From Eubacteriales bacterium (lineage in GTDB: Bacteria; Bacillota; Clostridia; Oscillospirales; CAG-272), in the NCBI GenBank assembly GCA_045612185.1, contig JAZKYO010000100.1, positions 13,606 through 77,605 on the forward strand: 64,000 nucleotides of DNA, written 5' to 3'. The notes under the pieces are model-generated. The model saw only the letters and a list, made by a program, of their open reading frames with translations, was not told where the DNA came from and searched no databases. Shown here piece after piece: positions 1 through 64,000 of the stretch; within the stretch, counting starts at the first letter, position 1, and every line of letters begins with the position of its first letter. A program made the position numbers and the translations under genes.

Positions 1-2
1 AC

Positions 3-665
3 TCACTGGCTGACGAGCTTTGCCGCGATTATCTCGCTCAACAGGACTCCACGGCTAACAAAAACGACCTTACCGCTCTTTTCAACATCGGCTACGGTCT
101 TTACGTGGTTACTTCCAACGACGGAAAAAAGGACAACGGACTTATAGTTAACACGGTAACTCAGGTAACAAACACCCCCAACAGAATCGCGGTTACAATC
201 AACAAGGAAAATTACTCTCACCACATTATCAAGCAAACGGGCAAAATGAACATCAACTGCCTTACGGTTGACGCTCCCTTCAAGGTGTTTGAGGTGTTCG
301 GATTCCAAAGCGGAAGAAACGTAAACAAGTTTGCGGACTGCGAGCCTCTCCGTTCCGACAACGGACTTGTATTCCTTCCCCGATACATCAACTCCTTTAT
401 GTCTCTCAAGGTTGAGCAGTATATAGACCTTGACACCCACGGAATGTTTATTTGCTCTGTTACAGAGGCAAGAGTGCTTTCAGACAGAGAAACCATGACC
501 TATACCTATTACCACGAAAACGTTAAGCCCAAACCCGAAACCGACGGCAAGAATGGCTACGTTTGCAAGATATGCGGCTACGTTTACGAAGGCGAGCCGT
601 TGCCCGATGACTTTGTATGTCCGCTTTGCAAGCACGGCGCGGCGGATTTTGAAAAAATTCAATAA
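3..665 (+). CDS. 3' part of a flavin-reductase + rubredoxin-domain protein, probably the C-terminus of a multidomain flavodiiron protein (5' truncated by window)
   Basis: Frame is open from position 3 (SLADELCRDY...ALFNIGYGLYVVTS); flavin reductase motifs followed by C-terminal YVCKICGYVY...CPLCKH rubredoxin motif. Confidence 0.8.
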   Translation, partial: SLADELCRDYLAQQDSTANKNDLTALFNIGYGLYVVTSNDGKKDNGLIVNTVTQVTNTPNRIAVTINKENYSHHIIKQTGKMNINCLTVDAPFKVFEVFGFQSGRNVNKFADCEPLRSDNGLVFLPRYINSFMSLKVEQYIDLDTHGMFICSVTEARVLSDRETMTYTYYHENVKPKPETDGKNGYVCKICGYVYEGEPLPDDFVCPLCKHGAADFEKIQ

Positions 666-679
666 CGGAGGAACAAAAA

Positions 680-1192
680 ATGATGAACGCAAAGGTACAC
701 GAGCTGCTTAATCAGCAGATCAACAAGGAATTTTATTCAGCTTATCTCTATCTCGATTTTTCCAACTACTTCAAGGCCAAGGGTCTTGACGGATTCGCTA
801 ATTGGTACATGGTACAGGCTCAGGAAGAACGCGACCACGCAATGCTTTTCTATCAGTACCTTCAGAACGAAAATCAGATAGTAACGCTTGATGCTATCGC
901 AAAGCCCGACAAGGTTTTTGAGTGCCATATGGACGTACTTAAAGCAGGGCTTGAGCATGAGGAATACGTAACCTCTCTTATCAACGACATATACGCGGCG
1001 GCTTATGAGGTAAAGGACTTCCGCACCATGCAATTCCTTGACTGGTTCGTTAAGGAGCAGGGCGAAGAGGAAACCAACGCCAACGATATGATTACTAAAA
1101 TGGAGCTTTTCGGCAGTGATCCCAAGAGTCTCTACATGCTCAACCAAGAGCTTGCGGCAAGAGTTTACACGGCACCCTCGTTGGTACTGTAA
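680..1192 (+). CDS. ftnA: Non-heme ferritin
   Basis: QINKEFYSAYLY, EERDHA and FLDWFVKEQGEEE ferroxidase motifs; GGAGG RBS. Confidence 0.93.
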   Translation: MMNAKVHELLNQQINKEFYSAYLYLDFSNYFKAKGLDGFANWYMVQAQEERDHAMLFYQYLQNENQIVTLDAIAKPDKVFECHMDVLKAGLEHEEYVTSLINDIYAAAYEVKDFRTMQFLDWFVKEQGEEETNANDMITKMELFGSDPKSLYMLNQELAARVYTAPSLVL

Positions 1193-1225
1193 ACAATATT
1201 AATTTAAATTTTGGAGGAATAAATT

Positions 1226-1387
1226 ATGAAAAAATACGTATGTGACGTATGCGGATGGGTTTATGACGAGGCTGTGGGAGATCCCGACAACGGTATCGCT
1301 CCCGGCACAAAGTTTGAGGACCTTCCCGAGGATTTCGAGTGCCCTCTTTGCGGAGTTGGCAAGGACGACTTCAGCGAAGAAGCTTAA
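1226..1387 (+). CDS. Rubredoxin (53 aa; absent from the ORF track)
   Basis: Manual translation [53 protein letters not shown] with two CxxCG motifs; GGAGG RBS. Confidence 0.95.
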
Positions 1388-1403
1388 AAACACGCAAAAA
1401 ATC

Positions 1404-1433
1404 ACGGCAGGCTTGTAAGCCTGCCGTTTTTTT
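1404..1433 (+). terminator. Intrinsic terminator after rubredoxin
   Basis: ACGGCAGGCTT-GT-AAGCCTGCCGT followed by a T-run. Confidence 0.85.
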
Positions 1434-1525
1434 ACTTTATACAGTTTTTATTTACTCAATTTATTGACTTTTGGCGACACAAGATGTATAATTCAAGCAG
1501 TAACAACAACTTTAGGAGAGATATT

Positions 1526-2224
1526 ATGAAAGAAATCAATCGCTCATTTGGACTTAACAACAATCAATTAAAGCTTATAGCAATGGTCTCAATGCTTATA
1601 GACCACATTGGTGTTCAGCTTTTTCCCGGCGTGCAGATTCTGCGCATATTGGGAAGACTTGCTATGCCGATTTTTGCGTACATGATTACCGAGGGGTGCT
1701 TTTATACAAGAAACAGAGTAAAATACCTTTCACTGATAGCCTTGCTTGCCGCTCTTTGTCAAGTTGTGTATTTCGTGGCAGAGGGCTCGCTGTATATGAG
1801 TATACTTGTTACTTTTTCACTGTCTATCGTTACCATCTTTGCAATCGACGGATTTTTGAAGAAAAAAACAGCTACTTCACTTATTATAGCGGTTGCGGTA
1901 ACGGCAGGCGTGCTTTTTGCGGCTTTGGCTCTGCCTGTGTTACTTAAAGCTAACGGATTTGACATAGATTACGGTATATTCGGTATTTTGCTTCCCGTTG
2001 CGATTTATTTTGCAAAAGGAAAATACGGCAAGCTTATCGCGGCAACAGTCGTTATTACGGCACTTGCCGTAAACAGAGCAACTATTCAATGGTATGCGCT
2101 TGCGGCGATTCCCCTTCTCTATCTGTACAACGGTCAGCGTGGTCGCTTGAATCTGAAATACCTGTTCTATATTTTCTACCCCACACATCTGGCGGTCTTG
2201 CATTTTTTAGATATGCTGTTTTAA
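1526..2224 (+). CDS. TraX-family membrane protein (putative acyltransferase)
   Basis: LKLIAMVSMLIDHIG, GRLAMPIF, YNGQRG and FYIFYPTHL TraX motifs; AGGAG RBS before ATG 1526. Confidence 0.8.
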   Translation: MKEINRSFGLNNNQLKLIAMVSMLIDHIGVQLFPGVQILRILGRLAMPIFAYMITEGCFYTRNRVKYLSLIALLAALCQVVYFVAEGSLYMSILVTFSLSIVTIFAIDGFLKKKTATSLIIAVAVTAGVLFAALALPVLLKANGFDIDYGIFGILLPVAIYFAKGKYGKLIAATVVITALAVNRATIQWYALAAIPLLYLYNGQRGRLNLKYLFYIFYPTHLAVLHFLDMLF

Positions 2225-2319
2225 AACGTCAGATTAAACAAGTTTATTTTCAGTTTATATTGAGCTTGTATAATTTTGTCAAAATAACACGAAAGACGCG
2301 GCAGTAAATTGCCGCACCG

Positions 2320-3969
2320 ATGGTATATTCAATGAACACAAAAAGAATTGACGGAAAATGTTTTGCCCGTATGCTTCTTGGCGGTGCCGCAATGCTTGCG
2401 GAGCATATCGATGAGCTTAACGCACTTAACGTGTTCCCCGTCGCGGACGGAGATACCGGAACAAATATGCTGAAAACTGTAGAAGGGGGACTTGCCGCAG
2501 TCAATGACAAGTCCACGCCGAACATTGGAGAGCTTTCGGATATATTTGCCAAAGGCGTTCTGCTTTCGGCTCGAGGAAATTCGGGCGTTATTCTCTCACA
2601 AATATTTGCTGGAATAAACGATGGGCTCAAGACGTTGAACGACGTAAGCGCGACCGAGCTTGTAGGCGCATATCGCCACGGAGTGGAAAAGTCCTATGCG
2701 GCTGTTAAAACCCCTACGGAGGGCACTATTCTTACGGTCTTTCGCGAAAGTACGGAATTTGCGGCAGCTAATATTGACGACAACTCAAGCATTGAGGATT
2801 TCTTTAAGCTCCACATAGACGAGGCGCGGCGCTCGCTTGCCTCCACCAAGGAGAGATTACCCGTACTTGCCGAGGCTGACGTGGTTGACTCGGGCGCAGC
2901 GGGATATTTCTACATAGCCGAAGGAATGTACAAGGCGTTAAACAGCGATTTTGTGACATATGACTTACCAAACTCAGAAGAAAAAGGCAATGTAAACATC
3001 GACCTTTTCACCCGCAACAGCAAGCTTGAGTTCGGCTATTGCACCGAATTTCTTATAAGACTTACAACCGACAAGGTCGATCCCGACAGCTTCGATGTTC
3101 AAACGGCTCTTTCGGTGCTTGACACTCTTGGCGGTGAAAGCGTAGTAGCTTACAAGCAAGATGATATTCTCAAAATTCATGTTCACACCTTCCGTCCGGG
3201 CGAAATTATGAACGCAATGCAAGCTTTCGGAGAGTTTTTGACTGTCAAAATAGAGAATATGTCCTTGGGACACTCGGAATCCGTGAAACCGAAGAAAAAA
3301 AAGGCTAAAAAATTCTCTGTGGTTGCGGTGGCTACGGGTGAGGGCTTATCGGCGCTTTTCACCCACATGGGTGCCGAACAGATAATTTCGGGCGGTCAGA
3401 CCGCCAATCCCTCTGTTGAGGATTTCGTAAAGGCGTTTAAAAAATGTGACGGTGAAAACATTATAGTTCTTCCCAACAACAAAAATATCATTCTCGCCGC
3501 GAAACATGCGGCAGAGCTATATGAGGACGCCAGGGTTCACGTCATAGAAAGCAAAAATCTTATGCAAGGCTTTGGGGCACTTTCGGTCATCACCCCTGGA
3601 TTCACCGACGTTGACGCGCTTATTGCCAGCGCGCAAAGAGCAGCCGCGGGAGTAACAGACGGAGAAATAACCAAGGCTATAAGAGACACAACTGTCGACG
3701 GAAAGGTTATAAAAAGCGGCGACTACATTTCAATAAGCGACGGCAAAATCACCGCTGTCGCAAAAAATGCAGAGGACGCGGCACTTGCCATGCTTGAAGC
3801 ATCCGACACCGATTTGTGTGAGATAATTACTCTGTTTGTCGGCAAAAACGTTTCGGCAGACAAGCGTATTGAGCTATTGGAACGCTTGGAGGAAAGCTAC
3901 CCGGACTGCGAAATTACCGTTTACGACGGCGGTCAGGATGTTTACGACTACCTAATTGCTGTAGAATAG
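2320..3969 (+). CDS. fakA: DAK2-domain fatty acid kinase catalytic subunit (FakA/YloV family)
   Basis: LNALNVFPVADGDTGTNM, ARGNSGVILSQ, VVDSGA, GYCTEF and GGQTANPS motifs. Confidence 0.88.
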   Translation: MVYSMNTKRIDGKCFARMLLGGAAMLAEHIDELNALNVFPVADGDTGTNMLKTVEGGLAAVNDKSTPNIGELSDIFAKGVLLSARGNSGVILSQIFAGINDGLKTLNDVSATELVGAYRHGVEKSYAAVKTPTEGTILTVFRESTEFAAANIDDNSSIEDFFKLHIDEARRSLASTKERLPVLAEADVVDSGAAGYFYIAEGMYKALNSDFVTYDLPNSEEKGNVNIDLFTRNSKLEFGYCTEFLIRLTTDKVDPDSFDVQTALSVLDTLGGESVVAYKQDDILKIHVHTFRPGEIMNAMQAFGEFLTVKIENMSLGHSESVKPKKKKAKKFSVVAVATGEGLSALFTHMGAEQIISGGQTANPSVEDFVKAFKKCDGENIIVLPNNKNIILAAKHAAELYEDARVHVIESKNLMQGFGALSVITPGFTDVDALIASAQRAAAGVTDGEITKAIRDTTVDGKVIKSGDYISISDGKITAVAKNAEDAALAMLEASDTDLCEIITLFVGKNVSADKRIELLERLEESYPDCEITVYDGGQDVYDYLIAVE

Positions 3970-3977
3970 GAGTTCTT

Positions 3978-4967
3978 ATGGAAAAAATATACAAGGTTGT
4001 AATTGACACAAAGGGCGGAGACAAGGGCGCTTCCGCTATGATAAAGGGCGCTGTGCTTGCCTTAAAAAAACACACGTCGTTAGGGGTACTGTTGGTAGGC
4101 AACAAAGAGGAAATAGATAAAGAGCTTGCTCAATACGACTTTCCTGCAGACCGCGTTGAAATACTTGACGCGCGCGACGAGGTAACAAACTACGATTCTC
4201 CCGCAGACGCGCTCTATCACAAGCCCGAAGCCTCTATGTTAAAAGGATTGAACGAGCTTTCGTCACGTGAAGAGCTTATAGGCATGCTCTCTGCCGGCAA
4301 CACCGGAATATTGCTTACGGGGGCTATGAGGTATCTTCCTCTCAAAGTGCGCGTAAGACCCGCTCTCGCGGCAGTGCTTCCTGCGCAGAACGGTGCTTTC
4401 ACCTGCCTTGTTGACACCGGCGCCACAGTAGACTGCACCCCCGATATGCTTCAGCACTTCGCGCGTCTCGGATCTGAGTTCATGAGAAATATGTACGGTA
4501 TAGAAAGACCAAAGGTGGCTCTTTTGTCCAACGGAGCCGAGTCCTCAAAGGGCAACAAGCTGGTTAAGGAAACCTATCCTATTCTGGCGGCTGACGAAAC
4601 TATTAATTTTGTGGGCAACGTAGAGGGAAACACTGCCCTTTCGGGCTCTTGCGACGTGCTTGTGTGCGACGGATTTGCGGGCAATCAGGTGCTTAAGGTT
4701 ACCGAGGGTACGGCAACGCGCATTATTACCGACATTATGAAATACGCTCATAAAAACGGAAGTGACGAAATCAAAAAGCTTGCCGCGCACCTTATGGGTA
4801 TATACGACATCAGCTCGCTTGGCGGTGGAATAATACTCGGCGTTTCAAAGACAGTTATCAAAATACGCGGAAACGCAGGCGAGGAAGCGGTGGTCAACAC
4901 ATCCGAAATGCTCCTTAACATGGCGCAGAACAAGGCGGTATTTGACCAAAACAAAAACAAGATTTAA
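3978..4967 (+). CDS. plsX: Phosphate acyltransferase PlsX-like (divergent)
   Basis: IDTKGGD, SAGNTG, RPALA, NFVGNVEG, DVLVCDGFAGN; the canonical DAMGGD and KSHG motifs are altered. Confidence 0.8.
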   Translation: MEKIYKVVIDTKGGDKGASAMIKGAVLALKKHTSLGVLLVGNKEEIDKELAQYDFPADRVEILDARDEVTNYDSPADALYHKPEASMLKGLNELSSREELIGMLSAGNTGILLTGAMRYLPLKVRVRPALAAVLPAQNGAFTCLVDTGATVDCTPDMLQHFARLGSEFMRNMYGIERPKVALLSNGAESSKGNKLVKETYPILAADETINFVGNVEGNTALSGSCDVLVCDGFAGNQVLKVTEGTATRIITDIMKYAHKNGSDEIKKLAAHLMGIYDISSLGGGIILGVSKTVIKIRGNAGEEAVVNTSEMLLNMAQNKAVFDQNKNKI

Positions 4968-4979
4968 TGAGGTAGAAAA

Positions 4980-5882
4980 ATGCCAAATATTAAAATTATA
5001 TGCACGTCAACCGGATGCATTGAATACGCGCCCGAGAGATACAGAAATCTCGGCATAGATATTTTGCGTATTCACGTTTTCTGGCAAGGCAAGGAATACA
5101 GAGAAGGACTTGACCTTGACCCGATAGATTTTTACGACCAGCTTGAAAAGCTGGAGGACCCAAAAAACAATCTACCCTACACCGGTATGCCCGAAACCGA
5201 GGAAATCCGCGCTTGCTTTGACAACGCTATAAAAGAGGGGTGCGACGAGGCAATGGTATTTGTGCTGTCGGCGGCTCTCGGTGGCACGTACAATAAGATT
5301 TGCCTTATTGCAAAGGAGTATGAAAGCAAACTGAAAATCAGCGTCATAGACACAAAGTTAACCTGTTTTGGCGAAGGTTTACTTGCTATAAAGGCATCTG
5401 AGTTCGCACGAAAAGGAATGTCAAGCGACGAGATAATGAAAGAGATAAAGTGGATGATGAAGCATCAGCTCTTTATGGGAGTTGACGGCAAACTTGACTA
5501 CCTCATCTACAACGGCAGACTTAAAGGCGGCAAAGCATTCCTTGGTCAGCTTTTCAACATCTGTCCCGTTATACACTTCTCTCCCGAGGGCGAGATTGTA
5601 CCCCTTGAGAGCGTTCGTACTCCCAAGAAAGCATTGGCACGCACCTGCGAGCTTCTTAAGGAAAGAATAGGCGACCGTTCACCCGAGGACTACCTGCTCT
5701 GGCACATTTACACAGGTCCGTCTCTTATCGAAACCCTTAAGGGTATTGAAGGTAAATTCGGCATTGAAACCAACCACGAGGCGGTAATTATGTCTCCCGT
5801 AAGCGGAGCTCACAACGGGCCGTGGCTTGCGGGCTACGGATTGGCATTTATACGCCGAGATGACGAGCCCTTGGAGGATTGA
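4980..5882 (+). CDS. DegV/FakB fatty-acid-binding protein
   Basis: DegV fold motifs LSAALGGTY, VIDT, LDYLIYNGRL, PVSGAHNGP. Confidence 0.85.
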   Translation: MPNIKIICTSTGCIEYAPERYRNLGIDILRIHVFWQGKEYREGLDLDPIDFYDQLEKLEDPKNNLPYTGMPETEEIRACFDNAIKEGCDEAMVFVLSAALGGTYNKICLIAKEYESKLKISVIDTKLTCFGEGLLAIKASEFARKGMSSDEIMKEIKWMMKHQLFMGVDGKLDYLIYNGRLKGGKAFLGQLFNICPVIHFSPEGEIVPLESVRTPKKALARTCELLKERIGDRSPEDYLLWHIYTGPSLIETLKGIEGKFGIETNHEAVIMSPVSGAHNGPWLAGYGLAFIRRDDEPLED

Positions 5883-7009
5883 GCATGGTAGAAATAAGAG
5901 AGGTAAAGACCTCGTATGACGTCAAGGAATTTATAGAATTGCCCTTACGGCTATACCAAGACTGCCCATATTTCGTTCCCCCACTTTACACAGACGAGAA
6001 AAAACTGTTAAAATCCGGGGGAAACAGCGATACCGCCGAATCTGTATTTTATCTTGCCGAAAAGGAAGGAAAAACGGTAGGCAGAATACACGGAATTATT
6101 CAAAAGCAGTTTAACGCCAATCACGACAAAAATCAGATGCGTTTCACACGCTTTGACAGTACGGACGACCAAGAGGTTGCCGACGCACTCTTTGCGGCGC
6201 TTGAAAGTTGGGGAAAATCCAGAGGCATGACAGAAATTTGCGGTCCGCTTGGCTTTAACGACCTTGACCGCGAGGGTTTGCTTGTTGAGGGCTTTGACGA
6301 GGATTCCACCTTTGAGGAGCAATATAATTACGATTATTATAGCAGGCTAATAGAAATCGCAGGCTTCAAAAAAGACGTTGATTGGGTGGAATACGAGCTT
6401 AAACTGCCCAAAGAACGAAACGTCATGCTTGCCCGTGTGGCACAGCGCACGCTTGAAATAAACAAGCTACACGTTGCTGACACGAGTCTTTCCAAGAAAG
6501 CCTACATAAACAAGTACCGCGACGGATTTTTTGAGTGTCTTGACGAGTGTTACAGCAAGCTTTACGGCACTGTTCCCATTTCCAAAAGTGCTCAGGACGA
6601 GCTTATAAATCAGTTTATGATGATAGTAAACAAGGAATATGCTGTTTTTATATGCGATGAAAACGAGCGAGTTGTTGCCTTTGGTCTTTGCTTTCCAAGC
6701 ATAGGTAACGCGGTTAAAAAAAGCGGAGGCAGGCTAACACTTCCCACGCTTTTCAGAATACTTAGCGCGGTCAAGAATTCCGACACCATAGACCTGGGTC
6801 TCGTGGCTGTGCGCCCCGAATATCAGAGCACGGGTGTAAACGCGGTTATTCTGAACGGCTTGCTTGACATTCTTGAAAAAGGAAAGGTTAAAAAGTGCGA
6901 GACCAATCTCAACCTTGAAACCAACACAGCGGTTCAAGCACAGTGGAAATATTTTGACGCGCGCCAGCACAAGCGCAGACGCTCATACATTAAAGAAATA
7001 GGAGAATGA
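5879..7009 (+). CDS. Tandem-GNAT N-acyltransferase of the YghO / bacterial ceramide synthase (bCerS)-like family
   Basis: FIELPLRLY..PYFVPPL, GRI.GII, GPLGFNDLDREGLLVEGFD, YNYDYY and VAVRPEYQSTG; family recognised from memory. Confidence 0.7.
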   Translation: MSMVEIREVKTSYDVKEFIELPLRLYQDCPYFVPPLYTDEKKLLKSGGNSDTAESVFYLAEKEGKTVGRIHGIIQKQFNANHDKNQMRFTRFDSTDDQEVADALFAALESWGKSRGMTEICGPLGFNDLDREGLLVEGFDEDSTFEEQYNYDYYSRLIEIAGFKKDVDWVEYELKLPKERNVMLARVAQRTLEINKLHVADTSLSKKAYINKYRDGFFECLDECYSKLYGTVPISKSAQDELINQFMMIVNKEYAVFICDENERVVAFGLCFPSIGNAVKKSGGRLTLPTLFRILSAVKNSDTIDLGLVAVRPEYQSTGVNAVILNGLLDILEKGKVKKCETNLNLETNTAVQAQWKYFDARQHKRRRSYIKEIGE

Positions 7010-7233
7010 TTATGCTTGAAAAACTTAAAGAGATACTTGGCAAAGTACTGCCAAACGTAGATATGTCAAAGGTTACCGAAGACACCAAAATGGTAGAGGA
7101 TTTGGGCTTTGACTCGCTTGCTATGATGATGATGTCAATGGAAATTGAGGACGCCTTCAACTTCAAGTTTGCGGAATTTGTCAAGTTTGAAACAGTAGGA
7201 GACGTTTGCAAATATCTCGAAAGCAGAATATAA
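7006..7233 (+). CDS. Acyl carrier protein
   Basis: DLGFDSL phosphopantetheine motif, acidic 75-aa protein, ETVGDV. Confidence 0.9.
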   Translation: MIMLEKLKEILGKVLPNVDMSKVTEDTKMVEDLGFDSLAMMMMSMEIEDAFNFKFAEFVKFETVGDVCKYLESRI

Positions 7234-7237
7234 CGCC

Positions 7238-7272
7238 AAAGGGCCGAGTTAACAAACTCGGCTTCTTTGTTT
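7238..7272 (+). terminator. Intrinsic terminator of the lipid operon
   Basis: GCCGAGTT-AACA-AACTCGGC followed by TTCTTTGTTT. Confidence 0.75.
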
Positions 7273-7304
7273 AAATAATTTCAACACATCTGAGGAGGTA
7301 TAAA

Positions 7305-8147
7305 ATGAAAGACAAAAAATTGACGGCAAAAAAGACAGAAGCTTTCAAGAGTTTTCTCACAAATGAGGAAAAAAGTGCGGCAACAATCGACAAATATATG
7401 CGAGATTTGCGTACTTTCAAGGATTTCATTGCCGAAAAACCCATAAACAAGCAATTGATTATGGAATACAAAAAATTGCTTGGCAACAGCTACGCTGTAG
7501 CAAGCGCCAACTCTATGATAGCCGCTCTTAACTCTTTTTTCAGGTTTTGCGGTTGGTACGAGCTGTGCATAAAGCAATTCCGAGTCCAAAAGCCCGCCTT
7601 CTGCTCCGAAGAAAAGGAGCTGAGCAAGGCTGAATATTTTCGACTTCTTGAAGCTTCAAGAAAAAGCAACAACGAAAGATTGAATTTAATAATCCAAACT
7701 ATCTGCTCAACAGGAATAAGGGTAAGCGAACTTGAATATGTAACGGTAGAAGCCCTTTATCAAGACAAGGTAACCGTAGACTGTAAAAATAAAACCCGTC
7801 ACATTTTCATTATATCGGAGCTTAAAAAACGGCTGATAAAATACGCACAAAAGCATGGCATAACTGCAGGTCCGGTGTTTGTGACAAGAAGCGGCAAACC
7901 TATAAGCAGATCAAACATCTGGCGTGAAATGAAGGGCTTGTGCGAGCAGGCACGTGTTTCGCCCAACAAGGTATTCCCCCATAACCTGAGACATCTGTTC
8001 GCCCGCACCTTTTACAGCATAGAAAAGGACATTGCCAAGTTAGCGGACATTCTCGGACACACCAACATAAACACCACTCGAATTTATATTATTACCACCG
8101 GCGCCGAACACAAAAGAAAGATGGAGAATTTACGGCTGATAAGCTGA
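7305..8147 (+). CDS. Tyrosine site-specific recombinase (putative DNA invertase)
   Basis: Complete catalytic set: TGIRVSEL (R), CKNK (K), HNLRH (HxxR), LGH, RIY (Y); 280 aa with no arm-binding domain. Confidence 0.92.
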   Translation: MKDKKLTAKKTEAFKSFLTNEEKSAATIDKYMRDLRTFKDFIAEKPINKQLIMEYKKLLGNSYAVASANSMIAALNSFFRFCGWYELCIKQFRVQKPAFCSEEKELSKAEYFRLLEASRKSNNERLNLIIQTICSTGIRVSELEYVTVEALYQDKVTVDCKNKTRHIFIISELKKRLIKYAQKHGITAGPVFVTRSGKPISRSNIWREMKGLCEQARVSPNKVFPHNLRHLFARTFYSIEKDIAKLADILGHTNINTTRIYIITTGAEHKRKMENLRLIS

Positions 8148-8159
8148 CCGTCCTCCCAC

Positions 8160-8192
8160 CGCTAAAATATAACATAACGAGAGTTATGTTGT
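8160..8192 (+). repeat. Left inverted repeat L1 (recombination site)
   Basis: CGCTAAAATATAACATAACGAGAGTTATGTTGT matches the reverse complement of 8440-8472 at 31/33 positions. Confidence 0.9.
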
Positions 8193-8202
8193 TTGAGTAC
8201 GG

Positions 8203-8221
8203 AACATAACGAGAGTTATGT
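8203..8221 (+). repeat. Second left site L2 (direct copy of the L1 core)
   Basis: AACATAACGAGAGTTATGT, identical to the L1 core. Confidence 0.85.
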
Positions 8222-8268
8222 ATCAAAAATTCGAGATGCGTACCATAATTTAGCTTTTAGTGGTGTCT

Positions 8269-8297
8269 ATTTTACCATATATAAACAAAAAAATCAA
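8269..8297 (-). promoter_or_regulatory. Sigma-A promoter inside the invertible segment, pointing away from the fibre operon
   Basis: Minus strand TTGATT-17 bp-TAAAAT with extended -10 TGG. Confidence 0.75.
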
Positions 8298-8439
8298 TAG
8301 GTTCGGCAAAATTTCTTCACATTATTTATAAACGTATACCCTTTTTATAAATTTTTTGTAAAAAACAACGAAAGGGGTCTTTTTTTTCGCCATTTTTTAA
8401 AAAGAAAGTGGCTTTTTTTGATATTGACGTTTTAGGGTT

Positions 8440-8472
8440 ACAACATAACTCTCGTTATGTTGTTTTTTAGCG
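8440..8472 (-). repeat. Right inverted repeat R (recombination site)
   Basis: ACAACATAACTCTCGTTATGTTGTTTTTTAGCG; core spacer CTCTCG is the reverse complement of CGAGAG in L1/L2. Confidence 0.9.
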
Positions 8473-8544
8473 TAGGGCAACCTACTATATATTGGTCAAT
8501 TCTCAAAATTTGACGTTACTTGTTATTCCGAGGAGGTGAAGTAA

Positions 8545-9696
8545 TTGTCACAAAAGCCCAACAGCACAAAAGAACGCGTTTTGTTTATCGCCATCATAGT
8601 CGTAGCTGTACTGTTGATTTTAAGCATTTCACTTTTGATTGCCGTTAAAGTCAGAGATTCGTCTGACATTCCCGTGTCGTCCGACAACGTGATCGGTATT
8701 TCGGGAAAAGCTGACCTGCCCGTTGTCAGACTTGGAGACTTTTCTTTAAGCAATCAGTATTTCGATTCCTCTGCCACGGCTGTTTTTCTTACGTCCACAA
8801 ATGAAGATAAGCTGACTTTGTCTTGGTGGACGGGTTACGGCGCGAAAAAAAGTTTTACCGCGACAAATCTTATGCCGGGTGACGTTGTGTCGCAACAGTT
8901 TACCGTTACAGAAAAAAACAACCGCGCTCAAAGCATGCGTTTCGACATCAAAAACATTACCGAAAAAAGCAGCGTGTCTTCGGGAGCAAACGTTAAGCTT
9001 GCCGATATTCTCAACGTTACCGTTGCAGTCGGAGAAAAAGCCCTTTATAACGGACCTTTTTCTCAAGCTCAGGATATCCGTTGCGATCTTCTCCCCGGTG
9101 CGTCGCCTCAGTCGGTTACATACTCGATAACGGTAAGCATGCCCAAGTCGGCAGGTAACGAATACGCCTACAAATCACTTACCGCTGATTTTTCGTGGAC
9201 ACTTGAGGAGCTTCCCTATCCGTCGCCCGGAGAAAACTATTTCCCCGAATATGACGAAACGACGCATGTGCCCGATACCGAGCCGATAGCCCCCCCCGAT
9301 ACTGAGCCTATCGACCCGCCCGACACCGAGCCAATAGAGCCCCCCGATACCGAGCCTATCGATCCGCCCGATACCGAGCCAATTGAGCCCCCCGATACTG
9401 AGCCTATCGACCCGCCCGACACCGAGCCGATTGAGCCGCCGATAACAGTCGACGAACACGAGGACTGTTGCAGCTGTATCATCTGTCACGGACTTGCGGG
9501 GCTGTTCGGTATACACAACGAAACCTGCTTTACGTGTAATATAATCACAGCTATAAGCGGTTCGGAAGAATTTGTTTGTCTGTGTCCCATAGACTGTCTC
9601 TTTCTTCTCATTGTAGTAATTGCGCTTGCGGCAGTCGTTATCAGAATTCTCTGGGTAAAGAGAAAAGTTAAACAAATTACCAAAAATCAAGAATAA
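8545..9696 (+). CDS. TasA/CalY-like domain protein with acidic Pro-rich stalk, Cys-rich segment and C-terminal membrane anchor
   Basis: N-terminal hydrophobic segment, NLMPGD and AGNEY motifs shared with the neighbouring subunits, PDTEPI(D/E)P repeats, C-terminal TM plus basic tail; TTG start with GGAGG. Confidence 0.7.
   Translation: MSQKPNSTKERVLFIAIIVVAVLLILSISLLIAVKVRDSSDIPVSSDNVIGISGKADLPVVRLGDFSLSNQYFDSSATAVFLTSTNEDKLTLSWWTGYGAKKSFTATNLMPGDVVSQQFTVTEKNNRAQSMRFDIKNITEKSSVSSGANVKLADILNVTVAVGEKALYNGPFSQAQDIRCDLLPGASPQSVTYSITVSMPKSAGNEYAYKSLTADFSWTLEELPYPSPGENYFPEYDETTHVPDTEPIAPPDTEPIDPPDTEPIEPPDTEPIDPPDTEPIEPPDTEPIDPPDTEPIEPPITVDEHEDCCSCIICHGLAGLFGIHNETCFTCNIITAISGSEEFVCLCPIDCLFLLIVVIALAAVVIRILWVKRKVKQITKNQE
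9271..9438 (+). repeat. Coding tandem repeat, 7 x 24 bp (PDTEPI[A/D/E]P)
   Basis: Repeat units read directly in DNA and protein. Confidence 0.95.
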
Positions 9697-9708
9697 CTCA
9701 AAGGAGAA

Positions 9709-10257
9709 ATGTCAGTGAAAAATTTAAGCATATCGAAAAAGCTGGCAATCAGCGTAGTGCTTCTGACAGTACTGTCACTCTGCCTTTGCGTTACCACCTT
9801 TGCGTTAACCTATTCAATCGTCACGGTAGAAAACAACATATTTTCATCCGGATACGTCAGTATTAACCTCAACGACGGAAAGCCGATTATTGAAGAAGAC
9901 GAATTTATCTTTGAACCCGGTATGACCGTAAAGAAAGATTTCTTTATCAAAAACAACAGCTCGTGGAGCGTTTATTATAAACTTTACTTTGACAACGTTG
10001 ACGGAGAGCTTGCTGACAGCCTGCTCATATCCATATCTGATGGAGATAGAATCCTTTATTCGGGAACGGCGAAAACCCTTGACAAATCGGTGCTCGCCGC
10101 CGATGACGAGCTTGCTATAGGTGAAAAACGCGAGCTTACGGTAACCTTCCATTTCCCAAACAACTTGGGAGACAAATTGCAAAACCAAGAATTGACCTTT
10201 GACCTCTGCGCCGACGCGGTGCAAACCAAGAATAATACTGAAAAATTATTTAATTAG
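9709..10257 (+). CDS. Small TasA/CalY-like SipW-substrate protein
   Basis: Signal peptide ending TTFA; ENNIFSSG, FEPG, YKLYF and DAVQTKNN motifs typical of SipW-cluster proteins. Confidence 0.7.
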   Translation: MSVKNLSISKKLAISVVLLTVLSLCLCVTTFALTYSIVTVENNIFSSGYVSINLNDGKPIIEEDEFIFEPGMTVKKDFFIKNNSSWSVYYKLYFDNVDGELADSLLISISDGDRILYSGTAKTLDKSVLAADDELAIGEKRELTVTFHFPNNLGDKLQNQELTFDLCADAVQTKNNTEKLFN

Positions 10258-10265
10258 GAGTATTT

Positions 10266-10988
10266 ATGACAAAGGAAAACAACAAAAAAAGCGTTTGGAG
10301 TATCATAAAGACGGTTTTTGTATGGCTTATCGTAGCCATTACGGTGCTTATTATGATATTCACCATTATCTCGGTCACAACATTTGACCAGAACGACAGA
10401 AATCTGTTCGGATTTAAGTTCTTCATCGTACAAACAGACTCAATGGCAGCAACCGATTTTGATGCGGGTGACGTTATCATTTCAAAAAACGTTGACGTTA
10501 CAAGCCTTAAAGAAGGCGACATCATTACCTTTATCTCTCAAGACCCCACCAACTACGGCGAAACCGTAACCCATAAAATCCGTGAGGTTACAAGAGATAC
10601 AGACGGCACAATAGCCTTCGTTACATACGGTACTACAACTAACGTAAACGACGAAACACTCGCTACTATCGTAGTAGGTAAATACATAGGCAAAATTCCC
10701 AATCTGGGCGCGTTTTTTCTCTTTCTTAAAACAACACCCGGTTATATTCTTTGCGTTCTTGTTCCTTTCCTTATTCTTATATTGTTTCAAGGAATTAACG
10801 TTATTGTTCTGTTCCGCAAATACAAAAAAGAACAGCTTGACGAAATGAACGCGGAAAAAGAAAAGCTTGAGCAAGAGCGTGCAGAAAGCCAGCGTATGAT
10901 GGCGGAGCTTATGGAGCTGAGAGCTCAACTTGCAAAACAGGAAGGCGGCAACACCGATAAACCCGAGGAGCAACCGCCCCAAGAATAA
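10266..10988 (+). CDS. sipW: Signal peptidase I, SipW/S26B (ER-type)
   Basis: Catalytic Ser in QTDSM, GDII, His in VTHKI, N- and C-terminal TM segments; located among SipW-class substrates. Confidence 0.85.
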   Translation: MTKENNKKSVWSIIKTVFVWLIVAITVLIMIFTIISVTTFDQNDRNLFGFKFFIVQTDSMAATDFDAGDVIISKNVDVTSLKEGDIITFISQDPTNYGETVTHKIREVTRDTDGTIAFVTYGTTTNVNDETLATIVVGKYIGKIPNLGAFFLFLKTTPGYILCVLVPFLILILFQGINVIVLFRKYKKEQLDEMNAEKEKLEQERAESQRMMAELMELRAQLAKQEGGNTDKPEEQPPQE

Positions 10989-11027
10989 TTAGTTGTATTG
11001 CGGAAAATCCGCTTTGCATAAAGTTAG
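10989..11027 (+). promoter_or_regulatory. Conserved leader stem-loop, copy 1 (also at 13500-13538 and 14324-14363)
   Basis: TGTA-TT-GCGGA-AAA-TCCGC-TT-TGCA hairpin upstream of the RBS of three subunit genes. Confidence 0.6.
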
Positions 11028-11055
11028 CCACACCACAATAAAGGAGGAAAAGACA

Positions 11056-13401
11056 ATGACTAACAAGAAGACAACCAAGCGCGCGTTGCTCCTTAGCGTT
11101 GTAGCACTTTTGCTTTGCTTCACAATGCTTATGGGTACAACTTACGCATGGTTCACAGACTCTGTTACGAGCACAGGAAACAAGATCGTAGCAGGAACAC
11201 TTGACGTCAAGCTTTTGATGTACAACGCAAACACAGGAGATTATGAGGACATCTCCACAACAACCGATCCCGTTATCGGTGCTGCTATCTTTGGCGAGGG
11301 CACAACAGCAAACGCTGACACCGCAGCTACCCTTTGGGAGCCCGGCAAGACTCAGACTGTATACCTTGCTATCGAGAACGCAGGCTCGCTTGATCTCAAG
11401 TATCAGGTAGCTCTTGAAGTTAAGAACGTTGAGAAGAATCTCACAGACGTTGTTAGCTACGCGATCTCTCCCGATGCAAAGCCCGACTCACAGCCCGTCA
11501 ACGGTTGGGTTGGTAACGGCATTCAGGTTGGCATGGGTATCAACCCCACAGCTTCTCAGAACGTAGCTCTTGCAGCAGGTAACACTCACTACTTCGCACT
11601 CTCCGTACATATGGACGAGGATGCAGGCAATGACTACATGAACGGCTCTATCGAGTTCGACATCAAGGTACTTGCTACTCAGCTTAATGCAGAAAATGAC
11701 AGCTTTGGTCCCGATTATGACGAGGATTCCACATATTATATAGAGTCCGAGTCGGTAGACACCACACAGGAAGTAACTAACAACATTATGTTTACATCTC
11801 ACAGCTCTAACAATTCGGTTAAGCTTGCTGTAAGTAAGGAAATACTCAATAATCTTCCTGCTGAAGTTGAATCCGTAGTTTTCTCTCACTCCGATCCTAA
11901 AGTTGACGAAGTAAACAAGATTATCTCTTACAATCACTTCGAGCTTGAGGATCAGAACGGCGCGGCTATCGACCTTACAAGCAACACTACTCCCATCGTC
12001 GTAACACTTCCCGCACAGGACTTCTTCCCTGCCGGCGAGTACGTTACAGTTAAGCACGACGGTGAAATTATAGGCGTAGGTCTTGTAAACGACGACACAA
12101 CTATCACCTATGAGGCAGTTCACTTCTGCGAGGTAGAGATTAGTGAAGCTGACGCGGCTTTCATTGCCGTTATCGCAAGCAAGCCCTATAACACTCTTCA
12201 GGATGCTATCAACGACGCAAAAGACGGCGACGTTATCAACCTTATGAGAGGCAGAGTGTCCGAAATCAGCGAAACTCTAAACGTTACGACAAACGCCAAC
12301 ATCAACGGTAACGGAAACGTTATCAAGAGAGCCGATGGTGCTGAAAATATAGTTATGTTTAGCGTAAACGACGGAAAGACACTTACTCTTTCCAACATCA
12401 CCCTTGACGGTGGCGCAGTTTGGACAGGTGAAATAAACCCCCACCTTCTTCGCGGAACTGAAAACAGCGGTAAAACAACAGGCGGTTATTTGATTTCTAC
12501 AGCCAAAGGCCATATCGTACTTGAAGAAGGTGCAATTCTTCAGAACAATGACGGTGCAAACGCAGTTTTCCCCGGAACTCGTACCGGTGGCACGCTCACA
12601 ATTAACGGCGGCGAGATTATCAACAATCATTCCGCTGCAGGTGCAATTTGGGGCGGTGGTGCTATCACTCTCAACTCCGGTAAAATAAACGGAAATCACG
12701 GCGGTATCGGCGGTGCTATCCGCGTAGTTACAAACATAGGCACAGTTCTTACTATGAACGGCGGTGAGATGAACCATAATATGTCTGATGCCGTCGGCGG
12801 CGCTATCTGGGCCGGTTCCAGCAGAAGCACCAACGTATACGTTCTCAACGGCGGTGAAATGGCTTACAACTATTCCGCATCAACAGGCGGTGCTATCTAC
12901 GCAGGCTACTACGAAACAGTTAAGATTGGCGGAGATTTCAAGATGCACGATAACAGCTGTTCGGCAAATATCGGCGCTGAAATCAGATTCCACGATCACG
13001 CAAGCCTTATTATGACGGGCGGTGAGGTTTCCAACGAGGCAGATAACGCATTCTACCTCAACAACAACTCCGCATCTATAACGGGCGGTAAGTACGTTGG
13101 TAACCTCGGTTACTCCGGCGGTCTTGGTCTTACCATCGGTGAGGCTGACATTGAAGGTGTTATCGCGTACGATCTTGCCACTAACCACAATACAGCAAAC
13201 CTTGCTACAAGCTTTAACAGCTTCAAGTTTACAGTTAACGAAAGCGCGGCTAACTTCGCACAGTTCAACTTCAAACCCGCCGCAGGTTACGTATACACCG
13301 AAGGCGACGAAGCTAAGCTTGTTTGCATGAACGAGGGTTACGAAACCTATTGGGATGCAGCGGCAGGAGTGTTCAAGCTTCAGACAGTTGCTGAAAACTA
13401 A
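11056..13401 (+). CDS. SipW-dependent TasA/CalY-type subunit with C-terminal beta-helix adhesin-like region
   Basis: SipW-class signal TTYAWFTDS, LWEPG, AGNDY, ATQ; GGAI-repeat beta-helix; AAGGAGG RBS places the start at 11056. Confidence 0.82.
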   Translation: MTNKKTTKRALLLSVVALLLCFTMLMGTTYAWFTDSVTSTGNKIVAGTLDVKLLMYNANTGDYEDISTTTDPVIGAAIFGEGTTANADTAATLWEPGKTQTVYLAIENAGSLDLKYQVALEVKNVEKNLTDVVSYAISPDAKPDSQPVNGWVGNGIQVGMGINPTASQNVALAAGNTHYFALSVHMDEDAGNDYMNGSIEFDIKVLATQLNAENDSFGPDYDEDSTYYIESESVDTTQEVTNNIMFTSHSSNNSVKLAVSKEILNNLPAEVESVVFSHSDPKVDEVNKIISYNHFELEDQNGAAIDLTSNTTPIVVTLPAQDFFPAGEYVTVKHDGEIIGVGLVNDDTTITYEAVHFCEVEISEADAAFIAVIASKPYNTLQDAINDAKDGDVINLMRGRVSEISETLNVTTNANINGNGNVIKRADGAENIVMFSVNDGKTLTLSNITLDGGAVWTGEINPHLLRGTENSGKTTGGYLISTAKGHIVLEEGAILQNNDGANAVFPGTRTGGTLTINGGEIINNHSAAGAIWGGGAITLNSGKINGNHGGIGGAIRVVTNIGTVLTMNGGEMNHNMSDAVGGAIWAGSSRSTNVYVLNGGEMAYNYSASTGGAIYAGYYETVKIGGDFKMHDNSCSANIGAEIRFHDHASLIMTGGEVSNEADNAFYLNNNSASITGGKYVGNLGYSGGLGLTIGEADIEGVIAYDLATNHNTANLATSFNSFKFTVNESAANFAQFNFKPAAGYVYTEGDEAKLVCMNEGYETYWDAAAGVFKLQTVAEN

Positions 13402-13417
13402 TTCATTTTAATATGTC

Positions 13418-13484
13418 CCCAAGCCCCCGGGGCTTGGGCGGCAATCAAAGGGCATAAGCAAGCTCTTATGCTTTTTGATTGCTG
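13418..13484 (+). repeat. Intergenic double stem-loop, copy A (copy B at 16078-16146; degenerate copy near 21506-21565)
   Basis: CCCAAGCCC...GGGCTTGGG then CGGCAATCAAAGGGCATAAG...CTTATGCTTTTTGATTGCTG. Confidence 0.8.
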
Positions 13485-13572
13485 AATGCAAATTACATCG
13501 TTGTACTGCGGAAAATCCGCCTTACATATAAGTTAGTCTACCAAAAAAATTAAAAACATAAGGAGGAAGAAA

Positions 13573-14274
13573 ATGACTAACACAATTTCAACCAAACGCA
13601 CACTTCTTTTTAGTGTAGTGGCTCTGTTCCTTTGCTTTGCTATGCTTCTCGGAACAACCTTTGCGTGGTTCACAGACTCTGTTACGAGCACAGGAAACAA
13701 GATCGTAGCAGGTAACCTCGATGTACAACTTTTGATGTACAACGCAAACACAGGAGATTATGAGGACATCTCCACAGCCACCGATCCCGTAATCGGAGCA
13801 GCTATCTTTGGCACAGGCGAAACAGCTAACGCTGATACTGCCGCTACCCTTTGGGAGCCCGGTAAGACTCAGACTGTTTACCTTGCTATCAAGAACAACG
13901 GTAACCTTGACCTTAAATATCAGGTTATTCTTGTGGTTGCTGACATTGTCAACAGCCTTACAGACGTTGTTAAGTACTCTATCACCCCCGACGCTACCCC
14001 CAACAATCCTGTAAGCCCTTGGAATACAGGTTTCACAGTTAATTCCGGTGCTAATATTGTCAGTGATCCCGCCGACGTTAGCCTTGAAAAGGACGCTATC
14101 CATTACTTTGCTCTCTCGGTTCATATGGACGAGACAGCCGGTAATGAGTACAAGAACGGTTCTATCACTTTTGATATCAACGTACTTGCTACTCAGCTCA
14201 ACTCCGAGCTTGACAGCTTTGATCCCGACTACGACAAGGACGCTGAAAACGTACTTGATACCACCACTCCCTAA
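13573..14274 (+). CDS. SipW-dependent TasA/CalY-type subunit, pilin domain only (likely major subunit)
   Basis: TTFAWFTDS signal motif, LWEPG, AGNEY, ATQ; 233 aa with no passenger domain. Confidence 0.82.
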   Translation: MTNTISTKRTLLFSVVALFLCFAMLLGTTFAWFTDSVTSTGNKIVAGNLDVQLLMYNANTGDYEDISTATDPVIGAAIFGTGETANADTAATLWEPGKTQTVYLAIKNNGNLDLKYQVILVVADIVNSLTDVVKYSITPDATPNNPVSPWNTGFTVNSGANIVSDPADVSLEKDAIHYFALSVHMDETAGNEYKNGSITFDINVLATQLNSELDSFDPDYDKDAENVLDTTTP

Positions 14275-14395
14275 GCAAGAAAAGTTTAGGGCTTAACTGC
14301 TCTACTCTTTTTTAACACTCTATTTAGTTGTATTGCGGGAAATCCGCTTTGCATAAGTTAGTCCATCAAAAATTTTATTTAAGGAGGAAAAGACA

Positions 14396-16063
14396 ATGAC
14401 TAACAAGAAGACAACCAAGCGCGCGTTGCTCCTTAGCGTTGTAGCACTTTTGCTTTGCTTCACAATGCTTATGGGTACAACCTACGCATGGTTCACAGAC
14501 TCTGTTACGAGCACTGGAAACAAGATCGTAGCAGGTGAGCTTGACGTTCAGCTTTTGATGCATGACGGCACAAACTATGTTGACATCTCCAACGTTAACG
14601 ATCCCATAATCGGTGCCGCTATCTTTGGCGAGGGCACAACAGCAAACGCTAACACCGCAGCTACCCTTTGGGAGCCCGGCAAGACCCAGACTGTATATCT
14701 TTCTATCAAGAATGCAGGCACACTTGACCTCAAGTACATGGTTGCTATCGAGGTTACCGATGTAACCAATAACCTTACAGAGGTTATGCAGTACGCTATC
14801 ACTCCCGATGCTAAACCCGACAACGGTCTCGTTACAGGTTGGGTTGCGGACGCAGGCAAGTACGTTGTTAAAGGCACTAACCCCACAGATGCTGTAAACG
14901 TTGTTCTTGGCAAGGGCGCTGAGCACTTCTTCGCTCTTTCCGTTCACATGGACGAGGATGCAGGCAATGACTACATGAACGGTTCTATCACATTCGACAT
15001 CAAGGTACTTGCTACTCAGCTTAACTCTGAGGAAGACAGCTTTGGTAAGGACTACGACAAGAATGCCGTATATCCTCAGGGTACAGCAGTTATCGCTGCC
15101 CAGACTATTACCGGAACAGCTGTTGCAGGCGAAACAGCAAACCTCACTAACGCAGACGGAACATTCACAGTAGAAGCAACTGCAGGTGCAACCGGTGAAG
15201 TTAAGGCTACCATTGCTCCCATAAGCGCAACAAATGAAGCTTTCACCGCTGCAGGTTCAACCGGCAAGAGCCTTGTTTCCTATGACGTTGAGGTTACAGG
15301 TCATGAAGACGGTACTCCCGTTACCTTCAGCTTCTTTGTAGGTGAAGATCTTGCAGATGTAGTAATCTTCCACAAGGGTGCTCCTATGACAGATGGCACA
15401 TACTCTTACTCTGCAAGCACAGGTTACGTAACAGTTACCACAAGTGACTTCTCCCCCTTTGAGGCAGCTTTCTACTATGCTGGCGATCTTCCCGTTGCAA
15501 AGGTTTCGTCCTTGACCGACATTCCCGAGGAACTTGAAGTTGGTTATCTCTTCGAAGCAACCGAAGAGATCCCCGAGCCCGAAGGCGAGAATGGCGAATT
15601 CACCGATGAGCAGATCGAAGCTTTCCTTGAAAAAGTTGCTCCCTACGGTCTCTGGCACGCTGACTTCGTTGTTTCCTTTGATAAGGACGTAGCTGAGGGC
15701 GCTGTTGTTCTCGGCGGTCAGTACGATGAATGGAGCGAGACCTGGGTATGCTTCAACACCTACAGAGACATCAAAGCAGGTGAGCGTCTCCGTTTGCTCG
15801 GTCAGGCTTATGCAGAATTGACTAACAACGAAAACAACAAAATCTACATGAATTACGCTGAGCTTTGCGGCTTTGTTCGTGAATTCAGCTGCGGCGTTGG
15901 TGCTAACGATGAAAGCGTAAGCGGTACAACTGTTACCGTCGAGCTTCGTCTTTACGAGACATATTCTGAGGAAGAGTGTCTTGAAAAGTTCGGTTATTCT
16001 TCTATAAACGAAGAAACAGGCAAATCTGTAGTAATCGCTACATACAACTACACATTCAAGTAA
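14396..16063 (+). CDS. SipW-dependent TasA/CalY-type subunit with C-terminal passenger domains
   Basis: TTYAWFTDS; N-terminal ~220 aa very similar to the 11056 gene, C-terminus unrelated. Confidence 0.82.
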   Translation: MTNKKTTKRALLLSVVALLLCFTMLMGTTYAWFTDSVTSTGNKIVAGELDVQLLMHDGTNYVDISNVNDPIIGAAIFGEGTTANANTAATLWEPGKTQTVYLSIKNAGTLDLKYMVAIEVTDVTNNLTEVMQYAITPDAKPDNGLVTGWVADAGKYVVKGTNPTDAVNVVLGKGAEHFFALSVHMDEDAGNDYMNGSITFDIKVLATQLNSEEDSFGKDYDKNAVYPQGTAVIAAQTITGTAVAGETANLTNADGTFTVEATAGATGEVKATIAPISATNEAFTAAGSTGKSLVSYDVEVTGHEDGTPVTFSFFVGEDLADVVIFHKGAPMTDGTYSYSASTGYVTVTTSDFSPFEAAFYYAGDLPVAKVSSLTDIPEELEVGYLFEATEEIPEPEGENGEFTDEQIEAFLEKVAPYGLWHADFVVSFDKDVAEGAVVLGGQYDEWSETWVCFNTYRDIKAGERLRLLGQAYAELTNNENNKIYMNYAELCGFVREFSCGVGANDESVSGTTVTVELRLYETYSEEECLEKFGYSSINEETGKSVVIATYNYTFK

Positions 16064-16174
16064 TATCTCAAAGCCTACCCAAGCCCCTCGGGGCTTGGGC
16101 GGCAATCAAAGGGCATAAGATTTACACTTATACCTTTTGATTACCGTTAAAATTAATTTTAAAAGGAGATAAAA

Positions 16175-19100
16175 ATGAAAAACACACGCAAGTCATTGTT
16201 TTGCAGCATAATTGCTCTCTTGCTCTGCTTTTCCATGCTTCTCGGTACAACCTACGCTTGGTTTACCGACTCGGTAACCAGTGTAAACAACATTATCAAG
16301 GCAGGTAACCTTGATATCGCTATGTACTGGAACGAGGACCTTACGGGCAGCTGGAAAAACATTGAAAACGAAAACAAGCTTTTCGACTATGACAAATGGG
16401 AACCCGGCTACACCGAGGTAAGATACGTAAAAATCGTTAACGAAGGCAATCTTGCTTTCAGATACGCAATGAGCGTTCTTCCTTTGGGTGAGGTAGGAAT
16501 ACTTGCCAATGTAATCGACGTTTACTACGTTGAAAATCCCACAGCTCCCATAGGCGACAGAACACAGCTGACCGCTCCCGTTGGCACACTTGCTCAGGTT
16601 ATCGCGGGTGAGTTTGTCACAAGTGGAAAAATGGAGAACAAGGGCGACGAGCTTATCGTCGGTATCGCTCTCAAAATGCGCGAGGATGCGGGCAACGAGT
16701 ATCAGGGCAAGTCTGTTGGAGACGCTTTCTCCATTCAGATCGTAGCAACACAGCTTGCGCACGAAAACGACTCCTTTGACAATACGTATGACGAAAACGC
16801 AACCTTCCCCGATGCTCCCGTAAACGAGGGCGTAACGGCTCCCGTTGAAAACGAGAACGGATTGGCTAAGAACGACGTTGCGCTTAACGGCACGAACGCT
16901 TCCGCAACCGTTCCCGCAGGCACCAAGCTTGAGGATGGCGCGTCAAAGCTCACACTTACAGTTACCGAGCTTAACGAAAGCGGCGCAAATATCGCGCTGG
17001 GTGAAAACGATGAGACAAAGTCTCTCGACGTCCATATCGACGGCGTTGCGGCTACAAACGACAAGCCTATAGTTATATCTCTCGGAGCTATTGCTCCCAT
17101 AGGACAGAACAGCGGCAACTTCAAGCTCTATCACGTAGAAAACGGTCAGAGCAACCAAATGACTGCTGTTGCAAGCGTTGCGGAGCTTGTAGCTCACAAC
17201 CAATTCTACTATGACCCCGCAACGGGCGAAGTAACAGTTGCTATGGCAACTTTCTCCGAGGTCGCTCTCGTGGCTGACACCGTAAACGCTTGGGAAGGCG
17301 TAGTTGCGACCGCTTTCGCGCGCGGTACAGGTACTGAAGACGACCCCTACATTATCGCAAACGCTGACCAGTTCGTATATTTAGGCGATCTTATTTCCAA
17401 CTATAATGAGAATTATGGAGACAAATACTACAAGCTCGTTGCCGACATAAACCTCGGCGGTGAGGAAAACGCAAACGAGGGACACATTTTCTATCCCATA
17501 GGTTATCACAAGGTAGGCGGTGAAATCGCGCCTGCAGACCTTGATGACGCTCCCGTTTTCGATTATTTTGATGACGCGGGCGAGGATTATGCGGTTTCTC
17601 ACGTCAGCGCAATAGCTGATAATGGTACAACTTGGTACACCTACGGCGGTGCTTTTCAAGGCACTTTTGACGGAAACGGACACACCATTTCCAACATCTA
17701 TCAGAACACCTGGCAATTGAAGGGTAACTACAGCGGTAATTACTGGAACGCCGCAATGGGTCTGTTCGGCTACGTAAACGGCGGTACTGTAAAGAACCTT
17801 ACGGTTGACAACTTCTCTTCCGACGGCGAGTTTACCCCCACGGGCGTTATCGCGGCTTACGCGGTTAACTCCACCTTTGAAAATATTGCTATCACAAACT
17901 GCAATCCCCGCGTTTACAACACGGGTAACGGCGGTATCGTAGGTATCGGCGGTAATTCAAGTGACCCCGACACTTATGCGCTCACGTTCACCAATATCAC
18001 TATAGACAACACCAACAAGATTTCGGCTCTTTGGGGCTCTTGGGACGTTGCCTGCGGCGGTCTTGTAGGTATGTTCCGCGGTGCGGGTCAAGTATACATG
18101 ACCAACTGCCACGTTGCGGCGCAGATCGACGTTTTCAACGACGTTTGCGGTAACTATCAGTATTATTGGTACCGCTACTCGGGCATGATGATCGGTACAA
18201 ATAAGAACATGATTACCGACACAAACGGTTACACCGTTCCCGAAACAAGCAAGTTCCACGCCGAGAACTGCACGGTTCACTTTGGCGATTGGAACGACTA
18301 CTACTACTGCGAGCTTGTAGCCAACTCTCTCGCATCCTATACTCACGACCACCAGTTCAGCCGTTTGACACAGATTCAGAACGTTTCCGAAATTCAGGAC
18401 GCAAACGGCAATTGGATAACGACCGGCAACTACATTTTGATGAACGGCAAGACTCCTACAGAGACCTGCTACCACATAGTAAACCAAAACGGAACGCTTA
18501 CACAGCATCTTCACACCGACGCGGGTGAGGAGACAGTAAACGGTGAAACTGTTCTTAAGGAAAATAATCAGCGCGTTTACCTTCCCTTTAACCAGCTCTT
18601 CACGGGCTACGGCTGGGGCGTAAAGCACATTCCCGTATATAACGGCGAGGACTACGCGTTTGATGGAATTACCATTCTTGACCGCGAAGTGGCTGATTCT
18701 GTTAAGAAGTTTGAAACCAAGTTTACAGGTGACTTCCTCTACCGTATAGGTAATCAGAATACAGTTTCTCTCGGTTCACTCTTTAAGGAAATAGACAATG
18801 TCAAACCTTCTGTGACAGATTCCGGCGTTTGGGTAACTGTCGAAGCAATTGACGAAAACTCCAACGTCAGCGGTGTATTCACAAAGGATACCGATACTTG
18901 GACTAACGGCACACTCAAATTCAGCGGCACAGGCGTTGTAAAGGTAACTATTCAGGACTATAACTACTGCAAGCCTACCGTTCTCTACCTTGAAGTTGTT
19001 GATGCAACCAACTTGACTTCCGCAACCGGAACAATAACCGGCGGTACGTTCGTATTGCTTTGTGATGTTAATACTTCAACTTATGTAAACTATTGGGACT

Positions 19101-21499
19101 GCACACTTTACGGAAACGGTTTCACATACTCTCTTAACGGTGCGCCCACGGCATACAACTCCAAGCAGGGACACGGTATACTTATTACCAAAAACGCGAC
19201 CCTTGACAACCTTGTAATTGTCGGTGATGTATACAACTCCTACGGAGCTTATACAAATCAGGATTATTACAATTCCGCAGTTGACGTTGTAGGCGACACT
19301 GTAATTCAGAACTGCTATATCTCCGGTTGTTCTGCGCCTATATCCACCCGTGCAAATGCTACGATTACTAATACCACCTTGTACGGTGGAACAGTAGCTA
19401 ACTTGATTATCAAATCAGGCACCGTTACGTTGGAAGACGTAACTACAGCCAATTACGACGACGGCAGATCACTTGTAGGAATGGGTATTGTTATCCACTC
19501 CGAAGCGACAGAATCCGCAAAGCTTATTCTTAACGGAACGCTTACTCAGTACAACTTTATAAGCGAAAGCAAAGTTCCTACCGACACATACGCAAAAAAT
19601 TTGCATACCGCAATGTTTGGTAATTCCTGCAGTAAGTATCATTTTGGAACAAGTCCTAACCGTTACGTTAACGCCGGTATTATCTCTCTGACAGCTTTGT
19701 TTAACGAATATGACATCACGGACAACGCTAATACAGGATACGTAGGAAATGCTGTAACCGTAAGTGGAGTAAACGGCTACGTATATACACAGCCCAATAC
19801 AAGCGGCTCTGTAAACAACAACTGTCCCGAGTATAAGCCCACCACCCAAGGAGCGGTTTCGCCGAGCTATAGCTTTGACCACACTATAAATGAGGTGGCA
19901 AAAACCGATGGTAGCAATGACTATTGCTACGAGGAAAGCGGCACCGTATATATCTCAATGGACGAGGGCGATTCTTTCGATTGGAATACTTCCATTTTGA
20001 CAGTAACCAAGCTTGGCAACAAGCTCGATTATACGGTTACTATGAATGCCACCGACTATACGGGAAAAACTATTACCTTTAACACCGCCGGTGATTATAC
20101 GGTGACGTATACTTATACAGATGGATACAATAGCAAGCTTAATGAAAAAGGCGACGTTACAACTTACGAAATAACGTATACGAAAACCGTTGCAATCAAC
20201 GTATCTATTATCAAACCGACTACCAAGCACGCGGAGTTTACTTTTGGTAGCGCAGGAACAGCCTCCACTTCGACAACTGTTGGGAATAATACCTACATTA
20301 TGCCTAACGTTACCGCGACAAGCTCCACGGTTGGAAGCATAACGGTTAGTGGAACAACAATTTACTATCCTATTGTCAATGCGTATACGTCAGACGGCGC
20401 AACCGCACATTCTTCTTTGAATAGTTGGTATATGTGCTATCCTGTGTTCAAAAACGTTATTTCGATTACAGATTATGAAAGTGCAGGAACAGGAAACGCC
20501 GTCACATATGGCAGTTCTACCACGACTATGCCCAGCGGCTTGTCGTTGACAGCGTATTCTAATTATTTCTCGCAGACAACGGCTCCCAGTGGTGCGGTAA
20601 GCTTTACTTCGGGTGGTGCGGATATCGCTTTTAAGTATCAGGCAAGTAACAGCGCGTCAAGCACACCGACAACGCTGAGTAACGTTTTGATATATGCTTC
20701 TCCTACATTAAGCAACAACGCACGTAACGAGATGTATCTGTTGGTACAGTACAAATATCAGGACAATGCCGGCGCGACTTACTATTACTATGTGGGATAT
20801 CATATGCCACAGACAACGGTGAAAAACGTATGCGTAACCCCCGATACACCTGTAACACTCGCTGACGGAAGCCAAAAGCGCATCGACCAAGTGACATATG
20901 AAGATCAACTTCTGGTTTGGGATTTCTTCAACGGCGAATATACCGTTGTTCCTTCCGCTATCATTTTCGATCACGGATATGATAATCGCAGAGTTCTGAA
21001 CTTGAATTTTGAGAATGGTATCACAGTTAAAGTTATTACAAATCACGGATTTTATCATGCACAAAGCGATTCGTTCGTATTCATTGACGAGGAGAACGTT
21101 GAATCGTATATCGGTTCAGACTTTGTGAGAATGAGCGGAGACAGTTACGATACGGTTAAGCTTATTGGATATTCTGTAACAGAAGAATATACCGGCGCAT
21201 ATTCGATACAGACTGCGTTGCATAACAACTTTATGGTTGAAGGAATGTTCTCGATCACTGAGCCGGAATTTGACGGCTGGTTCGACTACTTCGTAATCGG
21301 TGAGGGAATGAAGTATGACGAGGAAAAAATGCAGGCTGATATTGAAAAGTACGGCTTATACACCTATGAGGAATTTGCCGAGTATGTAACTTATGAACAA
21401 TTCATCGCATTTAACGGACCGTACTTGAAGGTATTGGTAGGTAGAGGCGTTGTTACTTATGAGCAGATTCTCGCACTCATTGATGCCTACGTAAATTAA
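16175..21499 (+). CDS. Large SipW-dependent subunit/adhesin (1774 aa) with GLUG-like/beta-helix region and C-terminal Hint domain
   Basis: TTYAWFTDS, WEPG, GTGTEDDPYII, FQGTFDGNGHTISN; Hint motifs CVTPDTPVTLADG, ITNHGF and AYSIQTALHNNFMVEG. Confidence 0.82.
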   Translation: MKNTRKSLFCSIIALLLCFSMLLGTTYAWFTDSVTSVNNIIKAGNLDIAMYWNEDLTGSWKNIENENKLFDYDKWEPGYTEVRYVKIVNEGNLAFRYAMSVLPLGEVGILANVIDVYYVENPTAPIGDRTQLTAPVGTLAQVIAGEFVTSGKMENKGDELIVGIALKMREDAGNEYQGKSVGDAFSIQIVATQLAHENDSFDNTYDENATFPDAPVNEGVTAPVENENGLAKNDVALNGTNASATVPAGTKLEDGASKLTLTVTELNESGANIALGENDETKSLDVHIDGVAATNDKPIVISLGAIAPIGQNSGNFKLYHVENGQSNQMTAVASVAELVAHNQFYYDPATGEVTVAMATFSEVALVADTVNAWEGVVATAFARGTGTEDDPYIIANADQFVYLGDLISNYNENYGDKYYKLVADINLGGEENANEGHIFYPIGYHKVGGEIAPADLDDAPVFDYFDDAGEDYAVSHVSAIADNGTTWYTYGGAFQGTFDGNGHTISNIYQNTWQLKGNYSGNYWNAAMGLFGYVNGGTVKNLTVDNFSSDGEFTPTGVIAAYAVNSTFENIAITNCNPRVYNTGNGGIVGIGGNSSDPDTYALTFTNITIDNTNKISALWGSWDVACGGLVGMFRGAGQVYMTNCHVAAQIDVFNDVCGNYQYYWYRYSGMMIGTNKNMITDTNGYTVPETSKFHAENCTVHFGDWNDYYYCELVANSLASYTHDHQFSRLTQIQNVSEIQDANGNWITTGNYILMNGKTPTETCYHIVNQNGTLTQHLHTDAGEETVNGETVLKENNQRVYLPFNQLFTGYGWGVKHIPVYNGEDYAFDGITILDREVADSVKKFETKFTGDFLYRIGNQNTVSLGSLFKEIDNVKPSVTDSGVWVTVEAIDENSNVSGVFTKDTDTWTNGTLKFSGTGVVKVTIQDYNYCKPTVLYLEVVDATNLTSATGTITGGTFVLLCDVNTSTYVNYWDCTLYGNGFTYSLNGAPTAYNSKQGHGILITKNATLDNLVIVGDVYNSYGAYTNQDYYNSAVDVVGDTVIQNCYISGCSAPISTRANATITNTTLYGGTVANLIIKSGTVTLEDVTTANYDDGRSLVGMGIVIHSEATESAKLILNGTLTQYNFISESKVPTDTYAKNLHTAMFGNSCSKYHFGTSPNRYVNAGIISLTALFNEYDITDNANTGYVGNAVTVSGVNGYVYTQPNTSGSVNNNCPEYKPTTQGAVSPSYSFDHTINEVAKTDGSNDYCYEESGTVYISMDEGDSFDWNTSILTVTKLGNKLDYTVTMNATDYTGKTITFNTAGDYTVTYTYTDGYNSKLNEKGDVTTYEITYTKTVAINVSIIKPTTKHAEFTFGSAGTASTSTTVGNNTYIMPNVTATSSTVGSITVSGTTIYYPIVNAYTSDGATAHSSLNSWYMCYPVFKNVISITDYESAGTGNAVTYGSSTTTMPSGLSLTAYSNYFSQTTAPSGAVSFTSGGADIAFKYQASNSASSTPTTLSNVLIYASPTLSNNARNEMYLLVQYKYQDNAGATYYYYVGYHMPQTTVKNVCVTPDTPVTLADGSQKRIDQVTYEDQLLVWDFFNGEYTVVPSAIIFDHGYDNRRVLNLNFENGITVKVITNHGFYHAQSDSFVFIDEENVESYIGSDFVRMSGDSYDTVKLIGYSVTEEYTGAYSIQTALHNNFMVEGMFSITEPEFDGWFDYFVIGEGMKYDEEKMQADIEKYGLYTYEEFAEYVTYEQFIAFNGPYLKVLVGRGVVTYEQILALIDAYVN

Positions 21500-21611
21500 A
21501 AAAACTCCCCGCCGCCTTCAGGTGGGAAAATCAAAGGGTGCAAAAAGAGATTTGAACCTTTTGAACACTAAAAATATTAACTCATGTAGATACTCGAAAG
21601 GAGGAAACGCT

Positions 21612-22424
21612 TTGGAAAAACAGAATAAATTTGAAAAGCTTACTGACAAGGCGTTTTCTCGCTTGATAGTCACTTCGATGCTTGGAATATTTATTTCCAT
21701 CATATCGCTTTGCTCGGTAACGTGGGCGTGGTTCAGTCAGGATATTACTGTTCCGTCCAACACTATAAAGGCAGGTTATTACGAGGCTAACCTTTCGGTA
21801 GCTAACGTGACCTATTCAACGTCAGTAACCGCTGACAACAAAACCGTTACCGTGCAAAACGAGTCACCGATAGACGCTGACACCTCTGTTCAAGGCTTTT
21901 ACAGGTATATGTTTGACGGAAATTCAGTATACAAGGTTAACATTCCCTACACTGCCAACGGCAGCAACGGATACTGCAAAATCCATATAGAGGGCTTGAC
22001 TGCGCCGTTATTTGCAAACATTTCGTCAAACGACAGCGAGTTTGATTTCTTGATTAAGCTATCAAGCGCAGCTGAGGTTCGCTTTGAGCTTCGTTGGGGT
22101 ACACACAGCGGAGAAAACGCTGTTGCTGACGGTGAGTTGCTGGAAGTTACCATTCCGGGCGACCAAGCCGAGAAACCGGCTGAAGAGCCACAACCCGTAG
22201 AGACTGAGCCCGTTGAAACTCAGCCTGTCGAGACTGAGCCCGTCGAAACCGAGCCAGTTGAGACTCAGCCTGTTGAAACCGAGCCCGTTGAGACCGAGCC
22301 TGTTGAAACTCAGCCTGTCGAGACCGAGCCTGTTGAAACCGAGCCCGTCGAGACCGAGCCCGTCGAGACCGAGCCTGTTGAAATTAACAACGACGCTTCG
22401 GAAGCTTCAGAAACAAACGAATAA
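21612..22424 (+). CDS. SipW-class protein with acidic PVET(E/Q) repeat tail
   Basis: VTWAWFS signal motif, NTIKAG; AAAGGAGG RBS before TTG 21612. Confidence 0.75.
22194..22382 (+). repeat. Coding tandem repeat, ~12.6 x 15 bp ([10 protein letters not shown])
   Basis: Repeat units read directly. Confidence 0.95.
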
Positions 22425-22433
22425 TACAATGCA

Positions 22434-22471
22434 AAAGGCGAAGGAGATTTTTCCTTCGCCTTTACTTATTT
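22434..22471 (+). terminator. Terminator of the fibre operon
   Basis: AAAGGCGAAGGA-GATTTT-TCCTTCGCCTTT hairpin. Confidence 0.75.
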
Positions 22472-22542
22472 GGTTAAAATCTCGACACTTTGCCGAGACG
22501 GTACAAAAACAAAAAAGCATAGCGCTTTCTTCTTTTTCTTCT

Positions 22543-22846
22543 CGCGCGTGCCCTCCCCAGTCGCATAGTCGCAGTGTGTCGCTCGGGGACTCGCATAAAA
22601 CAGATAAAGCCGAATGAGATTGACTCTTTCTTTTTATTTCTGCCCGCGCGTTGCCCTCCCCAGTCGCATAGTCGCCGCGCGTCGCTCGGGGACTCGCTTC
22701 CTTCGGCTCCTTGCTTTGAGGGGTATCGCTTCGCCAAAACGCCACCCGTGGCGGTTTAGCTTGCTCACCCTACCACCCCGCTTGGGGTGGCATAATGACC
22801 GCACGTTCGAGCAGAATCGCATAAAACAGATAAAGACGAATGAGAT
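22543..22846. repeat. Intergenic GC-rich REP-like repeat cluster
   Basis: ~52-bp unit at 22543-22594 and 22645-22697; 30-bp unit at 22591-22620 and 22817-22846. Confidence 0.7.
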
Positions 22847-22865
22847 AAACTCATTCGGCTTTATC

Positions 22866-22941
22866 TGGTCTAAGTGACACGACTTGAACGTGCGGCCTCT
22901 ACCACCCCAAGGTAGCGCTCTCCCAACTGAGCTACACCTAG
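22866..22941 (-). tRNA. tRNA-Pro (GGG)
   Basis: 76-nt cloverleaf CTAGGTG...CACTTAG-ACCA; anticodon arm CTACC-TTGGGGT-GGTAG; TTCAA T-loop. Confidence 0.95.
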
Positions 22942-22960
22942 ATGTCTTAACGACTTGGAT

Positions 22961-22989
22961 ATTATACCACAACTATGAGAGAAAGTCAA
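22961..22989 (-). promoter_or_regulatory. Sigma-A promoter of tRNA-Pro
   Basis: TTGACT-17-TATAAT with TG extension. Confidence 0.85.
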
Positions 22990-23191
22990 GTGTTTTTTGG
23001 AATTTTTTTAAAAGTTTTTTGTGTTTTTTTGTCGAAAAATTTATTTTGATTTGTCAATCGGCAAAGTGTACAAAATACCCCCCGTTTTAGTGGATATTTT
23101 TCTATGCTATGTAATTTTAACCAAACTTTTCGCTAAAAAAACGTCACTTTTAACAATTTACAAATCGACAAATATGTGGTACAATGTTAAT

Positions 23192-23377
23192 CGTGGAAAT
23201 CAGGCATGGGCCAACAGCCTGCTTTGCCAAAATAAGAGCACAACGTTTTTCTCCGTAATTTGCGAGGTATCAAGCTTATGATATTGGGAACGCTTATACG
23301 GCACACGTTGTGTTTTTTATTTTTTATTATCAGGGCAGACATTTACAGAACTAACCTACTAAGGTTGGTTCTTTTTT
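23192..23377 (+). ncRNA. Candidate ~185-nt structured small RNA (6S-like size)
   Basis: Own promoter TTTACA-17-TACAAT (23157-23185), long imperfect hairpin, terminator at 23347-23377, no ORF with an RBS. Confidence 0.5.
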
Positions 23378-23519
23378 ATTCCCTTGACCCGATATTTACG
23401 GATATTTAATAATAAATTGTAAAAATTCGAAAAAGATATAGCAATTTGGAAAAGTTTGTGGTATAATATATTCTGTATATTTATATTTACGAAGAAAATT
23501 TTCCCGAAAGGTTTTAAAT

Positions 23520-25946
23520 ATGAGCAATTACAACAACTACATAGAAAAAGCCGAAAATCTTACACTTCCCGTTGTCGTTCTCAACGGAACGGTTGCGTTT
23601 CCTTCGGTTAACCTTAACTTTGAGATAAGCGAGAAAGCCTCTATTGCGGCGGCGCAGGCAGCCCTTGAGAGCAACTCCTTCATTCTACTCATAGCCAACG
23701 AAAAAAGCCCTCTCCCCTACGAGTCATTTGACGATCTTTACAAGGTAGGATGCGTGGCGAAAATAAAACAGTCTTTAAAGACGCCCGACAAGCACCTCAG
23801 ACTTATCGTTGAGGGCTATTCGCGCGCCACGGTAACCAAGTACAGTCAATTTGCCGAATACGTTATGGCTGATGCAATATGCAAAACCATACATCTAAAG
23901 GAGGACGGTGGCTTCCGCGGAGAAGCTCTTATAAGAGAAGGCATTTCCGCGATTGAAAGCATTATAAAATTCCTTCCCTCCTCCAGCTCCGACATGCTTA
24001 TGACAGCAAAGTCCATCAAGAACCCCGGACTTTTTGCTGACTTTGTGGCTTCTCATTTCCTTGTAAAATTCGGAGACAAGCAGACTGTTCTCGAATGCTT
24101 TGAGCCCATTGAACGCCTTGAGTGTCTTATCGTTTTACTTGAGCAGGAGCTTGACCTTCTCAACTGCGAGTTCGACATTCACAGACAAGTCAGAGAGGCA
24201 CTTAACAGACATCAGCAGGAGTACTATCTAAGAGAGCAAATCAAGGTTATAAGAGAAAAGCTCGGCGACGATTCGGAATCCGAATGCGAGGAATACGAGG
24301 AAAAAATCCACGCAGCGGGACTTCCCGTGGAGCTTGAAGAAAAGCTTCTCAAGGAAAACGCACGCATTGCCAAAATGCCCTTTGGCACGTCGGAGGGGGC
24401 GCTTTTAAGGAACTATATAGACGTTTGCCTTGAGCTTCCTTGGAACAAACGCTCCGCTGATTGCGTAAACATTGCCAAGGCCAAAAAGATACTTGACGCA
24501 GACCACGACGGACTTGAAAAGGTTAAGGAGCGAATCCTTGAATACCTTGCGGTAAAGCAGCTTTCGCCCGACCTTAAAAACCAGATAATCTGTCTTGTTG
24601 GCCCTCCCGGTGTGGGTAAAACCTCTATCGCGGCTTCTATCGCGCGTGCCATGAACCGCAAGTACGTTCGCGTATCGCTTGGCGGTGTCCGCGATGAGGC
24701 TGATATCAGAGGCCACAGAAAAACCTACATCGGCGCTATGCCCGGCAGAATAATCAACGCTCTCACCGAGGCAAAGGTGTCTAATCCCCTGATACTTCTT
24801 GACGAAATAGACAAGCTTACGAGAGACGCTCACGGAGACCCCTCGTCGGCGCTTCTTGAGGTGCTTGATGCCGAACAAAACAAGAATTTCCGAGACCATT
24901 TCGTGGAATATCCCTTTGACCTTTCCGAATGTCTCTTTATCGCGACAGCAAACAGCTACGAGGGTATTCCCCGTCCGCTGCTTGACAGAATGGAAGTTAT
25001 CGAGCTGAAAATATACACCAAGCGCGAAAAGCTGAACATTGCCAAAAACCATCTTATCCCCAAGCAGCTTAAGCGTCACGGACTCTCAAAACGCGCGTTT
25101 AAAATCAGTGACGACGCCATTTGCGAGATAATTGATTTCTATACCCGGGAGGCGGGCGTCAGAAACTTGGAGCGCACCGTTGCCGAGCTTTGCAGAAAAG
25201 CGGCTAAAAAGATTGTTGAAGAAGGTGTAAAGAGCGTTAGCGTAAGTACCCTAAATCTCGACAGCTTTTTGGGTGCTCGCAAGCTGCTTCCCGAAAATAT
25301 TTCGGCAGAGGACGAAGTTGGCGTTGTAAACGGTCTTGCCTACACTGAGCTTGGCGGCTCAATGCTTAAAATAGAAGTAGCTGTTCTTGACGGTACGGGC
25401 AAGATTGAGATAACAGGCTCGCTTGGCGAAGTTATGCAGGAGTCGGCAAAAATTGCCGTAAGCTACGTCCGCTCCATAGCCAAGGAATACGGTATTGACA
25501 GCGATTTCTACAAAACCAAGGACATACATATTCACGCGCCCGAGGGGGCCGTTCCCAAGGACGGACCGTCGGCAGGCGTTACCATCACAACCGCACTTGT
25601 AAGTGCGCTTACAGGGCGTCCCGTGCGCCGAGACGTGGCAATGACGGGTGAGATAACTCTTCGCGGAAACGTGCTTGCCATAGGCGGACTCAAAGAGAAA
25701 ACTATGGCGGCTTATAATGCGGGTGTAAAGTGTGTACTTATCCCGAGCGACAACTTGAAGGACCTTGAGGAGATAGATCCGCTTGCAAAGGACAATCTTG
25801 AATTTATCCCATGCAGAAAAATCTCGACGGTGCTTGAAACGGCGCTTTGCACCCTTTCCACCGACCAAGAGATGCGTTTAGGCGACGAAAAGCTTCCCGA
25901 AATTTCGGGCAAAATAGGAATAGGCGCAAGCGCGTCCTCAAAATAA
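23520..25946 (+). CDS. lon: ATP-dependent protease La
   Basis: GPPGVGKTS Walker [22 protein letters not shown] catalytic Ser, IGGLKEK. Confidence 0.97.
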
Positions 25947-25967
25947 CACGCAAGAAAGGAGCTTTGT

Positions 25968-26576
25968 ATGGCATTAAATCTTCAGAACGTAAATCTTCGG
26001 ATAAGTGCGGGTACAGCTAAGCAGTTTCCCACTGACGCTATTCCGCAGGTAGCGCTTTCGGGACGCTCAAACGTCGGAAAAAGCTCACTGATAAATAATT
26101 TGCTCAACAGAAAAAGTTTGGCGAGAGTAAGCTCGTCACCCGGAAAAACTATCACCATAAACTTCTACGACATCGACAAAAAGTTGTTTCTTGTAGACCT
26201 TCCGGGATACGGTTTTGCTAAGCGCACCTTCAGCGACAAGGAACAATGGTCAACTCTGACCGATGGCTATTTCACGCAGAACAAGAATATTGACCTGCTT
26301 GCCGTTGTGGTTCAGCTTATTGACAGCCGCGCTTGCATAACCAAGGACGACGAGATGATGCTTGAGTTTATGAACTCCGCTGAAATTCCTTATATAATAG
26401 TTGTAACCAAAACCGACAAGCTGAACGCTACAGAGCGAAAGGCTAACCTTGAAGCTATCGCCTCTCACCCCGCGGTTGCAGAGGGCACGCCTATAGTTCC
26501 CTATTCGTCCTTGAAAAACGAGGGCAGAAACGAGCTTTGGCGCGAGATTTCCAAATTTACCAATATCAAACCCTGA
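25968..26576 (+). CDS. engB: Ribosome biogenesis GTPase YihA/YsxC
   Basis: GRSNVGKSS, DLPGYG, TKTDK; follows lon. Confidence 0.95.
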   Translation: MALNLQNVNLRISAGTAKQFPTDAIPQVALSGRSNVGKSSLINNLLNRKSLARVSSSPGKTITINFYDIDKKLFLVDLPGYGFAKRTFSDKEQWSTLTDGYFTQNKNIDLLAVVVQLIDSRACITKDDEMMLEFMNSAEIPYIIVVTKTDKLNATERKANLEAIASHPAVAEGTPIVPYSSLKNEGRNELWREISKFTNIKP

Positions 26577-26595
26577 TTGAAAGGAGTGCCGCGTA

Positions 26596-27366
26596 ATGTT
26601 CAGTTTGAGCAACATAATGCTGTACCTGCTTTCGTTGCCGATAGTACTTATTGCGCTTTCGGTGCACGAGGCGTCTCACGGATACGCCGCCTACAAGTTG
26701 GGTGACCCCACCGCAAAGAACCTTGGCAGGCTTACCCTTAACCCAATAAAGCACATTGAGCCATTCGGTTTTCTGTGCATGCTTATATTCCGCTTCGGTT
26801 GGGCAAAGCCCGTGCCGATTTCCACCAGACATTTCAAAAAGCCACGCAGAGATATGGCAATTACCGCCGCAGCGGGTCCCGTGTCAAACGTAGTTTTGTC
26901 CTTTGTTTTCGCAATTCTTCTGAGACTTCAGATGATATTAATGGAATCATTCTTTCAAAAGGATATTAACAACGTTCTTCTGTATTTCAGCGGTTACGCG
27001 GTTGATTTTTCGGCGGGCTTCAACATTATGGCGGCGCTTACCTATATTCTTTACATCGGCGTTGTGCTTAACATAAGCCTGGCCATTTTCAACCTTATTC
27101 CGATACCGCCCTTTGACGGATCGAGAATCGCTTATATTTTCCTGCCCGTAGACCTCTATTTCAGAGTTATGAGATACGAGCGCATCATTCAAGCCGTCGT
27201 GCTTGTACTTCTTATAGGCGTGCCCTTTTTCGGCGACCTTATAAGCAGCGCGACAAGCGGTCTCGCGTCGCTTATCCTCACAATTTTCGGTCTTAACGGC
27301 GACAACTCCGCAACCTACGGTCTTAACTATATTCTTTTCTACGTTTCCGCAGTTTTCTCATTTTAA
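26596..27366 (+). CDS. Site-2 protease family (M50) metalloprotease
   Basis: HEASH, AGPVSN, FNLIPIPPFDG. Confidence 0.92.
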   Translation: MFSLSNIMLYLLSLPIVLIALSVHEASHGYAAYKLGDPTAKNLGRLTLNPIKHIEPFGFLCMLIFRFGWAKPVPISTRHFKKPRRDMAITAAAGPVSNVVLSFVFAILLRLQMILMESFFQKDINNVLLYFSGYAVDFSAGFNIMAALTYILYIGVVLNISLAIFNLIPIPPFDGSRIAYIFLPVDLYFRVMRYERIIQAVVLVLLIGVPFFGDLISSATSGLASLILTIFGLNGDNSATYGLNYILFYVSAVFSF

Positions 27367-27384
27367 CTATGAAAGGCAATTCAA

Positions 27385-28167
27385 ATGGCTGAACTGACAT
27401 ATAAGCTTGAGCTTTTTGAGGGTCCGCTTGACCTTCTGCTCTCGCTTATCCACAAAAACAAAGTTAATATTGAAGATATCCCGATCGTCCTGATATTCGA
27501 CCAGTACATGGAGTATATCAACGAGGCGCAAAGACTTGACCTTGACCTTGCCAGCGAATTTATCGTTATGGCAAGCGAGCTTATGCTGATAAAAAGCAAG
27601 ATGCTTCTCCCACGCAACGAGGAGCTTGAGGAAGACCCCAGAAAACAGCTTGCCGATGCCCTTATCAAATATCAGCAGGCAAAGGCGGCGGCTTTGGTGC
27701 TAGCGCCTATGTACGTGGCTTACAGCGGACGTTTTGTAAAGGATACCGATGAAATTTCGGTAGACAAAACCTTTGTTGAGGACCAGGACGTGGAGCAACT
27801 CTGTCTTGCGGCACGCCGTATTATGGACTACAACGCTCTTGCCGAAAAGGCAAAAAGCAAAGAACCGTTTACTCCCATGATAAGCAAGCCTATCGTACCC
27901 GTTGAGATTAAAATAGAGGAAATCCTCTCCCACCTTGACGAGCATCACAGAGCTTCGCTTGAAACCTTGCTTATGAACTCGGTTTCGCTTCCCGATATGA
28001 TTGCGATATTTATAGGAGTTCTTGAGCTGATTAAAATAAAGAAGATTAATATCGTTGACAATGACGAAACAAGACAGGACAGTATGAGAATGATATTTGA
28101 GGTCAACGAGGACTACGTTCCCGAAGAGGCAAACGAAAAAGCAGAGGAGGCTGACACCGATGAGTGA
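27385..28167 (+). CDS. scpA: Segregation and condensation protein A
   Basis: FEGPLDLLLSLI, EFIVMASELMLIKSKMLLP. Confidence 0.95.
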   Translation: MAELTYKLELFEGPLDLLLSLIHKNKVNIEDIPIVLIFDQYMEYINEAQRLDLDLASEFIVMASELMLIKSKMLLPRNEELEEDPRKQLADALIKYQQAKAAALVLAPMYVAYSGRFVKDTDEISVDKTFVEDQDVEQLCLAARRIMDYNALAEKAKSKEPFTPMISKPIVPVEIKIEEILSHLDEHHRASLETLLMNSVSLPDMIAIFIGVLELIKIKKINIVDNDETRQDSMRMIFEVNEDYVPEEANEKAEEADTDE

Positions 28168-28783
28168 ACAGTTAGATCAGATAAACAACGTGCAAGCGGC
28201 GATTGAGGCTATTCTTTACGCCGCGGGATACCCGGTTACTTACGAAAAGCTCTCCGAAGTATTGGGTCTCGCCAAGAAAGACGTCAAGGCTATGGTCAAA
28301 CATATGGCAAGCGAGTTCAACGAAGAAAACTCCAAGCGCGGAATTATGCTTCTTGTATTTGACGACTCCTGCCAATTCTGCACCAAGGAGGTTTTTGCCC
28401 CCTACATACGCGAGGCGCTTGAAATACGCCGCGGAGGCAATCTTTCGGCTTCATCCATGGAAGTACTTACCGTTGTGGCATACAATCAGCCTGTGACCAG
28501 AACCTATATTGATACTATCAGAGGCGTTGACAGTAACTACGCGGTCAACTCGCTTATTGACAAGGAGCTTATTCATGCGGTGGGCAGACTTGACGCCCCC
28601 GGACGTCCCATGCTCTACGGAACTACCGAAAAGTTTCTCAGGGTATTCGGTCTGAACTCACTTTCCGAGCTTCCCAACACAGAGCTTATGTCGCTTGGCA
28701 TTGACGCCTCAGGCGACGTAGATACCACTCAGCTGGTTATGCAAATCCCCACAGAGGAAACTGCCGAAAAGCCCGAGGAATAA
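28160..28783 (+). CDS. scpB: Segregation and condensation protein B
   Basis: AIEAILY, VAYNQPVTR, IRGVDS, GRPMLYGTT; GAGGAGG RBS places the start at 28160. Confidence 0.95.
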   Translation: MSEQLDQINNVQAAIEAILYAAGYPVTYEKLSEVLGLAKKDVKAMVKHMASEFNEENSKRGIMLLVFDDSCQFCTKEVFAPYIREALEIRRGGNLSASSMEVLTVVAYNQPVTRTYIDTIRGVDSNYAVNSLIDKELIHAVGRLDAPGRPMLYGTTEKFLRVFGLNSLSELPNTELMSLGIDASGDVDTTQLVMQIPTEETAEKPEE

Positions 28784-28845
28784 AGGTCACCTAAAGATTG
28801 AACCGACAAAATTCGGTCAATAATCAATCCGAAAGGAATTATTCA

Positions 28846-29472
28846 ATGATAGCGCTTTATATAATAACGGCAGTATTATTACTGCTGCTTGCCATTGCTA
28901 TGTTGCCGATTGCGCTTACCTTAAAATACAAAGATGAGGTTTCGGTACGTCTGTCGCTTTGGGATATAAAACTAAAAGAGTTTCCCAAGAAGAAAAAGAA
29001 AATAAAAATATCCGACTATTCCCAAAAAGCTATCAAAAAGCGGCAGAAAAAAGCCCAAAAGCCACAAAAAGAAAAGCCGAAGTCAAGCGATAAAGCTCAG
29101 ACGCCCAAAAAGGGATTGCTTGACAACCTCGGGCTCATAAAAGAACTTTTGACGGTGATTGTCAAGGGTGTTTGGGGCAAGCTTAAAATTAAAGCTTCAA
29201 AAATAGTGATAACCGTAGCTACCGATGACGCCGCAAAAACAGCAATGCTCTTTCCCGCGGTAAACACCGCTGTACTTGGCATAGTCACATTTTTGGACAA
29301 CGAGTCAAAATTAAAAAGTCTTGACAAATCGGATATCGCGGTGCGCGCCGATTTTACGGCGCAAAAATCCACCGCCGATATTGAAATTTCGTTTTCTATG
29401 CGGTTATGGCAAATACTTGGAATACTTTTTGCCACCGCGTTAAAATACGTATCACAAAAAACAAAAAAATGA
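28846..29472 (+). CDS. YtfI/DUF2953-like membrane-anchored protein
   Basis: N-terminal TM, DDAAKTA motif, position between scpB and ytfJ. Confidence 0.65.
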   Translation: MIALYIITAVLLLLLAIAMLPIALTLKYKDEVSVRLSLWDIKLKEFPKKKKKIKISDYSQKAIKKRQKKAQKPQKEKPKSSDKAQTPKKGLLDNLGLIKELLTVIVKGVWGKLKIKASKIVITVATDDAAKTAMLFPAVNTAVLGIVTFLDNESKLKSLDKSDIAVRADFTAQKSTADIEISFSMRLWQILGILFATALKYVSQKTKK

Positions 29473-29484
29473 GAGGACTATACT

Positions 29485-29967
29485 ATGGCTAACGAAAACA
29501 AATTAGAGGAGATTATACGCACTTCCTTAGAAAACATACGCTCTATGGTAGATGCCAACACCGTAATCGGCACACCCATATCCACAGATAACGGAGTTAC
29601 GGTAATACCGATTTCCAAGGTATCGGTAGGCTATGCTTCTGGAGGATTGGATTTTAACGGAAAGAACAAGCCCGTAGGCGACCCGCAGAATTTCGGTGCG
29701 GGCGGCGGAACCGGTGTTTCGGTTACTCCCGTCGGCTTCCTTGTAGTTAAAAGCAACGGCAACGTTGAGATGATTAACGTGGGACAGGCTCCTGCCGCAA
29801 ATGATCCTCTTGAGCAGATAGTAGCACTTATAGAGCGTTGCCCCGAGCTTATTGGCAGAGTTAAAAAAGTTTTTGCCAAGAAAGACGGCAAAAAAGCCGA
29901 TAACATCGAAATAATCATCGACGAAGAAGCTGACATCGCAGCGGAAGAATCCGAGGAAAACGAATAA
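29485..29967 (+). CDS. ytfJ: Sporulation protein YtfJ/GerW
   Basis: DANTVIGTPI, VIPISKVSVG, FGAGGGTGVSVTPVGFLV. Confidence 0.92.
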   Translation: MANENKLEEIIRTSLENIRSMVDANTVIGTPISTDNGVTVIPISKVSVGYASGGLDFNGKNKPVGDPQNFGAGGGTGVSVTPVGFLVVKSNGNVEMINVGQAPAANDPLEQIVALIERCPELIGRVKKVFAKKDGKKADNIEIIIDEEADIAAEESEENE

Positions 29968-30027
29968 ACGAATAATCCCCCCTTCGTAACAATATATTTT
30001 AATATATTGTTATGTGAGGGGAAAAAA

Positions 30028-31149
30028 ATGAAAAAAACCGTCTGTTTGACTATGGCAGTTATTTGTCTGCTTCCTTTTTTCGCGGTCTTTTCGGTCGCTG
30101 TCGAAGGAATTTCGATTTCCGCAAAAAGTGCCATACTCATCGAAGCCGAAAGCGGAACAGTTCTGTATCAGAAAAACGCCTTTGTCAAGCTTCCGATGGC
30201 TTCGACCACGAAAATTATGACCGCGCTGGTGGCTATCGAAAGCGGAGATATCGACAGAAAAGTTAAAACAGACAGCCGTGCGCGAGGAGTTGAGGGCTCT
30301 TCAATTTATCTCGCGGAGGGAGAGACGCTTACAATGCGACAGCTCATTTACGCGCTGATGCTTGCCTCAGCAAACGACGCGGCGGCGGCTATCGCCTATG
30401 AAGTGTCGGGCGGAATTGATGGTTTTTCCGCGCTGATGAATAAAAAAGCCGAAGAGATTGGGCTTTCCTCCACGCATTTTACCAATCCCCACGGATTACA
30501 CGATAAAGAGCATTACACCACCGCCTCCGACCTAGCCAAGCTGGCGTCAAAAGCCCTTGAAAACGATATTTTCTTTGAAATATGCTCCTCAAAAAGCCAA
30601 AAAATTCCGCTTAACTGCGATGAAGGAGTAAGATACCTAAGCAATCACAACAAGCTTTTGCGGCTTTACAAGGACTGTATAGGCGTTAAAACGGGATTTA
30701 CCAAGGCAAGCGGAAGATGTCTTGTAAGTGCCGCGGAACGCGACGGGCTTAGGCTTGTGGCGGTTACGCTTAACGCCCCCGATGACTGGCGAGACCACAC
30801 CGCTATGCTTGATTTTGGTTTTGAGCGTTACACAAGGCTTACTCTTGCCGTCAAGGGAGAGCTTACAGCTACGCTTCCTGTTATGGGAGGCGATGTTTCC
30901 GAGGTTATAGTCACCAACTCTGAACGGCTCTCGGCATTTCTCCCCAAGGACGGCGGCGACGTCTATTATAAAATTGAGGCAAACCGTCCGCTGATTGCGC
31001 CGATAGCGCGAAATACCAAGGTCGGAAAAATAACCTATTTCAGAGACGGTCAAGAAATAGCCTCTTCCCCGCTTTTGGCGGTAAGCGAGGTAAAAGCCGT
31101 GCAGAAAAAAAACTTTTTTTTCGATTGGTTGAAAGGACTTTTTTACTAA
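30028..31149 (+). CDS. dacB: D-alanyl-D-alanine carboxypeptidase (S11, DacB-like)
   Basis: STTK, SAN and KTG motifs; signal peptide; conserved ytfJ-dacB-rluB order. Confidence 0.8.
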   Translation: MKKTVCLTMAVICLLPFFAVFSVAVEGISISAKSAILIEAESGTVLYQKNAFVKLPMASTTKIMTALVAIESGDIDRKVKTDSRARGVEGSSIYLAEGETLTMRQLIYALMLASANDAAAAIAYEVSGGIDGFSALMNKKAEEIGLSSTHFTNPHGLHDKEHYTTASDLAKLASKALENDIFFEICSSKSQKIPLNCDEGVRYLSNHNKLLRLYKDCIGVKTGFTKASGRCLVSAAERDGLRLVAVTLNAPDDWRDHTAMLDFGFERYTRLTLAVKGELTATLPVMGGDVSEVIVTNSERLSAFLPKDGGDVYYKIEANRPLIAPIARNTKVGKITYFRDGQEIASSPLLAVSEVKAVQKKNFFFDWLKGLFY

Positions 31150-31163
31150 AAGCTAAGAAATTT

Positions 31164-31898
31164 ATGGAACAAATAAGACTGCAAAAATTTTTTACCGACT
31201 GCGGTATTCTTTCCAGACGCGCGGCTGAGGCTGAAATTGCGGCCGGAAAGGTAAAGGTAAACGGTGAAATTGCCGAAATCGGGCAGAAAATAGACCCCGA
31301 AAACGACGTTGTCGAATACAAGGGAAAAATAATAAACACCTACGAAAAACCGCACTTCACCTATATTATGCTCAACAAACCGCGCGGATATCTTTCAAGC
31401 GTTACCGATGACCGTGGGCGCAAATGCGTTACAGAGTTGGTTGAGGGGGCGGGTGTAAGGCTGTACCCCATAGGGAGGCTTGACATGGACTCCGACGGCT
31501 TGTTGCTTATGACTAATGACGGAGAGCTTACAAACAAGCTGACTCACCCCAAACATGAAATCCCAAAAATTTATCACGTAAGAATCAAGGGCGCGGTAAG
31601 CGAAGAACTGATTAAAGAGCTTTCCAAGCCTATGGAAATAGACGGATACACTATTTTACCGGTAGAAACCCACCCCGTCACCGTAAAACAGGACTTTTCG
31701 GTGCTTGAGATGACGCTTTACGAGGGCAGAAACCGCCAAATAAGAAAAATGTGCGACAAAGTTGGACTTAAGATTCTGAGACTTTGCCGCGTAGCCGTCG
31801 GAAACATAAAACTTGGAGATTTAGCCCCCGGAAAGTGGCGCTATTTAACCAAAACTCAAGTATCATACTTAAAAGGCCCAAAGCAGAAAGGAAATTGA
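31164..31898 (+). CDS. rluB: 23S rRNA pseudouridine synthase
   Basis: S4 domain RLQKF..SRR, GRLDMDSDGLLL, EGRNRQIRKM. Confidence 0.88.
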   Translation: MEQIRLQKFFTDCGILSRRAAEAEIAAGKVKVNGEIAEIGQKIDPENDVVEYKGKIINTYEKPHFTYIMLNKPRGYLSSVTDDRGRKCVTELVEGAGVRLYPIGRLDMDSDGLLLMTNDGELTNKLTHPKHEIPKIYHVRIKGAVSEELIKELSKPMEIDGYTILPVETHPVTVKQDFSVLEMTLYEGRNRQIRKMCDKVGLKILRLCRVAVGNIKLGDLAPGKWRYLTKTQVSYLKGPKQKGN

Positions 31899-31899
31899 A

Positions 31900-32322
31900 A
31901 TGCTTAAAGTTTTACCTATACAGACAAAAGAGGAGCAGGAAATAGCCGCCTCAAGATGCGGTATCAGCTTCAGACCCGATGCCCTCGCATACGCCGCAAC
32001 GGTTGACGATGTTTTTGTAGGCGTGGGGCAGTTCAAGCTCACTCCAAACGGCGGTGAGGTTTACGACATCGCCCTTCTCCCCGACAAAGAGGATTTTGAG
32101 GCAACCTTTGTTATGGGACGCGCCATGCTCAACTTTATAGACCTGTGCGGTGTTCATTACGCAAAATATCTTTCCGACAAGGTTGACGACACACTTCTGC
32201 GCGCCATTGGCTTTGAGAAAAATGATGACGGAATCTACGATATTGACCTTACCGATTTCTTCAAGCACCCATGTCAACACCATAAAAACGGACCTAATCC
32301 TTGTGACACGCCCAAGAAATAA
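31900..32322 (+). CDS. Hypothetical protein (possible degenerate GNAT fold)
   Basis: 140-aa ORF abutting rluB, AAAGGA RBS. Confidence 0.7.
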   Translation: MLKVLPIQTKEEQEIAASRCGISFRPDALAYAATVDDVFVGVGQFKLTPNGGEVYDIALLPDKEDFEATFVMGRAMLNFIDLCGVHYAKYLSDKVDDTLLRAIGFEKNDDGIYDIDLTDFFKHPCQHHKNGPNPCDTPKK

Positions 32323-32450
32323 TCGGTTTCGACAGCATTTTACCAAATAATACTTGATTTTTTCTCTTTTTACAACAAGCTCTGCTTTAATTGTCAATTT
32401 TTACCAATTAAAGCAGGGCATTTTTGTTTATTATTTCGACTGGAAACCAC

Positions 32451-32479
32451 TTGCAATTTTTACCAATTTATGGTAAAAT
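32451..32479 (+). promoter_or_regulatory. Sigma-A promoter of spo0A; 0A box (TTCGACA) upstream at 32328-32334
   Basis: TTGCAA-17-TAAAAT with TG extension. Confidence 0.65.
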
Positions 32480-32519
32480 ATAGCAGTAAACCAAATTACT
32501 CAACATAAAGGAGAAAATC

Positions 32520-33299
32520 ATGACAAACCCAAACGCCAAAATTCTTATCGCAGACGAAAACCCCATGCAAAGACAGTCGCTTAAGGACGGACTTAGAAAC
32601 GCGGGCTACCGCAACATTGACGATGCCGCCAATGGCGAGGACGCGCTGGTAAAAATAAACAGATATCACCCCGACATCGTCTTAATAGACCTTTGCCTCT
32701 CAAAGCTTGACGGTATAGGAGTTCTCAGAAACAGCAAGCAGATAAATTTCGGCAACGACGCCGCCCCTGCTTTTATCATTTTCTCGGTATTCGCCAACTC
32801 CAACACCTTTCTTGAGGCGGCAAACGCGGGTGCGGAGCTTTGCCTTATGAAGCCATACAATATCGGAAGTCTGTGCGAACACATAGAAGCTATTCTTCGC
32901 AACAGAGAAAAAGGCATTACCGCAAGCACCGCCGAAAATCAAGCGCCCGATATTGAAACCCAGGTAACAAAAATCATTCATCAAATCGGTGTACCCGCGC
33001 ACATAAAGGGCTATCAGTACCTCCGAAGTGCGATTATGATGACCATAAAGGACTCGGACATCATAAATTCCGTGACCAAGGTTCTCTACCCCACCGTGGC
33101 AAAGCAGTATCAGACCACCACAAGCCGCGTGGAGCGCGCCATTCGCCACGCCATTGAGGTTGCGTGGGACAGAGGCGACGTTGATACCCTCAACTCCTAT
33201 TTCGGCTACACTATACAGAACAACCGCGGAAAGCCCACAAATTCGGAATTTATCGCCATGATTGCCGATAACCTGAGACTTAAATACAAAATCAAATAA
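32520..33299 (+). CDS. spo0A: Sporulation master regulator Spo0A
   Basis: Receiver domain plus [41 protein letters not shown]. Confidence 0.98.
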
Positions 33300-33627
33300 A
33301 TATAAAAAAAGAACTGAGTCATTAGGGTCGTACCCTAAAGGACAGTTTTGCAAGAATACGGTATATCTCGAAAGAGGTATGCCGTATTTTTGTATTTGTG
33401 GATACAAATGCAGTGCTTGTCAAGAAAAAATGATGTCGTTAAATTCACGCTCTTTTTCAAAAAGTAAAAAGCCAAAACATAGTTTAAAATCTTAACAGGC
33501 GTAGTGAATTTGCTACGCCCTATCTGTTTGTCATACGAAATAGACCCATCACCAAGGTAGATTGTCCGCATAAGTCCAACAAAGTCCTTAAAAGTACATA
33601 TAAATAACAAAAGTTCCTCAAAAGGTC

Positions 33628-33656
33628 TTTACATTCCAAAATAATTGTGATATAAT
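33628..33656 (+). promoter_or_regulatory. Sigma-A promoter of the R-M cassette
   Basis: TTTACA-17-TATAAT with TG extension. Confidence 0.75.
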
Positions 33657-33688
33657 TATTTTGTATATCATTGTTTTAGGAGGATTTT

Positions 33689-33886
33689 ATGACAGAGGAG
33701 CTATTTACGGTCTTACAAGCTGCTGAATATTTGCAAGTTTGTGAAAAAACTGTTCGTAGACTTATTAATTCTAAAACACTTGCCGCGTCGAAGGTGGGCA
33801 AAAGCTGGAGAATAAAAAAGTCTGATATAGATAATTATTTATCCGCGACATCAAATTTATCGAAAGGAGCAATCGTCAATGAGTGA
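33689..33886 (+). CDS. Excisionase-family (HTH_17) DNA-binding protein
   Basis: FTVLQAAEYLQVCEKTVRRLI...KVGKSWRI winged-HTH pattern. Confidence 0.85.
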   Translation: MTEELFTVLQAAEYLQVCEKTVRRLINSKTLAASKVGKSWRIKKSDIDNYLSATSNLSKGAIVNE

Positions 33887-36476
33887 AGAATTGATTCAAC
33901 GCAATTTGGTAGAAGCTCCCGAGAAAATGGGAGATTGGAATTTTTATAATATAGGCGCTACCTCTCTTAAAGCATTAAAGGGTGCAAAAATTATACCTGA
34001 TCGCGACTATGAAGAGTATGAAAGCAAAAAGCCAGATGCGCTTATTGTGAAAAAACCTTTGGTTATTGCGGCTATCGAGTACAAAAAGCCATCCGAACTT
34101 CGCACGGAAAAGCAAATTGAAAAAGCAATTGCTCAAGAACTTGGTACAGCTCAAGCACTACAAGCCAAAATTTACATTGTAACTGATGGTAAAAAATCAT
34201 TTTGGATTAATCCTGCAACGGGTAAAGAAATCATCCAAGAGGATGGAAGTAAAATAACCTTTAACTTTGATAAGAGAAGCACGGATTGTATTACATTAAT
34301 TAATAAGATTCGTTCTTCCATAAGTGCGACAAACGATCAACTTAAGGAAGCTGCTTCTGTTGACCCTCTGCCTCTCGCTGAAAAGGTTTGGCAAGATTTG
34401 TGGGCGGTTTCCGGTGCGACGCCAGAAAACTGCTTGTATACCTTTGTTGAGATCTTCATATTCAAATATTTGAGTGACCTTAGTGTGCTCAAAGGAATGT
34501 ATTCGTTCTATAATTTGCTCGGAATGTATTCAGGTAATAACGAAAATGAAGTTTTGGAATACTATGCTTCTACGGTTCGTGTTAAGATCAAAGAACTGTT
34601 TCCCGGCAACCCTAAAGATAAGACTACTATTATAAACGGGACGATTTTTGTTTCTAAAGATGACAAGGCTGTTTCGGGATATGCAACGGTCTTTCACAAG
34701 ATACTTAAACGATTTAATGAGTTCGGAACACTTGAAAATATCGACTATGATTTTAAGAGTAAGCTTTTTGAAACGTTCTTAAAGGAATCTATCAGCAAGA
34801 AGAATTGGGGACAATATTTTACTCCTTTGAAGGTTGTAAGAGCTATCGTAAATATGGTAGAGCTTACTTCGGGTATGGAAATATGCGACCCCGCTTGTGG
34901 TGTTGGAAAGTTCCTTCTTGAGCCTATTTTACACGACTTGCATAAATTCTATCTTGTGCAGGGTGATGAGTTAAAGCCGCAGATTACGCTTTATGGTTAT
35001 GACAAGGGCTTTGATAAGGATGAACAAAAAACCATTATCTTGGCAAAAGCGAATATGCTGATTTATATGTCTGGTATGATTCGCGAGCATCCCGATATGA
35101 CCCAAAAGTTTGCGCAACTTTTTAATGACACGTTCCTATTGCAGACCAACTCAATTTTAGGAACATTGGCTAAGCCGATAGAGGATAAATTTGATTTGAT
35201 TCTGACAAATCCGCCGTATGTTATGAGCGGAAGTAGCAATTTAAAAGAAGAAATTGCGAAGCAAGATGAACTCAAAAAGTATTTTTCTGTCAGCGCTATG
35301 GGTATCGAAGGTCTGTTTATGGAGTGGATCGTTCGTGCATTAAAGCCGGGTGGAAAGGCTTTTGTGGTTGTTCCCGATGGTATTATGAATCGTAGCAACG
35401 ACAAGAAGCTTAGAGATTTTATTCTTGAAAAATGTAATATCGATGCGGTTATTTCTCTTCCGCTTAACACTTTCTTTACGACTAATAAGAAAACGTATAT
35501 TCTTGCCTTAACGAAAAAAACAACTGTAAATATCGGTGGAATAGAAACCCTTGAAAGGCAGACTACTCCTGTATTCACATATCTTTGCTCTGAAATCGGC
35601 GAAACAAGGGATGTATATCGTTTCGATATAGATCAAAACGATTTGGAAACTGCTTCTGACTTGTTCAATATGTTCAAAGGTGCAAAAACAAAATTCAAGA
35701 CATCGGATAAGCGCTGTAAAATTGTTGGTATCGACGATTTTTACAATGGTAGCCATTGGTCTGTTGATAGGTGGTGGTCGGACGAAGAAAAAATCGAATT
35801 GGGAATTAATGACGAGGAATCTGTGGTAACAATTGATTCTTTTGCCTCAATGTTGGGTGATGTTTCGAATTCACTTTTGGAGTGTCAAGATTTAATATCT
35901 GGTTTCAATATCGACAATAGTCAGAGCACTAAAACTATTAAACTAACAGATGAAGAATATTTTCACTTTTTCCAGAAAGAACAACTTGGGAAAACCAAAA
36001 GCGAGCTAATAAAATTGCCTACTGGAAATATTCCTGTATATACAGCAAATAAAGAACCGATATTATATATAGCCAGAACAACGAAAGATCCTATTTTCGC
36101 TTCTCAGGATGAACCTATAATATCGTTTGCAAACGACGGCGATGGTTCAGCCGGACGTAATTTTGTTTTGCATTTAGAGCCATTCTATATTAATGCTAGC
36201 CGTACTGCGTTTAAACTTATAGATTCAAATATTTTACCTGAATATGTGTTGAGCCAGATATTCGATATGAAAGAAAAATATGGATTCAACTATGGTTTTA
36301 AGGCAAACAAAAATAATCTGGCTGTTGTTACAATAGAAGTTCCGATTAATGATGATGGTGAATTTGATGTGGTTGCGCAAAAACAAATCGCAGCCAAACA
36401 TTCCGCTATTCAACAATGCAAGCAAGAAATTTCAGAAAAATTGAACGCGTTATTAGGACAAAAAATAAATATATGA
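33879..36476 (+). CDS. Fused restriction endonuclease / N6-adenine methyltransferase / specificity-domain protein (type IIG-like)
   Basis: N-terminal PD...EYK nuclease motif, GQYFTP, DPACGVGKFL, NPPY, C-terminal HsdS-like TRD. Confidence 0.85.
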   Translation: MSEELIQRNLVEAPEKMGDWNFYNIGATSLKALKGAKIIPDRDYEEYESKKPDALIVKKPLVIAAIEYKKPSELRTEKQIEKAIAQELGTAQALQAKIYIVTDGKKSFWINPATGKEIIQEDGSKITFNFDKRSTDCITLINKIRSSISATNDQLKEAASVDPLPLAEKVWQDLWAVSGATPENCLYTFVEIFIFKYLSDLSVLKGMYSFYNLLGMYSGNNENEVLEYYASTVRVKIKELFPGNPKDKTTIINGTIFVSKDDKAVSGYATVFHKILKRFNEFGTLENIDYDFKSKLFETFLKESISKKNWGQYFTPLKVVRAIVNMVELTSGMEICDPACGVGKFLLEPILHDLHKFYLVQGDELKPQITLYGYDKGFDKDEQKTIILAKANMLIYMSGMIREHPDMTQKFAQLFNDTFLLQTNSILGTLAKPIEDKFDLILTNPPYVMSGSSNLKEEIAKQDELKKYFSVSAMGIEGLFMEWIVRALKPGGKAFVVVPDGIMNRSNDKKLRDFILEKCNIDAVISLPLNTFFTTNKKTYILALTKKTTVNIGGIETLERQTTPVFTYLCSEIGETRDVYRFDIDQNDLETASDLFNMFKGAKTKFKTSDKRCKIVGIDDFYNGSHWSVDRWWSDEEKIELGINDEESVVTIDSFASMLGDVSNSLLECQDLISGFNIDNSQSTKTIKLTDEEYFHFFQKEQLGKTKSELIKLPTGNIPVYTANKEPILYIARTTKDPIFASQDEPIISFANDGDGSAGRNFVLHLEPFYINASRTAFKLIDSNILPEYVLSQIFDMKEKYGFNYGFKANKNNLAVVTIEVPINDDGEFDVVAQKQIAAKHSAIQQCKQEISEKLNALLGQKINI

Positions 36477-36553
36477 CTTTCTGTTAAGTTCAAATTAGCC
36501 GCTATCAAAGCGTGATACACACGCCGCGATAGCGGCTTTTCCATGTCAAAAGT

Positions 36554-36585
36554 AAAAGCATCGTATTTCAAGATACGATGCTTTT
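36554..36585. terminator. Bidirectional terminator at the right end of the cassette
   Basis: AAAAGCATCGTAT-TTCAAG-ATACGATGCTTTT. Confidence 0.75.
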
Positions 36586-36658
36586 GTGGTATTGCCTTCG
36601 CAATGCTCATAATTATTAAATTCTAAAAAACTGTCCTTAAGAGCACATTCCGTTCGAC

Positions 36659-37243
36659 TCAGTTCTTTTTTATGCGCACAGCGCAGAGCTTCAGCCTCAT
36701 TATTTCTTCGTTTTTAGCTGAGAATTTAAAGCTTGACGCTTCGCCGTTTATAACCGCGGTACAGGTACATTTGTTGCCGTTACACTCAAAGCTTACGCTG
36801 TCGAAAACCATAGTGTTATAGGTTTTGATTTTAAAATCAAAAACTCTGATTTTGCCCTTTTCGTAAACCGCGATTCCACGGTAAACCGATGCGTATATCA
36901 CAAACAGCCCCACAAGCGCGCCTAAAATCACAAACGAGATTTTAAGCACGGCGCTTTCAAGCATAGCAACGGCAATAACAAGGCCTAAAAACGCCAATAT
37001 CACCGCCACCACTACCGCAAACACTACACCGCCGTCAACAAAGCAATAAAATATTCTTGGATTAACAGTTTCAAAATAGAATATTATGTTATAGATTACA
37101 AACGCGCTTATGAAAACGGTAAGCCAATATTCGGGGCTTGTGTAGGACTCGTAAAAGTTCATTCTGTCGGTGAAAGGATAGACCACACCGAGAATCAGCG
37201 TGTAAACAAGCAATTTTGCAAGATATGCCAATACTTTTTTCAT
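36659..37243 (-). CDS. Hypothetical membrane protein (about 4 TM)
   Basis: Hydrophobic ORF at the distal end of the his operon. Confidence 0.7.
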   Translation of the reverse strand: MKKVLAYLAKLLVYTLILGVVYPFTDRMNFYESYTSPEYWLTVFISAFVIYNIIFYFETVNPRIFYCFVDGGVVFAVVVAVILAFLGLVIAVAMLESAVLKISFVILGALVGLFVIYASVYRGIAVYEKGKIRVFDFKIKTYNTMVFDSVSFECNGNKCTCTAVINGEASSFKFSAKNEEIMRLKLCAVRIKKN

Positions 37244-37247
37244 ATAA

Positions 37248-38606
37248 TCAGTTTTTAAGGCTGTGGATAGGCGCGGGGATTCGTCCGCCACGTGCGATAA
37301 AAGCCTCGGAGGAATTTTGGTTAAGCTTCATAATAGGAGCGTAACCGAGAAGTCCACCAAACTCTACCGACTCGCCAACTCCCTTTCCGTGTACGGGAAT
37401 AACGCGCACGGCGGTGGTCTTATTATTGACAACGCCTATGGCAATCTCGTCCGCGATGATCGCGCTAAGCGTGGATGCGGGGGTATCACCGGGAACTGCG
37501 AACATATCAAGTCCAACAGAGCAAACCGCGGTCATTGCCTCAAGCTTTTCAAGCGACAGCGAGCCACACTCTACGGCGTGAATCATGCCCGCATCCTCAG
37601 AAACGGGAATAAACGCGCCCGAAAGGCCGCCTACGTGCGAGGAAGCCATTACGCCGCCCTTTTTAACCGCGTCGTTAAGCATGGCAAGCGCAGCGGTCGT
37701 TCCATGAGTACCGCAGCATTCAAGCCCCATATTCTCAAGAATATGCGCCACGCTATCTCCCTGCGCGGGTGTGGGCGCAAGCGATAGGTCTACTATGCCG
37801 TAGGGTGTGTCAAGTCTCTTGGACGCCTCGTAAGCGATAAGCTGACCTACGCGGGTAATTTTAAACGCAATTTTTTTAATAGTCTCGGCAAGCGTACCAA
37901 AGTCACAGTCTCCCGCTTTTTTAACCGCGCAAGCCACAACTCCGGGACCAGAAACGCCAACGTTGATAACCGTGTCGGGTTCGCCAATTCCGTGAAGCGC
38001 GCCCGCCATAAAGGGGTTATCCTCGGGTACGTTTGCAAAAACAACAAGCTTAGCGCAGCCTATCGAGTCGTTTTCCTTCGTAAGGTACGCCGTCTTTTTT
38101 ATAACCTCGCCCATAAGCTTTACCGCGTCCATATTTATGCCCGCCTTGGTGGTTGCCACGTTTACGGAAGAACAAACGCAGGCGGTGGTTGCGAGCGCCT
38201 CGGGAATAGATTCTATAAGGTTCTTTGCTCCTATTGTCATTCCCTTTTGTACAAGCGCCGAATAGCCGCCTATAAAGTTGATTCCAAGTGTATCGGCAGC
38301 GCGCTGGAGGGTATGCGCCAATCTGACGTATCCATCGGGGCCAATAGAGCCGCCAATCATCGAAATCGGAGTTACCGAAACCCGTTTATTGATGATCGGA
38401 ACGCCGTAGCTTTTTTCCATATCCTCGCAAACGCTTACCAGCTTTTCAGCTTTTTTGGTTATCTTATCGTAAATTTTGGTTTCAAGTCTTGATAAGTCGT
38501 CGCTTACGCAATCGAGAAGCGAAATGCCCATAGTTACGGTACGGACATCAAGATTCTCCTCACTTATCATATGAATAGTTTCAAGAATATCAGACGTATT
38601 AAGCAT
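37248..38606 (-). CDS. UPF0210/DUF711 PFL-like family protein
   Basis: [39 protein letters not shown]. Confidence 0.93.
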
Positions 38607-38617
38607 TTTTACACCTC

Positions 38618-38887
38618 TTATATTCTGTGCATGGAATTAAAAATATCCTCATGCATAGCACGGATATCAAGTTTTTTACTCTTGCCAAGCTCTGCGAGAG
38701 CCTCCGCAAAATTTGCGAAAGGAACACCAAGCTCCTTGATGTCGACAAGCATTATCATCGCGAAATACTCGTGAAGAACGCTCTGGCTGATTTCAAGAAT
38801 ATTGCCGCCGAATTTTGCGCACTCCGCGCTGACCGCGGCGATAATTCCTACCGTGTCTTTTCCTGTTACTGTTACAACTGCTTTCAT
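38618..38887 (-). CDS. ACT domain protein (UPF0237)
   Basis: [16 protein letters not shown]...[11 protein letters not shown]; GGAGG RBS; known pairing with DUF711. Confidence 0.92.
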
Positions 38888-38909
38888 TTTATTCCTCCAA
38901 AAATTAAAT

Positions 38910-39719
38910 TTATAATTCTTCGTCCACCCAACCGTTTCGGGTGAACTTTTTAAACGATTTAAATCCTGCTTTTTTAGCCTTTTTGACCGCATCCTCAAAG
39001 CCTAACACCAAATAACGCGCGTCGTGCGCGTCACTTGAATAGGTCACGCTTCCGCCCATTTCTCGGATCACATTGAGAAAATAATCGTTCGGATACGCCT
39101 CCGTGCGGTATCCACGGGATATCGCGCCCGTGTTTATCTCGAATGCCGCCCCGGTAGGAACAAGCTTTTCAAGGGCTTTTTCAGCAGCCCTTATATAACG
39201 CTTATCACTTTCATCGAAAAGCTTTCCGCCCTCGTTAAACTTTGTAACCAAATCAAAATGCCCCACTATATCAAATTTGAATTTTTCGGGCATTTTCGCG
39301 AGAATCCCGTAATAGTTCTTTGCAAGCTCTATAAAGTCGCCGCCAAAATATCTGTTTGCGGCATCTATCTGCTTTTGGGCAGTGTGGTCAACGTCAATAA
39401 ACTCGCCCTCAATCTCAAAGAAATGCACCGAGCCGATGACGTAGTCATATCCCTTTGCGATAGGCGAGGTGTAATCCGCCTCCGTTCCCAAGAAAAGCTC
39501 AATATCGTTTCCGTATTTTGCCTTTACGCGTTCAAACTCAGCGCGGTACGCCTGCTCCCTTTCGGGCTTGAGACTATAAGACGAGCCCTTTACGCTGACG
39601 TAATGCTCCGAAATTCCAAAAGAGTCACAGCCGTTCTCTATTGCCGCCGCAACCATTTCAGCTATCGTGTTTTTTCCGTCACTGAATTCGGCGTGGCAAT
39701 GATAATTAAAAGGTCTCAC
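38910..39719 (-). CDS. hisJ: Histidinol-phosphatase, PHP family
   Basis: [29 protein letters not shown]; lies in the his operon. Confidence 0.85.
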
Positions 39720-40366
39720 TTGGTCATTTTCTCCTGTTTTACCTTATGATCTATGACGTGTCTTGAGGCAAGCTCACTCTTGATATCGTCAATGCTGATA
39801 CCCATTTGCACCATAAGCACCATTACGTGATACACAAGATCGGAGATTTCATATATGGTTTCTGCCTTATCGTCAGCCTTGCCCGCAATTATTACCTCGG
39901 TAGACTCCTCGCCCACCTTTTTGAGGATTTTATCAATTCCTTTTTCAAAGAGGTAGGTTGTATAAGAGCCCTCTTTTTTCTCAGTCTTTCTGCCCTCAAT
40001 AAGCTCCATAAGCCCGTCAAGCGAAAACTCATTAAGCGTTTCGCTGTGGAATATTTCCTCGTTAAAGCAAGAATCAGCTCCCGTGTGACATGCGGGACCG
40101 TCCTTTTGGACAAGCACGGTAAGTGCGTCACGGTCACAGTCGGCGGTTATCTTTACGATATGCTGATAGTTGCCCGAGGTCTCACCCTTGCGCCAAAGTT
40201 CCTGACGTGAACGCGACCAAAAGCAGGTCTTTCCCTCCTCCATACTGATTTTAAGGCTCTCGCGGTTCATATAAGCGAGTGTAAGAACCTTTCCGGATTT
40301 TGCATCAACCACAATGGCGGGTATAAGCCCTTTTTCATCAAATTTAAGTGTTTCTATATCAAACAT
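39716..40366 (-). CDS. hisIE: Phosphoribosyl-AMP cyclohydrolase / phosphoribosyl-ATP pyrophosphatase
   Basis: [32 protein letters not shown]. Confidence 0.96.
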
Positions 40367-40376
40367 GGTTTACCTC

Positions 40377-41135
40377 TCATATTCTCATATTTATATTATT
40401 TTCTACAAGATAACGCTTGAGTGTGGGTATCTCCACCTCGGAGTAGTGGAATATAGATGCCGCCAGACCCGCGTCAACGCCCTTTACGCTATTGAACAGG
40501 GTTACAAAGTCCTCCATTCGCCCCGCGCCGCCAGAAGCAATTACGGGCACGTCTACAAGGTCACAGACAGCGTTCAGCATTTCAAGATCGAAACCTTTTT
40601 TTACTCCGTCGGTGTCTATGCTGTTTACAACGATTTCACCCGCACCGCTATCCACGCAACGCTTTATCCATTCAAGGGCGTCCATACCGGTGTTTTCACG
40701 CCCTCCCTTGGCAAACACTCGGAAAACTCCGTCAACGCGTTTAACGTCAACCGAAAGCACCACGCATTGGTCACCGTAGCGTTTTGCCGCTTCTTCAACA
40801 AGCCCCGGATTTCTTATAGCGCCCGAATTTACGCTTACCTTATCTGCACCGCATTTAAGAACTCGGTCAAAGTCGTCAAGGGTGTTGATTCCTCCGCCTA
40901 CCGTAAGCGGAATAAATATCTTGCTTGCCACCTCGCAAAGAATATCGGTGAAGAGCTTGCGTCCATCACTTGATGCTGTAATATCATAGAAAACAAGCTC
41001 GTCAGCGCCGTTTTGGCTGTAATACTCCGCAAGCTTTACAGGCGATGAAACGTCAACAAGCCCCATAAAGTTCGTTCCCTTTACCACTCTGCCGTCCTTG
41101 ACGTCAAGGCAAGGGATTATTCTTTTCGTTACCAT
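40377..41135 (-). CDS. hisF: Imidazole glycerol phosphate synthase, cyclase subunit
   Basis: KRIIPCLDV, GADELVFYDI, IPLTVGGG, ASGGAG. Confidence 0.97.
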   Translation of the reverse strand: MVTKRIIPCLDVKDGRVVKGTNFMGLVDVSSPVKLAEYYSQNGADELVFYDITASSDGRKLFTDILCEVASKIFIPLTVGGGINTLDDFDRVLKCGADKVSVNSGAIRNPGLVEEAAKRYGDQCVVLSVDVKRVDGVFRVFAKGGRENTGMDALEWIKRCVDSGAGEIVVNSIDTDGVKKGFDLEMLNAVCDLVDVPVIASGGAGRMEDFVTLFNSVKGVDAGLAASIFHYSEVEIPTLKRYLVENNINMRI

Positions 41136-41143
41136 AGCTCCTC

Positions 41144-41854
41144 CTACTTTGCCGCTCTGATAGCATCTCTGAGGTCGATATTGCCCGTATAAATGGCTTT
41201 TCCGACAATTGCGCCGTACATTCCCATTGCCGAGAGCTTTTCTATATCCTCAACGGTAGAAACTCCGCCCGAAGCCACAAAATTCATTGTGAATCTCTCC
41301 GAAAGCCTTTTATAAAGCTCGGTATTTGTACCGCCAAGCATTCCGTCCTTTGAGATGTCGGTGCAAATTATTGTGGAAACACCGTCCTTTTGCAGTTTTT
41401 CGCAAAAGTCAAAGCATTCAAGCGTCGAAATTTCCTTCCACCCCTTAATTGCCACCATTCCGTCCTTGATATCAACTCCTACGGCAATTATTTCGCCGTA
41501 AAGCGCAAGCGCCTCTTTAAGAAACTCGGGGTCGGACACCGCCGCCGTACCTATTATAACGCGAGACACACCTGCCTCAATATAGCGTTTTACAGTCTCC
41601 AGACTGCGGATTCCGCCGCCTATCTCAACCTTTAGTCCAACTTTGGCAATTTCGGCAACCGTTGCGAAATTTGCGGTACTTCCGTCACGCGCTCCGTCAA
41701 GGTCGACAACGTGTATCCACTCTGCGCCAGATTCCTTGAATTTCTTTGCCATCTCGGGGGGACAGTCGCTGTACACCGTTACCTCGTTGTAATCGCCTTT
41801 TTTTAATCTGACGGCTTTGCCGCCAAGCAAATCTATTGCGGGAAAAATTTTCAT
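41144..41854 (-). CDS. hisA: ProFAR isomerase
   Basis: IFPAIDL, HVVDLDGA, GGGIR, TDISKDGML. Confidence 0.96.
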   Translation of the reverse strand: MKIFPAIDLLGGKAVRLKKGDYNEVTVYSDCPPEMAKKFKESGAEWIHVVDLDGARDGSTANFATVAEIAKVGLKVEIGGGIRSLETVKRYIEAGVSRVIIGTAAVSDPEFLKEALALYGEIIAVGVDIKDGMVAIKGWKEISTLECFDFCEKLQKDGVSTIICTDISKDGMLGGTNTELYKRLSERFTMNFVASGGVSTVEDIEKLSAMGMYGAIVGKAIYTGNIDLRDAIRAAK

Positions 41855-41872
41855 TTGACAATCCTTTTCACA

Positions 41873-42490
41873 TCAAAGCTCACAAAACGCCTTGAGAATT
41901 TTGAGTCCCACATCACCGCTTTTTTCGGGGTGGAACTGACAGCCGTACACGTTGCGCGAGGCAACCGCGGCTGTAAGCGGAGCGCCATACTCTGAGGTGG
42001 CGATAACCGACTCTTCGCAATAAGCTCCATAATACGAATGGACGAAGTACACAAAATCGCCCTCGTTCAAATATTTGAATATCTCGTTTTTTTCTTTGTT
42101 TTTGGGAAAATTCAGTGAGTTCCAGCCTATGTGCGGAATTTTCAAACCATCTCCGATGACCTCGGATATGGGGCGAACCTCTCCTTTGATAAGCCCAAGC
42201 CCCTTATGCTCACCGTACTCAAAGCTTTTATCAAAAAGCATTTGCATACCAAGACATATGCCGAGAATCGGCTTACCTTTTGCCGCCTCGTCACATATAA
42301 CCCTATCAAGTCCGCAATCGCGAAGCTTTTTTGCCGCGTCCTCAAATGCGCCCACACCGGGGAGCAAAATTTTGTCGGCTCTTCTAATCACGGCTTCGTC
42401 TCCGCTTACAACCGCATCCGCTCCGATTGCCGCCAGAGAGCTTTTTAGCGAGAAAAGATTTCCCACTCCGTAATCAACCACAGCTATCAT
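41873..42490 (-). CDS. hisH: Imidazole glycerol phosphate synthase, glutaminase subunit
   Basis: DYGVGNL, LPGVGAF, GICLGMQ, QFHPEKS. Confidence 0.97.
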   Translation of the reverse strand: MIAVVDYGVGNLFSLKSSLAAIGADAVVSGDEAVIRRADKILLPGVGAFEDAAKKLRDCGLDRVICDEAAKGKPILGICLGMQMLFDKSFEYGEHKGLGLIKGEVRPISEVIGDGLKIPHIGWNSLNFPKNKEKNEIFKYLNEGDFVYFVHSYYGAYCEESVIATSEYGAPLTAAVASRNVYGCQFHPEKSGDVGLKILKAFCEL

Positions 42491-43077
42491 AAAAGCACTC
42501 CTTTTGTTGAGGATACCTCTCCCGCAAACCTCGGGTCTGTTTCCACAGCCTTTGCAAGTGCTCTCGCAACGCCCTTAAATGCGCCCTCAATGATGTGGTG
42601 CGAATTCTTTCCGTCAAGCTGCTTGATATGGAGAGTGATTCCCGCGCGTCTTACAAACGCAACGAAGAACTCCTCCACAAGCTCGGTATCAAAGTCACCG
42701 ACCTTCTGCGTGGGAATATCAAGTCCATAATTAAGCACGCTTCTGCCCGAAACGTCAACCGCTACCATAACGAGCGCCTCGTCCATTGGAAGAATAATAT
42801 CACCGTAACGGATTATTCCGCGCGCCTCGCCAAGGGCCGCTTTGAAAGCGTCTCCAAGGCAGATTCCTATATCCTCGGCCGTGTGATGATAGTCGACATT
42901 TACATCCCCCACACACTTTACAGAGAGATCAAAACGCCCATGGTGCGCAAAAAGCTCAAGCATATGGTCAAGGAATCCGCAGCCTGTGTCAATCTCGCTT
43001 TTTCCGGTTCCGTCAATCTCTATTTTAAGGGCAATATCGGTTTCACCCGTTTTTCTAATAATCTCGTTATTTCTCAT
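42487..43077 (-). CDS. hisB: Imidazoleglycerol-phosphate dehydratase
   Basis: FLDHML, DYHHTAED, PMDE, NSHHIIE, STKG. Confidence 0.97.
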   Translation of the reverse strand: MRNNEIIRKTGETDIALKIEIDGTGKSEIDTGCGFLDHMLELFAHHGRFDLSVKCVGDVNVDYHHTAEDIGICLGDAFKAALGEARGIIRYGDIILPMDEALVMVAVDVSGRSVLNYGLDIPTQKVGDFDTELVEEFFVAFVRRAGITLHIKQLDGKNSHHIIEGAFKGVARALAKAVETDPRFAGEVSSTKGVLL

Positions 43078-43080
43078 AAA

Positions 43081-44136
43081 TTACTCTCCTTTAAGAATAT
43101 CCGAAACGGCGTTTACAAGGGCTTCCATCTGCTCCTTTGTACCCACGGTTATTCTCACGAAATTACTTATTCTGTCGCTTCCGAAGTATCTGACAAGGAT
43201 TCCTCTCGCTTTCAGTCTTTCGTAAAGCTCCTTGCCGCTTATGCGGTCGCTTTCGGCAAAGATGAAGTTAGCCTTTGAATCAAGCACTCTGAATCCCATA
43301 CCGCCAAGAGCCTCCGTGGCATATTCACGCGCGGCAATTACCAACTTGCAATTGTCCATGTAATATTTATTATCTCTAACAGCCGCAATTCCCGCCGCCA
43401 AGGTGAGACGGTTTATTGAATACGGGTTGGTTGAATACTTGATTTTTTCAAGGTCGGCAATAACTTCTTTATCAGCTATGGCAAATCCAAGTCTGCCACC
43501 TGCCAGCGAGCGTGATTTTGAAAAAGTTCCCACAACGAGAAGATTGCCATATTTCTTTGTAAGCTCAACACAGCTCTCACCGCCGAAATCGACGTACGCC
43601 TCGTCAACAAGCACCATATTGTCCTTGTTGCTTTTAAGTATATTCTCGATTACGTCAAGTCCCAGCGAAAGCCCCGTAGGCGCGTTGGGATTTGCGATAA
43701 CCACGTTTTTGCCGACGTTCACATAATCCTCGGGATTTATTGTGAAATCCGCGCGAAGCGGAATTTTTTTATATTCAACCCCGTAAAGCTCGGCATATAC
43801 CTTATAAAATCCGTAGGTTATATCGGGAAAAACCGCGCCGCCGTCGCAAAAGCCAAGGAAAAAGAAATTAAGAATATCGTCAGAGCCGTTCGAGACGTAG
43901 ACGTTTTCCTTTTTCACTCCGTAAAGCTTTGCAAGCTCCTCTTTAAGCACCGCACAATCGGGGTCGGGATAGAGATTAAGCTTATCGGCGTTTTCCGTCA
44001 CCGCCTCAAGCACGCCTTTTGATGGCGGAAAGGGTGATTCGTTGGTATTTAATTTTATATACTGCATGTCCTTTGGCTGTTCACCCGGAGTGTACGCCTC
44101 AAGACCCGCATACTTTTTATTGATAAATTTACTCAT
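43081..44136 (-). CDS. hisC: Histidinol-phosphate aminotransferase
   Basis: KLNTNESP, NPNAPTG, VDEAYVDF, TFSKSRSLAGGRLG. Confidence 0.95.
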   Translation of the reverse strand: MSKFINKKYAGLEAYTPGEQPKDMQYIKLNTNESPFPPSKGVLEAVTENADKLNLYPDPDCAVLKEELAKLYGVKKENVYVSNGSDDILNFFFLGFCDGGAVFPDITYGFYKVYAELYGVEYKKIPLRADFTINPEDYVNVGKNVVIANPNAPTGLSLGLDVIENILKSNKDNMVLVDEAYVDFGGESCVELTKKYGNLLVVGTFSKSRSLAGGRLGFAIADKEVIADLEKIKYSTNPYSINRLTLAAGIAAVRDNKYYMDNCKLVIAAREYATEALGGMGFRVLDSKANFIFAESDRISGKELYERLKARGILVRYFGSDRISNFVRITVGTKEQMEALVNAVSDILKGE

Positions 44137-44145
44137 TACGTCCTC

Positions 44146-45426
44146 TTATTTTTTGATATCTTTTCTGACCGTAGCGCTTCTTGCGTGTGCCGACAGCCCT
44201 TCCTTTTCGGCAAAATACGCCACGTCGTCGCACACCTTAAGAAGCGCGTCCTCAGTATAGTAGGTAAACTGCGATTTCTTTACAAAATCGTCAACCGACA
44301 GAGGGCTTGAGAAGCGAGCCGTACCGCTTGTGGGAAGCGTATGGTTAGGGCCGGCGAAATAGTCGCCAAGCGCCTCGGGGCAGTTCTTTCCGAGGAATAT
44401 TGAGCCTGCGTGCTTAACAGCGTCAAGGTAGTCAAAGGGGTTGTCAACGCAAACCTCAAGATGCTCGGGAGCGAGGCGGTTGGAAATCTCTATTGCCTCG
44501 GGAATGTCCTTCGTAATAATGATCTTTCCGTTGTTGTCAATAGAAGCTCTTGCGATTTCAGCTCTGGGAAGAAGCGCTATCTGTCTGTCAAGCTCCGCGG
44601 CAACCTCGTTTGCGAGCGTCTCGGAATCGGTAACAAGCACCGCGCTTGCAAGCTTATCGTGTTCAGCCTGCGAAAGCATATCAGCCGCTACTACGCGCGC
44701 GTCGCAGGTTTCGTCGGCAACGATGAGAATTTCGCTTGGGCCTGCTATCATATCAATAGCAACTCTGCCAAACACCTGCTTTTTAGCCTCGGCTACGAAG
44801 GCGTTACCGGGACCGACAATTTTATCTACCTTGGGAACACTCTCGGTTCCGTAAGCGAGAGCCGCCACAGCCTGAGCGCCTCCAATTTTGAAAACTCTGT
44901 CAACGCCAGCTATTTTTGCCGCTGCCAAAATCACGGGATTAACCTTTCCGTCCTTTGATGGGGGCGTTACCATAACTATCTCGGCACACCCCGCAATTTT
45001 TGCGGGAATACAGTTCATAAGCACCGATGAAGGGTAAGCCGCCGTACCTCCCGGCACGTAAAGCCCCACCTTTTCTATGGGCATTACCTTTTGTCCCTTA
45101 ACCACTCCGTTTTCTTCGGACATAACAAAGCTGTTTCTTACCTGACGTCTGTGAAAAGCCTCGATATTTACCGCCGCACGGCGGATAACGTCCTTGAACT
45201 CACCGTCCACAAGCGCCAACGCCTCGTCAAACTCAGCCTCGCTGACTTCAAGTGAGTCAAGCACCGCTTTATCAAATTTCTCGCAATATCTGTAAAGCGC
45301 CTCATCACCGTTTTTTACTACGTCGGCAATTATCTCCGAAACCACAGCCGAGGTATCAAGTCCCTTGATATCTCGAAGAAATATCTCGTTTTCGTTTACT
45401 TCGTTGTATTTGTAGATCTTAATCAT
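44146..45426 (-). CDS. hisD: Histidinol dehydrogenase
   Basis: GLYVPGG, GGAQA, IDMIAGPSE, SQAEHD, APEHLE, GPNHTLPT. Confidence 0.97.
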   Translation of the reverse strand: MIKIYKYNEVNENEIFLRDIKGLDTSAVVSEIIADVVKNGDEALYRYCEKFDKAVLDSLEVSEAEFDEALALVDGEFKDVIRRAAVNIEAFHRRQVRNSFVMSEENGVVKGQKVMPIEKVGLYVPGGTAAYPSSVLMNCIPAKIAGCAEIVMVTPPSKDGKVNPVILAAAKIAGVDRVFKIGGAQAVAALAYGTESVPKVDKIVGPGNAFVAEAKKQVFGRVAIDMIAGPSEILIVADETCDARVVAADMLSQAEHDKLASAVLVTDSETLANEVAAELDRQIALLPRAEIARASIDNNGKIIITKDIPEAIEISNRLAPEHLEVCVDNPFDYLDAVKHAGSIFLGKNCPEALGDYFAGPNHTLPTSGTARFSSPLSVDDFVKKSQFTYYTEDALLKVCDDVAYFAEKEGLSAHARSATVRKDIKK

Positions 45427-46064
45427 TGTTTTTTCTTTTCCTCTGCTCTGCAATATTCCTCTACCTTTTCGCAAAGCGCGCTGATTTCGGAATTTTTGAA
45501 TTTATAGCTTGCCTTATTGGCAATAAGTCTCGCGCTGATGGGCACGATAGTTTCAATTGGCTCAAGATTGTTCTCAAGCAAGGTCTTTCCGGTTTCTACT
45601 ATATCCACGATAACGTCGGAAAGTCCGAGTATGGGCGCAAGCTCTATTGAGCCGTTGAGCTTGATTATATCAATAATTCTGCTCTTTTGAGCGTAGTAAG
45701 TCTTTGCGATCCGCGTAAATTTTGTAGCTACACGGAGAGTTTTTTGCGGGTCGTCCCTGAAATCCTTTTTAGCGGCAACCGCCATACGGCACTTGCCCAT
45801 TCCAAGGTCGCAAAGCTCGTAAACGTCGGGCTCGTACTCAAGCAAAATATCTTTGCCCGCTACGCCTATATCCGCCGCTCCCCTCTCGACGTAAATGGCA
45901 ACGTCCGAAGGCTTTACCCAGAAATATCTTACTCCTGCTTCCTCATTTTCGAAAATAAGCTTTCGGTTTTCCTCGCGAATAGAGGGGCATTCATAGCCCG
46001 CCGCCGCGAATATATCATACACCTTCTCGCCAAGTCTGCCCTTGGGGAGAGCCACATTAATCAT
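45423..46064 (-). CDS. hisG: ATP phosphoribosyltransferase (short form)
   Basis: ALPKGRL, RVATKF, GSIELAP, IVDIVETGKTL. Confidence 0.96.
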   Translation of the reverse strand: MINVALPKGRLGEKVYDIFAAAGYECPSIREENRKLIFENEEAGVRYFWVKPSDVAIYVERGAADIGVAGKDILLEYEPDVYELCDLGMGKCRMAVAAKKDFRDDPQKTLRVATKFTRIAKTYYAQKSRIIDIIKLNGSIELAPILGLSDVIVDIVETGKTLLENNLEPIETIVPISARLIANKASYKFKNSEISALCEKVEEYCRAEEKKKQ

Positions 46065-47181
46065 TGTTTTCAAGGATTTCAAAGCCTCCTCTTCTTACTG
46101 CGGCAAGCTGTCTGTACTTAACCCTGCCGTCGTTGGTCTTTTGCACCTTTACGCTCTTCCCATAGCTTGACAGCAGCTTTACCGCATCGATTATATCTTT
46201 TGCCGACGCCTCGTCATAGGTAAGAAGCACGTCAACATCAAAATATTCTCCGCTGTCGCCAAAGCGTTCAAGCAGGTCAAGATACACTGCAAAGCCTATG
46301 GCACTTGAGCTTTTGCCCATTTTTTTAAGCAGATTGTCGTAGCGCCCGCCCGAAAGCACGCCCGTGGGAATTCCGTCAATAAATCCTCGGAATATAATTC
46401 CGTTATAATAGTTCATATCGTTGACAATTGAGAAATCAAGGAACACTCTGTCCTCAAAGCCGTACACCCTGATTATCTCAACTAGTGACGCAAGCTCCTC
46501 GTACGCGCCGCGCATCTCGTCGTTGCGCACCAATGGCAAAAGCTCTCCAAGCATTTTTGAAATAGGACCGTAAAGCTTTGCGAGCTTACAGATGTCCTCG
46601 CATCCGTCCGCAGCTATTCCCGCGTTTTCGCAAAGGGAGCGGATAGAGTGAATGTTTTTATCTCCCATGAGTCTGAGAAGCTCTCTGCGAGTTATCTCAT
46701 TATCCGAAAGGCTTTCAAGAAGCGCCGAAACAAATCCGAGATGCGAAAGGTCAAGCACGTATTTTTTGCTTATCGACTCAAGGCTTTTTGCCGCCAGCAT
46801 AATAACCTCCCCCACCGAATAGGTATCGATATCACCTATGCACTCAAGACCGGTCTGCATTATTTCCTTGAACTCGCCCGAGCCCTGTGAGGTACGGTAA
46901 ACGTTCTCATTATAGTATACCTTCTGTATACTGTTCGCCTCGTCGATTGAGTTCTTTACGATAGAAAGCGTTACGTCAGGCTTAAGCGCCATAAGCTTTC
47001 CATCGGTATCGGTAAAGGTCAGCACGTTATCGCTTACAAGAAAACTCTTGTTCTGCACGTAGAGGTCGTATTCCTCGAATTTGCTGACTTTATATCTTAT
47101 ATATCCGTACTTTCGGTAAAGCTGACCCAGCCCAAACGCTGCGCGCTCACCGTTTTCAAGCACCTTTTCGTCAAATTTCAT
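46057..47181 (-). CDS. hisZ: ATP phosphoribosyltransferase regulatory subunit
   Basis: HisRS-like LKPDVT, QTGLECIG, YYNGIIF, GGRYD, AIGFA; precedes short hisG. Confidence 0.92.
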   Translation of the reverse strand: MKFDEKVLENGERAAFGLGQLYRKYGYIRYKVSKFEEYDLYVQNKSFLVSDNVLTFTDTDGKLMALKPDVTLSIVKNSIDEANSIQKVYYNENVYRTSQGSGEFKEIMQTGLECIGDIDTYSVGEVIMLAAKSLESISKKYVLDLSHLGFVSALLESLSDNEITRRELLRLMGDKNIHSIRSLCENAGIAADGCEDICKLAKLYGPISKMLGELLPLVRNDEMRGAYEELASLVEIIRVYGFEDRVFLDFSIVNDMNYYNGIIFRGFIDGIPTGVLSGGRYDNLLKKMGKSSSAIGFAVYLDLLERFGDSGEYFDVDVLLTYDEASAKDIIDAVKLLSSYGKSVKVQKTNDGRVKYRQLAAVRRGGFEILENND

Positions 47182-47193
47182 ATTACTCTCCAA

Positions 47194-47487
47194 TCAGTTC
47201 TTTTTCACAATCCGTTCAAGAACGGCTTTATAAGCGCCTGTACCGTAGCTGTAGCTTCTGTTTACTCTGCTTATAGTAGCGGTGCTTGCGCCTGTCTCCT
47301 CGGCTATTTTGTTATAAACAGCCTGCTCGGAAAGCATCTTTGCCACTACAACGCGCTGAGATATGTCAAGTATTTCCTTTGTTGTCATTATGTCCTCAAG
47401 AAAAGCCTTGCATTCTTCTTCGCTTTCAAGGCTCATTAACGCCTTCACAAGAAGGTCTACACTTTCATTGTCAAGTATATGTGCCAA
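47194..47487 (-). CDS. TrpR-like repressor (YerC/HisR family)
   Basis: FLEDIMT..E...SQR, TGASTATISRVNR; first gene of the his operon. Confidence 0.88.
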   Translation of the reverse strand: MAHILDNESVDLLVKALMSLESEEECKAFLEDIMTTKEILDISQRVVVAKMLSEQAVYNKIAEETGASTATISRVNRSYSYGTGAYKAVLERIVKKN

Positions 47488-47504
47488 TATTATTCCCTCT
47501 CTTT

Positions 47505-47550
47505 CGCTTTATCGCTTTAATATGATAACACAATAAACTGATAAAGTCAA
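47505..47550 (-). promoter_or_regulatory. his operon promoter overlapped by two HisR-like 20-bp operators
   Basis: TTGACT-17-TATCAT; boxes 47505-47524 and 47529-47548 resemble CACTTTA-N6-TAAAGTG. Confidence 0.65.
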
Positions 47551-47696
47551 GAGCTTTTGCGGATTTTTATACATATTTGTACATATAAACAAAACAACAG
47601 CAAAAAAGTGGGCAGAATAATAAAAAATGCTGATTTTTTGGAAAACTTTCGGCATAATAATATTGATAGGCAAAGATGCGGAAAGGGGGGCTATAC

Positions 47697-48815
47697 GTGA
47701 AAACCGATTGGCAAAAGCTTGCCTCAATAGGAATATGTATCACGCTGGCGTTTTTGGCTATTTTTCTGCTCGGCAAATACATGATAGCCATTTTTCTTCC
47801 CTTTATTATCGCGTGGATAATGGCATGTCTGACAAACGCCATTTCAAACGGAATTCGCACCAAAATAAAAATTCCCAAAAGGCTTTGCGCCGTTGCGGTT
47901 CTTATACTGCTTTTCGTTGCTGTCGGCTGGCTTTTATTTTTTGGCGCAAACAAGTTTTTTACCGAGATTGAAAACTTTATCGGCAGGCTTACCTCCGAGG
48001 GAGGCTCGCTTTCTCAAAGACTTTCCGAAATAGCGCAAGTATTCAACGATTTGGGCTCACACATTCCGTTAGTGAACGAATTGAAAAACAACGAGCAGTT
48101 TTTACTTGGCGGAGAAAAGATAGACGAGGTACTGATATCTTTTTTAAAGGGACTTGCCGCCGATTTGGGAACGGCGCTAACCTCTTTCGCCACTGCCGCG
48201 GTAAAGGCACTGCCTTCAATAGCCCTCTTCGTTATAATCAGCATAATCGCGTCTTTTTATTTTGCTATTGACTTTGAGACTATAAACGATTGGATATTGC
48301 GCGTTTTGCCAAAATCATTAAGACGAAAAGTACCGCGGATAAAAGCGCATACGAAATCTTTGGCGGCTCGCTATTTGAAGGCCTATTCAATCCTCATGGC
48401 TCTTACCTTTTTTGAGCTTTATATCGGGCTTGGGATAATGGGAGTGGATTACTCATTTTTGTTGGCACTCGGCATTTCTTTTCTTGATGCGCTCCCCATT
48501 TTCGGCGTGGGAACGGTGCTTATTCCATGGGCTGTTCTGTCCTTTATCACCCACGATTTCGCACTCGGCTTTGGATTGGTAATTCTTTGGGCGTTAGTAA
48601 GCGTTATAAGGCAGATTATTGAGCCGCGAATTATTGGCGGCACTATCGGACTTCACCCAATTGTCACGCTTATCGGAATGTACGTGGGATTCAGGCTTTT
48701 CAGCATTGTGGGCATGTTCCTTGCCCCTGCCGTCATAATTGCCGCAAGGACTTATTTTGGAAAAAAGGTGATAGAAAGCCCGATATCTGCTATTGACAGC
48801 GAACAAAAAAAGTGA
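47697..48815 (+). CDS. ytvI: Sporulation integral membrane protein YtvI (AI-2E family)
   Basis: FLPFIIA, DALPIFGVGTVLIPWA, RQIIEPRIIG..IGLHP. Confidence 0.88.
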   Translation: MKTDWQKLASIGICITLAFLAIFLLGKYMIAIFLPFIIAWIMACLTNAISNGIRTKIKIPKRLCAVAVLILLFVAVGWLLFFGANKFFTEIENFIGRLTSEGGSLSQRLSEIAQVFNDLGSHIPLVNELKNNEQFLLGGEKIDEVLISFLKGLAADLGTALTSFATAAVKALPSIALFVIISIIASFYFAIDFETINDWILRVLPKSLRRKVPRIKAHTKSLAARYLKAYSILMALTFFELYIGLGIMGVDYSFLLALGISFLDALPIFGVGTVLIPWAVLSFITHDFALGFGLVILWALVSVIRQIIEPRIIGGTIGLHPIVTLIGMYVGFRLFSIVGMFLAPAVIIAARTYFGKKVIESPISAIDSEQKK

Positions 48816-48849
48816 TATGATATTCTTATCCTAAAACCGAGGTAAAACA

Positions 48850-49779
48850 ATGAAAACAGCAAAAAGTATAATTGAACTTATAGGAAAAACTCCGATTTTA
48901 GAGCCCACCAATTACGAAAAGGACAACGGTGTAAACGCAACTTTACTTTGCAAGCTTGAATATCTCAATCCCGCGGGAAGCGTTAAGGACCGCGCGGCGC
49001 TTGGTATGATAGAGGCGGCAGAGGCCGAAGGCAAGCTGAAAAAAGGCTCTGTAATTATTGAGCCCACAAGCGGCAACACGGGCATAGGACTTGCCGCTAT
49101 TTCCGCTTACAAGGGCTACAAGGTTATTTTGACAATGCCCGAAACCATGAGTATTGAGCGCAGAAAGCTGCTTGCGGCATACGGTGCCGAAATTGTGCTT
49201 ACAGACGGAACAAAAGGCATGCAAGGCGCGGTAGAAAAGGCTGAAGAACTTGCGAAAAATATTGAAAACAGCTTTATTCCATCTCAGTTTGATAACCGTG
49301 AAAACGCAAACGCTCACATAAAAACAACGGGTCCCGAAATTTGGGAGGACACCGACGGAAAGGTTGACTTTTTCGTGGCGGGCGTTGGCACGGGCGGCAC
49401 GCTTACGGGAGTTGGTGAATATCTGAAATCCAAAAATCCAAACATCAAAATTGTAGCGGTTGAGCCCGAAACGTCACCGCTTTTGTCAAAGGGCTACGCG
49501 GGCGCGCACGGACTTCAGGGCATTGGAGCAAACTTTGTTCCCTCTCTGTTAAACCGCGATATTTATGACGAAATAATAACAGTTACCAACGACGAGGCGT
49601 ATACTGCTGCCCGCGCGTTGGCAAAGCGCGAGGGAATACTTGTGGGGATCACGTCGGGGGCAGCGCTTCACGCGGCAACGTGTATTGCCAAGCGCAAAGA
49701 AAATATTGGTAAAACAATTGTGGTACTTCTTCCCGACACGGGTGACAGATATTTGTCCACCCCATTGTTTGAGAATTAA
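48850..49779 (+). CDS. cysK: Cysteine synthase A
   Basis: [12 protein letters not shown]-lysine, [29 protein letters not shown]. Confidence 0.96.
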
Positions 49780-49949
49780 AAAAATTTGTAATCAAACAGC
49801 CAAAGATTACAAACTTATTCAAACAATTGTGCCAAAAATTAATTTTTTTAAAACAATTATTGAAAATCGCAAAAAATCCTTGAATTTTACAAAGATTTGT
49901 AGTATAATATACTTGTTAAATAAAAATTGAAAGAAAGGAGGCCCAAACA

Positions 49950-50183
49950 ATGCAAAAGAAACTCTGCAAAGTCGTTTACGACACAGACAACGCTACCCTC
50001 GTTAAGAAGGTTACTTTCGGTGAATTCGGTGATAGCACAGGATACGAAGAAACACTTTACCAGACCCCCAACGGTCTTTATTTTGTATATGTAAACGGCG
50101 GCCCCGACTCGATCTATCCCAAGGAAGATATTATGCGTCTTTCCAAGGAAAAGGCTGAGGCTTGGCTTAAAGAACATAACTGA
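49950..50183 (+). CDS. Small hypothetical protein
   Basis: AGGAGG RBS, own promoter-like sequence upstream and hairpin downstream; YDT...ETLY motif. Confidence 0.75.
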   Translation: MQKKLCKVVYDTDNATLVKKVTFGEFGDSTGYEETLYQTPNGLYFVYVNGGPDSIYPKEDIMRLSKEKAEAWLKEHN

Positions 50184-50254
50184 TAAAACCAAAAAAGGAC
50201 GTCTGTTTGCAGGCGTCCTTTTGCTTTGATTACCATTGGAGAGGAATTAACAAC

Positions 50255-50821
50255 ATGCAATTCGGTCAATACGTAAATTTCTTAAACGCTATCGAAAAAT
50301 TAAAGTGCAACACAAGACACTCATGGAACTCAAACGGACGACAAGAAAGCGTTGCGGAGCATTCGTGGCGCTTGGCGGTAATGGCTATGCTCTGCCGCGA
50401 CGAGTACCCAGAGTTTGATATTGACAAAGTAATAAAAATGTGCCTTATCCACGATTTTGGCGAAGCAATTACGGGAGACGTCCCCGCCTTTTTCAAAACC
50501 GACGCGGACGAGGCAAAAGAAGAAGACGCCATAGCTTCGCTTTTAAAAATGCTCCCCACAGAAACCGCCACCGAGCTTGGCGCGCTTTTTGAGGAAATGA
50601 GCGCTATGGAAACATCCGAAGCCAAACTATATAAGGCGCTTGACAATCTTGAAGCTCTTGTGGCGCATAATGAGGCTGATATATCCACGTGGCTCCCCCG
50701 AGAGTACGAGGACAACCTTACCTACGGTCAAAAGAATTGCGAATTCAGCGAGTGGACCAAAGGGCTGAAAGCCTACATAAAATCCCAAGCCATCGAGAAA
50801 ATGAAAAACGAAGGAAAATAA
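50255..50821 (+). CDS. HD-domain phosphohydrolase
   Basis: ESVAEHSWR, IHDFGEAITGD, LDNLE. Confidence 0.88.
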   Translation: MQFGQYVNFLNAIEKLKCNTRHSWNSNGRQESVAEHSWRLAVMAMLCRDEYPEFDIDKVIKMCLIHDFGEAITGDVPAFFKTDADEAKEEDAIASLLKMLPTETATELGALFEEMSAMETSEAKLYKALDNLEALVAHNEADISTWLPREYEDNLTYGQKNCEFSEWTKGLKAYIKSQAIEKMKNEGK

Positions 50822-50841
50822 AACGCGCTTATAACAAAGAA

Positions 50842-50867
50842 AAGGAGCTGTCCGAGGACAGCTCCTT
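50842..50867. terminator. Bidirectional terminator
   Basis: AAGGAGCTGTCC-GA-GGACAGCTCCTT between convergent genes. Confidence 0.85.
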
Positions 50868-50876
50868 AGTTTTTAA

Positions 50877-53800
50877 TTATTCGGATTTTCCGTAAAGCGC
50901 GGGGTTGTAGTCAAGGAAATAAGAGTTACTTATGTTCCAAATCTCACCCATAGGAACGGTAGTTCCGTTGTACGTATCAAAAGATGCGTACCACTTATTG
51001 TCACCCTCTTTAAGTCTTACGTCAAGTCTTGTACTGTCAACCTTAACGCTTCCGTCGTCAATAACGAAGCCTACAAGACCGTAAAGCCCCTCGTAAGAGC
51101 CCCCGGGATTACCAAGATACTCAATGTATCTGTTTTCCGTGGATTTACCCACTTTAACGTTTGTGGTATTTGCAAGATCACGGTCATAATTATACTCATC
51201 AGCGGTAAGGTCCGCCTCAACCCTTACAGTTCCGTTAGCGTCAAGCAGATTTGCGTATGCGCCAACCATATTGGAGTCGATATTAAGCTCATCATCTGTC
51301 GCGCCCGCACTTCTCAACGCCCAGTTGACACGGTACACAGTTGCCATCTGCAAGAAAGTTTGATCCACTTTCGGACCGTAGTCACCAACAAGGAATTCAA
51401 CCTGCTGCTCAAGCTTAATACCATTGGTGTTGACAAGGTACTTCTGGTTGTGATTCATTACGTCGGTCTCCTCGGTATCGCATCTGTTGATAACCGTTGA
51501 CTGAACCATCTCAAAATTGGTTCCGTTGTTATAAACACCGGGCTTTGAGGAGTCAATTCTTGCTCCGTCCAGGTAGAAATCAACACAAATAAGGTTTTCA
51601 TCACCGTGGAATCCACCCACAAAGTCTTTTGCGTCTACACCGTTCCATCTTTCACTCATAGCAAGCGAAATTTCTCCCGTATTAAGCACGTTAAAGACAA
51701 GAGAATAATAATTTTCGCTTTCTCGCTTTACAAGCTCCGCCCCCTTGATTCGGTAAAGGCTCTTGTTATCCGGTGTATTGGCTTTTCCATTGGTATAATC
51801 GTAAGAGTTGATATTGTTTCTCTCGTAGTCAAAATTATACCTGATATAATAGTCTCCGCTTGCCTCGCTGGTCTGAACAAAGACGTCAATATCACCAAGC
51901 TCCTGTATACCCGACGCATTGTGTACGATAACGTTTACCGCCCCCTCTTTAACAAGTGTGGGAGGCGCAGAAATCACACCGCAAAGGCTCATATAATTGA
52001 TTCTTACGAAATCGCCGCCCGTGCGCTTAACTATCTTAAAGGTATGAGTTCCATTTTCGATATTTTCTGCAAGCACGAGAGTGTGGTGACCAAACGCCAA
52101 CTCAACGCCCTCTCTTACAAGTATGCCGTCAACGTAAATATCAAACTTGCTGCTCTCAGCTACCTCTCCGTAAGCGTTTGTAAGATTTACGCTTACCTCA
52201 CCCTCGCAGTCTGCCGCAAAAGCAAACGCAGCGTTAAGTCCGTTAAGCTCAAGCGCGCCGTCGTTAGTATAAGCAACGTACTCGGTAGTTTTGAAGTTAG
52301 CGTTTATGTTGTCGCCCGCAGGCTTAATCTGCTTAAATTCGGTATCACATACCCATTCCGTCACCACTTCCTCAACGAAATCAAGATCTATGGTAGCCGA
52401 AGCGGCATAAAACTTTTTGTCGTTAACGGTTGTAAAGGGAGTAACCACAAGCTTAACAGCTTCTTCAGAGGTAATTCCCGTTATGTTTGCCGTAGCAAAG
52501 TATCTGTAACCGTAGTCGGCGGGATAAATCGTTTTTGCGTTTCCGCCTATCCACTCGTCGATAGAAGAATATACGATATTCGTTTCGTAGGTGGTTTGAC
52601 CGTTAGAGATAACCGCGCCGTTTGAGTCGTACGCCTTAACCTCAAAGCCTACACTACCGTAGTAGAGCATATCAAGTCCCGCTACAAGACGGATATCACG
52701 ATCGCTTGTAGACTTTTGAACGCCCACAAACTCAACGTTTGCGCTTGCGTCAAGCTGATAAATATCAATAGACTTCAAGTCAAGCGTTCCAAGAGAACCG
52801 GTATTGAAGCTTGCCGTTCTCACCCTCGTTTCAAGAGAATTTCTTCTATACCCTCTTACGTCCTTAAGTTGAATTTTGTCGGCAAGCAAAACGCTGTCTC
52901 CGCTCTTATAATAGGGAATCTGTCCTCCTATTCTGTAGCTTGCCAAGCCTGCGTCGGCGTCATAAATAACCACCAACTTTTGCCACTTGTCGGACGAAAC
53001 CTTTATCTCATCTCCGTTTTCATCAACAAGAAGTCCAAACGGAGTAGAAATATAGCCGAGAGCGGTTATATTGAGCATAGAGTCAAAAATGCCCGTTCCG
53101 CTTGTGTCGGTCCTTCTTATAGAAGACAGCTCGAATAGCGCCTTATTCTCTGCTGTTGCCGTAGCTGCAGGAGTAAATCTTACGTCGTACTCAAACACGG
53201 TAGCGTGATCCTCAAGATAATCGGTAAGATATATGTCGGAGAAGATATGATCTGTACGTGCCGTATCAAAGCTCCATCTGTAATAGCCTTCACCGTCCTC
53301 GTCCACAAGCATATTAGAAATAGAGGCGTGCTTGGAAAGAGTGTTCATATTGATAATTCCATTAGTTACGTATCTGCTAGAATCAGCCGCCGCAAGAATA
53401 TCGGGGTCAAGTTTCAAAATCTGACCTCTTCGCTCCGAAAGCTCACGCTTAAGATCTGCGTGAATATAAAGCTCAGTAAGCTCGGTATTTGATGCAATAC
53501 GGAACGCCACGTGATGTGTGTCTTTCACCTCATTGACCGCAGATGAAGCAACACCAACCAAAGCGCCATCAACAAACACGCTTGCGGTTTCGTCCTTTGT
53601 CCACATCGTTACCGAGATATCATTGTACTCATCCGAATCAAGCCCGTTAAGATGAACGTTACTTACAAGCTGACCGCCAACAAGTATATTTTGGGTGGAC
53701 TTGTCAATATAACCCATGCTGGCTTTCTTGGTATTGTAAAGAAGAGAAGCCACGTATCCGTCGGTTGTTTCGGTTTTAGCTCTCATCTCAACGTTAAATC

Positions 53801-56800
53801 CGTCGGTAGTGGTGTTATTATTCTGAAGGAATTTGTAGAAAACGTTATTATAGTCAATCCAAGCAAAAACCTCGCCATTGGGGATAGAAAGCACGCCGTT
53901 CTCAAGGGTAACGCCTGCGCTTCTGTAGAACTGGGGGCTAAGGTCGTCTATACTCTCATAATCCGAAAAATCCACCATTGCAGAATCCGCCCACAGTGGG
54001 AAAGGATTATTTTCAAGCAACTCACACTTAAAGGACTTCAAATCAACCGAGAAATTTGAGCTTTGGAAAACTCTTACTCTTTGGTCAATAGCGCCTATAC
54101 GCTGAGTTTGATCGTCACTAACAACACCTTCAATATTTACCGCCATAATGGGATAAGGGAATTTAGAGGTTTTGCAATAAGCCGCCTCGCCGTTTATCAT
54201 ATACGAAACGAGAGGAGTATCGGTGCTTTCATCCACAATCACCTTAATGGTAAGCCACTCGTTTGTATTAGCTTTATATTCCATTCCACTTGCGTCACAG
54301 AGATAATAGGTTTCGGAATTCCCGGTGAAGTACAGTTTTCCGGAGGAGTTCACTCGCATATAAGCAAGTGCATGTTGTGCTTGACCAGCGTGCTGACGTC
54401 TTACATTGAAAATAGGAACAGAGGAACCAGACGGAATTACAACGTTTCTCAAAACAGTTTCCATGGCAAAAATCTTACCCGCAACGTTTGGTGTAAATAC
54501 GTCGTAATAGCAGTCTTTGTCGCTTCCCGACAGCATAACGTAATCAATATTATTAGTAGTGTCCTTTTTATTGGTAGCGAAACTGTTGGACCAAGCTGTA
54601 AATCCTACAACACCTACGTCACCACCATCTTGGTTTTGAAGCGTCACTGCGGAATTACTTGTGGAAATGTTAACAGTCGAAAAATCAACGTAGTTTACCA
54701 ATCCCGACTTGTCATTTTCACCGGTTGCGTACTCATAAGGCAAAACGCCCTCGTATATTTTAATGTTATCAATTGCGCCGCTTACCGCATCTGTGGTGTT
54801 GTTGTGAAAAAATCCCCAAAGATCTTGATGCGAAACAGAGCCTGCTTTAAGCATTACGCTTCCTTTTACCGATCTCTGCGCATCGAACCACGAACAAGAA
54901 GAAACAGCTCCCTCTCCGTCGTATTTAACAACAAAATAGTCTCCGATAACATAGTCGCCGGTTGCCTTTATAACCTCATATACCTTTTCACTTTCGGTAT
55001 CCTTGGTGTTCTTGAAATTGTCGGTCTTTGAAAAATCGGGAAGCTTATCTAACGCCACACTTTTTTCGGTATACTTCAAGCTTCCGGGCACAAAGTTTCC
55101 GTTGGCATCATAGACAAGCTGATACATGTCGCCCGTAGCCTCGTCTATATACTGCTTTAAGGTTGCGGTATTGGTAACTTGTCTAAAGCCACTAACGTCT
55201 ACCGAATCTTCAGATGCGAGAAGGCTGCGCTTATAGCTTCTGTCGTTTATAAAGCGTCCGTCGTACCAGGTTTTTTCAAACAACATCTCGTGTCTGCTTA
55301 CTTGATTATGAGCTCCCACAAAAACGTCGTCTACCCACAATGCTACACTGTAATTCAAAGACTTGCTGCCCTGATAACCCGTCCAATCATCAAACAATCC
55401 CTTATTATCTGCACCAACGTCAACAGTTACAGAAAGAACGATGTGCGTCCACTCATTGGAGCTTGCGGATTTCATTTTTATATTTGGAACAGTTCTTGCG
55501 CCGCTACCAAATATAATAGTCCCGTCTTTATTCAGTGTCAAAAACTGAGGAGTGTTGGTATTATCATAAATTCTGAAGAACGGAAGATTATCCTTTGCGG
55601 AGGTAGCTCTTATGTCAAACTCAACAGTCCAGTTACCGTTTTGGATTATCTGATACTTATCGTTGATATTAAGACGGCTTCCTGCCGCAAAGGTAAGGAA
55701 CTTGTTAGTCTTACCGTTCACGGTTTCACTGCCTACCTTTATACCGCTTGTTTCTGCGTATCTGTACGCGGTAGAGCCGCCTAATTTACCGTCAACAAGA
55801 TTACCGATAGTCCCCTCAAAGCTATTCTCGTAGTATGCCGTTCTTCCGTCAGCAAGCTCTACCTCTCTTATGTACAGGTTGTCAACGTCTATAATGCACG
55901 GAGTCTGACTTGAAGAACTGTAATCCATGCGCGCAAAGGTAAAGGAAAGATTATCGCCCGCCTTTTCTTCACGGCTTGTTATCATACCGTCATCATCGTA
56001 TGTATAATTTATAAAGGTCTCGGAGCTAAGCCATGAGTCCTCACTTTTCAAATTCTTTGCCGCCTGCGACTCTACCACAAGAACGTTGTCTATATATATG
56101 CTGAATGTCTGGGTAGCATCGTAATATATTACCTTAAAAGACACGAAATCCGAAGCGGATTTATCAAGAGTGATAACGTCCTTTTCGATAAGAGTGGTCT
56201 GTTTGTTCGAGTTGGTATTTCCGTCGGGAACGTATATTCTGAGATACTTATCGGGAACGGTAACCTCTTTTCCGTCAACCATCTCTTTTCCCGCTACAAC
56301 CTTTGCGTCCAAGAATTTGATAGGCGCGTTGGACGAACGTCTGAAACGCAAAAGCGCCATTGTTTGAGAGTAATTTATTTTACTTGTATCCTTAACTCCA
56401 TGCCAACGCAAATCAAACTCAAAGGAAAGAGTGTTTCCTATGGTATAGGACTTACCGTTCTTGCTCATTACAAAGCGAGTACCGTGCCAGCCACCGGTCT
56501 TTCCGTAAGTAGCGCGTACAAAGTTACCCATATAGTTTCCATTCTCGTCGTAACGAGCCATAGAAACACCGGATATACCTCCGTTTGAGTCATATCCAAA
56601 TCCATATGGGTTGGAATCTGCACCTGCTTTGCTATACCATTGGTTAAGTGCCGTTCCTTCCGATATTTCATCAAACACATACTTGTAGAAGTAGTCGTAA
56701 TCAGCTTCTTCCACCAATGTGTCTTGTGTATGTACGGGGAATGAAAAAGCTCCCACCGGCAATGCTGACAAAAGCATTACAGCGCACAAAACAAAAGACA

Positions 56801-56822
56801 AGCTTACTTTCAAGAATTTCAT
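50877..56822 (-). CDS. Very large secreted beta-rich multidomain protein (1981 aa)
   Basis: Sec signal peptide, repeated LamG/ConA-like segments, a CE2-N-like segment; promoter TTGACT-17-TAGAAT at 56864-56892. Confidence 0.75.
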   Translation of the reverse strand: MKFLKVSLSFVLCAVMLLSALPVGAFSFPVHTQDTLVEEADYDYFYKYVFDEISEGTALNQWYSKAGADSNPYGFGYDSNGGISGVSMARYDENGNYMGNFVRATYGKTGGWHGTRFVMSKNGKSYTIGNTLSFEFDLRWHGVKDTSKINYSQTMALLRFRRSSNAPIKFLDAKVVAGKEMVDGKEVTVPDKYLRIYVPDGNTNSNKQTTLIEKDVITLDKSASDFVSFKVIYYDATQTFSIYIDNVLVVESQAAKNLKSEDSWLSSETFINYTYDDDGMITSREEKAGDNLSFTFARMDYSSSSQTPCIIDVDNLYIREVELADGRTAYYENSFEGTIGNLVDGKLGGSTAYRYAETSGIKVGSETVNGKTNKFLTFAAGSRLNINDKYQIIQNGNWTVEFDIRATSAKDNLPFFRIYDNTNTPQFLTLNKDGTIIFGSGARTVPNIKMKSASSNEWTHIVLSVTVDVGADNKGLFDDWTGYQGSKSLNYSVALWVDDVFVGAHNQVSRHEMLFEKTWYDGRFINDRSYKRSLLASEDSVDVSGFRQVTNTATLKQYIDEATGDMYQLVYDANGNFVPGSLKYTEKSVALDKLPDFSKTDNFKNTKDTESEKVYEVIKATGDYVIGDYFVVKYDGEGAVSSCSWFDAQRSVKGSVMLKAGSVSHQDLWGFFHNNTTDAVSGAIDNIKIYEGVLPYEYATGENDKSGLVNYVDFSTVNISTSNSAVTLQNQDGGDVGVVGFTAWSNSFATNKKDTTNNIDYVMLSGSDKDCYYDVFTPNVAGKIFAMETVLRNVVIPSGSSVPIFNVRRQHAGQAQHALAYMRVNSSGKLYFTGNSETYYLCDASGMEYKANTNEWLTIKVIVDESTDTPLVSYMINGEAAYCKTSKFPYPIMAVNIEGVVSDDQTQRIGAIDQRVRVFQSSNFSVDLKSFKCELLENNPFPLWADSAMVDFSDYESIDDLSPQFYRSAGVTLENGVLSIPNGEVFAWIDYNNVFYKFLQNNNTTTDGFNVEMRAKTETTDGYVASLLYNTKKASMGYIDKSTQNILVGGQLVSNVHLNGLDSDEYNDISVTMWTKDETASVFVDGALVGVASSAVNEVKDTHHVAFRIASNTELTELYIHADLKRELSERRGQILKLDPDILAAADSSRYVTNGIINMNTLSKHASISNMLVDEDGEGYYRWSFDTARTDHIFSDIYLTDYLEDHATVFEYDVRFTPAATATAENKALFELSSIRRTDTSGTGIFDSMLNITALGYISTPFGLLVDENGDEIKVSSDKWQKLVVIYDADAGLASYRIGGQIPYYKSGDSVLLADKIQLKDVRGYRRNSLETRVRTASFNTGSLGTLDLKSIDIYQLDASANVEFVGVQKSTSDRDIRLVAGLDMLYYGSVGFEVKAYDSNGAVISNGQTTYETNIVYSSIDEWIGGNAKTIYPADYGYRYFATANITGITSEEAVKLVVTPFTTVNDKKFYAASATIDLDFVEEVVTEWVCDTEFKQIKPAGDNINANFKTTEYVAYTNDGALELNGLNAAFAFAADCEGEVSVNLTNAYGEVAESSKFDIYVDGILVREGVELAFGHHTLVLAENIENGTHTFKIVKRTGGDFVRINYMSLCGVISAPPTLVKEGAVNVIVHNASGIQELGDIDVFVQTSEASGDYYIRYNFDYERNNINSYDYTNGKANTPDNKSLYRIKGAELVKRESENYYSLVFNVLNTGEISLAMSERWNGVDAKDFVGGFHGDENLICVDFYLDGARIDSSKPGVYNNGTNFEMVQSTVINRCDTEETDVMNHNQKYLVNTNGIKLEQQVEFLVGDYGPKVDQTFLQMATVYRVNWALRSAGATDDELNIDSNMVGAYANLLDANGTVRVEADLTADEYNYDRDLANTTNVKVGKSTENRYIEYLGNPGGSYEGLYGLVGFVIDDGSVKVDSTRLDVRLKEGDNKWYASFDTYNGTTVPMGEIWNISNSYFLDYNPALYGKSE

Positions 56823-56969
56823 AATCGCTCTCCTTTTAAATCACAAAATAAAAATACATTCTAATTCTACCATATTAAATTGAAAAAGTCAACATAACAA
56901 GAAGAAAAGTTCACGCTTTTTTGAAATTTCAAATAAAAAAGCCGAGCAGATCTCGGCATTTTGTATTTT

Positions 56970-58943
56970 TTAATTTTTAGGAACGATAACCATATCGTCT
57001 ACAAAGACGTAGCTAAGTCTGTTTTCCCCTCTGGTAAAGGAAAACTCGGCTTTTTCTATCGCACCTTCGGGGATACATGAAAGATCCACGCTATGCTCAT
57101 ACCAGCCATTTTTGCCGTTTTCGGCGGCGGTTGCCTTCACTTTATGAACAAGGCTAGTGCCATCTTTTTCTTTGTAGTAAAGCACAAGCTCCACGGTAAG
57201 ATTGCAATGGTGATAAAGCGAGAATTTCAGCTCTTTGTAATTTTCAAAATCAAGCGTATCGTATTGACTTGCTAGGATATAAGCGCCAAATTTCTTATCG
57301 CTGTGATCAAGCGCGTACACACGAAGTGAACGGCTTGTCAGGGCGAAATCGCTATCATAGCACAATCCCGAGCCGACGTTGGGAGTAAATATAGCACGGT
57401 TGAAGAAATCGAAGTAGGTATTGTGAACACTTCCCACAAACTCGGCGTCGTTTTCGTTATTAAGCCAAGGCTTTTTGGAAATTCTGACTACGTTATCAAC
57501 ATCGTCAACAAACTCGGTGCAGAAAGGTGTTACGGGAAATTCGCCCGCAAAAATATTAGTCTTTGGCTCAAGCGAGGAAACCGCGTAGGCTACGTGGCAA
57601 GGTTTATCTATATATGGGTGGTACACGTTCATCACGTTTTTGGAAACAATTTCAAAATATGCGGGAGTATAGACTCCGTCCTTGGAGCGAATATAAAGTC
57701 CTCTCGCCTTTTGCCCCTTAACGTAAAGTCCGTCTCCTACGTTTTCAAAAGTAAGGCGAAGCTTATTTCCGTGTCTCACGCATGACTTGAGCATGGGTGG
57801 CAGAGTTTGAATGTTTTTCACCTTTCTGCCGTAATACTTATTTTCGACAAGAATAGCAATTCTGTCCCCAATTTTATACTTATGTATTGGGTGTATAGGA
57901 TGATTTCCGCCCCATTTACACCATATCAAAGGCAAGTCGCAAATAGGAACAAATGGATATTCGTCGGGGGATTTTTTTGCCATATCCGAAAATGCTTTGT
58001 TGATGTATCCCATTCTTGTGTCGTTGTAGTCGGAGTATTTCCACGCAAAAAGCTGAACCGAAAGCATCGGGAACACCTCGTCCGCAGAAGACGCAAACTT
58101 TGCTTTGTAGCTTTCTCTGAGGGCAATCATATAGTCCTTGTAGGTATGTTTGGTGTTTTCCATAGCTACGTTGCTTTCACCTTGATACCAAAGCATTCCG
58201 CGAGCCTTAACGCCAAGCACAGCCCCCATATGGCGGTTGTAATGAGCGGCAGGCTGTTGATAATTGCTTTCGCCCTTGGTATTCCACTCTTCAAGCTTTG
58301 GAGTCCTTGCGGCAATTCTTTCATTTTTCCCGAATTCCTCGGCAGGAACCCAAGTTTCTATGCAACTGCCGCCGCGGTTGGTATTAAGAAATCCTACCGG
58401 GCATTGTTCGCCTTTCGCGGCAAGAAACTCGTAAAGGTTATTGGAGAACTTTGTGGCAATAGCAGAAACGCCTATAAAGTTGTCATCAGAGGATTTTCTC
58501 CATTCTCCCTCCGTCTCACACGAGGGTTCAAAAGGATAATCGTCGGAATGAGCCAAGCGAGGTTGATAAAAAGCACGAATGTGCTTATCCTTTATCATTT
58601 CGCGCACCTCGTTCCACTCAGGCTGTTGCGTATTGCTCATTTCCATATTAGACTGACCGCAGGCAAGCCACAGCTCACCGAAAAGCAGATTGCGAATTAC
58701 TTTTTTATCGGTATCGGAGGATACCGATATTTCATATTCATCATATGATGCGACGGGAGTTTCAATAGTAACGCAAAACGCGCCGTTGTCATCTGAAAAT
58801 CCGTTCCATTCACCAACAGTTTCACCGTTTTTTTGAAGCGTAAGGGTGATTTTTTGGTTTTTCTCAGCTTTTCCGCTTATATCAAGATGAGACGAGTGAA
58901 GAAACAAAGCACCGTCTCCGAAAACACAAGGTAAAAACAACAT
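56970..58943 (-). CDS. Sialate O-acetylesterase-like SGNH hydrolase
   Basis: GELWLACGQSNM, GGSCIETW, LWYQGESN, IHP..K..IGDR. Confidence 0.85.
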   Translation of the reverse strand: MLFLPCVFGDGALFLHSSHLDISGKAEKNQKITLTLQKNGETVGEWNGFSDDNGAFCVTIETPVASYDEYEISVSSDTDKKVIRNLLFGELWLACGQSNMEMSNTQQPEWNEVREMIKDKHIRAFYQPRLAHSDDYPFEPSCETEGEWRKSSDDNFIGVSAIATKFSNNLYEFLAAKGEQCPVGFLNTNRGGSCIETWVPAEEFGKNERIAARTPKLEEWNTKGESNYQQPAAHYNRHMGAVLGVKARGMLWYQGESNVAMENTKHTYKDYMIALRESYKAKFASSADEVFPMLSVQLFAWKYSDYNDTRMGYINKAFSDMAKKSPDEYPFVPICDLPLIWCKWGGNHPIHPIHKYKIGDRIAILVENKYYGRKVKNIQTLPPMLKSCVRHGNKLRLTFENVGDGLYVKGQKARGLYIRSKDGVYTPAYFEIVSKNVMNVYHPYIDKPCHVAYAVSSLEPKTNIFAGEFPVTPFCTEFVDDVDNVVRISKKPWLNNENDAEFVGSVHNTYFDFFNRAIFTPNVGSGLCYDSDFALTSRSLRVYALDHSDKKFGAYILASQYDTLDFENYKELKFSLYHHCNLTVELVLYYKEKDGTSLVHKVKATAAENGKNGWYEHSVDLSCIPEGAIEKAEFSFTRGENRLSYVFVDDMVIVPKN

Positions 58944-59012
58944 ACTCAGTTACTCCTTACATTAATCTTTAGGCTAATTGTACACTTAAAGCAAGCAAAA
59001 GTCAATAGTTTT

Positions 59013-59043
59013 TTGCATTTTATATATGCTCAACTCATATATT
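59013..59043 (+). promoter_or_regulatory. Sigma-E-like promoter upstream of the P-type ATPase
   Basis: TTGCATT-N16-CATATATT resembles the mother-cell sigma-E consensus. Confidence 0.45.
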
Positions 59044-59072
59044 TTTTACAGTACGAATAAAGGAGAAACGCA

Positions 59073-59987
59073 ATGATAACGAGATTCAAAACGCAGGAAA
59101 AACAGCGTGGTTTAACCGATGATGAAGTAATCGCCTCGAGACGTGAGCACGGAAGCAACACTATGTCCAAAGTTAAAAGAAAAAGCTTTTGGGCGCATTT
59201 TGCTTCCAATATGAACGACCCAATTATCAAGATTCTAATAGCAGCACTTATTATCAATATAATCTTTGTATTCAGAACCTCAGATTGGGTAGAGACAGCA
59301 GGAATAGCCATATCAGTCTTTCTCGCCACATTCATTTCCACACTCTCGGAATACGGTAGTGAGAACGCATTTGACAGACTTAACGAGGAAAACGAAAATT
59401 ATCTTTGCAAAGCAAGACGTAACGGAAAAATTTGCGAAATCAGAGTCTCGGAAGTAGTGTGTGGAGACATTATACTGCTTTCATCGGGTGACAAAATACC
59501 AGCCGATGGTTTTTTAATAAGCGGAAATTTGGTGGTTGACCAAAGCTCGATGACGGGAGAAAGTGCCGAGGTTCAAAAATCCCCCAAAAAAGGCGAACAG
59601 CTTTCTCCAAAATCAAAATCAGCCTTGCTACGTGGGTGCGCAGTAATATCGGGCGAGGGTGAATTTGAGGTTTCTGTGGTAGGAGACAAAACTTTCATTG
59701 GCGAAATATCACGCGAAATCCAGCTTGACACACGCGAAAGTCCACTAAAGCTTAGACTGTCAAAATTAGCTAAACAAATCAGCCGCCTCGGTTATGCGGC
59801 AGCTTTTCTTGTAGGTGCGGTATATGTTTTTAACGCATTAGTGTTTGACAGTGGCATGAATGCGTCGGTTATATGGATGAAATTGCGGGATTTGCGTTTT
59901 GTGTTTGAAACGTTATTAAACGCATTCACCCTAGGTCTTACCGTAGTCGTCCTTGCTGTTCCTGAAGGATTACTCCTTTTTAACTGA
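59073..59987 (+). pseudogene. 5' half of a Ca2+-type P-type ATPase, interrupted immediately after VPEGL
   Basis: GDKIPADG, DQSSMTGES and TM4 VPEGL are intact, then LLFN-stop; no DKTGT phosphorylation domain follows. Confidence 0.88.
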
Positions 59988-60257
59988 TAACTCCTAACCG
60001 CGCAAGCGGTATTAAAAATTGTCGACTGTGCGAAAAATGTCGAAGCGAGGGACTCGACATTGTGCGCCGCTATGAGCGGCAAATGTAAAATCGGATTACA
60101 TTACGAACATAACGCTCGCACCTTTTCGCCGTCAATCGACAAAATCACTATAATTTTCTTGACAAAACGAAGGAGATATCTACTATGCCGGACCACAAGA
60201 AACTTACGCAAATATTAAAAACAATTCGTAAAAGTTCAAGTAAAGGAGGAAGCAACC

Positions 60258-60515
60258 ATGCCAGAAAGAGAAAAAGTAGCGGACAGGCTCCGAAAAATCC
60301 GCCGAAAGCTTAAAGAGAACCAAGCCGATTTCGCAGCGAACTGCGATATATCAACCGATACACTCAGCCTCATAGAGCGAGAGCAAACCGACATCAAGCT
60401 TTCAACCCTGCAAAAAATTGCGGCTTACACAGGTCTCACGGTTTCCGAACTTCTCGATACAACCACCCCGGATCTGCCGCCAAAGTTCCGTACATTCAAC
60501 ACTAAATTCAAATAA
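60258..60515 (+). CDS. XRE-family HTH regulator
   Basis: LRKIRR...NQADFA..CDIS...LSLIER...TLQKIA; AAAGGAGG RBS; terminator at 60519-60552. Confidence 0.88.
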   Translation: MPEREKVADRLRKIRRKLKENQADFAANCDISTDTLSLIEREQTDIKLSTLQKIAAYTGLTVSELLDTTTPDLPPKFRTFNTKFK

Positions 60516-60730
60516 ACGAAAAGCGGAAAGCCTTCGGGCTTTCCGCCTTTTTCATGACAATAACTTATGCAAACGAAAAATACGGAATATAATCGGTTTT
60601 CATTTTCTAAGTCGGGCGTTATAATTCCACCGTCAATAATCACAAATAAACCAACACACTTCTGATTTTGACAAGAAATAAAAAAGAAAGGAGCGAGAAA
60701 GCCCCAAAGCGTGTTGAGAAAGGAAAGACA

Positions 60731-60940
60731 GTGGAAAAGTACATACTACGGTCAAGCGAAGTCGTAGATGAAGAAGAACACACCCATACCGTGTACGGAA
60801 TAGACGTTCCAACGGAACATATATCTATCCCCGACATATTCACCGACCGCGCCACAGCCGTAAAGTTTGTAAACACCTGCAACGAATTGGAATTATCAAC
60901 GATACACATCTATGACGTTATCGAAGATGTGCTCGCGTAA
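60731..60940 (+). CDS. DUF6514-like small protein
   Basis: YGI...IPDIFTD...FV..CNELELSTIHIYDVIED; terminator at 60942-60971. Confidence 0.7.
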   Translation: MEKYILRSSEVVDEEEHTHTVYGIDVPTEHISIPDIFTDRATAVKFVNTCNELELSTIHIYDVIEDVLA

Positions 60941-61204
60941 GAATCCCCGCCCTCACGGGCGGGGATTTTTTCATTTAACCTTGTACCCGCTGTACTCCAA
61001 GAGTGCCTGCTTTTCAGCCTTTGACAGAGACAAACCGTTAATATAAGTTTTAACCAAAGCCTCGCCGTTCTTGTTTGTATAGCCGAGATAGCCGAGTAAA
61101 AAAACAATTTAGGGCAATTTAAAACAATCGTATCATATTATTATTGACTTTATATTTCTTCCAAAAGCACCAAAACTACTCAAAAACAATCTAAATAAAT
61201 CGTG

Positions 61205-61228
61205 TAATGGGTAAAATAATGGGTAAAA
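61205..61228 (+). repeat. Tandem 12-bp repeat resembling integrase arm-type sites
   Basis: TAATGGGTAAAA x2. Confidence 0.6.
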
Positions 61229-61635
61229 CTTCCGCCCACGTGGACAAGCTGACAGCTCCCCTCTCTGAGGTGGTGAAAAATCGCACTTTGGTCGCCCATC
61301 AGAACCGACGTTCTCCGCGTGCCCTCTCCCCCTCTCGGAGAGCCAAAGCGGCAAAGGTCAGCAAAACGCATTAGATTGTTTTAGATTGTCTATCGCATTT
61401 TTCCCTCTCGTTTTTGCACGTCGAAAAGATAACCGATTAAAATTTAAACGCTCCTCTCGCACGCGAGAACACCCCTACAATGCGATTTCTTGAAGGGGGT
61501 GGACTGCTACACCTATCGCGTGCGCACGAGTAGGGCGTTTTAGGGGCATTGTGAGCGATTTCGAAAAATCCAACAGAAAAGACGGAGACCTCTCGCGGTT
61601 CTCCGTCTGCTTTTTTCGATTTTCTTCTGCTGCTC

Positions 61636-61664
61636 TTGACAAGCTCCCCACGTTGTGATATACT
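61636..61664 (+). promoter_or_regulatory. Sigma-A promoter of the type I toxin mRNA
   Basis: TTGACA-17-TATACT with TG extension. Confidence 0.8.
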
Positions 61665-61803
61665 AACCTCGGCAGTAATGCCCGGGGGACACCAAAACGG
61701 TGGCGGTACGCTCCTTTCATTCCGGAAGGGGTTCTTGCTCCTTCCGAGTTTATCCAGGAAGGAGTGGTGCCTATGACCTATCATTCGCACCTTGTTTTAA
61801 GTC

Positions 61804-61881
61804 GTGGTTACTTACGAAACGCTTTTCGCGTTCGCTATGGTACTTATCGCGCTTGCGGCTCTCTTTATGAATCGCAAGTAA
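61804..61881 (+). CDS. Putative type I (holin-like) toxin peptide, 25 aa
   Basis: (M)VTYETLFAFAMVLIALAALFMNRK: single TM helix plus basic tail; absent from the ORF track. Confidence 0.65.
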   Translation: MVTYETLFAFAMVLIALAALFMNRK

Positions 61882-61882
61882 A

Positions 61883-61967
61883 ACAAAAAGAAAACCGCCT
61901 GACTCTCACATAAGGCGGTTTTCTTAATCGCAATTTTGGGAGCGCACCGTCATCGGTGTCCCTCGTC
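61883..61967 (-). ncRNA. Putative antisense antitoxin RNA (~80 nt)
   Basis: Perfect minus-strand TTGACA-17-TATAAT (61974-62002) and a terminator hairpin at 61888-61925. Confidence 0.7.
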
Positions 61968-62112
61968 ACTGTCATTATACACCACCTGCGCCGAAATGTC
62001 AATAGGTTTGAGCAAACTTTTCGCACAGTTTATAACCGCGCGCCCACGTTCGCCCACTTGGGCCCACACACACGGTGCGCACACATGCACAAAATAAAGA
62101 ATCGGAGAGCCG

Positions 62113-62331
62113 TCACAGCTCCCCGTTTTCTTTTTTCTCGTTGTCGCGCGCGATAGCTTCATCTATCGCACGGTTAATAAACGCGTTTGTGCTTTCGCCT
62201 TGCGTTTCCGCGTGGCTTTTTATTATTTCCTTTTTACCCTTGGGGACTGTCAAATTCACACGGTCGTACTTTTCGGCTATAAAAGCGTTATTGTACTCGA
62301 TTTTATTGAACTTCTTTTTTTCGTCTGGCAT
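62113..62331 (-). CDS. Ribbon-helix-helix (Arc-like) DNA-binding protein
   Basis: YDRVNLTVPKGKKEIIK.HA...GESTNAFINRAIDE; AAGGAG RBS. Confidence 0.82.
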   Translation of the reverse strand: MPDEKKKFNKIEYNNAFIAEKYDRVNLTVPKGKKEIIKSHAETQGESTNAFINRAIDEAIARDNEKKENGEL

Positions 62332-62352
62332 AGTAAAAACCTCCTTGCATAC

Positions 62353-62458
62353 ATTATATCACAAGTTGGAGCTTTGCGCAATGTGCAAAATGTACAAAAT
62401 CATTGCGCAAAGTTTGTGCATTTTACCACTTGACGCATTGCGCAATGTGTGATATAAT
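62353..62458. promoter_or_regulatory. Divergent promoter pair with three TTGCGCAA operators
   Basis: Minus TTGCGC-17-TATAAT (62353-62381); plus TTGACG-17-TATAAT (62430-62458); palindromes at 62374, 62403 and 62438. Confidence 0.75.
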
Positions 62459-62527
62459 GGAGCCACGATAGACAAACGAGCAAAATCGAGTGTCATCGAA
62501 TCCAATCCGATGAAAGGTGGTGCAAAT

Positions 62528-62680
62528 ATGGCGGACTGCTTCACACCCAATACGCAGAGAGAGGATGATGTCGAGATGATGAGCGACAAGACACTCAAAC
62601 GTCTGATAGAGTATCTTAAATCTGTCGGCTGGTCTGACAGTCAGATAGTCGCACTTCTTGACTACATAGCCAAGAAGTAA
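62528..62680 (+). CDS. Small hypothetical protein (50 aa; absent from the ORF track)
   Basis: AAAGGTGG RBS; MADCFTPNTQREDDVEMMSDKTLKRLIEYLKSVGWSDSQIVALLDYIAKK. Confidence 0.6.
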   Translation: MADCFTPNTQREDDVEMMSDKTLKRLIEYLKSVGWSDSQIVALLDYIAKK

Positions 62681-62832
62681 AAAAGAAAGCCGTTCGGACA
62701 CCTACCACAGAACCCGAACGACTAAAGATGTGAGCTTGGGGGGAGCTTCCGCCGCCCCTCTCGCTTCTTCAGTTTAACACACACGGCGGAAAAAGTCAAT
62801 AGAAATTTTTAAAAAACTTGGAGGAATTTAAA

Positions 62833-63108
62833 ATGAGCACAAACGAAATGACAAGCAAAGTAAGAGAGTACAAGGAACTCAAAGCCCTTATGGAGCAGAT
62901 TCAGGGCGAGCTTACCGCCCTCGAGGACGAAATCAAGGCAGAAATGACCGCAAGAGACACCGAGGTCATGGACGTCGACGTCTACAAAATCAGATGGACT
63001 ACCGTCAACAGCAGCCGCCTTGACACCACCGCCCTTAAGAAGGCGCTCCCCGAGATAGCCGAGCAGTACACCAAGACCACCACCTGCCGCCGCTTCAGCA
63101 TAGCTTAA
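62833..63108 (+). CDS. Phage-type coiled-coil protein (resembles the C-terminal part of YqaJ-family proteins)
   Basis: GGAGG RBS; SSRLDTTALKKALPE...YTK.T..RRF. Confidence 0.65.
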   Translation: MSTNEMTSKVREYKELKALMEQIQGELTALEDEIKAEMTARDTEVMDVDVYKIRWTTVNSSRLDTTALKKALPEIAEQYTKTTTCRRFSIA

Positions 63109-63120
63109 GGGGGTGCAGAT

Positions 63121-63435
63121 ATGAAAATGACAGCAACACGTGAGGAGGTCCGCCAGGCGTTCCTGGTGGACGACCTCCACGAACATACACAGCGCGTCTT
63201 CAAAGACCTCTACAAAGAGACAGACAATGACCGCATGATAGAGATAACCGAAAAGGTCATAGACCTTGCAAACGAGCTTCCCGAGGAAGAACGCAACAGC
63301 GAACTGAAGCGCACCACATTCCTTTCCAAAGGCGCGTACATACTCGGCTACCTTGAGGCAGATTTGCACCGCAATATAGCAGCGCGCGAAGCCTTCAACG
63401 AGCTTTTCGGGGTTAAGGAAAGGGGGGAAGTGTGA
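63121..63435 (+). CDS. Hypothetical element protein
   Basis: ORF with RBS in a tightly packed operon. Confidence 0.7.
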   Translation: MKMTATREEVRQAFLVDDLHEHTQRVFKDLYKETDNDRMIEITEKVIDLANELPEEERNSELKRTTFLSKGAYILGYLEADLHRNIAAREAFNELFGVKERGEV

Positions 63436-63695
63436 TGTCTATATTAAACTCAAAAGACGAAGACGAAAGACTCACCGCCATACTGTTTTGCGACAGATTT
63501 GAAAAGCTCCTTGATAGAATCGGCAAAACCAAAAAAGGCGAGCAAGACCTAAATGATTTAAAAGAACTTGCCGCAGAACGGTATGGCATCCCCAAAAAAG
63601 CATTTCTTGCCGCAATGTTTGCTTTTTTCGCCTTCGGGGTTTACGATGGCATAGAAGTATCACGCAAACTTTTTAACGAACACACGGAGGAATAA
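63432..63695 (+). CDS. Hypothetical element protein
   Basis: Start overlaps the upstream stop codon. Confidence 0.7.
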   Translation: MMSILNSKDEDERLTAILFCDRFEKLLDRIGKTKKGEQDLNDLKELAAERYGIPKKAFLAAMFAFFAFGVYDGIEVSRKLFNEHTEE

Positions 63696-63698
63696 ACT

Positions 63699-63911
63699 AT
63701 GTCAATGACAACACTCGTAAATAAAGAAAAACTCGTTCTTAACGTCCAAGAACTCGCCGACGTTCTCGGCATATCCAAGCCCAACGCCTACGAGCTAACC
63801 CGCAAGAACGGCTTCCCCGCTATCCGCGTTTCCGAACGCCGCATCATTATCCCGGTCGACGGTCTTTGCCGTTGGCTTGAAGCGGAGGCACTGAACGGTA
63901 CACGTATATGA
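63699..63911 (+). CDS. Excisionase/AlpA-like HTH protein
   Basis: LNVQELADVLGISKPNAYEL....GFPAIRV..RRIII. Confidence 0.85.
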   Translation: MSMTTLVNKEKLVLNVQELADVLGISKPNAYELTRKNGFPAIRVSERRIIIPVDGLCRWLEAEALNGTRI

Positions 63912-64000
63912 GCAAGAACGCCAAGGGCTTTTGTATGTTCTTTGATTGGGTCGAGGATTTAGACCAGCTCGGCGACAGTGACGGAGCTTGGCAAATCGTC
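63908..64000 (+). CDS. 5' end of a phage-type replication protein (DUF6291-like N-terminus), truncated by window
   Basis: MSKNAKGFCMFFDWVEDLDQL...; follows the excisionase gene with overlapping stop/start. Confidence 0.55.
   Translation, partial: MSKNAKGFCMFFDWVEDLDQLGDSDGAWQIV

What the first reader, a model, noticed from the sequence alone, without database searches (positions are those of the whole stretch)
20831..21499. Hedgehog-like Hint autoprocessing domain at the C-terminus of a pilin-adhesin
Seen: Cys1553 begins CVTPDTPVTLADGSQKRIDQV (block A), followed by ITNHGF (block B T/H) and AYSIQTALHNNFMVEGMFS (blocks F/G), about 141 aa in all. The terminal His-Asn is absent, and an ~80-aa acidic/aromatic tail follows. 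Established: Hint domains lacking the C-terminal Asn cannot splice but form an N-terminal thioester, which Hedgehog resolves with cholesterol recruited by the downstream region. Inference: the adhesin C-terminus is self-cleaved and may be ligated to a nucleophile (lipid, wall polymer, host or substrate molecule) chosen by the tail. That would be a covalent attachment or release mechanism on a TasA-type fibre.
Basis: partly seen in the sequence, partly recalled or inferred. Interest (0 to 1): 0.8.

Follow-up and report, generated by a model that had tools for sequence, protein, structure and literature searches.

The report
Self-cleaving Hint module with conserved tail
The last 222 residues of a large secreted fibre-locus protein form a Hedgehog/intein-type self-cleaving domain joined to a conserved small helical domain of unknown fold, a pairing found at the ends of thousands of secreted proteins of gut Clostridia and apparently undescribed.

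Summary
C1553 (nt 20831) starts a 143-residue Hint fold: AF2 pLDDT 92.5; VIA Z 18.0 to a Tetrahymena BIL domain, 17.3 to a C. thermocellum BIL and 16.5 to Hedgehog 1at0. A 79-residue acidic, aromatic helical tail follows and matches no solved fold (best Z 2.9).

Cys1 and the block-B His are invariant in 151 of 151 relatives. No column holds a terminal Asn, so splicing is excluded and only N-terminal thioester formation and cleavage remain possible.

Hint plus tail is one conserved unit:
- It hits 2882 cluster representatives.
- In 141 of the best 150 it sits within 15 residues of the C-terminus.
- Conservation starts exactly at the Cys, and the tail is more conserved than the Hint (57% against 48.5% pairwise identity).

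Carriers are secreted proteins of uncultured gut and rumen Clostridia. They are not only SipW/TasA-type; some have type IV pilin-like or ordinary Sec N-termini, and some carry dockerins.

What resolves the thioester is untested. The Hedgehog-like ligation idea is possible but unsupported: the block-B Thr and a second Cys are missing, and the tail shows no similarity to a sterol-recognition region. I rate it a new variant of a known kind (BIL/Hog-like).

The parts
16175..21499 (+). Carrier gene: 1774-aa secreted protein (P0001) made of signal peptide, a 1552-aa passenger, the Hint domain and the tail
   Evidence: ORF list and translation. No LPXTG motif and no TM-like segment after residue 60.
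16214..16312 (+). SipW-dependent-type signal peptide (residues 14-46, ...GTTYAWFTD...)
   Evidence: TIGR04088 scores 19.2 bits against a cutoff of 19. PF12389 N-terminal region, residues 6-94, scores 22.3 bits against a cutoff of 22.5.
20831..21259 (+). Hint (Hedgehog/intein) fold, residues C1553-T1695
   Evidence: AF2 pLDDT 92.5. Foldseek and VIA-align matches to BIL, inteins and Hedgehog with Z 16-18 over model residues 8-156. The family profile hits the BIL2 domain 6y75/6tmm at E~1e-3.
20831..20833 (+). Codon of Cys1553, the predicted nucleophile; the predicted scissile bond is V1552-C1553
   Evidence: Cys in 151 of 151 aligned modules. Pairwise identity rises from 11.5% before it to 48.5% after it.
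21044..21046 (+). Codon of His1624 (block B His, position 72 counted from Cys1)
   Evidence: His in 151 of 151. The residue three positions before it is I/V/L rather than Thr (I97 V42 L9 A3).
21227..21229 (+). Codon of Asn1685 in the block-F-like H-x-N motif
   Evidence: Asn in 149 of 151. Assigning it to block F is my reading of the motif, not a computed alignment.
21260..21496 (+). Conserved acidic/aromatic helical tail, residues 1696-1774 (about 10 residues of variable linker, then a five-helix domain)
   Evidence: Helices at model residues 174-231. Folded alone: pLDDT 86.6. Pairwise identity 56.9% for 1706-1770. No Pfam family. Best PDB Z 2.9.
10266..10988 (+). SipW-type signal peptidase I of the locus
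   Evidence: TIGR02228 scores 58.8 bits against a cutoff of 51.85. NF046067 SipW scores E 3e-21, below its cutoff.
9709..16063 (+). Other SipW-signal/TasA-like genes of the same operon: 9709-10257, 10993-13401, 13573-14274 and 14396-16063
   Evidence: PF12389 and/or TIGR04088 hits at their N-termini.
21522..22424 (+). Downstream gene with a ...TWAWFSQD... N-terminal motif and a PVETE-repeat tail; a terminator-like hairpin follows at 22434-22463
   Evidence: Translation and terminator scan. The signal motif was read by eye; no family model hit it.

Best explanation
The last 222 residues form a single-turnover autoprocessing module: a Hint domain (1553-1695) joined to an obligate small helical partner domain (about 1706-1774).

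After export, Cys1553 attacks the V1552-C1553 peptide bond (N-to-S acyl shift), helped by His1624. This gives a thioester that holds the 1552-residue passenger. There is no terminal Asn and no +1 nucleophile, so splicing and C-terminal cleavage cannot follow. The thioester can only be resolved by an incoming nucleophile, which separates the passenger from the Hint-tail piece.

Shown here: the fold, the invariant Cys and His, the lack of Asn, and the tight coupling and conservation of the tail.

Inferred: the cleavage itself, its extracellular site, and a functional role for the tail in the reaction. Whether the nucleophile is water (plain release) or a specific acceptor (ligation) is open.

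The module is a portable C-terminal cassette used by many kinds of secreted proteins in gut Clostridia. It is not a feature of TasA fibres as such.
For: Fold:
- AF2 pLDDT 92.5, pTM 0.86.
- VIA Z 18.0 (6tmm BIL2, rmsd 2.8, 148 aligned), 17.3 (2lwy C. thermocellum BIL, rmsd 1.8, 134 aligned) and 16.5 (1at0 Hedgehog, rmsd 2.1, 138 aligned).
- Foldseek E~1e-8 to inteins, BIL and Hedgehog.
- The family profile hits BIL2 at E~1e-3.

Catalytic residues: C1553 and H1624 are in 151 of 151 members and N1685 in 149 of 151. The -1 residue is small in most (G59 S38 T15 of 151).

Module boundary: pairwise identity is 11.5% in the 10 residues before the Cys, 48.5% in the Hint, 22.9% in the linker and 56.9% in the tail.

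Coupling of Hint and tail:
- All of the best 150 of 2882 hits cover both parts.
- 141 of those 150 end within 15 residues of the module.
- A whole-model pTM of 0.86 implies a fixed Hint-tail arrangement.
- Complex test of Hint against tail: weak support, score 0.47 against a best of 3 controls of 0.00. The mark was reached by 58 of 80 solved complexes and 2 of 110 mismatched pairs. At 0.60 or under, only 7 of those 80 reached it, and so did both mismatches that passed. The runs agree in at least 97% of contacts, and the partner pLDDT is at least 79.

Extracellular setting: all complete carriers I read have signal-type N-termini. None of the 150 has LPxTG in its last 400 aa.

Against: - No experiment supports cleavage; it is inferred from homology.
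- The block-B Thr (B:7, TXXH) is absent family-wide (I/V/L in 148 of 151).
- The position I read as block F:4 is S/T/G rather than Asp (S81 T32 G30 of 151; alignment by eye).
- This particular copy departs from the >=85% consensus at four positions: L1559P, D1614N, T1616I and N1632D. Two of these residues occur in this sequence alone among 151. It could therefore be slower or inactive.
- Sequence models score below their curated cutoffs.
- The Hint-tail docking test gave only weak support.
Confidence: 0.65

Rival explanations
1. Hedgehog-type ligation, a more specific version of the best explanation. The tail binds a defined acceptor (envelope lipid, peptidoglycan or wall-polymer amine or hydroxyl, another fibre subunit, or a host or substrate molecule) and presents it to the thioester. 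The passenger's new C-terminus then becomes covalently attached while Hint-tail leaves. This would be a self-contained analogue of sortase or exosortase-type C-terminal sorting.
For: - The layout matches the Hog domain: a Hint followed by a ~80-aa conserved region.
- The tail is never separated from the Hint in the best 150 hits and is more conserved than the Hint. Plain hydrolysis would not obviously require this.
- The -1 residue is small.
- Carriers lack other C-terminal anchors (0 of 150 with LPxTG).
- Hedgehog precedent: D46 activates cholesterol and the SRR binds it (PMC12054796, passages read).
Against: - No acceptor is known.
- The tail is an acidic, compact helical bundle (pI 4.05), which does not look like a membrane-lipid binder.
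- It has no similarity to any solved fold or Pfam family.
- There is no second Cys to match Hedgehog C143.
- The column at the linear position of Hedgehog D46/47 is mostly Asn (N89 D17 of 151).
- No accessory or acceptor gene is conserved within +/-10 kb.
- Some carriers already have their own attachment, such as dockerin or pilin N-termini.
Confidence: 0.3
2. The Hint-tail is a catalytically silent structural or binding module, for example a wall-binding or adhesive end domain, and the protein stays in one piece.
For: - The block-B Thr and a block-F Asp are missing family-wide.
- This copy has four rare substitutions at conserved positions.
- 9 of the best 150 carriers continue 74-516 residues beyond the tail, so the module can be internal.
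Against: Cys1 and the block-B His are kept in 151 of 151 members at 43-72% identity. Sequence conservation begins exactly at the Cys. A purely structural domain has no reason to keep either feature.
Confidence: 0.12
3. A polymorphic-toxin arrangement: a pre-toxin Hint releases the tail as a small toxin or effector.
For: Hint autopeptidases located just before C-terminal toxin domains are known in polymorphic toxins (PMC3482391, passages read). Several loci carry two module genes in tandem (7 of 82).
Against: - The tail is the most conserved part rather than a variable cassette.
- It is a 75-aa acidic helical bundle with no toxin family hit.
- Without a terminal Asn, nothing would detach it from the Hint.
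- No conserved immunity-like neighbour was found.
Confidence: 0.03
4. A true intein or type A BIL that splices or cleaves at its C-terminus, joining the tail to the passenger.
For: The closest structural matches include inteins and an A-type BIL.
Against: There is no terminal His-Asn and no conserved Asn in columns 1690-1701. The module is terminal rather than inserted in a conserved host protein, and passengers are unrelated to each other (11.5% identity).
Confidence: 0.02

Closest known systems
Bacterial intein-like (BIL) domains, especially type B (Amitai 2003 and Dassa 2004, as summarised in PMC4031507)
   Same: Both are Hint folds in secreted, variable bacterial surface proteins, with an N-terminal Cys and no +1 nucleophile. 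Type B lacks block G and only cleaves. The best structural matches are BIL domains (6tmm Z 18.0, 2lwy Z 17.3), and the only significant PDB profile hit is BIL2.
   Different: This module always carries a conserved ~75-aa helical domain after the Hint and sits at the extreme C-terminus. The block-B Thr is replaced by Ile/Val/Leu. No BIL model exists in the libraries used, so membership of type B could not be tested by profile.
Hedgehog Hog domain (Hint plus sterol/adduct recognition region)
   Same: Both are C-terminal Hint domains beginning with Cys, with His at position 72 from the Cys, no Asn, and a conserved ~80-residue region that follows and is needed for the transfer step in Hedgehog. 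1at0 matches at Z 16.5, rmsd 2.1 over 138 residues.
   Different: The organisms here are bacteria. There is no TXXH Thr, no second Cys (Hedgehog C143) and no demonstrable D46 equivalent. The tail is acidic and globular, with no detectable similarity to the SRR. No adduct is known.
Pre-toxin Hint domains of polymorphic toxins (PMC3482391)
   Same: Both are Hint autopeptidases near the C-terminus of large secreted multidomain bacterial proteins.
   Different: There the downstream domain is a hypervariable toxin with an adjacent immunity gene. Here it is a conserved non-toxin-like tail with no conserved neighbour.
C-terminal sorting signals processed by transpeptidases (LPXTG/sortase, PEP-CTERM/exosortase, T9SS CTD/PorU); recalled, not tested
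   Same: In both, a removable C-terminal element on many unrelated secreted proteins is replaced through an acyl intermediate at the new C-terminus.
   Different: Those systems need a separate enzyme. Here the catalyst would be built into the substrate. This is an analogy only.

Membership tests
Hint (Hedgehog/intein) superfamily | Disk-shaped all-beta Hint fold | tested here: met
   VIA Z 13.5-18.0 to 24 intein, BIL or Hedgehog chains over model residues 8-156. Foldseek gives 63 matches at E<=0.001.
Hint (Hedgehog/intein) superfamily | N-terminal Cys/Ser nucleophile (A:1) and block B His (B:10) | tested here: met
   C1553 and H1624 are each present in 151 of 151 aligned modules.
Hint (Hedgehog/intein) superfamily | Curated sequence model above threshold (Pfam PF01079 or related) | tested here: not met
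   12.6-14.8 bits against a cutoff of 29.7. Only 6 of 120 listed carriers have a precomputed PF01079 hit. The family is a divergent branch.
Class 1 intein | C-terminal Asn (usually His-Asn) and a +1 Cys/Ser/Thr extein nucleophile | tested here: not met
   Intein ends align to about T1695. Columns 1694/1695 are L/I/T/V and T/D/S, with Asn in 2 of 151.
Class 1 intein | Thr B:7 of TXXH and Asp F:4 | tested here: not met
   The residue at His-3 is I97 V42 L9 A3. The position I read as F:4 is S81 T32 G30 C4. The F:4 placement is by eye.
Class 1 intein | Inserted within a conserved host protein | tested here: not met
   The module is at the extreme C-terminus in 141 of 150 hits. The upstream sequences are unrelated (11.5% identity).
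BIL type A | C-terminal His-Asn like inteins | tested here: not met
   as for the class 1 intein row. The definition comes from PMC4031507.
BIL type B | Hint with an N-terminal nucleophile, no similarity to intein block G, found in secreted variable proteins | tested here: met
   The definition comes from PMC4031507.
BIL type B | Type B-specific sequence motifs | not testable with these tools
   No BIL-B profile or sequence was available in the libraries searched.
Hedgehog Hog domain | Active site C1, D46, T69/H72 (TXXH) and C143 | tested here: not met
   C1 and H72 are present. The Thr is absent. The only Cys in residues 1553-1774 is C1553. Residue 47 is D in this protein but N89/D17 across the family. 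The feature list comes from PMC12054796.
Hedgehog Hog domain | Sterol/adduct recognition region after the Hint that recruits the nucleophile | tested here: inconclusive
   A conserved region of similar size and position exists. It has no detectable sequence or fold similarity to anything, and its function is untested.
Polymorphic toxin with pre-toxin Hint | Variable C-terminal toxin domain plus an adjacent immunity gene | tested here: not met
   Tail pairwise identity is 56.9%. No neighbour family is shared beyond TasA-like and SipW genes.
TasA/camelysin-type SipW substrate (the carrier, not the module) | SipW-dependent-type signal peptide and a SipW peptidase in the locus | tested here: met
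   TIGR04088 scores 19.2 against a cutoff of 19. The SipW-type peptidase is at 10266-10985.
TasA/camelysin-type SipW substrate (the carrier, not the module) | TasA/camelysin domain (PF12389) above threshold | tested here: inconclusive
   22.3 bits against a cutoff of 22.5, covering only profile positions 4-77 of 196. There is no PDB sequence match for residues 1-242.

The most novel reading that the evidence does not exclude
This is a prokaryotic counterpart of the Hedgehog Hog domain: a portable, enzyme-free C-terminal ligation cassette. The Hint makes a thioester, and the conserved helical tail recruits a specific acceptor. Large secreted adhesins, fibre subunits and dockerin proteins of gut Clostridia would thereby be covalently coupled by their new C-terminus to an envelope component, another subunit or a target surface. 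That would be a self-contained alternative to sortase-type sorting and a possible clue to the bacterial origin of Hog domains.
Probability: 0.25. Interest if true: 0.85.

Novelty: new variant of a known kind. Interest (0 to 1): 0.6.

Why it matters
Hint domains in bacterial secreted proteins are known (BIL domains and pre-toxin Hints). A Hint that is always paired with one conserved downstream domain, placed at the very C-terminus of thousands of unrelated secreted proteins, is the Hedgehog layout and not the usual bacterial one.

I found no description of it. Four of the six full-text searches bore on this and returned nothing on this module. Pfam and NCBIfam have no model for the tail. Named database members are called 'hypothetical protein' or 'Ig-like domain-containing protein'.

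If the tail directs the thioester to an acceptor, this would be a new protein-attachment chemistry in abundant gut and rumen Clostridia. It would also be a ready-made self-cleaving or self-ligating tag. It bears on the open question of where Hog domains came from; Bürglin 2008 (PMC2362128) states that the origin is unknown and that new bacterial Hint domains may help.

If the thioester is only hydrolysed, the module is still a widespread, unannotated self-processing cassette that changes how these large 'hypothetical' surface proteins should be read.

Tried and rejected
- Single-sequence PDB search of the module found no Hint. It returned only 12 limonene epoxide hydrolase rows at E 0.007-0.7, which I treat as chance.
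- PDB sequence search of carrier residues 1-242 gave 0 matches.
- I thought by eye that the domains following the tail in 9 exceptional carriers resembled the downstream ORF 21522-22424. phmmer and blastp of 8 of the 9 extensions (P0144 left out: only 74 residues follow its module) found no similarity to it or to any locus protein, so I dropped the idea. Those extensions have no Pfam family in the 4 carriers scanned.
- Stand-alone tail proteins: 47 short proteins (43-139 aa) match the tail. Most come from contigs under 5 kb. Of the 8 I read, at least 5 begin inside the last Hint strands or the linker. I read them as fragments or miscalled starts, not as free tails.
- Conserved partner gene: clustering 847 rough gene calls from 79 loci found only further SipW-signal/TasA-like genes (33 of 79 loci) and a SipW-like cluster (7 loci). 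Every other cluster was in 6 loci or fewer. Gene calls were greedy longest-ORF calls, and upstream flanks are short because the carriers are long, so a distant partner is not excluded.
- ESM Atlas on the tail alone gave a top score of 0.90 with 85 of 256 shared features. Rows included Hint-containing fragments, and the method is not calibrated for parts of proteins. I treat this as a lead only.
Additional files 16-17 of PMC2362128 list a bacterial C-terminal Hint-like group from Proteobacteria and Myxococcota. I could not see them and so could not compare that group with this family.
- I did not obtain residue-level structural alignments or model coordinates. The placements of D46, F:4 and the terminal Asn rest on aligned ranges and on motif reading.
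Full report
**The observation.** The + strand ORF 16175..21499 encodes a 1774-residue protein. C1553 to S1693 is 141 residues. The remaining 81 residues are acidic and aromatic: residues 1696-1774 have pI 4.05, aromaticity 0.215, 16 D+E and 5 K+R.

**Is it a Hint domain?** Family models alone do not settle it.
- Pfam Hint PF01079 scores 12.6-14.8 bits against a cutoff of 29.7.
- NCBIfam intein_Nterm scores 20 bits against 24.5, starting exactly at residue 1553.
- A single-sequence PDB search finds no Hint.

Structure prediction does settle it. An AF2 model of window:20801-21496, built with 25 short relatives, has mean pLDDT 92.5 and pTM 0.86. It shows a beta-rich domain followed by five helices.
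- Foldseek against the PDB gives 63 matches at E<=0.001. The listed rows (ranks 1-50) are all inteins, a BIL domain or Hedgehog 1at0.
- VIA-align against 48,161 representative chains gives 30 at Z>=8, all of the Hint superfamily. The best are 6tmm (Tetrahymena BIL2, Z 18.0, rmsd 2.8, 148 aligned), 2lwy (C. thermocellum BIL, Z 17.3, rmsd 1.8, 134 aligned) and 1at0 (Hedgehog, Z 16.5, rmsd 2.1, 138 aligned). They cover model residues 8-156.
- A profile of the family hits the BIL2 chains at E~1e-3 over the N-terminal half.

**The catalytic inventory.** I aligned the query with the best 150 database representatives, 151 modules in all.
- C1553 and H1624 are invariant. H1624 is residue 72 counted from the Cys.
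- N1685, in an H-x-N motif that I read as block F, is present in 149 of 151.
- The residue three positions before the His, which is Thr in TXXH, is I97 V42 L9 A3.
- The column I read as block F:4 is S81 T32 G30 C4, not Asp.
- Intein C-termini align to about model residue 153, which is T1695. Columns 1694/1695 are L/I/T/V and T102/D30/S10, with Asn in 2 of 151. No nearby column holds a conserved Asn.
- The module contains no Cys other than C1553, so there is no counterpart of Hedgehog C143.

Per the literature passages I read, Asn cyclisation and a +1 nucleophile are required for splicing, and type B BILs lack block G and only cleave (PMC4031507). The Hedgehog active site is C1, D46, T69, H72 and C143 (PMC12054796). 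This domain can therefore at most carry out the first step, thioester formation, followed by resolution through an external nucleophile.

**The tail.**
- In context it forms helices at model residues 174-231 with pLDDT around 90.
- Folded alone it keeps the same helices (pLDDT 86.6, pTM 0.72).
- It matches nothing. The best VIA Z is 2.9, with 0 of 48,161 chains at Z>=5. Foldseek finds no match at E<=0.001. Pfam gives nothing better than E 0.17.
- The whole-model pTM of 0.86 suggests it sits in a fixed position on the Hint.
- A two-chain test of Hint against tail gave weak support: score 0.47 against a best of 3 controls of 0.00. The mark was reached by 58 of 80 solved complexes and 2 of 110 mismatched pairs. 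At 0.60 or under, only 7 of the 80 reached it, and so did both mismatches that passed. The runs agree in at least 97% of contacts, and the partner pLDDT is at least 79.

**A conserved, portable module.** An exhaustive HMMER search of 1.84 billion cluster representatives with the 232-residue query found 2882 hits at E<=1e-3, 2046 at E<=1e-10 and 1134 at E<=1e-30.
- All of the best 150 (43-72% identity) cover both Hint and tail.
- In 141 of 150 the module ends within 15 residues of the protein's C-terminus. The other 9 continue for 74-516 residues.
- Carrier lengths run from 241 to 5822 residues.
- Mean pairwise identity is 11.5% in the ten residues before the Cys, 48.5% in the Hint, 22.9% in the ~10-residue linker and 56.9% in the tail.

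Homology thus begins exactly at the predicted scissile bond, and the tail is the best-conserved part. The -1 residue is usually small (G59 S38 T15 of 151; Val in this protein).

**Who carries it.**
- Among the 120 listed carriers, precomputed Pfam hits (my count from the table) are PF12389 camelysin/TasA in 17, PF07963 N_methyl pilin in 10, PF00404 dockerin in 7, PF09479 Listeria-Bacteroides repeat in 6 and PF01079 Hint in 6. The few names given are 'hypothetical protein' or 'Ig-like domain-containing protein'.
- In one-genome-per-species contigs, 325 loci encode a relative. The best 80 (79 distinct loci) are all MAGs, and those whose titles name a source are from ruminant gut or faeces. They are labelled Oscillospiraceae, Eubacteriales, Clostridia, Lachnospiraceae, Faecousia, Christensenellaceae and Acutalibacteraceae, plus single Acholeplasmatales, Bacilli and Alistipes records.
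- These loci hold 89 module-bearing ORFs, of which 24 are cut at the 5' end. Among the 65 complete ones, my patterns SipW-type, 2 type IV pilin-like and 42 other. By eye, L055 is also SipW-like, four more (L029, L030, L032, L036) are pilin-like, and most of the rest look like ordinary Sec signal peptides.
- Seven of 82 loci carry two module genes in tandem, and 9 of 82 hold a SipW homologue within the fetched flank.
- Clustering rough gene calls finds additional SipW-signal/TasA-like genes in 33 of 79 loci. No other family appears in more than 7 loci. No dedicated accessory gene is apparent.
- The window's own genome has one copy.
- The module was found in 4 of 41 close relatives, counting the window's genome. 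It was found in 14 of 399 scored genomes of the class, with up to three matches per genome in one genus. The distribution is patchy.

**The local context.** The carrier is the sixth gene of a same-strand cluster.
- A SipW-type signal peptidase lies at 10266-10985 (TIGR02228 above its cutoff).
- Proteins with SipW-type signals or PF12389 N-termini lie at 9709, 10993, 13573 and 14396.
- A downstream gene at 21522-22424 has a similar N-terminal motif read by eye.
- A terminator-like hairpin lies at 22434-22463.

The reading 'large accessory or tip subunit of a TasA-type fibre' is reasonable but inferred. PF12389 is 0.2 bits below its cutoff and covers only the N-terminal ~90 residues. The carrier has no LPXTG and no TM-like segment after the signal peptide.

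**Mechanism.** The best-supported reading is a single-turnover autoprocessing cassette. After export, Cys1553 forms a thioester with the carbonyl of V1552, assisted by His1624. Resolution of that thioester frees the passenger from the Hint-tail. I put 0.65 on Cys-dependent cleavage occurring in this family.

This copy has four departures from the >=85% consensus: L1559P, D1614N, T1616I and N1632D. Two of these residues are unique among the 151 sequences, so its own activity is less certain.

Whether water or a specific acceptor resolves the thioester cannot be decided here.
- For a specific acceptor: the strict coupling and high conservation of the tail, and the Hedgehog precedent.
- Against it: the lack of a D46-like Asp (N89 D17 at the corresponding linear position), the lack of C143, the acidic globular nature of the tail, and the absence of any candidate acceptor or accessory gene.

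I give the Hog-like ligation version about 0.25-0.3. A catalytically dead module gets 0.12, a toxin-release arrangement 0.03 and true splicing 0.02, each argued against by the data above.

**Comparison and novelty.** The module works like a type B BIL or a Hog domain. It meets the fold and Cys/His criteria of the Hint superfamily. It fails the intein and BIL-A criterion (terminal Asn) and fails three of the five Hedgehog active-site positions. I could not test it against BIL-B motifs because no model was available.

BIL domains in clostridial surface and cellulosomal proteins have been noted before (PMC4582956, passages read). C-terminal bacterial Hint-like groups were mentioned by Bürglin 2008 (PMC2362128, passages read; its supplementary alignments could not be seen).

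I found no description of this Hint-plus-tail module in six full-text searches. This shows only that the terms did not retrieve one. I therefore call it a new variant of a known kind, of moderate to high interest. The interest would rise sharply if an adduct were found.

Noticed in passing
window 7305-8545: A tyrosine recombinase gene lies at 7305-8147 (XerA/XerD-like, with weaker hits to DNA invertase models). It is followed at once by a 38-nt inverted repeat (89% complementary; arms 8155-8192 and 8440-8477) flanking 247 nt, just upstream of the first gene of the SipW/TasA-like cluster at 8545. This layout looks like an invertible promoter that could switch the whole fibre locus on and off.
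   Followed up: no
window 21522-22424: The downstream gene encodes a protein with a WAWFSQD signal-type motif, a ~130-aa beta-looking domain and a long [10 protein letters not shown] tandem repeat tail. It matches no family beyond low-complexity hits and has no similarity to the post-tail extensions of other carriers.
   Followed up: partly
P0079, P0085, P0089, P0128, P0129, P0133, P0145, P0152 (database relatives): In 8 of the best 150 carriers (a ninth, P0144, has only a 74-residue acidic stretch), the Hint-tail is internal. An acidic P/E-rich linker and repeated ~90-aa domains (motif ...GTATTGYAKITVDGD.YYT...) follow it. None of the 4 carriers scanned has a Pfam family there. After cleavage these domains would stay attached to the Hint-tail piece.
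   Followed up: partly
L013, L041, L043, L048, L054, L057, L071; G164, G245, G271: Some genomes carry two or three module-bearing genes side by side. The modules within one locus are strongly diverged from each other, for example E 1e-85 against 7e-27 to the query in L013.
   Followed up: no
window 16175-20830 (passenger); L067: A Cys-rich passenger segment (...WGSWDVACGGLVGMFRG...NDVCGNYQYYWYRYSGMMIGT...) recurs nearly unchanged at the start of the L067 carrier ORF. Part of the passenger is therefore also a shared domain with no family assignment.
   Followed up: no
L050, L065, L074: Single module-bearing contigs are labelled Acholeplasmatales, Alistipes (a 3.2-kb contig) and Bacilli. If the Acholeplasmatales record is correctly binned and the organism lacks a cell wall, a peptidoglycan acceptor would be unlikely there.
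   Followed up: no

Follow-up and report, generated by a model that had tools for sequence, protein, structure and literature searches.

A restriction-modification gene cassette in the spo0A terminator of a Clostridia genome is probably a satellite of a Tn4451-like mobilisable element

The stretch of DNA analysed here (the window, 64,000 nucleotides) carries directly behind spo0A an insert of 3,329 bp (33324-36652) that is best read as a gene-cassette satellite, with the ends of a recombinase-bearing family and a likely oriT, which a DUF4368 recombinase acting in trans would have placed in the spo0A terminator (probability about 0.8, as judged from sequence comparison). Placed among known elements, the insert is probably the att+oriT satellite of a mobilisable, Tn4451-like element whose targets are intrinsic terminators. 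The insert is bounded by two 26-bp inward-facing arms with a TT core outside each arm, and its middle is a helix-turn-helix (HTH) plus restriction-modification (R-M) operon that has a promoter-like site and a terminator of its own. The features of the region are as follows.

32520..33299, + strand: spo0A, the upstream host gene, coding sequence intact (Pfam Response_reg and Spo0A_C; 259 aa, like close relatives)
33305..33321, + strand: left half of the host's bidirectional terminator, split by the insert (the left attB arm and one base of the loop) and perfectly complementary to 36656-36671; its sequence family is shared with 10 unbroken short-loop terminators of the same genome
33322..33323, + strand: left 2-bp crossover core, TT; position repeated in 41/44 end pairs, TT/AA in 47/56 recombinase-proximal ends
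33324..33349, + strand: left 26-bp arm, 11 variable nt followed by CTAAAGGACAGTTTT; by alignment, the recombinase-proximal end of full elements
33349..33394, no strand assigned: long hairpin (-29.9 kcal/mol, z -8.5), the recombinase-gene terminator in full elements, where the same hairpin follows the recombinase stop; here the predicted replacement terminator for spo0A
33389..33428, + strand: likely oriT, a short inverted repeat followed by GCAGTGCTTGTCAAG; matches a block ~90 bp before mobC/NikA and the relaxase in full elements
33628..33656, + strand: promoter-like site, sigma-70-type, TTTACA-17-TATAAT with extended TG (11/12 positions; a consensus match only)
33689..33886, + strand: HTH_17/excisionase-family DNA-binding protein, 65 aa (Pfam PF12728, TIGR01764)
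33879..36476, + strand: 865-aa N6-adenine methyltransferase fused to a weak HsdR_N-like nuclease domain (PF02384, E 7e-37; PADLOC MTase hits)
36497..36537, + strand: terminator-like hairpin of the cargo (z -6.5; scanner hit); the R-M module stops here in other metagenome contigs
36554..36585, - strand: hairpin predicted to replace the terminator of the convergent host gene (13-bp perfect stem, z -4.9)
36627..36652, - strand: right 26-bp arm, similar to the tnpV-side (far) end of full elements; the match to that end in element L156 is 82% over 49 nt (E 7e-6)
36653..36654, + strand: right 2-bp core, TT, duplicate of the left core
36655..36671, + strand: right half of the split host terminator (inverted-repeat match), containing the stop codon of the convergent gene
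36659..37291, - strand: convergent ORF of at most 210 aa, hydrophobic, outside the element, no Pfam hit

The inverted repeat formed by 33305-33349 and 36627-36671 is the longest in 32800-37200 (45 nt, 78% complementary). The sequence-only reading had quoted an end string for each side, and both are present at these positions; its 16-bp outer stem is also there, with perfectly complementary 16-nt outer arms, while the second palindrome that it formed from the inner halves does pair over 15-nt arms but with one base that differs. The position of the core is defined by a comparison of 44 inward-facing end pairs from related genomes, which were chosen from exact-motif hits and are mutually related and so are not independent trials. 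In 41 of these pairs the two bases that stand 11 nt outward from the inner arm (a conserved 15-mer) are the same on both sides and in three a matching core is missing; moving the position symmetrically by -6 to +6 gives identity in just 0-18 of the 44. Ends of the attL/attR type of a serine-recombinase element, with a 2-bp core, are supported, as had been proposed.

The same comparison bears on where the core had first been placed. A phage-type attB x attP reaction, with a TC core in a 14-nt loop and specificity for the spo0A terminator, would explain why both 14-nt spacers of the window have TC at their positions 8-9. However, positions 8-9 are identical in only 5/44 pairs, compared to 41/44 for the core position defined above, and the TC match is a chance one; in addition, the target differs at every insertion and terminators of the family have loops of 3-4 nt. 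The 44-pair comparison refutes this geometry, and we give the phage-type reading practically no credence. The true boundaries lie 8 nt (left) and 3 nt (right) from the TC positions, although the inverted repeats on which that reading was built are real. A single-site phage-type integrase is likewise unsupported since the recombinase clade uses many different terminators, with 56 distinct flanks in 56 recombinase-linked ends, each a different half-terminator.

Removal of the insert and one copy of the core rebuilds a hairpin with a 4-nt loop at spo0A, rather than one with a 14-bp centre. Rebuilt targets fold to -15 kcal/mol or lower in 32/44 pairs versus 27 of 1,892 mismatched control pairings, which supports the original idea of a terminator as the insertion target. 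The loops of these 32 are 3-8 nt long; in this genome, the 10 terminators of the spo0A site's sequence family that are uninterrupted have loops of 3-4 nt. A strong hairpin is not rebuilt in the remaining 12 pairs, several of which have unmatched flanks.

The arms had been suggested as a probe for serine recombinases, and they were indeed found beside them. An element end lies 51-173 nt behind the matched recombinase stretch in 56 of 80 DUF4368 recombinase loci; among the other 24, 20 have a variant end at the same spacing, three are cut off and one has none. The left end of the window is particularly close to one such locus (L136), where 68 of its first 70 bases are identical to the end behind the recombinase gene. 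These recombinases, including the candidate helpers in L136 and L156, contain Resolvase, Recombinase, Zn-ribbon and DUF4368 domains and show 36% identity to plasmid proteins annotated as TndX. The core is AA (TT/AA) in 47/56 recombinase-proximal ends and TC in 8/9 ends of one divergent lineage; the 2-bp core goes with the lineage of the element rather than with the target. Far ends of full elements were recovered in 2 of 28 loci with at least 1.5 kb upstream, most contigs ending earlier. There are two complete recombinase-bearing elements, 10.4 and 4.9 kb long, and in both cases the insertion splits a hairpin and the core matches. The order in full elements (L165, L180) is att, cargo, oriT, mobC, relaxase, a small ORF, ParB, a TnpW-like ORF, recombinase, terminator and att, and the two for which both ends were obtained (L156, L201) have tnpV at their far end and no such mob module.

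The link to a serine recombinase also bears on a reading as a non-autonomous DDE transposon (IS30- or IS1182-like, of the MIC/MITE type) whose terminal inverted repeats would be 26 bp long and whose target duplication would be 2 bp. IS30-type elements use palindromic targets, have inverted ends and show a 2-bp direct repeat, all of which would suit the insert, and an IS30-like gene adjoins one of the ends on a contig (C134). That IS30-like element has its own, different ends, however, and no transposase-like ORF was seen within the 44 pairs, whose ORFs were checked by eye. Moreover, the ends go with a serine recombinase in the 56/80 loci, and each element lineage keeps one 2-bp repeat, as expected for a recombination core and not for a copy of the target. 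This largely refutes the IS30/IS1182 reading, which we regard as very unlikely. Mobile insertion cassettes and cargo MITEs (for example, MIC231) have short inverted ends, their own promoter and terminator, a variable passenger and no mobility gene, and they depend on DDE transposases; the ends described here, by contrast, belong to a serine recombinase.

Next to the left end lies the block at 33389-33428, which from its position and conservation is likely an oriT. It occurs in 10/80 recombinase loci and 34/44 cassettes, and its folding alone is no better than that of shuffled sequences (z -1.2). Neither this likely oriT nor the helper element had figured in the sequence-only reading. Alignment reveals that all that full elements have between oriT and the recombinase terminator is missing from the cassette. 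In the satellite mechanism that we propose, the recombinase would excise a circle with the joint arm(26)-TT-arm(26), and the circle would recombine through the 2-bp core with a symmetric target. Such a target would have an A-tract 13-17 bp to the element's left, then a stem rich in G+C and, to the right, a T-tract, and would mostly be a bidirectional intrinsic terminator; A makes up 86-95% at positions -17 to -14 in 193 unique ends. A helper relaxase together with a conjugative element could move the circle between cells. Recombinase-linked ends, the likely oriT and the lack of a recombinase in the cassette all support the earlier suggestion of mobilisation in trans or loss of the integrase.

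An alternative is that the insert is a dead CIME-like remnant, that is, a full element that lost its mob-recombinase module in place and left an immobile cassette. A search of the host's own assembly (92.9% complete) for the cognate recombinase or a close relaxase found neither; it yielded a C-terminal fragment with DUF4368, located where a contig ends, and distant proteins sharing 23-33% identity. The R-M cassette was found in 0/400 other genomes of the family at E 1e-50, with no second insertion recovered, and in seven runs searched as assembled contigs, which cannot show absence, there was neither a joint across the cassette nor a circle joint. A remnant would account for these results. Against it, the junction of end, terminator and oriT, with the block ~77 nt from the end, is clean and repeated in most of the 34 cassettes although their cargo is unrelated, and near-identical recombinase-less cassettes occupy different terminators (L127 and L134 are collinear over ~1,845 bp at 90.7%). 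Both arms and both cores are also intact in the window. We therefore consider a dead remnant improbable. The ends occur in 106 of 401 family genomes, versus 9 for a reversed control, and a full-length recombinase of at least 82% identity in 10 of the 401.

The empty site itself had been expected in relatives. Both the cassette and the exact hairpin are missing from all 13 relatives in the genus, but in the closest relative (L002) a similar sequence in the same place forms a short-loop hairpin that is unbroken. With the boundaries also displaced, the refuting conditions that the sequence-only reading had set gave a mixed result. A search of metagenomes with the gapped hairpin pattern gave 11 hits, none with the flanks of the window. 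Rfam gave a single weak match (25.5 bits versus a cut-off of 48).

The cargo is as first described, an HTH_17 protein and an 865-aa methyltransferase fusion with no recombinase ORF within 33324-36652. The 65-aa protein likely regulates the R-M gene. PD...EYK, DPACGVG and NPPY motifs are visible in the translation of the 865-aa protein, its HSDR_N match (E 0.0025) falls below the cut-off and its last 225 aa have no Pfam hit. It contains the N6-adenine methyltransferase domain that marks Type IIG/IIB-like R-M systems and is predicted to be such an enzyme. A MADS defence system was considered and rejected, as the 65-aa protein scored 46.9 for MAD1 against a cut-off of 80 bits and the MAD2 score was 113.6 against 720 bits, and there are two genes only, without the further mad genes.

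The insertion lies 24 nt downstream of the spo0A stop codon (33297-33299), and close relatives have the same 259-aa protein end. The earlier claim of a changed spo0A 3' end thus fails for the protein and concerns the transcript at most. Outward-facing hairpins inside both element ends would substitute for the split terminator, although a simple terminator scanner made no call for either (33349..33394 and 36554..36585); because these replacement hairpins lie inside both ends, spo0A is predicted to keep its protein and to gain a 3' UTR of ~50-60 nt. The convergent ORF had no match in 13 other genomes of the genus. The location beside spo0A seems incidental.

What the recombinase recognises is a separate question. 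It may simply read a loose A-tract/WW/T-tract, with insertions elsewhere purged, a reading of target choice that is compatible with the satellite explanation and that we hold to have close to an even chance. A simple symmetric motif fits 33/44 targets, and related multi-targeting recombinases are described as using loose TT-core sites in foreign hosts (PMC13137831, in the part available). Conversely, in a rough control on one genome, strong hairpins account for 152 of the 1,342 sites with the motif and for 131 of the 524 (25%) that are intergenic, compared to 32 of 44 targets (73%). More tentatively, and at somewhat below even odds, the clade may home to intrinsic terminators as a class through their symmetry or hairpin form. 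This would drive a dispersed, integron-like pool of att+oriT cassettes that borrow a recombinase and a relaxase and restore termination on both sides, making terminators harmless, reusable slots for defence and other genes in gut Clostridia.

The multi-targeting DUF4368 recombinases of Durrant et al. 2022 (PMC10083194), as far as the passages at hand describe them, share the domain set, the many targets, the TT/AA core and A/T-rich flanks, and their targets are presented as relaxed sequence motifs. In the supplement, the cluster2730 recombinase has an attP of arm, 11 nt, AA, 11 nt and arm and a hairpin attB with an AA centre; the att spacing is that found here, and its end sequence is the variant end of a more distant subclade. 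The exact arm of the window's subclade had no match in the supplements searched; the words 'terminator', 'hairpin' and 'palindrom' do not occur in the text and eight supplements, figures excluded, and the passages at hand do not mention recombinase-less cassettes. According to the sections available of PMC5704250, Tn4451/Tn4453 (TnpX) and Tn5397 (TndX) share with the present family a serine recombinase, a 2-bp core, low target specificity and, in full elements, tnpV and TnpW-like genes. They differ in that the relaxase here is PF03432 (MobP-like) with mobC and not MobV, that the targets here are terminator loops and that the window's copy has neither recombinase nor relaxase. IME_Rho_tet (Sidibe et al. 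2026, PMC12904643, likewise consulted in part) also comes from gut Clostridia and has mobC, a relaxase, a serine recombinase, short terminal inverted repeats (21 bp) and a 3' end 81-90 bp behind the recombinase; unlike the elements here, it mostly inserts in maff2 ORFs and carries tet genes. In the part seen of the SPLASH preprint (10.1101/2024.01.18.576133), DUF4368 is linked to IMEs and terminators are unmentioned.

IMEs encode the functions for excising and integrating themselves, as the full relatives do and 33324-36652, lacking a recombinase, does not. CIMEs, as outlined in PMC5704250, resemble the cassette in that attL/attR are retained and integration and transfer genes lost, but their movement is in cis, together with an element in tandem, and tied to a fixed site, whereas relatives of the cassette recur alone at different sites; no tandem element adjoins the cassette. 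Relaxase-less MGIs (same source, same extent) keep an oriT, as here, but encode their own integrase. Compared to both, the cassette has neither enzyme and retains the two att arms as well as a likely oriT, and its relatives are scattered over many terminators. A literature search, mostly at abstract level and with thin coverage of subscription journals, returned nothing on terminator-targeting serine recombinases or att+oriT cassettes.

These data provide a concrete target rule for part of a multi-targeting recombinase clade that the published passages available describe by loose motifs alone, and the rule can be tested with a named enzyme (that of L136) and a 54-bp donor joint. If terminator homing is enzymatic, it would offer a natural tool for intergenic landing. 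For the family, the cassette represents a common class of mobile unit, with ends in 106/401 genomes, that has no mobility gene of its own and that searches based on integrases or relaxases would therefore miss.

Both end strings quoted in the sequence-only reading are present, at 33305–33349 and 36627–36671, and no inverted repeat in the region is longer than the one they form. On the left the cassette adjoins spo0A, whose stop codon lies 24 nt before the insertion; on the right it adjoins a convergent ORF with its stop inside the right hairpin arm. GC content is about 0.33–0.39 within the cassette versus mostly 0.40–0.54 in the flanks, and the window ORFs and Pfam searches revealed no recombinase ORF between the two ends. 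The features of the cassette are:

Between the two ends: promoter-like site
Between the two ends: HTH_17 gene, 65 aa
Between the two ends: N6-methyltransferase fusion, 865 aa
33389–33428: conserved block, likely oriT from its position in full elements (larger relatives with the same ends)

Further gut metagenome contigs hold the HTH and R-M genes as well, and their DNA differs past 36540; the two genes were therefore likely captured as a module. The convergent ORF (36659–37291, minus strand) is hydrophobic and unmatched in 13 other genomes of the genus; the closest relative has the stop of its next gene directly against the spo0A terminator, which argues that the ORF is a separate accessory gain.

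To define the ends we used the conserved inner 15-mer of the arm, which has eight exact copies in the window's genome and occurs in 9 of the 14 genomes of the genus and 106 of the 401 of the family (draft assemblies, with kin not independent), compared with 9 genomes for a reversed control pattern. A script recovered 44 inward-facing end pairs of 0.36–3.8 kb from the window and loci L031–L150 of related genomes; their cargo, named by eye, is diverse (GNAT, methyltransferase, NUDIX, sigma-factor, XRE and membrane proteins, or none). The dinucleotide 11 nt outside the 15-mer is identical on both sides in 41 of the 44 pairs, and symmetric boundary shifts of 1–6 nt give a match in only 0–18. This gives arms of 26 bp, an element at 33324–36652 in the window and a TT core. 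The sequence-only reading had placed the crossover at TC, spacer positions 8–9, which are identical in only five pairs, and this position is wrong; the class of mechanism it proposed was right. The core and first 15 arm bases are often a short palindrome, with changes that compensate one another (33322–33338 in the window, and at other ends); at 159 of 193 ends the element-side core base is the complement of arm position 14.

An IS30-like transposon had been considered as the origin of the cassette and was dropped, as a serine recombinase gene (Resolvase, Recombinase, Zn-ribbon and DUF4368 domains) lies directly inside an end at seven distinct places. Among 80 recombinase loci, an end is located 51–173 nt behind the matched stretch in 56; the other 24 comprise 20 with a variant end at equal spacing, three that are cut off and one without an end. 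All 56 end flanks are distinct and contain a T-rich run. Of these 56 recombinase-proximal ends, 47 have an AA core (TT on the opposite strand), while one divergent lineage has TC in 8 of 9 ends. The dinucleotide hence tracks the element, not the target, and is therefore a recombination core, such as has been described for Tn4451 (PMC5704250). Each of two complete elements (10.4 and 4.9 kb) interrupts a hairpin and has matching cores. At its left end the window's cassette agrees at 68 of 70 positions with the recombinase-proximal end of locus L136; at its right end it matches the far end of L156. The geometry is also supported from outside by the Durrant et al. supplement, where a related recombinase has an attP built as arm-11-AA-11-arm and an attB whose sequence looks like a terminator hairpin.

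The window's genome contains a family of short-loop terminators that includes the outer arm. Rebuilt targets, with loops of 3–8 nt, reach a folding energy of −15 kcal/mol or lower in 32 of 44 pairs versus 27 of 1,892 mismatched flank pairings. The remaining 12 pairs rebuild no strong hairpin, and several of these have unmatched flanks, which may be ends of two different insertions. Across 193 unique ends, the flank carries an A-tract at −17 to −13, followed by G+C-rich sequence and then A/T at the core. Of the 44 targets, 33 conform to a loose symmetric motif; strong hairpins make up 25% of intergenic motif sites in the window's genome versus 73% of targets. On genome data alone, this bias may reflect enzyme preference or purifying selection. 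The same genome also holds a gene-less mini-copy of ~320 bp (contig C130, approximately 43136–43453); its core is AA and its second arm degenerate, and it interrupts the terminator that follows a spoIVA-like gene (named by eye).

In full elements the 33389–33428 block precedes a NikA/MobC gene and a PF03432 relaxase by ~90 bp; it is present in 10 of the 80 recombinase loci, with the mob genes checked by Pfam on two. It is kept in 34 of 44 cassettes, mostly ~77 nt from an end. By alignment the cassette is therefore a full element minus its mob-ParB-recombinase block. The window's assembly contains no close recombinase or relaxase, and the genomes and metagenome contigs searched yielded no empty allele, circle or second insertion of its cassette. 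Two near-identical recombinase-less cassettes (L127 and L134, 90.7% over the whole length) occupy different terminators. A full-length recombinase of at least 82% identity occurs in 10 of the family genomes, nine with an exact end, whereas 106 of the 401 have ends.

Relatives carry further cargo. The complete 10.4-kb member, L156, encodes a 1,018-aa protein (4965–8021, plus strand) matching a eukaryote-type RdRP domain (PF05183, E 6e-14). The full element L180 (2–5773; far end not reached) has a 1,349-aa helicase/MrfA Zn-binding protein and a Schlafen-group/UvrD-like helicase upstream of oriT, possibly defence cargo. Among the cargo of a recombinase-bearing element (L201:7351–10028) is an ECF sigma factor with a long C-terminal extension, and the same type is seen by eye in several recombinase-less cassettes (L079, L131, L132). 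Many cassettes carry a REP-like repeat with a ~122-aa ORF; IS30-like elements (ORF named by eye) lie inside this repeat at C134:7648–8832 and C22:3238–3368 of the window's genome.

The TC lineage (L193–L200, L229) has a recombinase of 81% identity, changed arm bases and a TC/GA core in place of AA/TT, and is a natural pair for the study of core choice. An Enterococcus faecalis plasmid (L255:5236–7010) carries a recombinase of 61% identity, behind which come a variant end, AA and a half-terminator, so the clade extends to Bacilli. A distant relative (L256:2174–9677; recombinase identity 43.5%) on enterobacterial plasmids carries tnpV, a plasmid recombination (Mob) gene, tnpW and an aminoglycoside-resistance gene, and its end is unlike those of the cassette family.

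The recombinase clade, IMEs and CIMEs are already known; within the limited coverage searched, we found neither terminators as a target class of serine recombinases nor cassettes keeping just att arms and a likely oriT. The cassette is real, has well-defined boundaries and represents an apparently undescribed variant of serine-recombinase mobile elements. The spo0A protein end is the same as in relatives. Facing spo0A is a strong hairpin at 33349–33394, which in full elements terminates the recombinase gene, and a second, at 36554–36585, faces the convergent gene; a simple scanner called neither as a terminator. The predicted effect on spo0A is a 3′ UTR ~50–60 nt longer, with no regulatory switch.

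Follow-up and report, generated by a model that had tools for sequence, protein, structure and literature searches.

Organization of the split gene

A calcium-pump gene is interrupted near the end of the DNA analysed here, a 64-kb stretch of the source genome G000 (G000:C100:13606-77605) that is referred to as the window. In window coordinates, the features of the interrupted region are as follows.

59015..59043, + strand: sigma-E-like promoter motif of the ATPase gene (-35 CATTTT, 14-nt spacer, -10 CATATATT), matrix rank 1
59073..59968, + strand: 5' half of the PMCA-type Ca2+ P-type ATPase gene, covering the protein from its N-terminus up to PEG in TM4 (motif and model scores, in-silico rejoining)
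59960..59968, + strand: attL core, common to attR (G000:C101:35101-35109, minus strand), from junction comparison
59966..59990, + strand: attL phage arm, an inverted repeat of the attR phage arm at 18 of 24 positions
59969..64000, no strand: left end of a 45,935-bp prophage, which runs on to the end of contig C100 and then through contig C101 to attR
60258..60515, + strand: HTH (XRE-type) gene at this end of the prophage; a terminator-like hairpin comes next, at 60523-60546
60668..60940, + strand: DUF6514 gene (Pfam PF20124; probable start about 60728), candidate recombination directionality factor
60966..61093, no strand: 128-bp direct repeat that corresponds to the giant gene's 3' end, the left of two copies bounding a satellite; the right one is at window-equivalent 65937-66064
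61094..64000, no strand: nested 4.97-kb satellite (RHH, small ORFs, excisionase-like HTH_17)

The open reading frame at 59073-59987 encodes a 304-residue N-terminal portion of a P-type ATPase, with ...VPEGLLLFN* at its end. A preliminary description of this DNA had claimed a break in the ATPase at about 59973, after VPEGL; the PEGL region proved right, and the exact position did not. Comparison of the two junctions places the crossover dinucleotide earlier, at 59964-59965, which is the GA of the Glu codon. Past 59968 the reading frame consists of element DNA, which supplies the Leu codon after PEG and a stop at 59987. The PEG motif in TM4 of P-type ATPases is an ion-binding motif, and a break there cuts TM4.

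The 3' half of the gene was predicted to lie at the far end of the element with its DKTGT motif, a recombinase and a short core shared with 59960-59975, and this was what we found. A six-frame motif search located the 3' half on contig C101 (G000:C101:35109->33354, minus strand), where it opens with PEGLPLM and runs in frame for 583 codons, DKTGT among them, up to a stop beside rplQ. The convergent rplQ gene is the same neighbour that follows the intact gene in the congeners G012, G005 and G003. The core consists of 9 bp that encode P-E-G and is present at both junctions. In-silico removal of the element, with the cut placed at the Glu-codon GA, yielded an 880-residue pump, which showed a sequence identity of 77.5% and no gaps in comparison with the intact 882-residue orthologue of G012.

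Both halves scored highest on the PMCA-type model TIGR01517, for which the intact orthologue reached 586 bits against a cut-off of 507, and the TGES, PEGL, DKTGT and GDGxND motifs are present. By these scores and motifs, the split gene is classified as a PMCA-type (P2B) Ca2+ P-type ATPase. The second Ca-ATPase gene of G000 is intact and scored best as a PMR1/SERCA-type pump. Upstream of the split gene and divergent from it, the window at 50877-58943 contains a gene for a 1981-residue secreted-looking protein with no Pfam match and a gene of the sialate O-acetylesterase family.

Recombinase and attachment sites

The recombinase at the far end is a large serine recombinase (LSR) of 462 residues, which is encoded at C101:35414-36802 directly upstream of the ATPase 3' half. 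Its gene is unbroken, and the protein contains Resolvase, Recombinase and Zn ribbon domains. In the attP site predicted to form after excision, the two arms agree at 18 of 24 positions, and the attL-type arm motif recurs in most of the related elements. A tyrosine integrase encoded just past the window end was also considered as the enzyme that split the ATPase gene, and it was rejected because a 128-bp repeat of its own encloses it within the prophage.

Four TGTCGA-type boxes lie between attL and the HTH gene of G000 (59969-60257) and are absent from the other seven elements checked. These boxes downstream of attL resemble Spo0A sites; at least four of them occurred in 1 of 20,000 random windows, and the pattern was chosen post hoc, so that it serves as a lead only.

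The prophage and its nested satellite

The end of C100 overlaps the end of C101 by 81 bp, and the same bases also match contigs C16 and C91. The C100-C101 join was chosen because it gives a single continuous phage open reading frame of 2427 residues (the giant gene) and because C16 and C91 carry host genes. The alternative joins, C100-C91 and C16-C101, were rejected, since they lead into host genes with just a short copy of the giant gene. This copy, about 500 bp of chromosomal sequence with 99% identity to the giant gene, lies among host genes at the C16 end and the C91 start, and it accounts for the assembly break in G000. The ends of dozens of G000 contigs (e.g. C101:1-126) also carry a palindromic repeat, which is about 115 bp long.

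The prophage carries genes for two CI-like repressors, replication proteins, a ParB-like protein, terminase, portal, major head and virion proteins; no lysin was recognised among its genes. From this gene content, the G000 insert looks like a complete prophage. The preliminary description had called it a skin-like element. A defective, fixed element of the skin type is not what was found, as terminase, portal and capsid genes are retained, the species is polymorphic for the insert and the ATPase gene is unbroken in 13 of 13 congeners. A full prophage that some strains carry and others lack is SPbeta-like rather than skin-like.

The expectation that element sequence follows the break held up to about 60966; beyond this point a nested element with a tyrosine integrase takes over. 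The replication protein and tyrosine integrase of this satellite are encoded just outside the window. A similar satellite was observed in G435 (loci L233 and L037), where it lies between attL and the 3' end of the LSR gene, and these 5-kb tyrosine-integrase satellites of G000 and G435 form a satellite family that targets the ATPase-splitting phage.

Distribution of the split allele

The ATPase gene was unbroken in all 13 genomes of the same genus and in 18 other relatives. Interruption of the gene is rare in the family: among the matches listed, a short ATPase frame occurred in 2 of 150 family hits (G000 and G362), and a search of 401 family genomes gave one with the LSR clade. Even so, the site is a dedicated one, as eight of the nine closest LSRs found in GTDB genomes (57-66% identity) adjoin an ATPase half at PEG. 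In another genus, represented by 72 genomes, the ATPase was present in 67, the LSR clade in 11 and the split allele in nine, all of which retain an unbroken LSR gene. Altogether, the split was present in 14 genomes (G000, G431-G434, G436-G439, G464, G466, G493, G504 and G362), and neither half contained a stop in any of them, with two halves ending at contig ends; the catalytic motifs are retained. Short-frame hits in G471, G476, G486 and G495 were left out of this count, the frames of G476 and G495 stopping at contig ends. Both halves lie on one contig in eight genomes (G433, G434, G437, G438, G439, G464, G493 and G362), and the element was found in both integration orientations.

Excised-type junctions were present in two relatives. 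The bin of the ninth genome with a closely related LSR, G435, combines the intact junction with one of attL type, a coexistence that could also reflect a strain mixture. In G472, the LSR gene, attP and the DUF6514 gene lie together amid phage genes, which corresponds to an excised or free form. The G362 insertion (G362:C3:8311-46128; L159, L192) is a prophage of about 38 kb with an LSR of 32% identity and different att arms, and it occupies the same PEG codons; no DUF6514 gene was seen at its ends, and a viral scan contained no relatives of its LSR. The viral scan revealed one extra host with an LSR-attL arrangement (L078-L080) together with copies like that of G434, and a metagenome scan added no att-linked loci.

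Sequencing runs revealed that the G000 species is polymorphic, with both the empty and the occupied allele in existence. A contig of run X4 departs from the window at 59968 and proceeds into the 3' half, which is the empty allele, and a piece from run X3 ends at 59968. The occupied allele is represented by a contig of run X2 that crosses attL with seven differences in 399 bases, and LSR pieces of about 96.5% identity were present in runs X1, X2 and X6. On the attR side, runs X1, X2, X5 and X6 revealed no attB or attP joint, but their contigs had a depth of 3-5 and none bridged attR, so that this result is uninformative. The public runs apparently exclude the source sample, the best share being 0.37.

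In sister pairs, the dS of the LSR gene was 0.18 and 0.32, far below that of the ATPase gene (1.0-1.1 and 1.8-3.1), which indicates that insertions are repeated and recent and that the phage moves between hosts. As a result, the lack of decay in the halves says little about selection after the insertion, since they may just be of recent date. The comparison of dN and dS in the two halves, proposed earlier as a check, gave low ratios between split alleles, yet these are uninformative, as the insertions are younger than the divergence of the hosts. Among the strain variants listed, 10 of 12 were synonymous in the 3' half, 18 of 24 in the LSR gene and 6 of 8 in the 5' half.

Sporulation genes and promoters

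Genes for Spo0A and SpoIVA scored above the cut-off in G000, and sigK-like, sigE-like, dpaA and spoVB-like genes are also present; by gene content the host is an endospore former, in the sense of genomic potential only. The C-terminal domain of Spo0A is encoded inside the window, at about 32964-33275. The ATPase gene was found in 229 of 357 spoIVA-positive and 13 of 44 spoIVA-negative family genomes, in a hand count of kin that are not independent. That it was not found in the other 128 spoIVA-positive genomes, together with the intact second Ca-ATPase gene in G000, suggests that the pump gene may be dispensable.

The sigma-E-like promoter noted ahead of the ATPase gene was corroborated. In 13 of 13 congeners the motif, CATTTT-N14-CATA(T/A)A, recurs with the same spacing at 30-48 bases ahead of the gene start, whereas spacer and flanks differ. 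A matrix trained on the 13 congeners, with G000 excluded, ranked the G000 ATPase site first among 2123 gene upstream regions. Ranks 3, 4, 5 and 8 were dpaA, an M50 peptidase gene, a YabP-family gene and an M14 peptidase gene; the other 14 of the 18 unselected annotated top hits were not recognisably sporulation genes, a proportion that stands without a matched random control. The hand-picked ranks 25 and 41 were a spoVB-like gene and spoIVA. Promoters recognised by sigma-E in B. subtilis have a 14-nt spacing. In C. difficile, the sigma-E consensus has ATA at -35, and its -10 element is shared with sigma-K, according to the accessible text of the report (PMC3789822). Taken as promoter evidence, these results suggest that the split ATPase gene is likely a mother-cell gene controlled by sigma-E.

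No conserved sigma-E-like motif was found upstream of the LSR gene, as only 1 of 15 regions scored high (G433). In that genome, a strong sigma-E-like motif with a score of 16.4 lies directly before the LSR gene and overlaps the end of the previous open reading frame. None of the DUF6514 upstream regions scored like the ATPase promoter on the matrix, which represents one promoter type only; the upstream regions of the LSR and DUF6514 genes in G000 ranked 1582 and 289, respectively. Sigma-70-type promoter matches precede the HTH and DUF6514 genes of G000, with a terminator between them and attL, and such a promoter also lies upstream of the DUF6514 gene in G493. Read-through from the ATPase promoter into the element is possible in one orientation only. 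The CI/LexA-like or ImmR/ImmA regulators of the phages point to stress induction.

DUF6514 as a candidate directionality factor

A DUF6514 gene occupies the att end distal to the LSR gene in 11 genomes (G000, G431, G433, G434, G436, G437, G439, G464, G466, G493 and G504). In the 3.96-kb element of G438, the linked DUF6514 gene is truncated, and another copy is present elsewhere in the genome. Within the 72-genome genus, DUF6514 was found in 11 of 11 LSR-bearing genomes versus 19 of 61 others. Many copies in the genomes that lack the LSR lie beside ImmR/ImmA pairs, with no LSR within the 3-kb locus. Judging from its position and retention, DUF6514 is a candidate recombination directionality factor.

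The predicted DUF6514 structure (pLDDT 84) consists of three strands and two helices. Its sole structural match was an uncharacterised phage protein, and the Atlas search gave only DUF6514 clusters; comparison with solved structures in the PDB, by sequence and with Foldseek, gave no match, and our literature search found no paper that mentions DUF6514. Six islets (L271, L275, L276, L282, L285 and L286) were observed in which genes for an ImmA-like peptidase and an HTH repressor are accompanied by a divergent DUF6514 gene with no recombinase in 3 kb. On contig C55 of G454 (L281 / L299), a DUF6514 gene lies directly behind a sigK-like gene at the contig end, and the genome contains three similar copies.

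Reduced and inverted forms of the element

The elements range from full prophages of 34-46 kb to those of G433 (18.3 kb), G439 (8.5 kb), G438 (3.96 kb) and G493 (3.3 kb), so that one codon displays a path from an active prophage down to a minimal module. In the 18.3-kb element (L187 / L039; G433:C100:12900-31229), no head genes were recognisable by eye. The 3.3-kb element contains the LSR gene and genes for an ImmA-like peptidase, an HTH repressor and DUF6514, and three elements (G493, G437 and G464) are reduced to this one gene set of LSR, ImmR/ImmA and DUF6514. The LSR of G493 departs from conserved columns at 12.7% versus 1-10% for mobile LSRs.

Two of the reduced forms are inverted, each layout being taken from a single assembled contig. 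In G437, the 5' half, attL and the DUF6514 gene lie on the strand opposite to the repressor, peptidase and LSR genes, attR and the 3' half, at a distance of 4 kb. In G464, one contig carries attL (with the LSR, peptidase and repressor genes) and attR (with the DUF6514 gene) in inverted orientation at a distance of 109 kb. The sections of this interval that were read, which cover part of the 109 kb, contain host genes, and the LSR gene, the DUF6514 gene and both ATPase halves are unbroken. A serine recombinase that acts on inverted attL and attR sites inverts the intervening DNA. Thus, only inversion would rebuild the pump gene in G437 and G464. A flipped-on form of either was not found among the 72 genomes of the genus, and the origin of the inversions was not reconstructable from the neighbour genes.

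Comparison with known systems

The closest parallel is SPbeta in spsM of B. subtilis, for which SprA is the integrase and SprB the directionality factor (PMC4191935, PMC6957869). According to the accessible parts of these accounts, the two systems share a full prophage in a mother-cell gene (likely here), an LSR gene at one end and a small gene next to the opposite att site, restoration of the frame by precise excision (predicted here), and the existence of intact and reduced forms; the position of sprB corresponds to that of DUF6514 (PMC6957869). The target gene, host class and phage type are different, and the present elements show both integration orientations and inverted att pairs. Additionally, the sporulation-timed excision of SPbeta is proven, whereas that of the present element is inferred.

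The skin elements in sigK, with the recombination proteins SpoIVCA/Skr in B. subtilis and CD1231/CD1234 in C. difficile (PMC5025042, as far as its accessible text goes), are similar in that an LSR-bearing element splits a sporulation gene, which is probable here. The 3.3-kb, 3.96-kb and 8.5-kb forms of G493, G438 and G439 resemble defective skins. In contrast, the G000 element is neither defective nor fixed, and the sigK-like gene of G000 is unbroken. CD1234 is described as having a sigma-E promoter, whereas none is conserved before the candidate directionality factor of the present elements. The gin element in gerE, vfbin in spoVFB, vrin in spoVR and yin in yabG (PMC5595907, PMC4191935, PMC10747680) likewise interrupt genes of spore formers and have serine recombinases and a short common core; in the accessible descriptions all are excisions, unlike the inverted att pairs found here.

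The pump itself has likely functional analogues. YloB of B. subtilis and Solibacillus is mother-cell-expressed, needed for heat-resistant spores and discussed as a P2A pump in the available text of PMC12999246, and the C. difficile Ca-ATPase CD2833 is listed as sigma-E-dependent (PMC3789822, accessible part); like the split pump, which is likely expressed in the mother cell, they are Ca2+ P-type ATPases. Compared by subtype class rather than by sequence, the split gene scores best as PMCA-type on TIGR01517, its paralogue as PMR1/SERCA-type and YloB belongs to P2A, which makes orthology with YloB doubtful. The split gene is therefore probably not a YloB orthologue, and the link is one of analogy.

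In the gene-intervening-element papers searched by term, the accessible text made no mention of an ATPase, yloB or calcium target. The literature search found no paper that combines a calcium-transporting ATPase, attB, a prophage and an integrase. A Ca-ATPase term was absent from eight text supplementary files of PMC10083194, whose larger tables may differ. In the literature searched, subscription papers excepted, we found no precedent for the Ca2+-pump target, the candidate directionality factor or the inversion-type remnants, nor for developmental gene reconstitution by inversion. These elements add a Ca2+ pump gene, itself a probable sporulation gene, to those known to serve as integration sites, and they do so in uncultured Clostridia that are abundant in the gut.

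Interpretation and alternative explanations

We propose that a temperate phage with an LSR has integrated into the Glu codon within PEG of a pump gene that is likely controlled by sigma-E. Excision would likely be triggered in the sporulating mother cell through DUF6514, the predicted directionality factor. Precise excision would rebuild the 880-residue pump in the mother cell while the spore retains the prophage, and the rebuilt pump may load Ca2+ into the spore. In G493, G437 and G464, the phage body is gone, leaving the LSR, ImmR/ImmA and DUF6514, and in G437 and G464 the gene would be rebuilt by inversion. The anatomy of the sporulation rearrangements is present at this locus, and sporulation-timed excision is likely, with a probability of about 0.55 for the whole reading.

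The strongest competitor, which we rate clearly lower although still as a serious contender, is an ordinary temperate phage at a very conserved codon that excises under stress only, leaving a lysogen with no pump for which the second Ca-ATPase compensates; the small elements would then be decaying remnants whose ends have survived by chance. The recent horizontal insertions, the polymorphism within the species, the complete phage gene set with its stress-type repressors and the lack of a conserved sporulation promoter at the LSR or DUF6514 gene are all in keeping with such a phage. Internal deletions naturally spare end genes, the linked DUF6514 gene of G438 is broken and the LSR of G493 departs from conserved columns more than the mobile LSRs do. 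It is harder to reconcile with the lack of dead split alleles in the 14 genomes and with G464, where the element is immobile, with 109 kb of host DNA between the inverted att sites, yet the LSR, DUF6514 and both halves are unbroken. Moreover, where elements in mother-cell genes have been tested, their excision takes place in sporulation (PMC6957869, PMC5595907).

A bolder extension of the sporulation reading regards DUF6514 as a new family of directionality factors and the phage recombination unit as repeatedly domesticated, with G437 (4 kb) and G464 (109 kb) carrying a mother-cell inversion switch that assembles the spore calcium pump. We consider this extension tentative and rather doubtful as a whole. 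If the inverted forms flip in sporulation, they would represent gene reconstitution by inversion, including a predicted 109-kb programmed inversion. The elements also give DUF6514 a testable function and provide a new set of LSR, att sites and candidate directionality factor.

Phase variation, in which the gene is rebuilt off the sporulation clock, appears improbable. Low-level or reversible recombination would give an intact pump in a subpopulation, and the inverted forms would be two-state switches. This would fit the attB and attL junctions in the single bin of G435, which may come from a strain mixture, as well as the sigma-70-type promoters before DUF6514 in G000 and G493. Inverted att sites also lose no DNA, and their products, attB and attP, would permit flipping back, but no flipped-on G437 or G464 form was present among the 72 genomes. 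The pump promoter looks sporulation-specific, so that vegetative switching would be without effect until sporulation.

We regard it as very unlikely that a working pump forms from two separately expressed halves with no recombination, or that the split is an assembly artefact. A sigma-70-like promoter does read across attR toward the 3' half, where an ATG follows PEGLPL, but the break cuts TM4 within the ion-binding motif. As for an artefact, the two halves of G000 lie on two contigs; against this, the independent run X2 spans attL, and the eight genomes named above carry both halves on single contigs.
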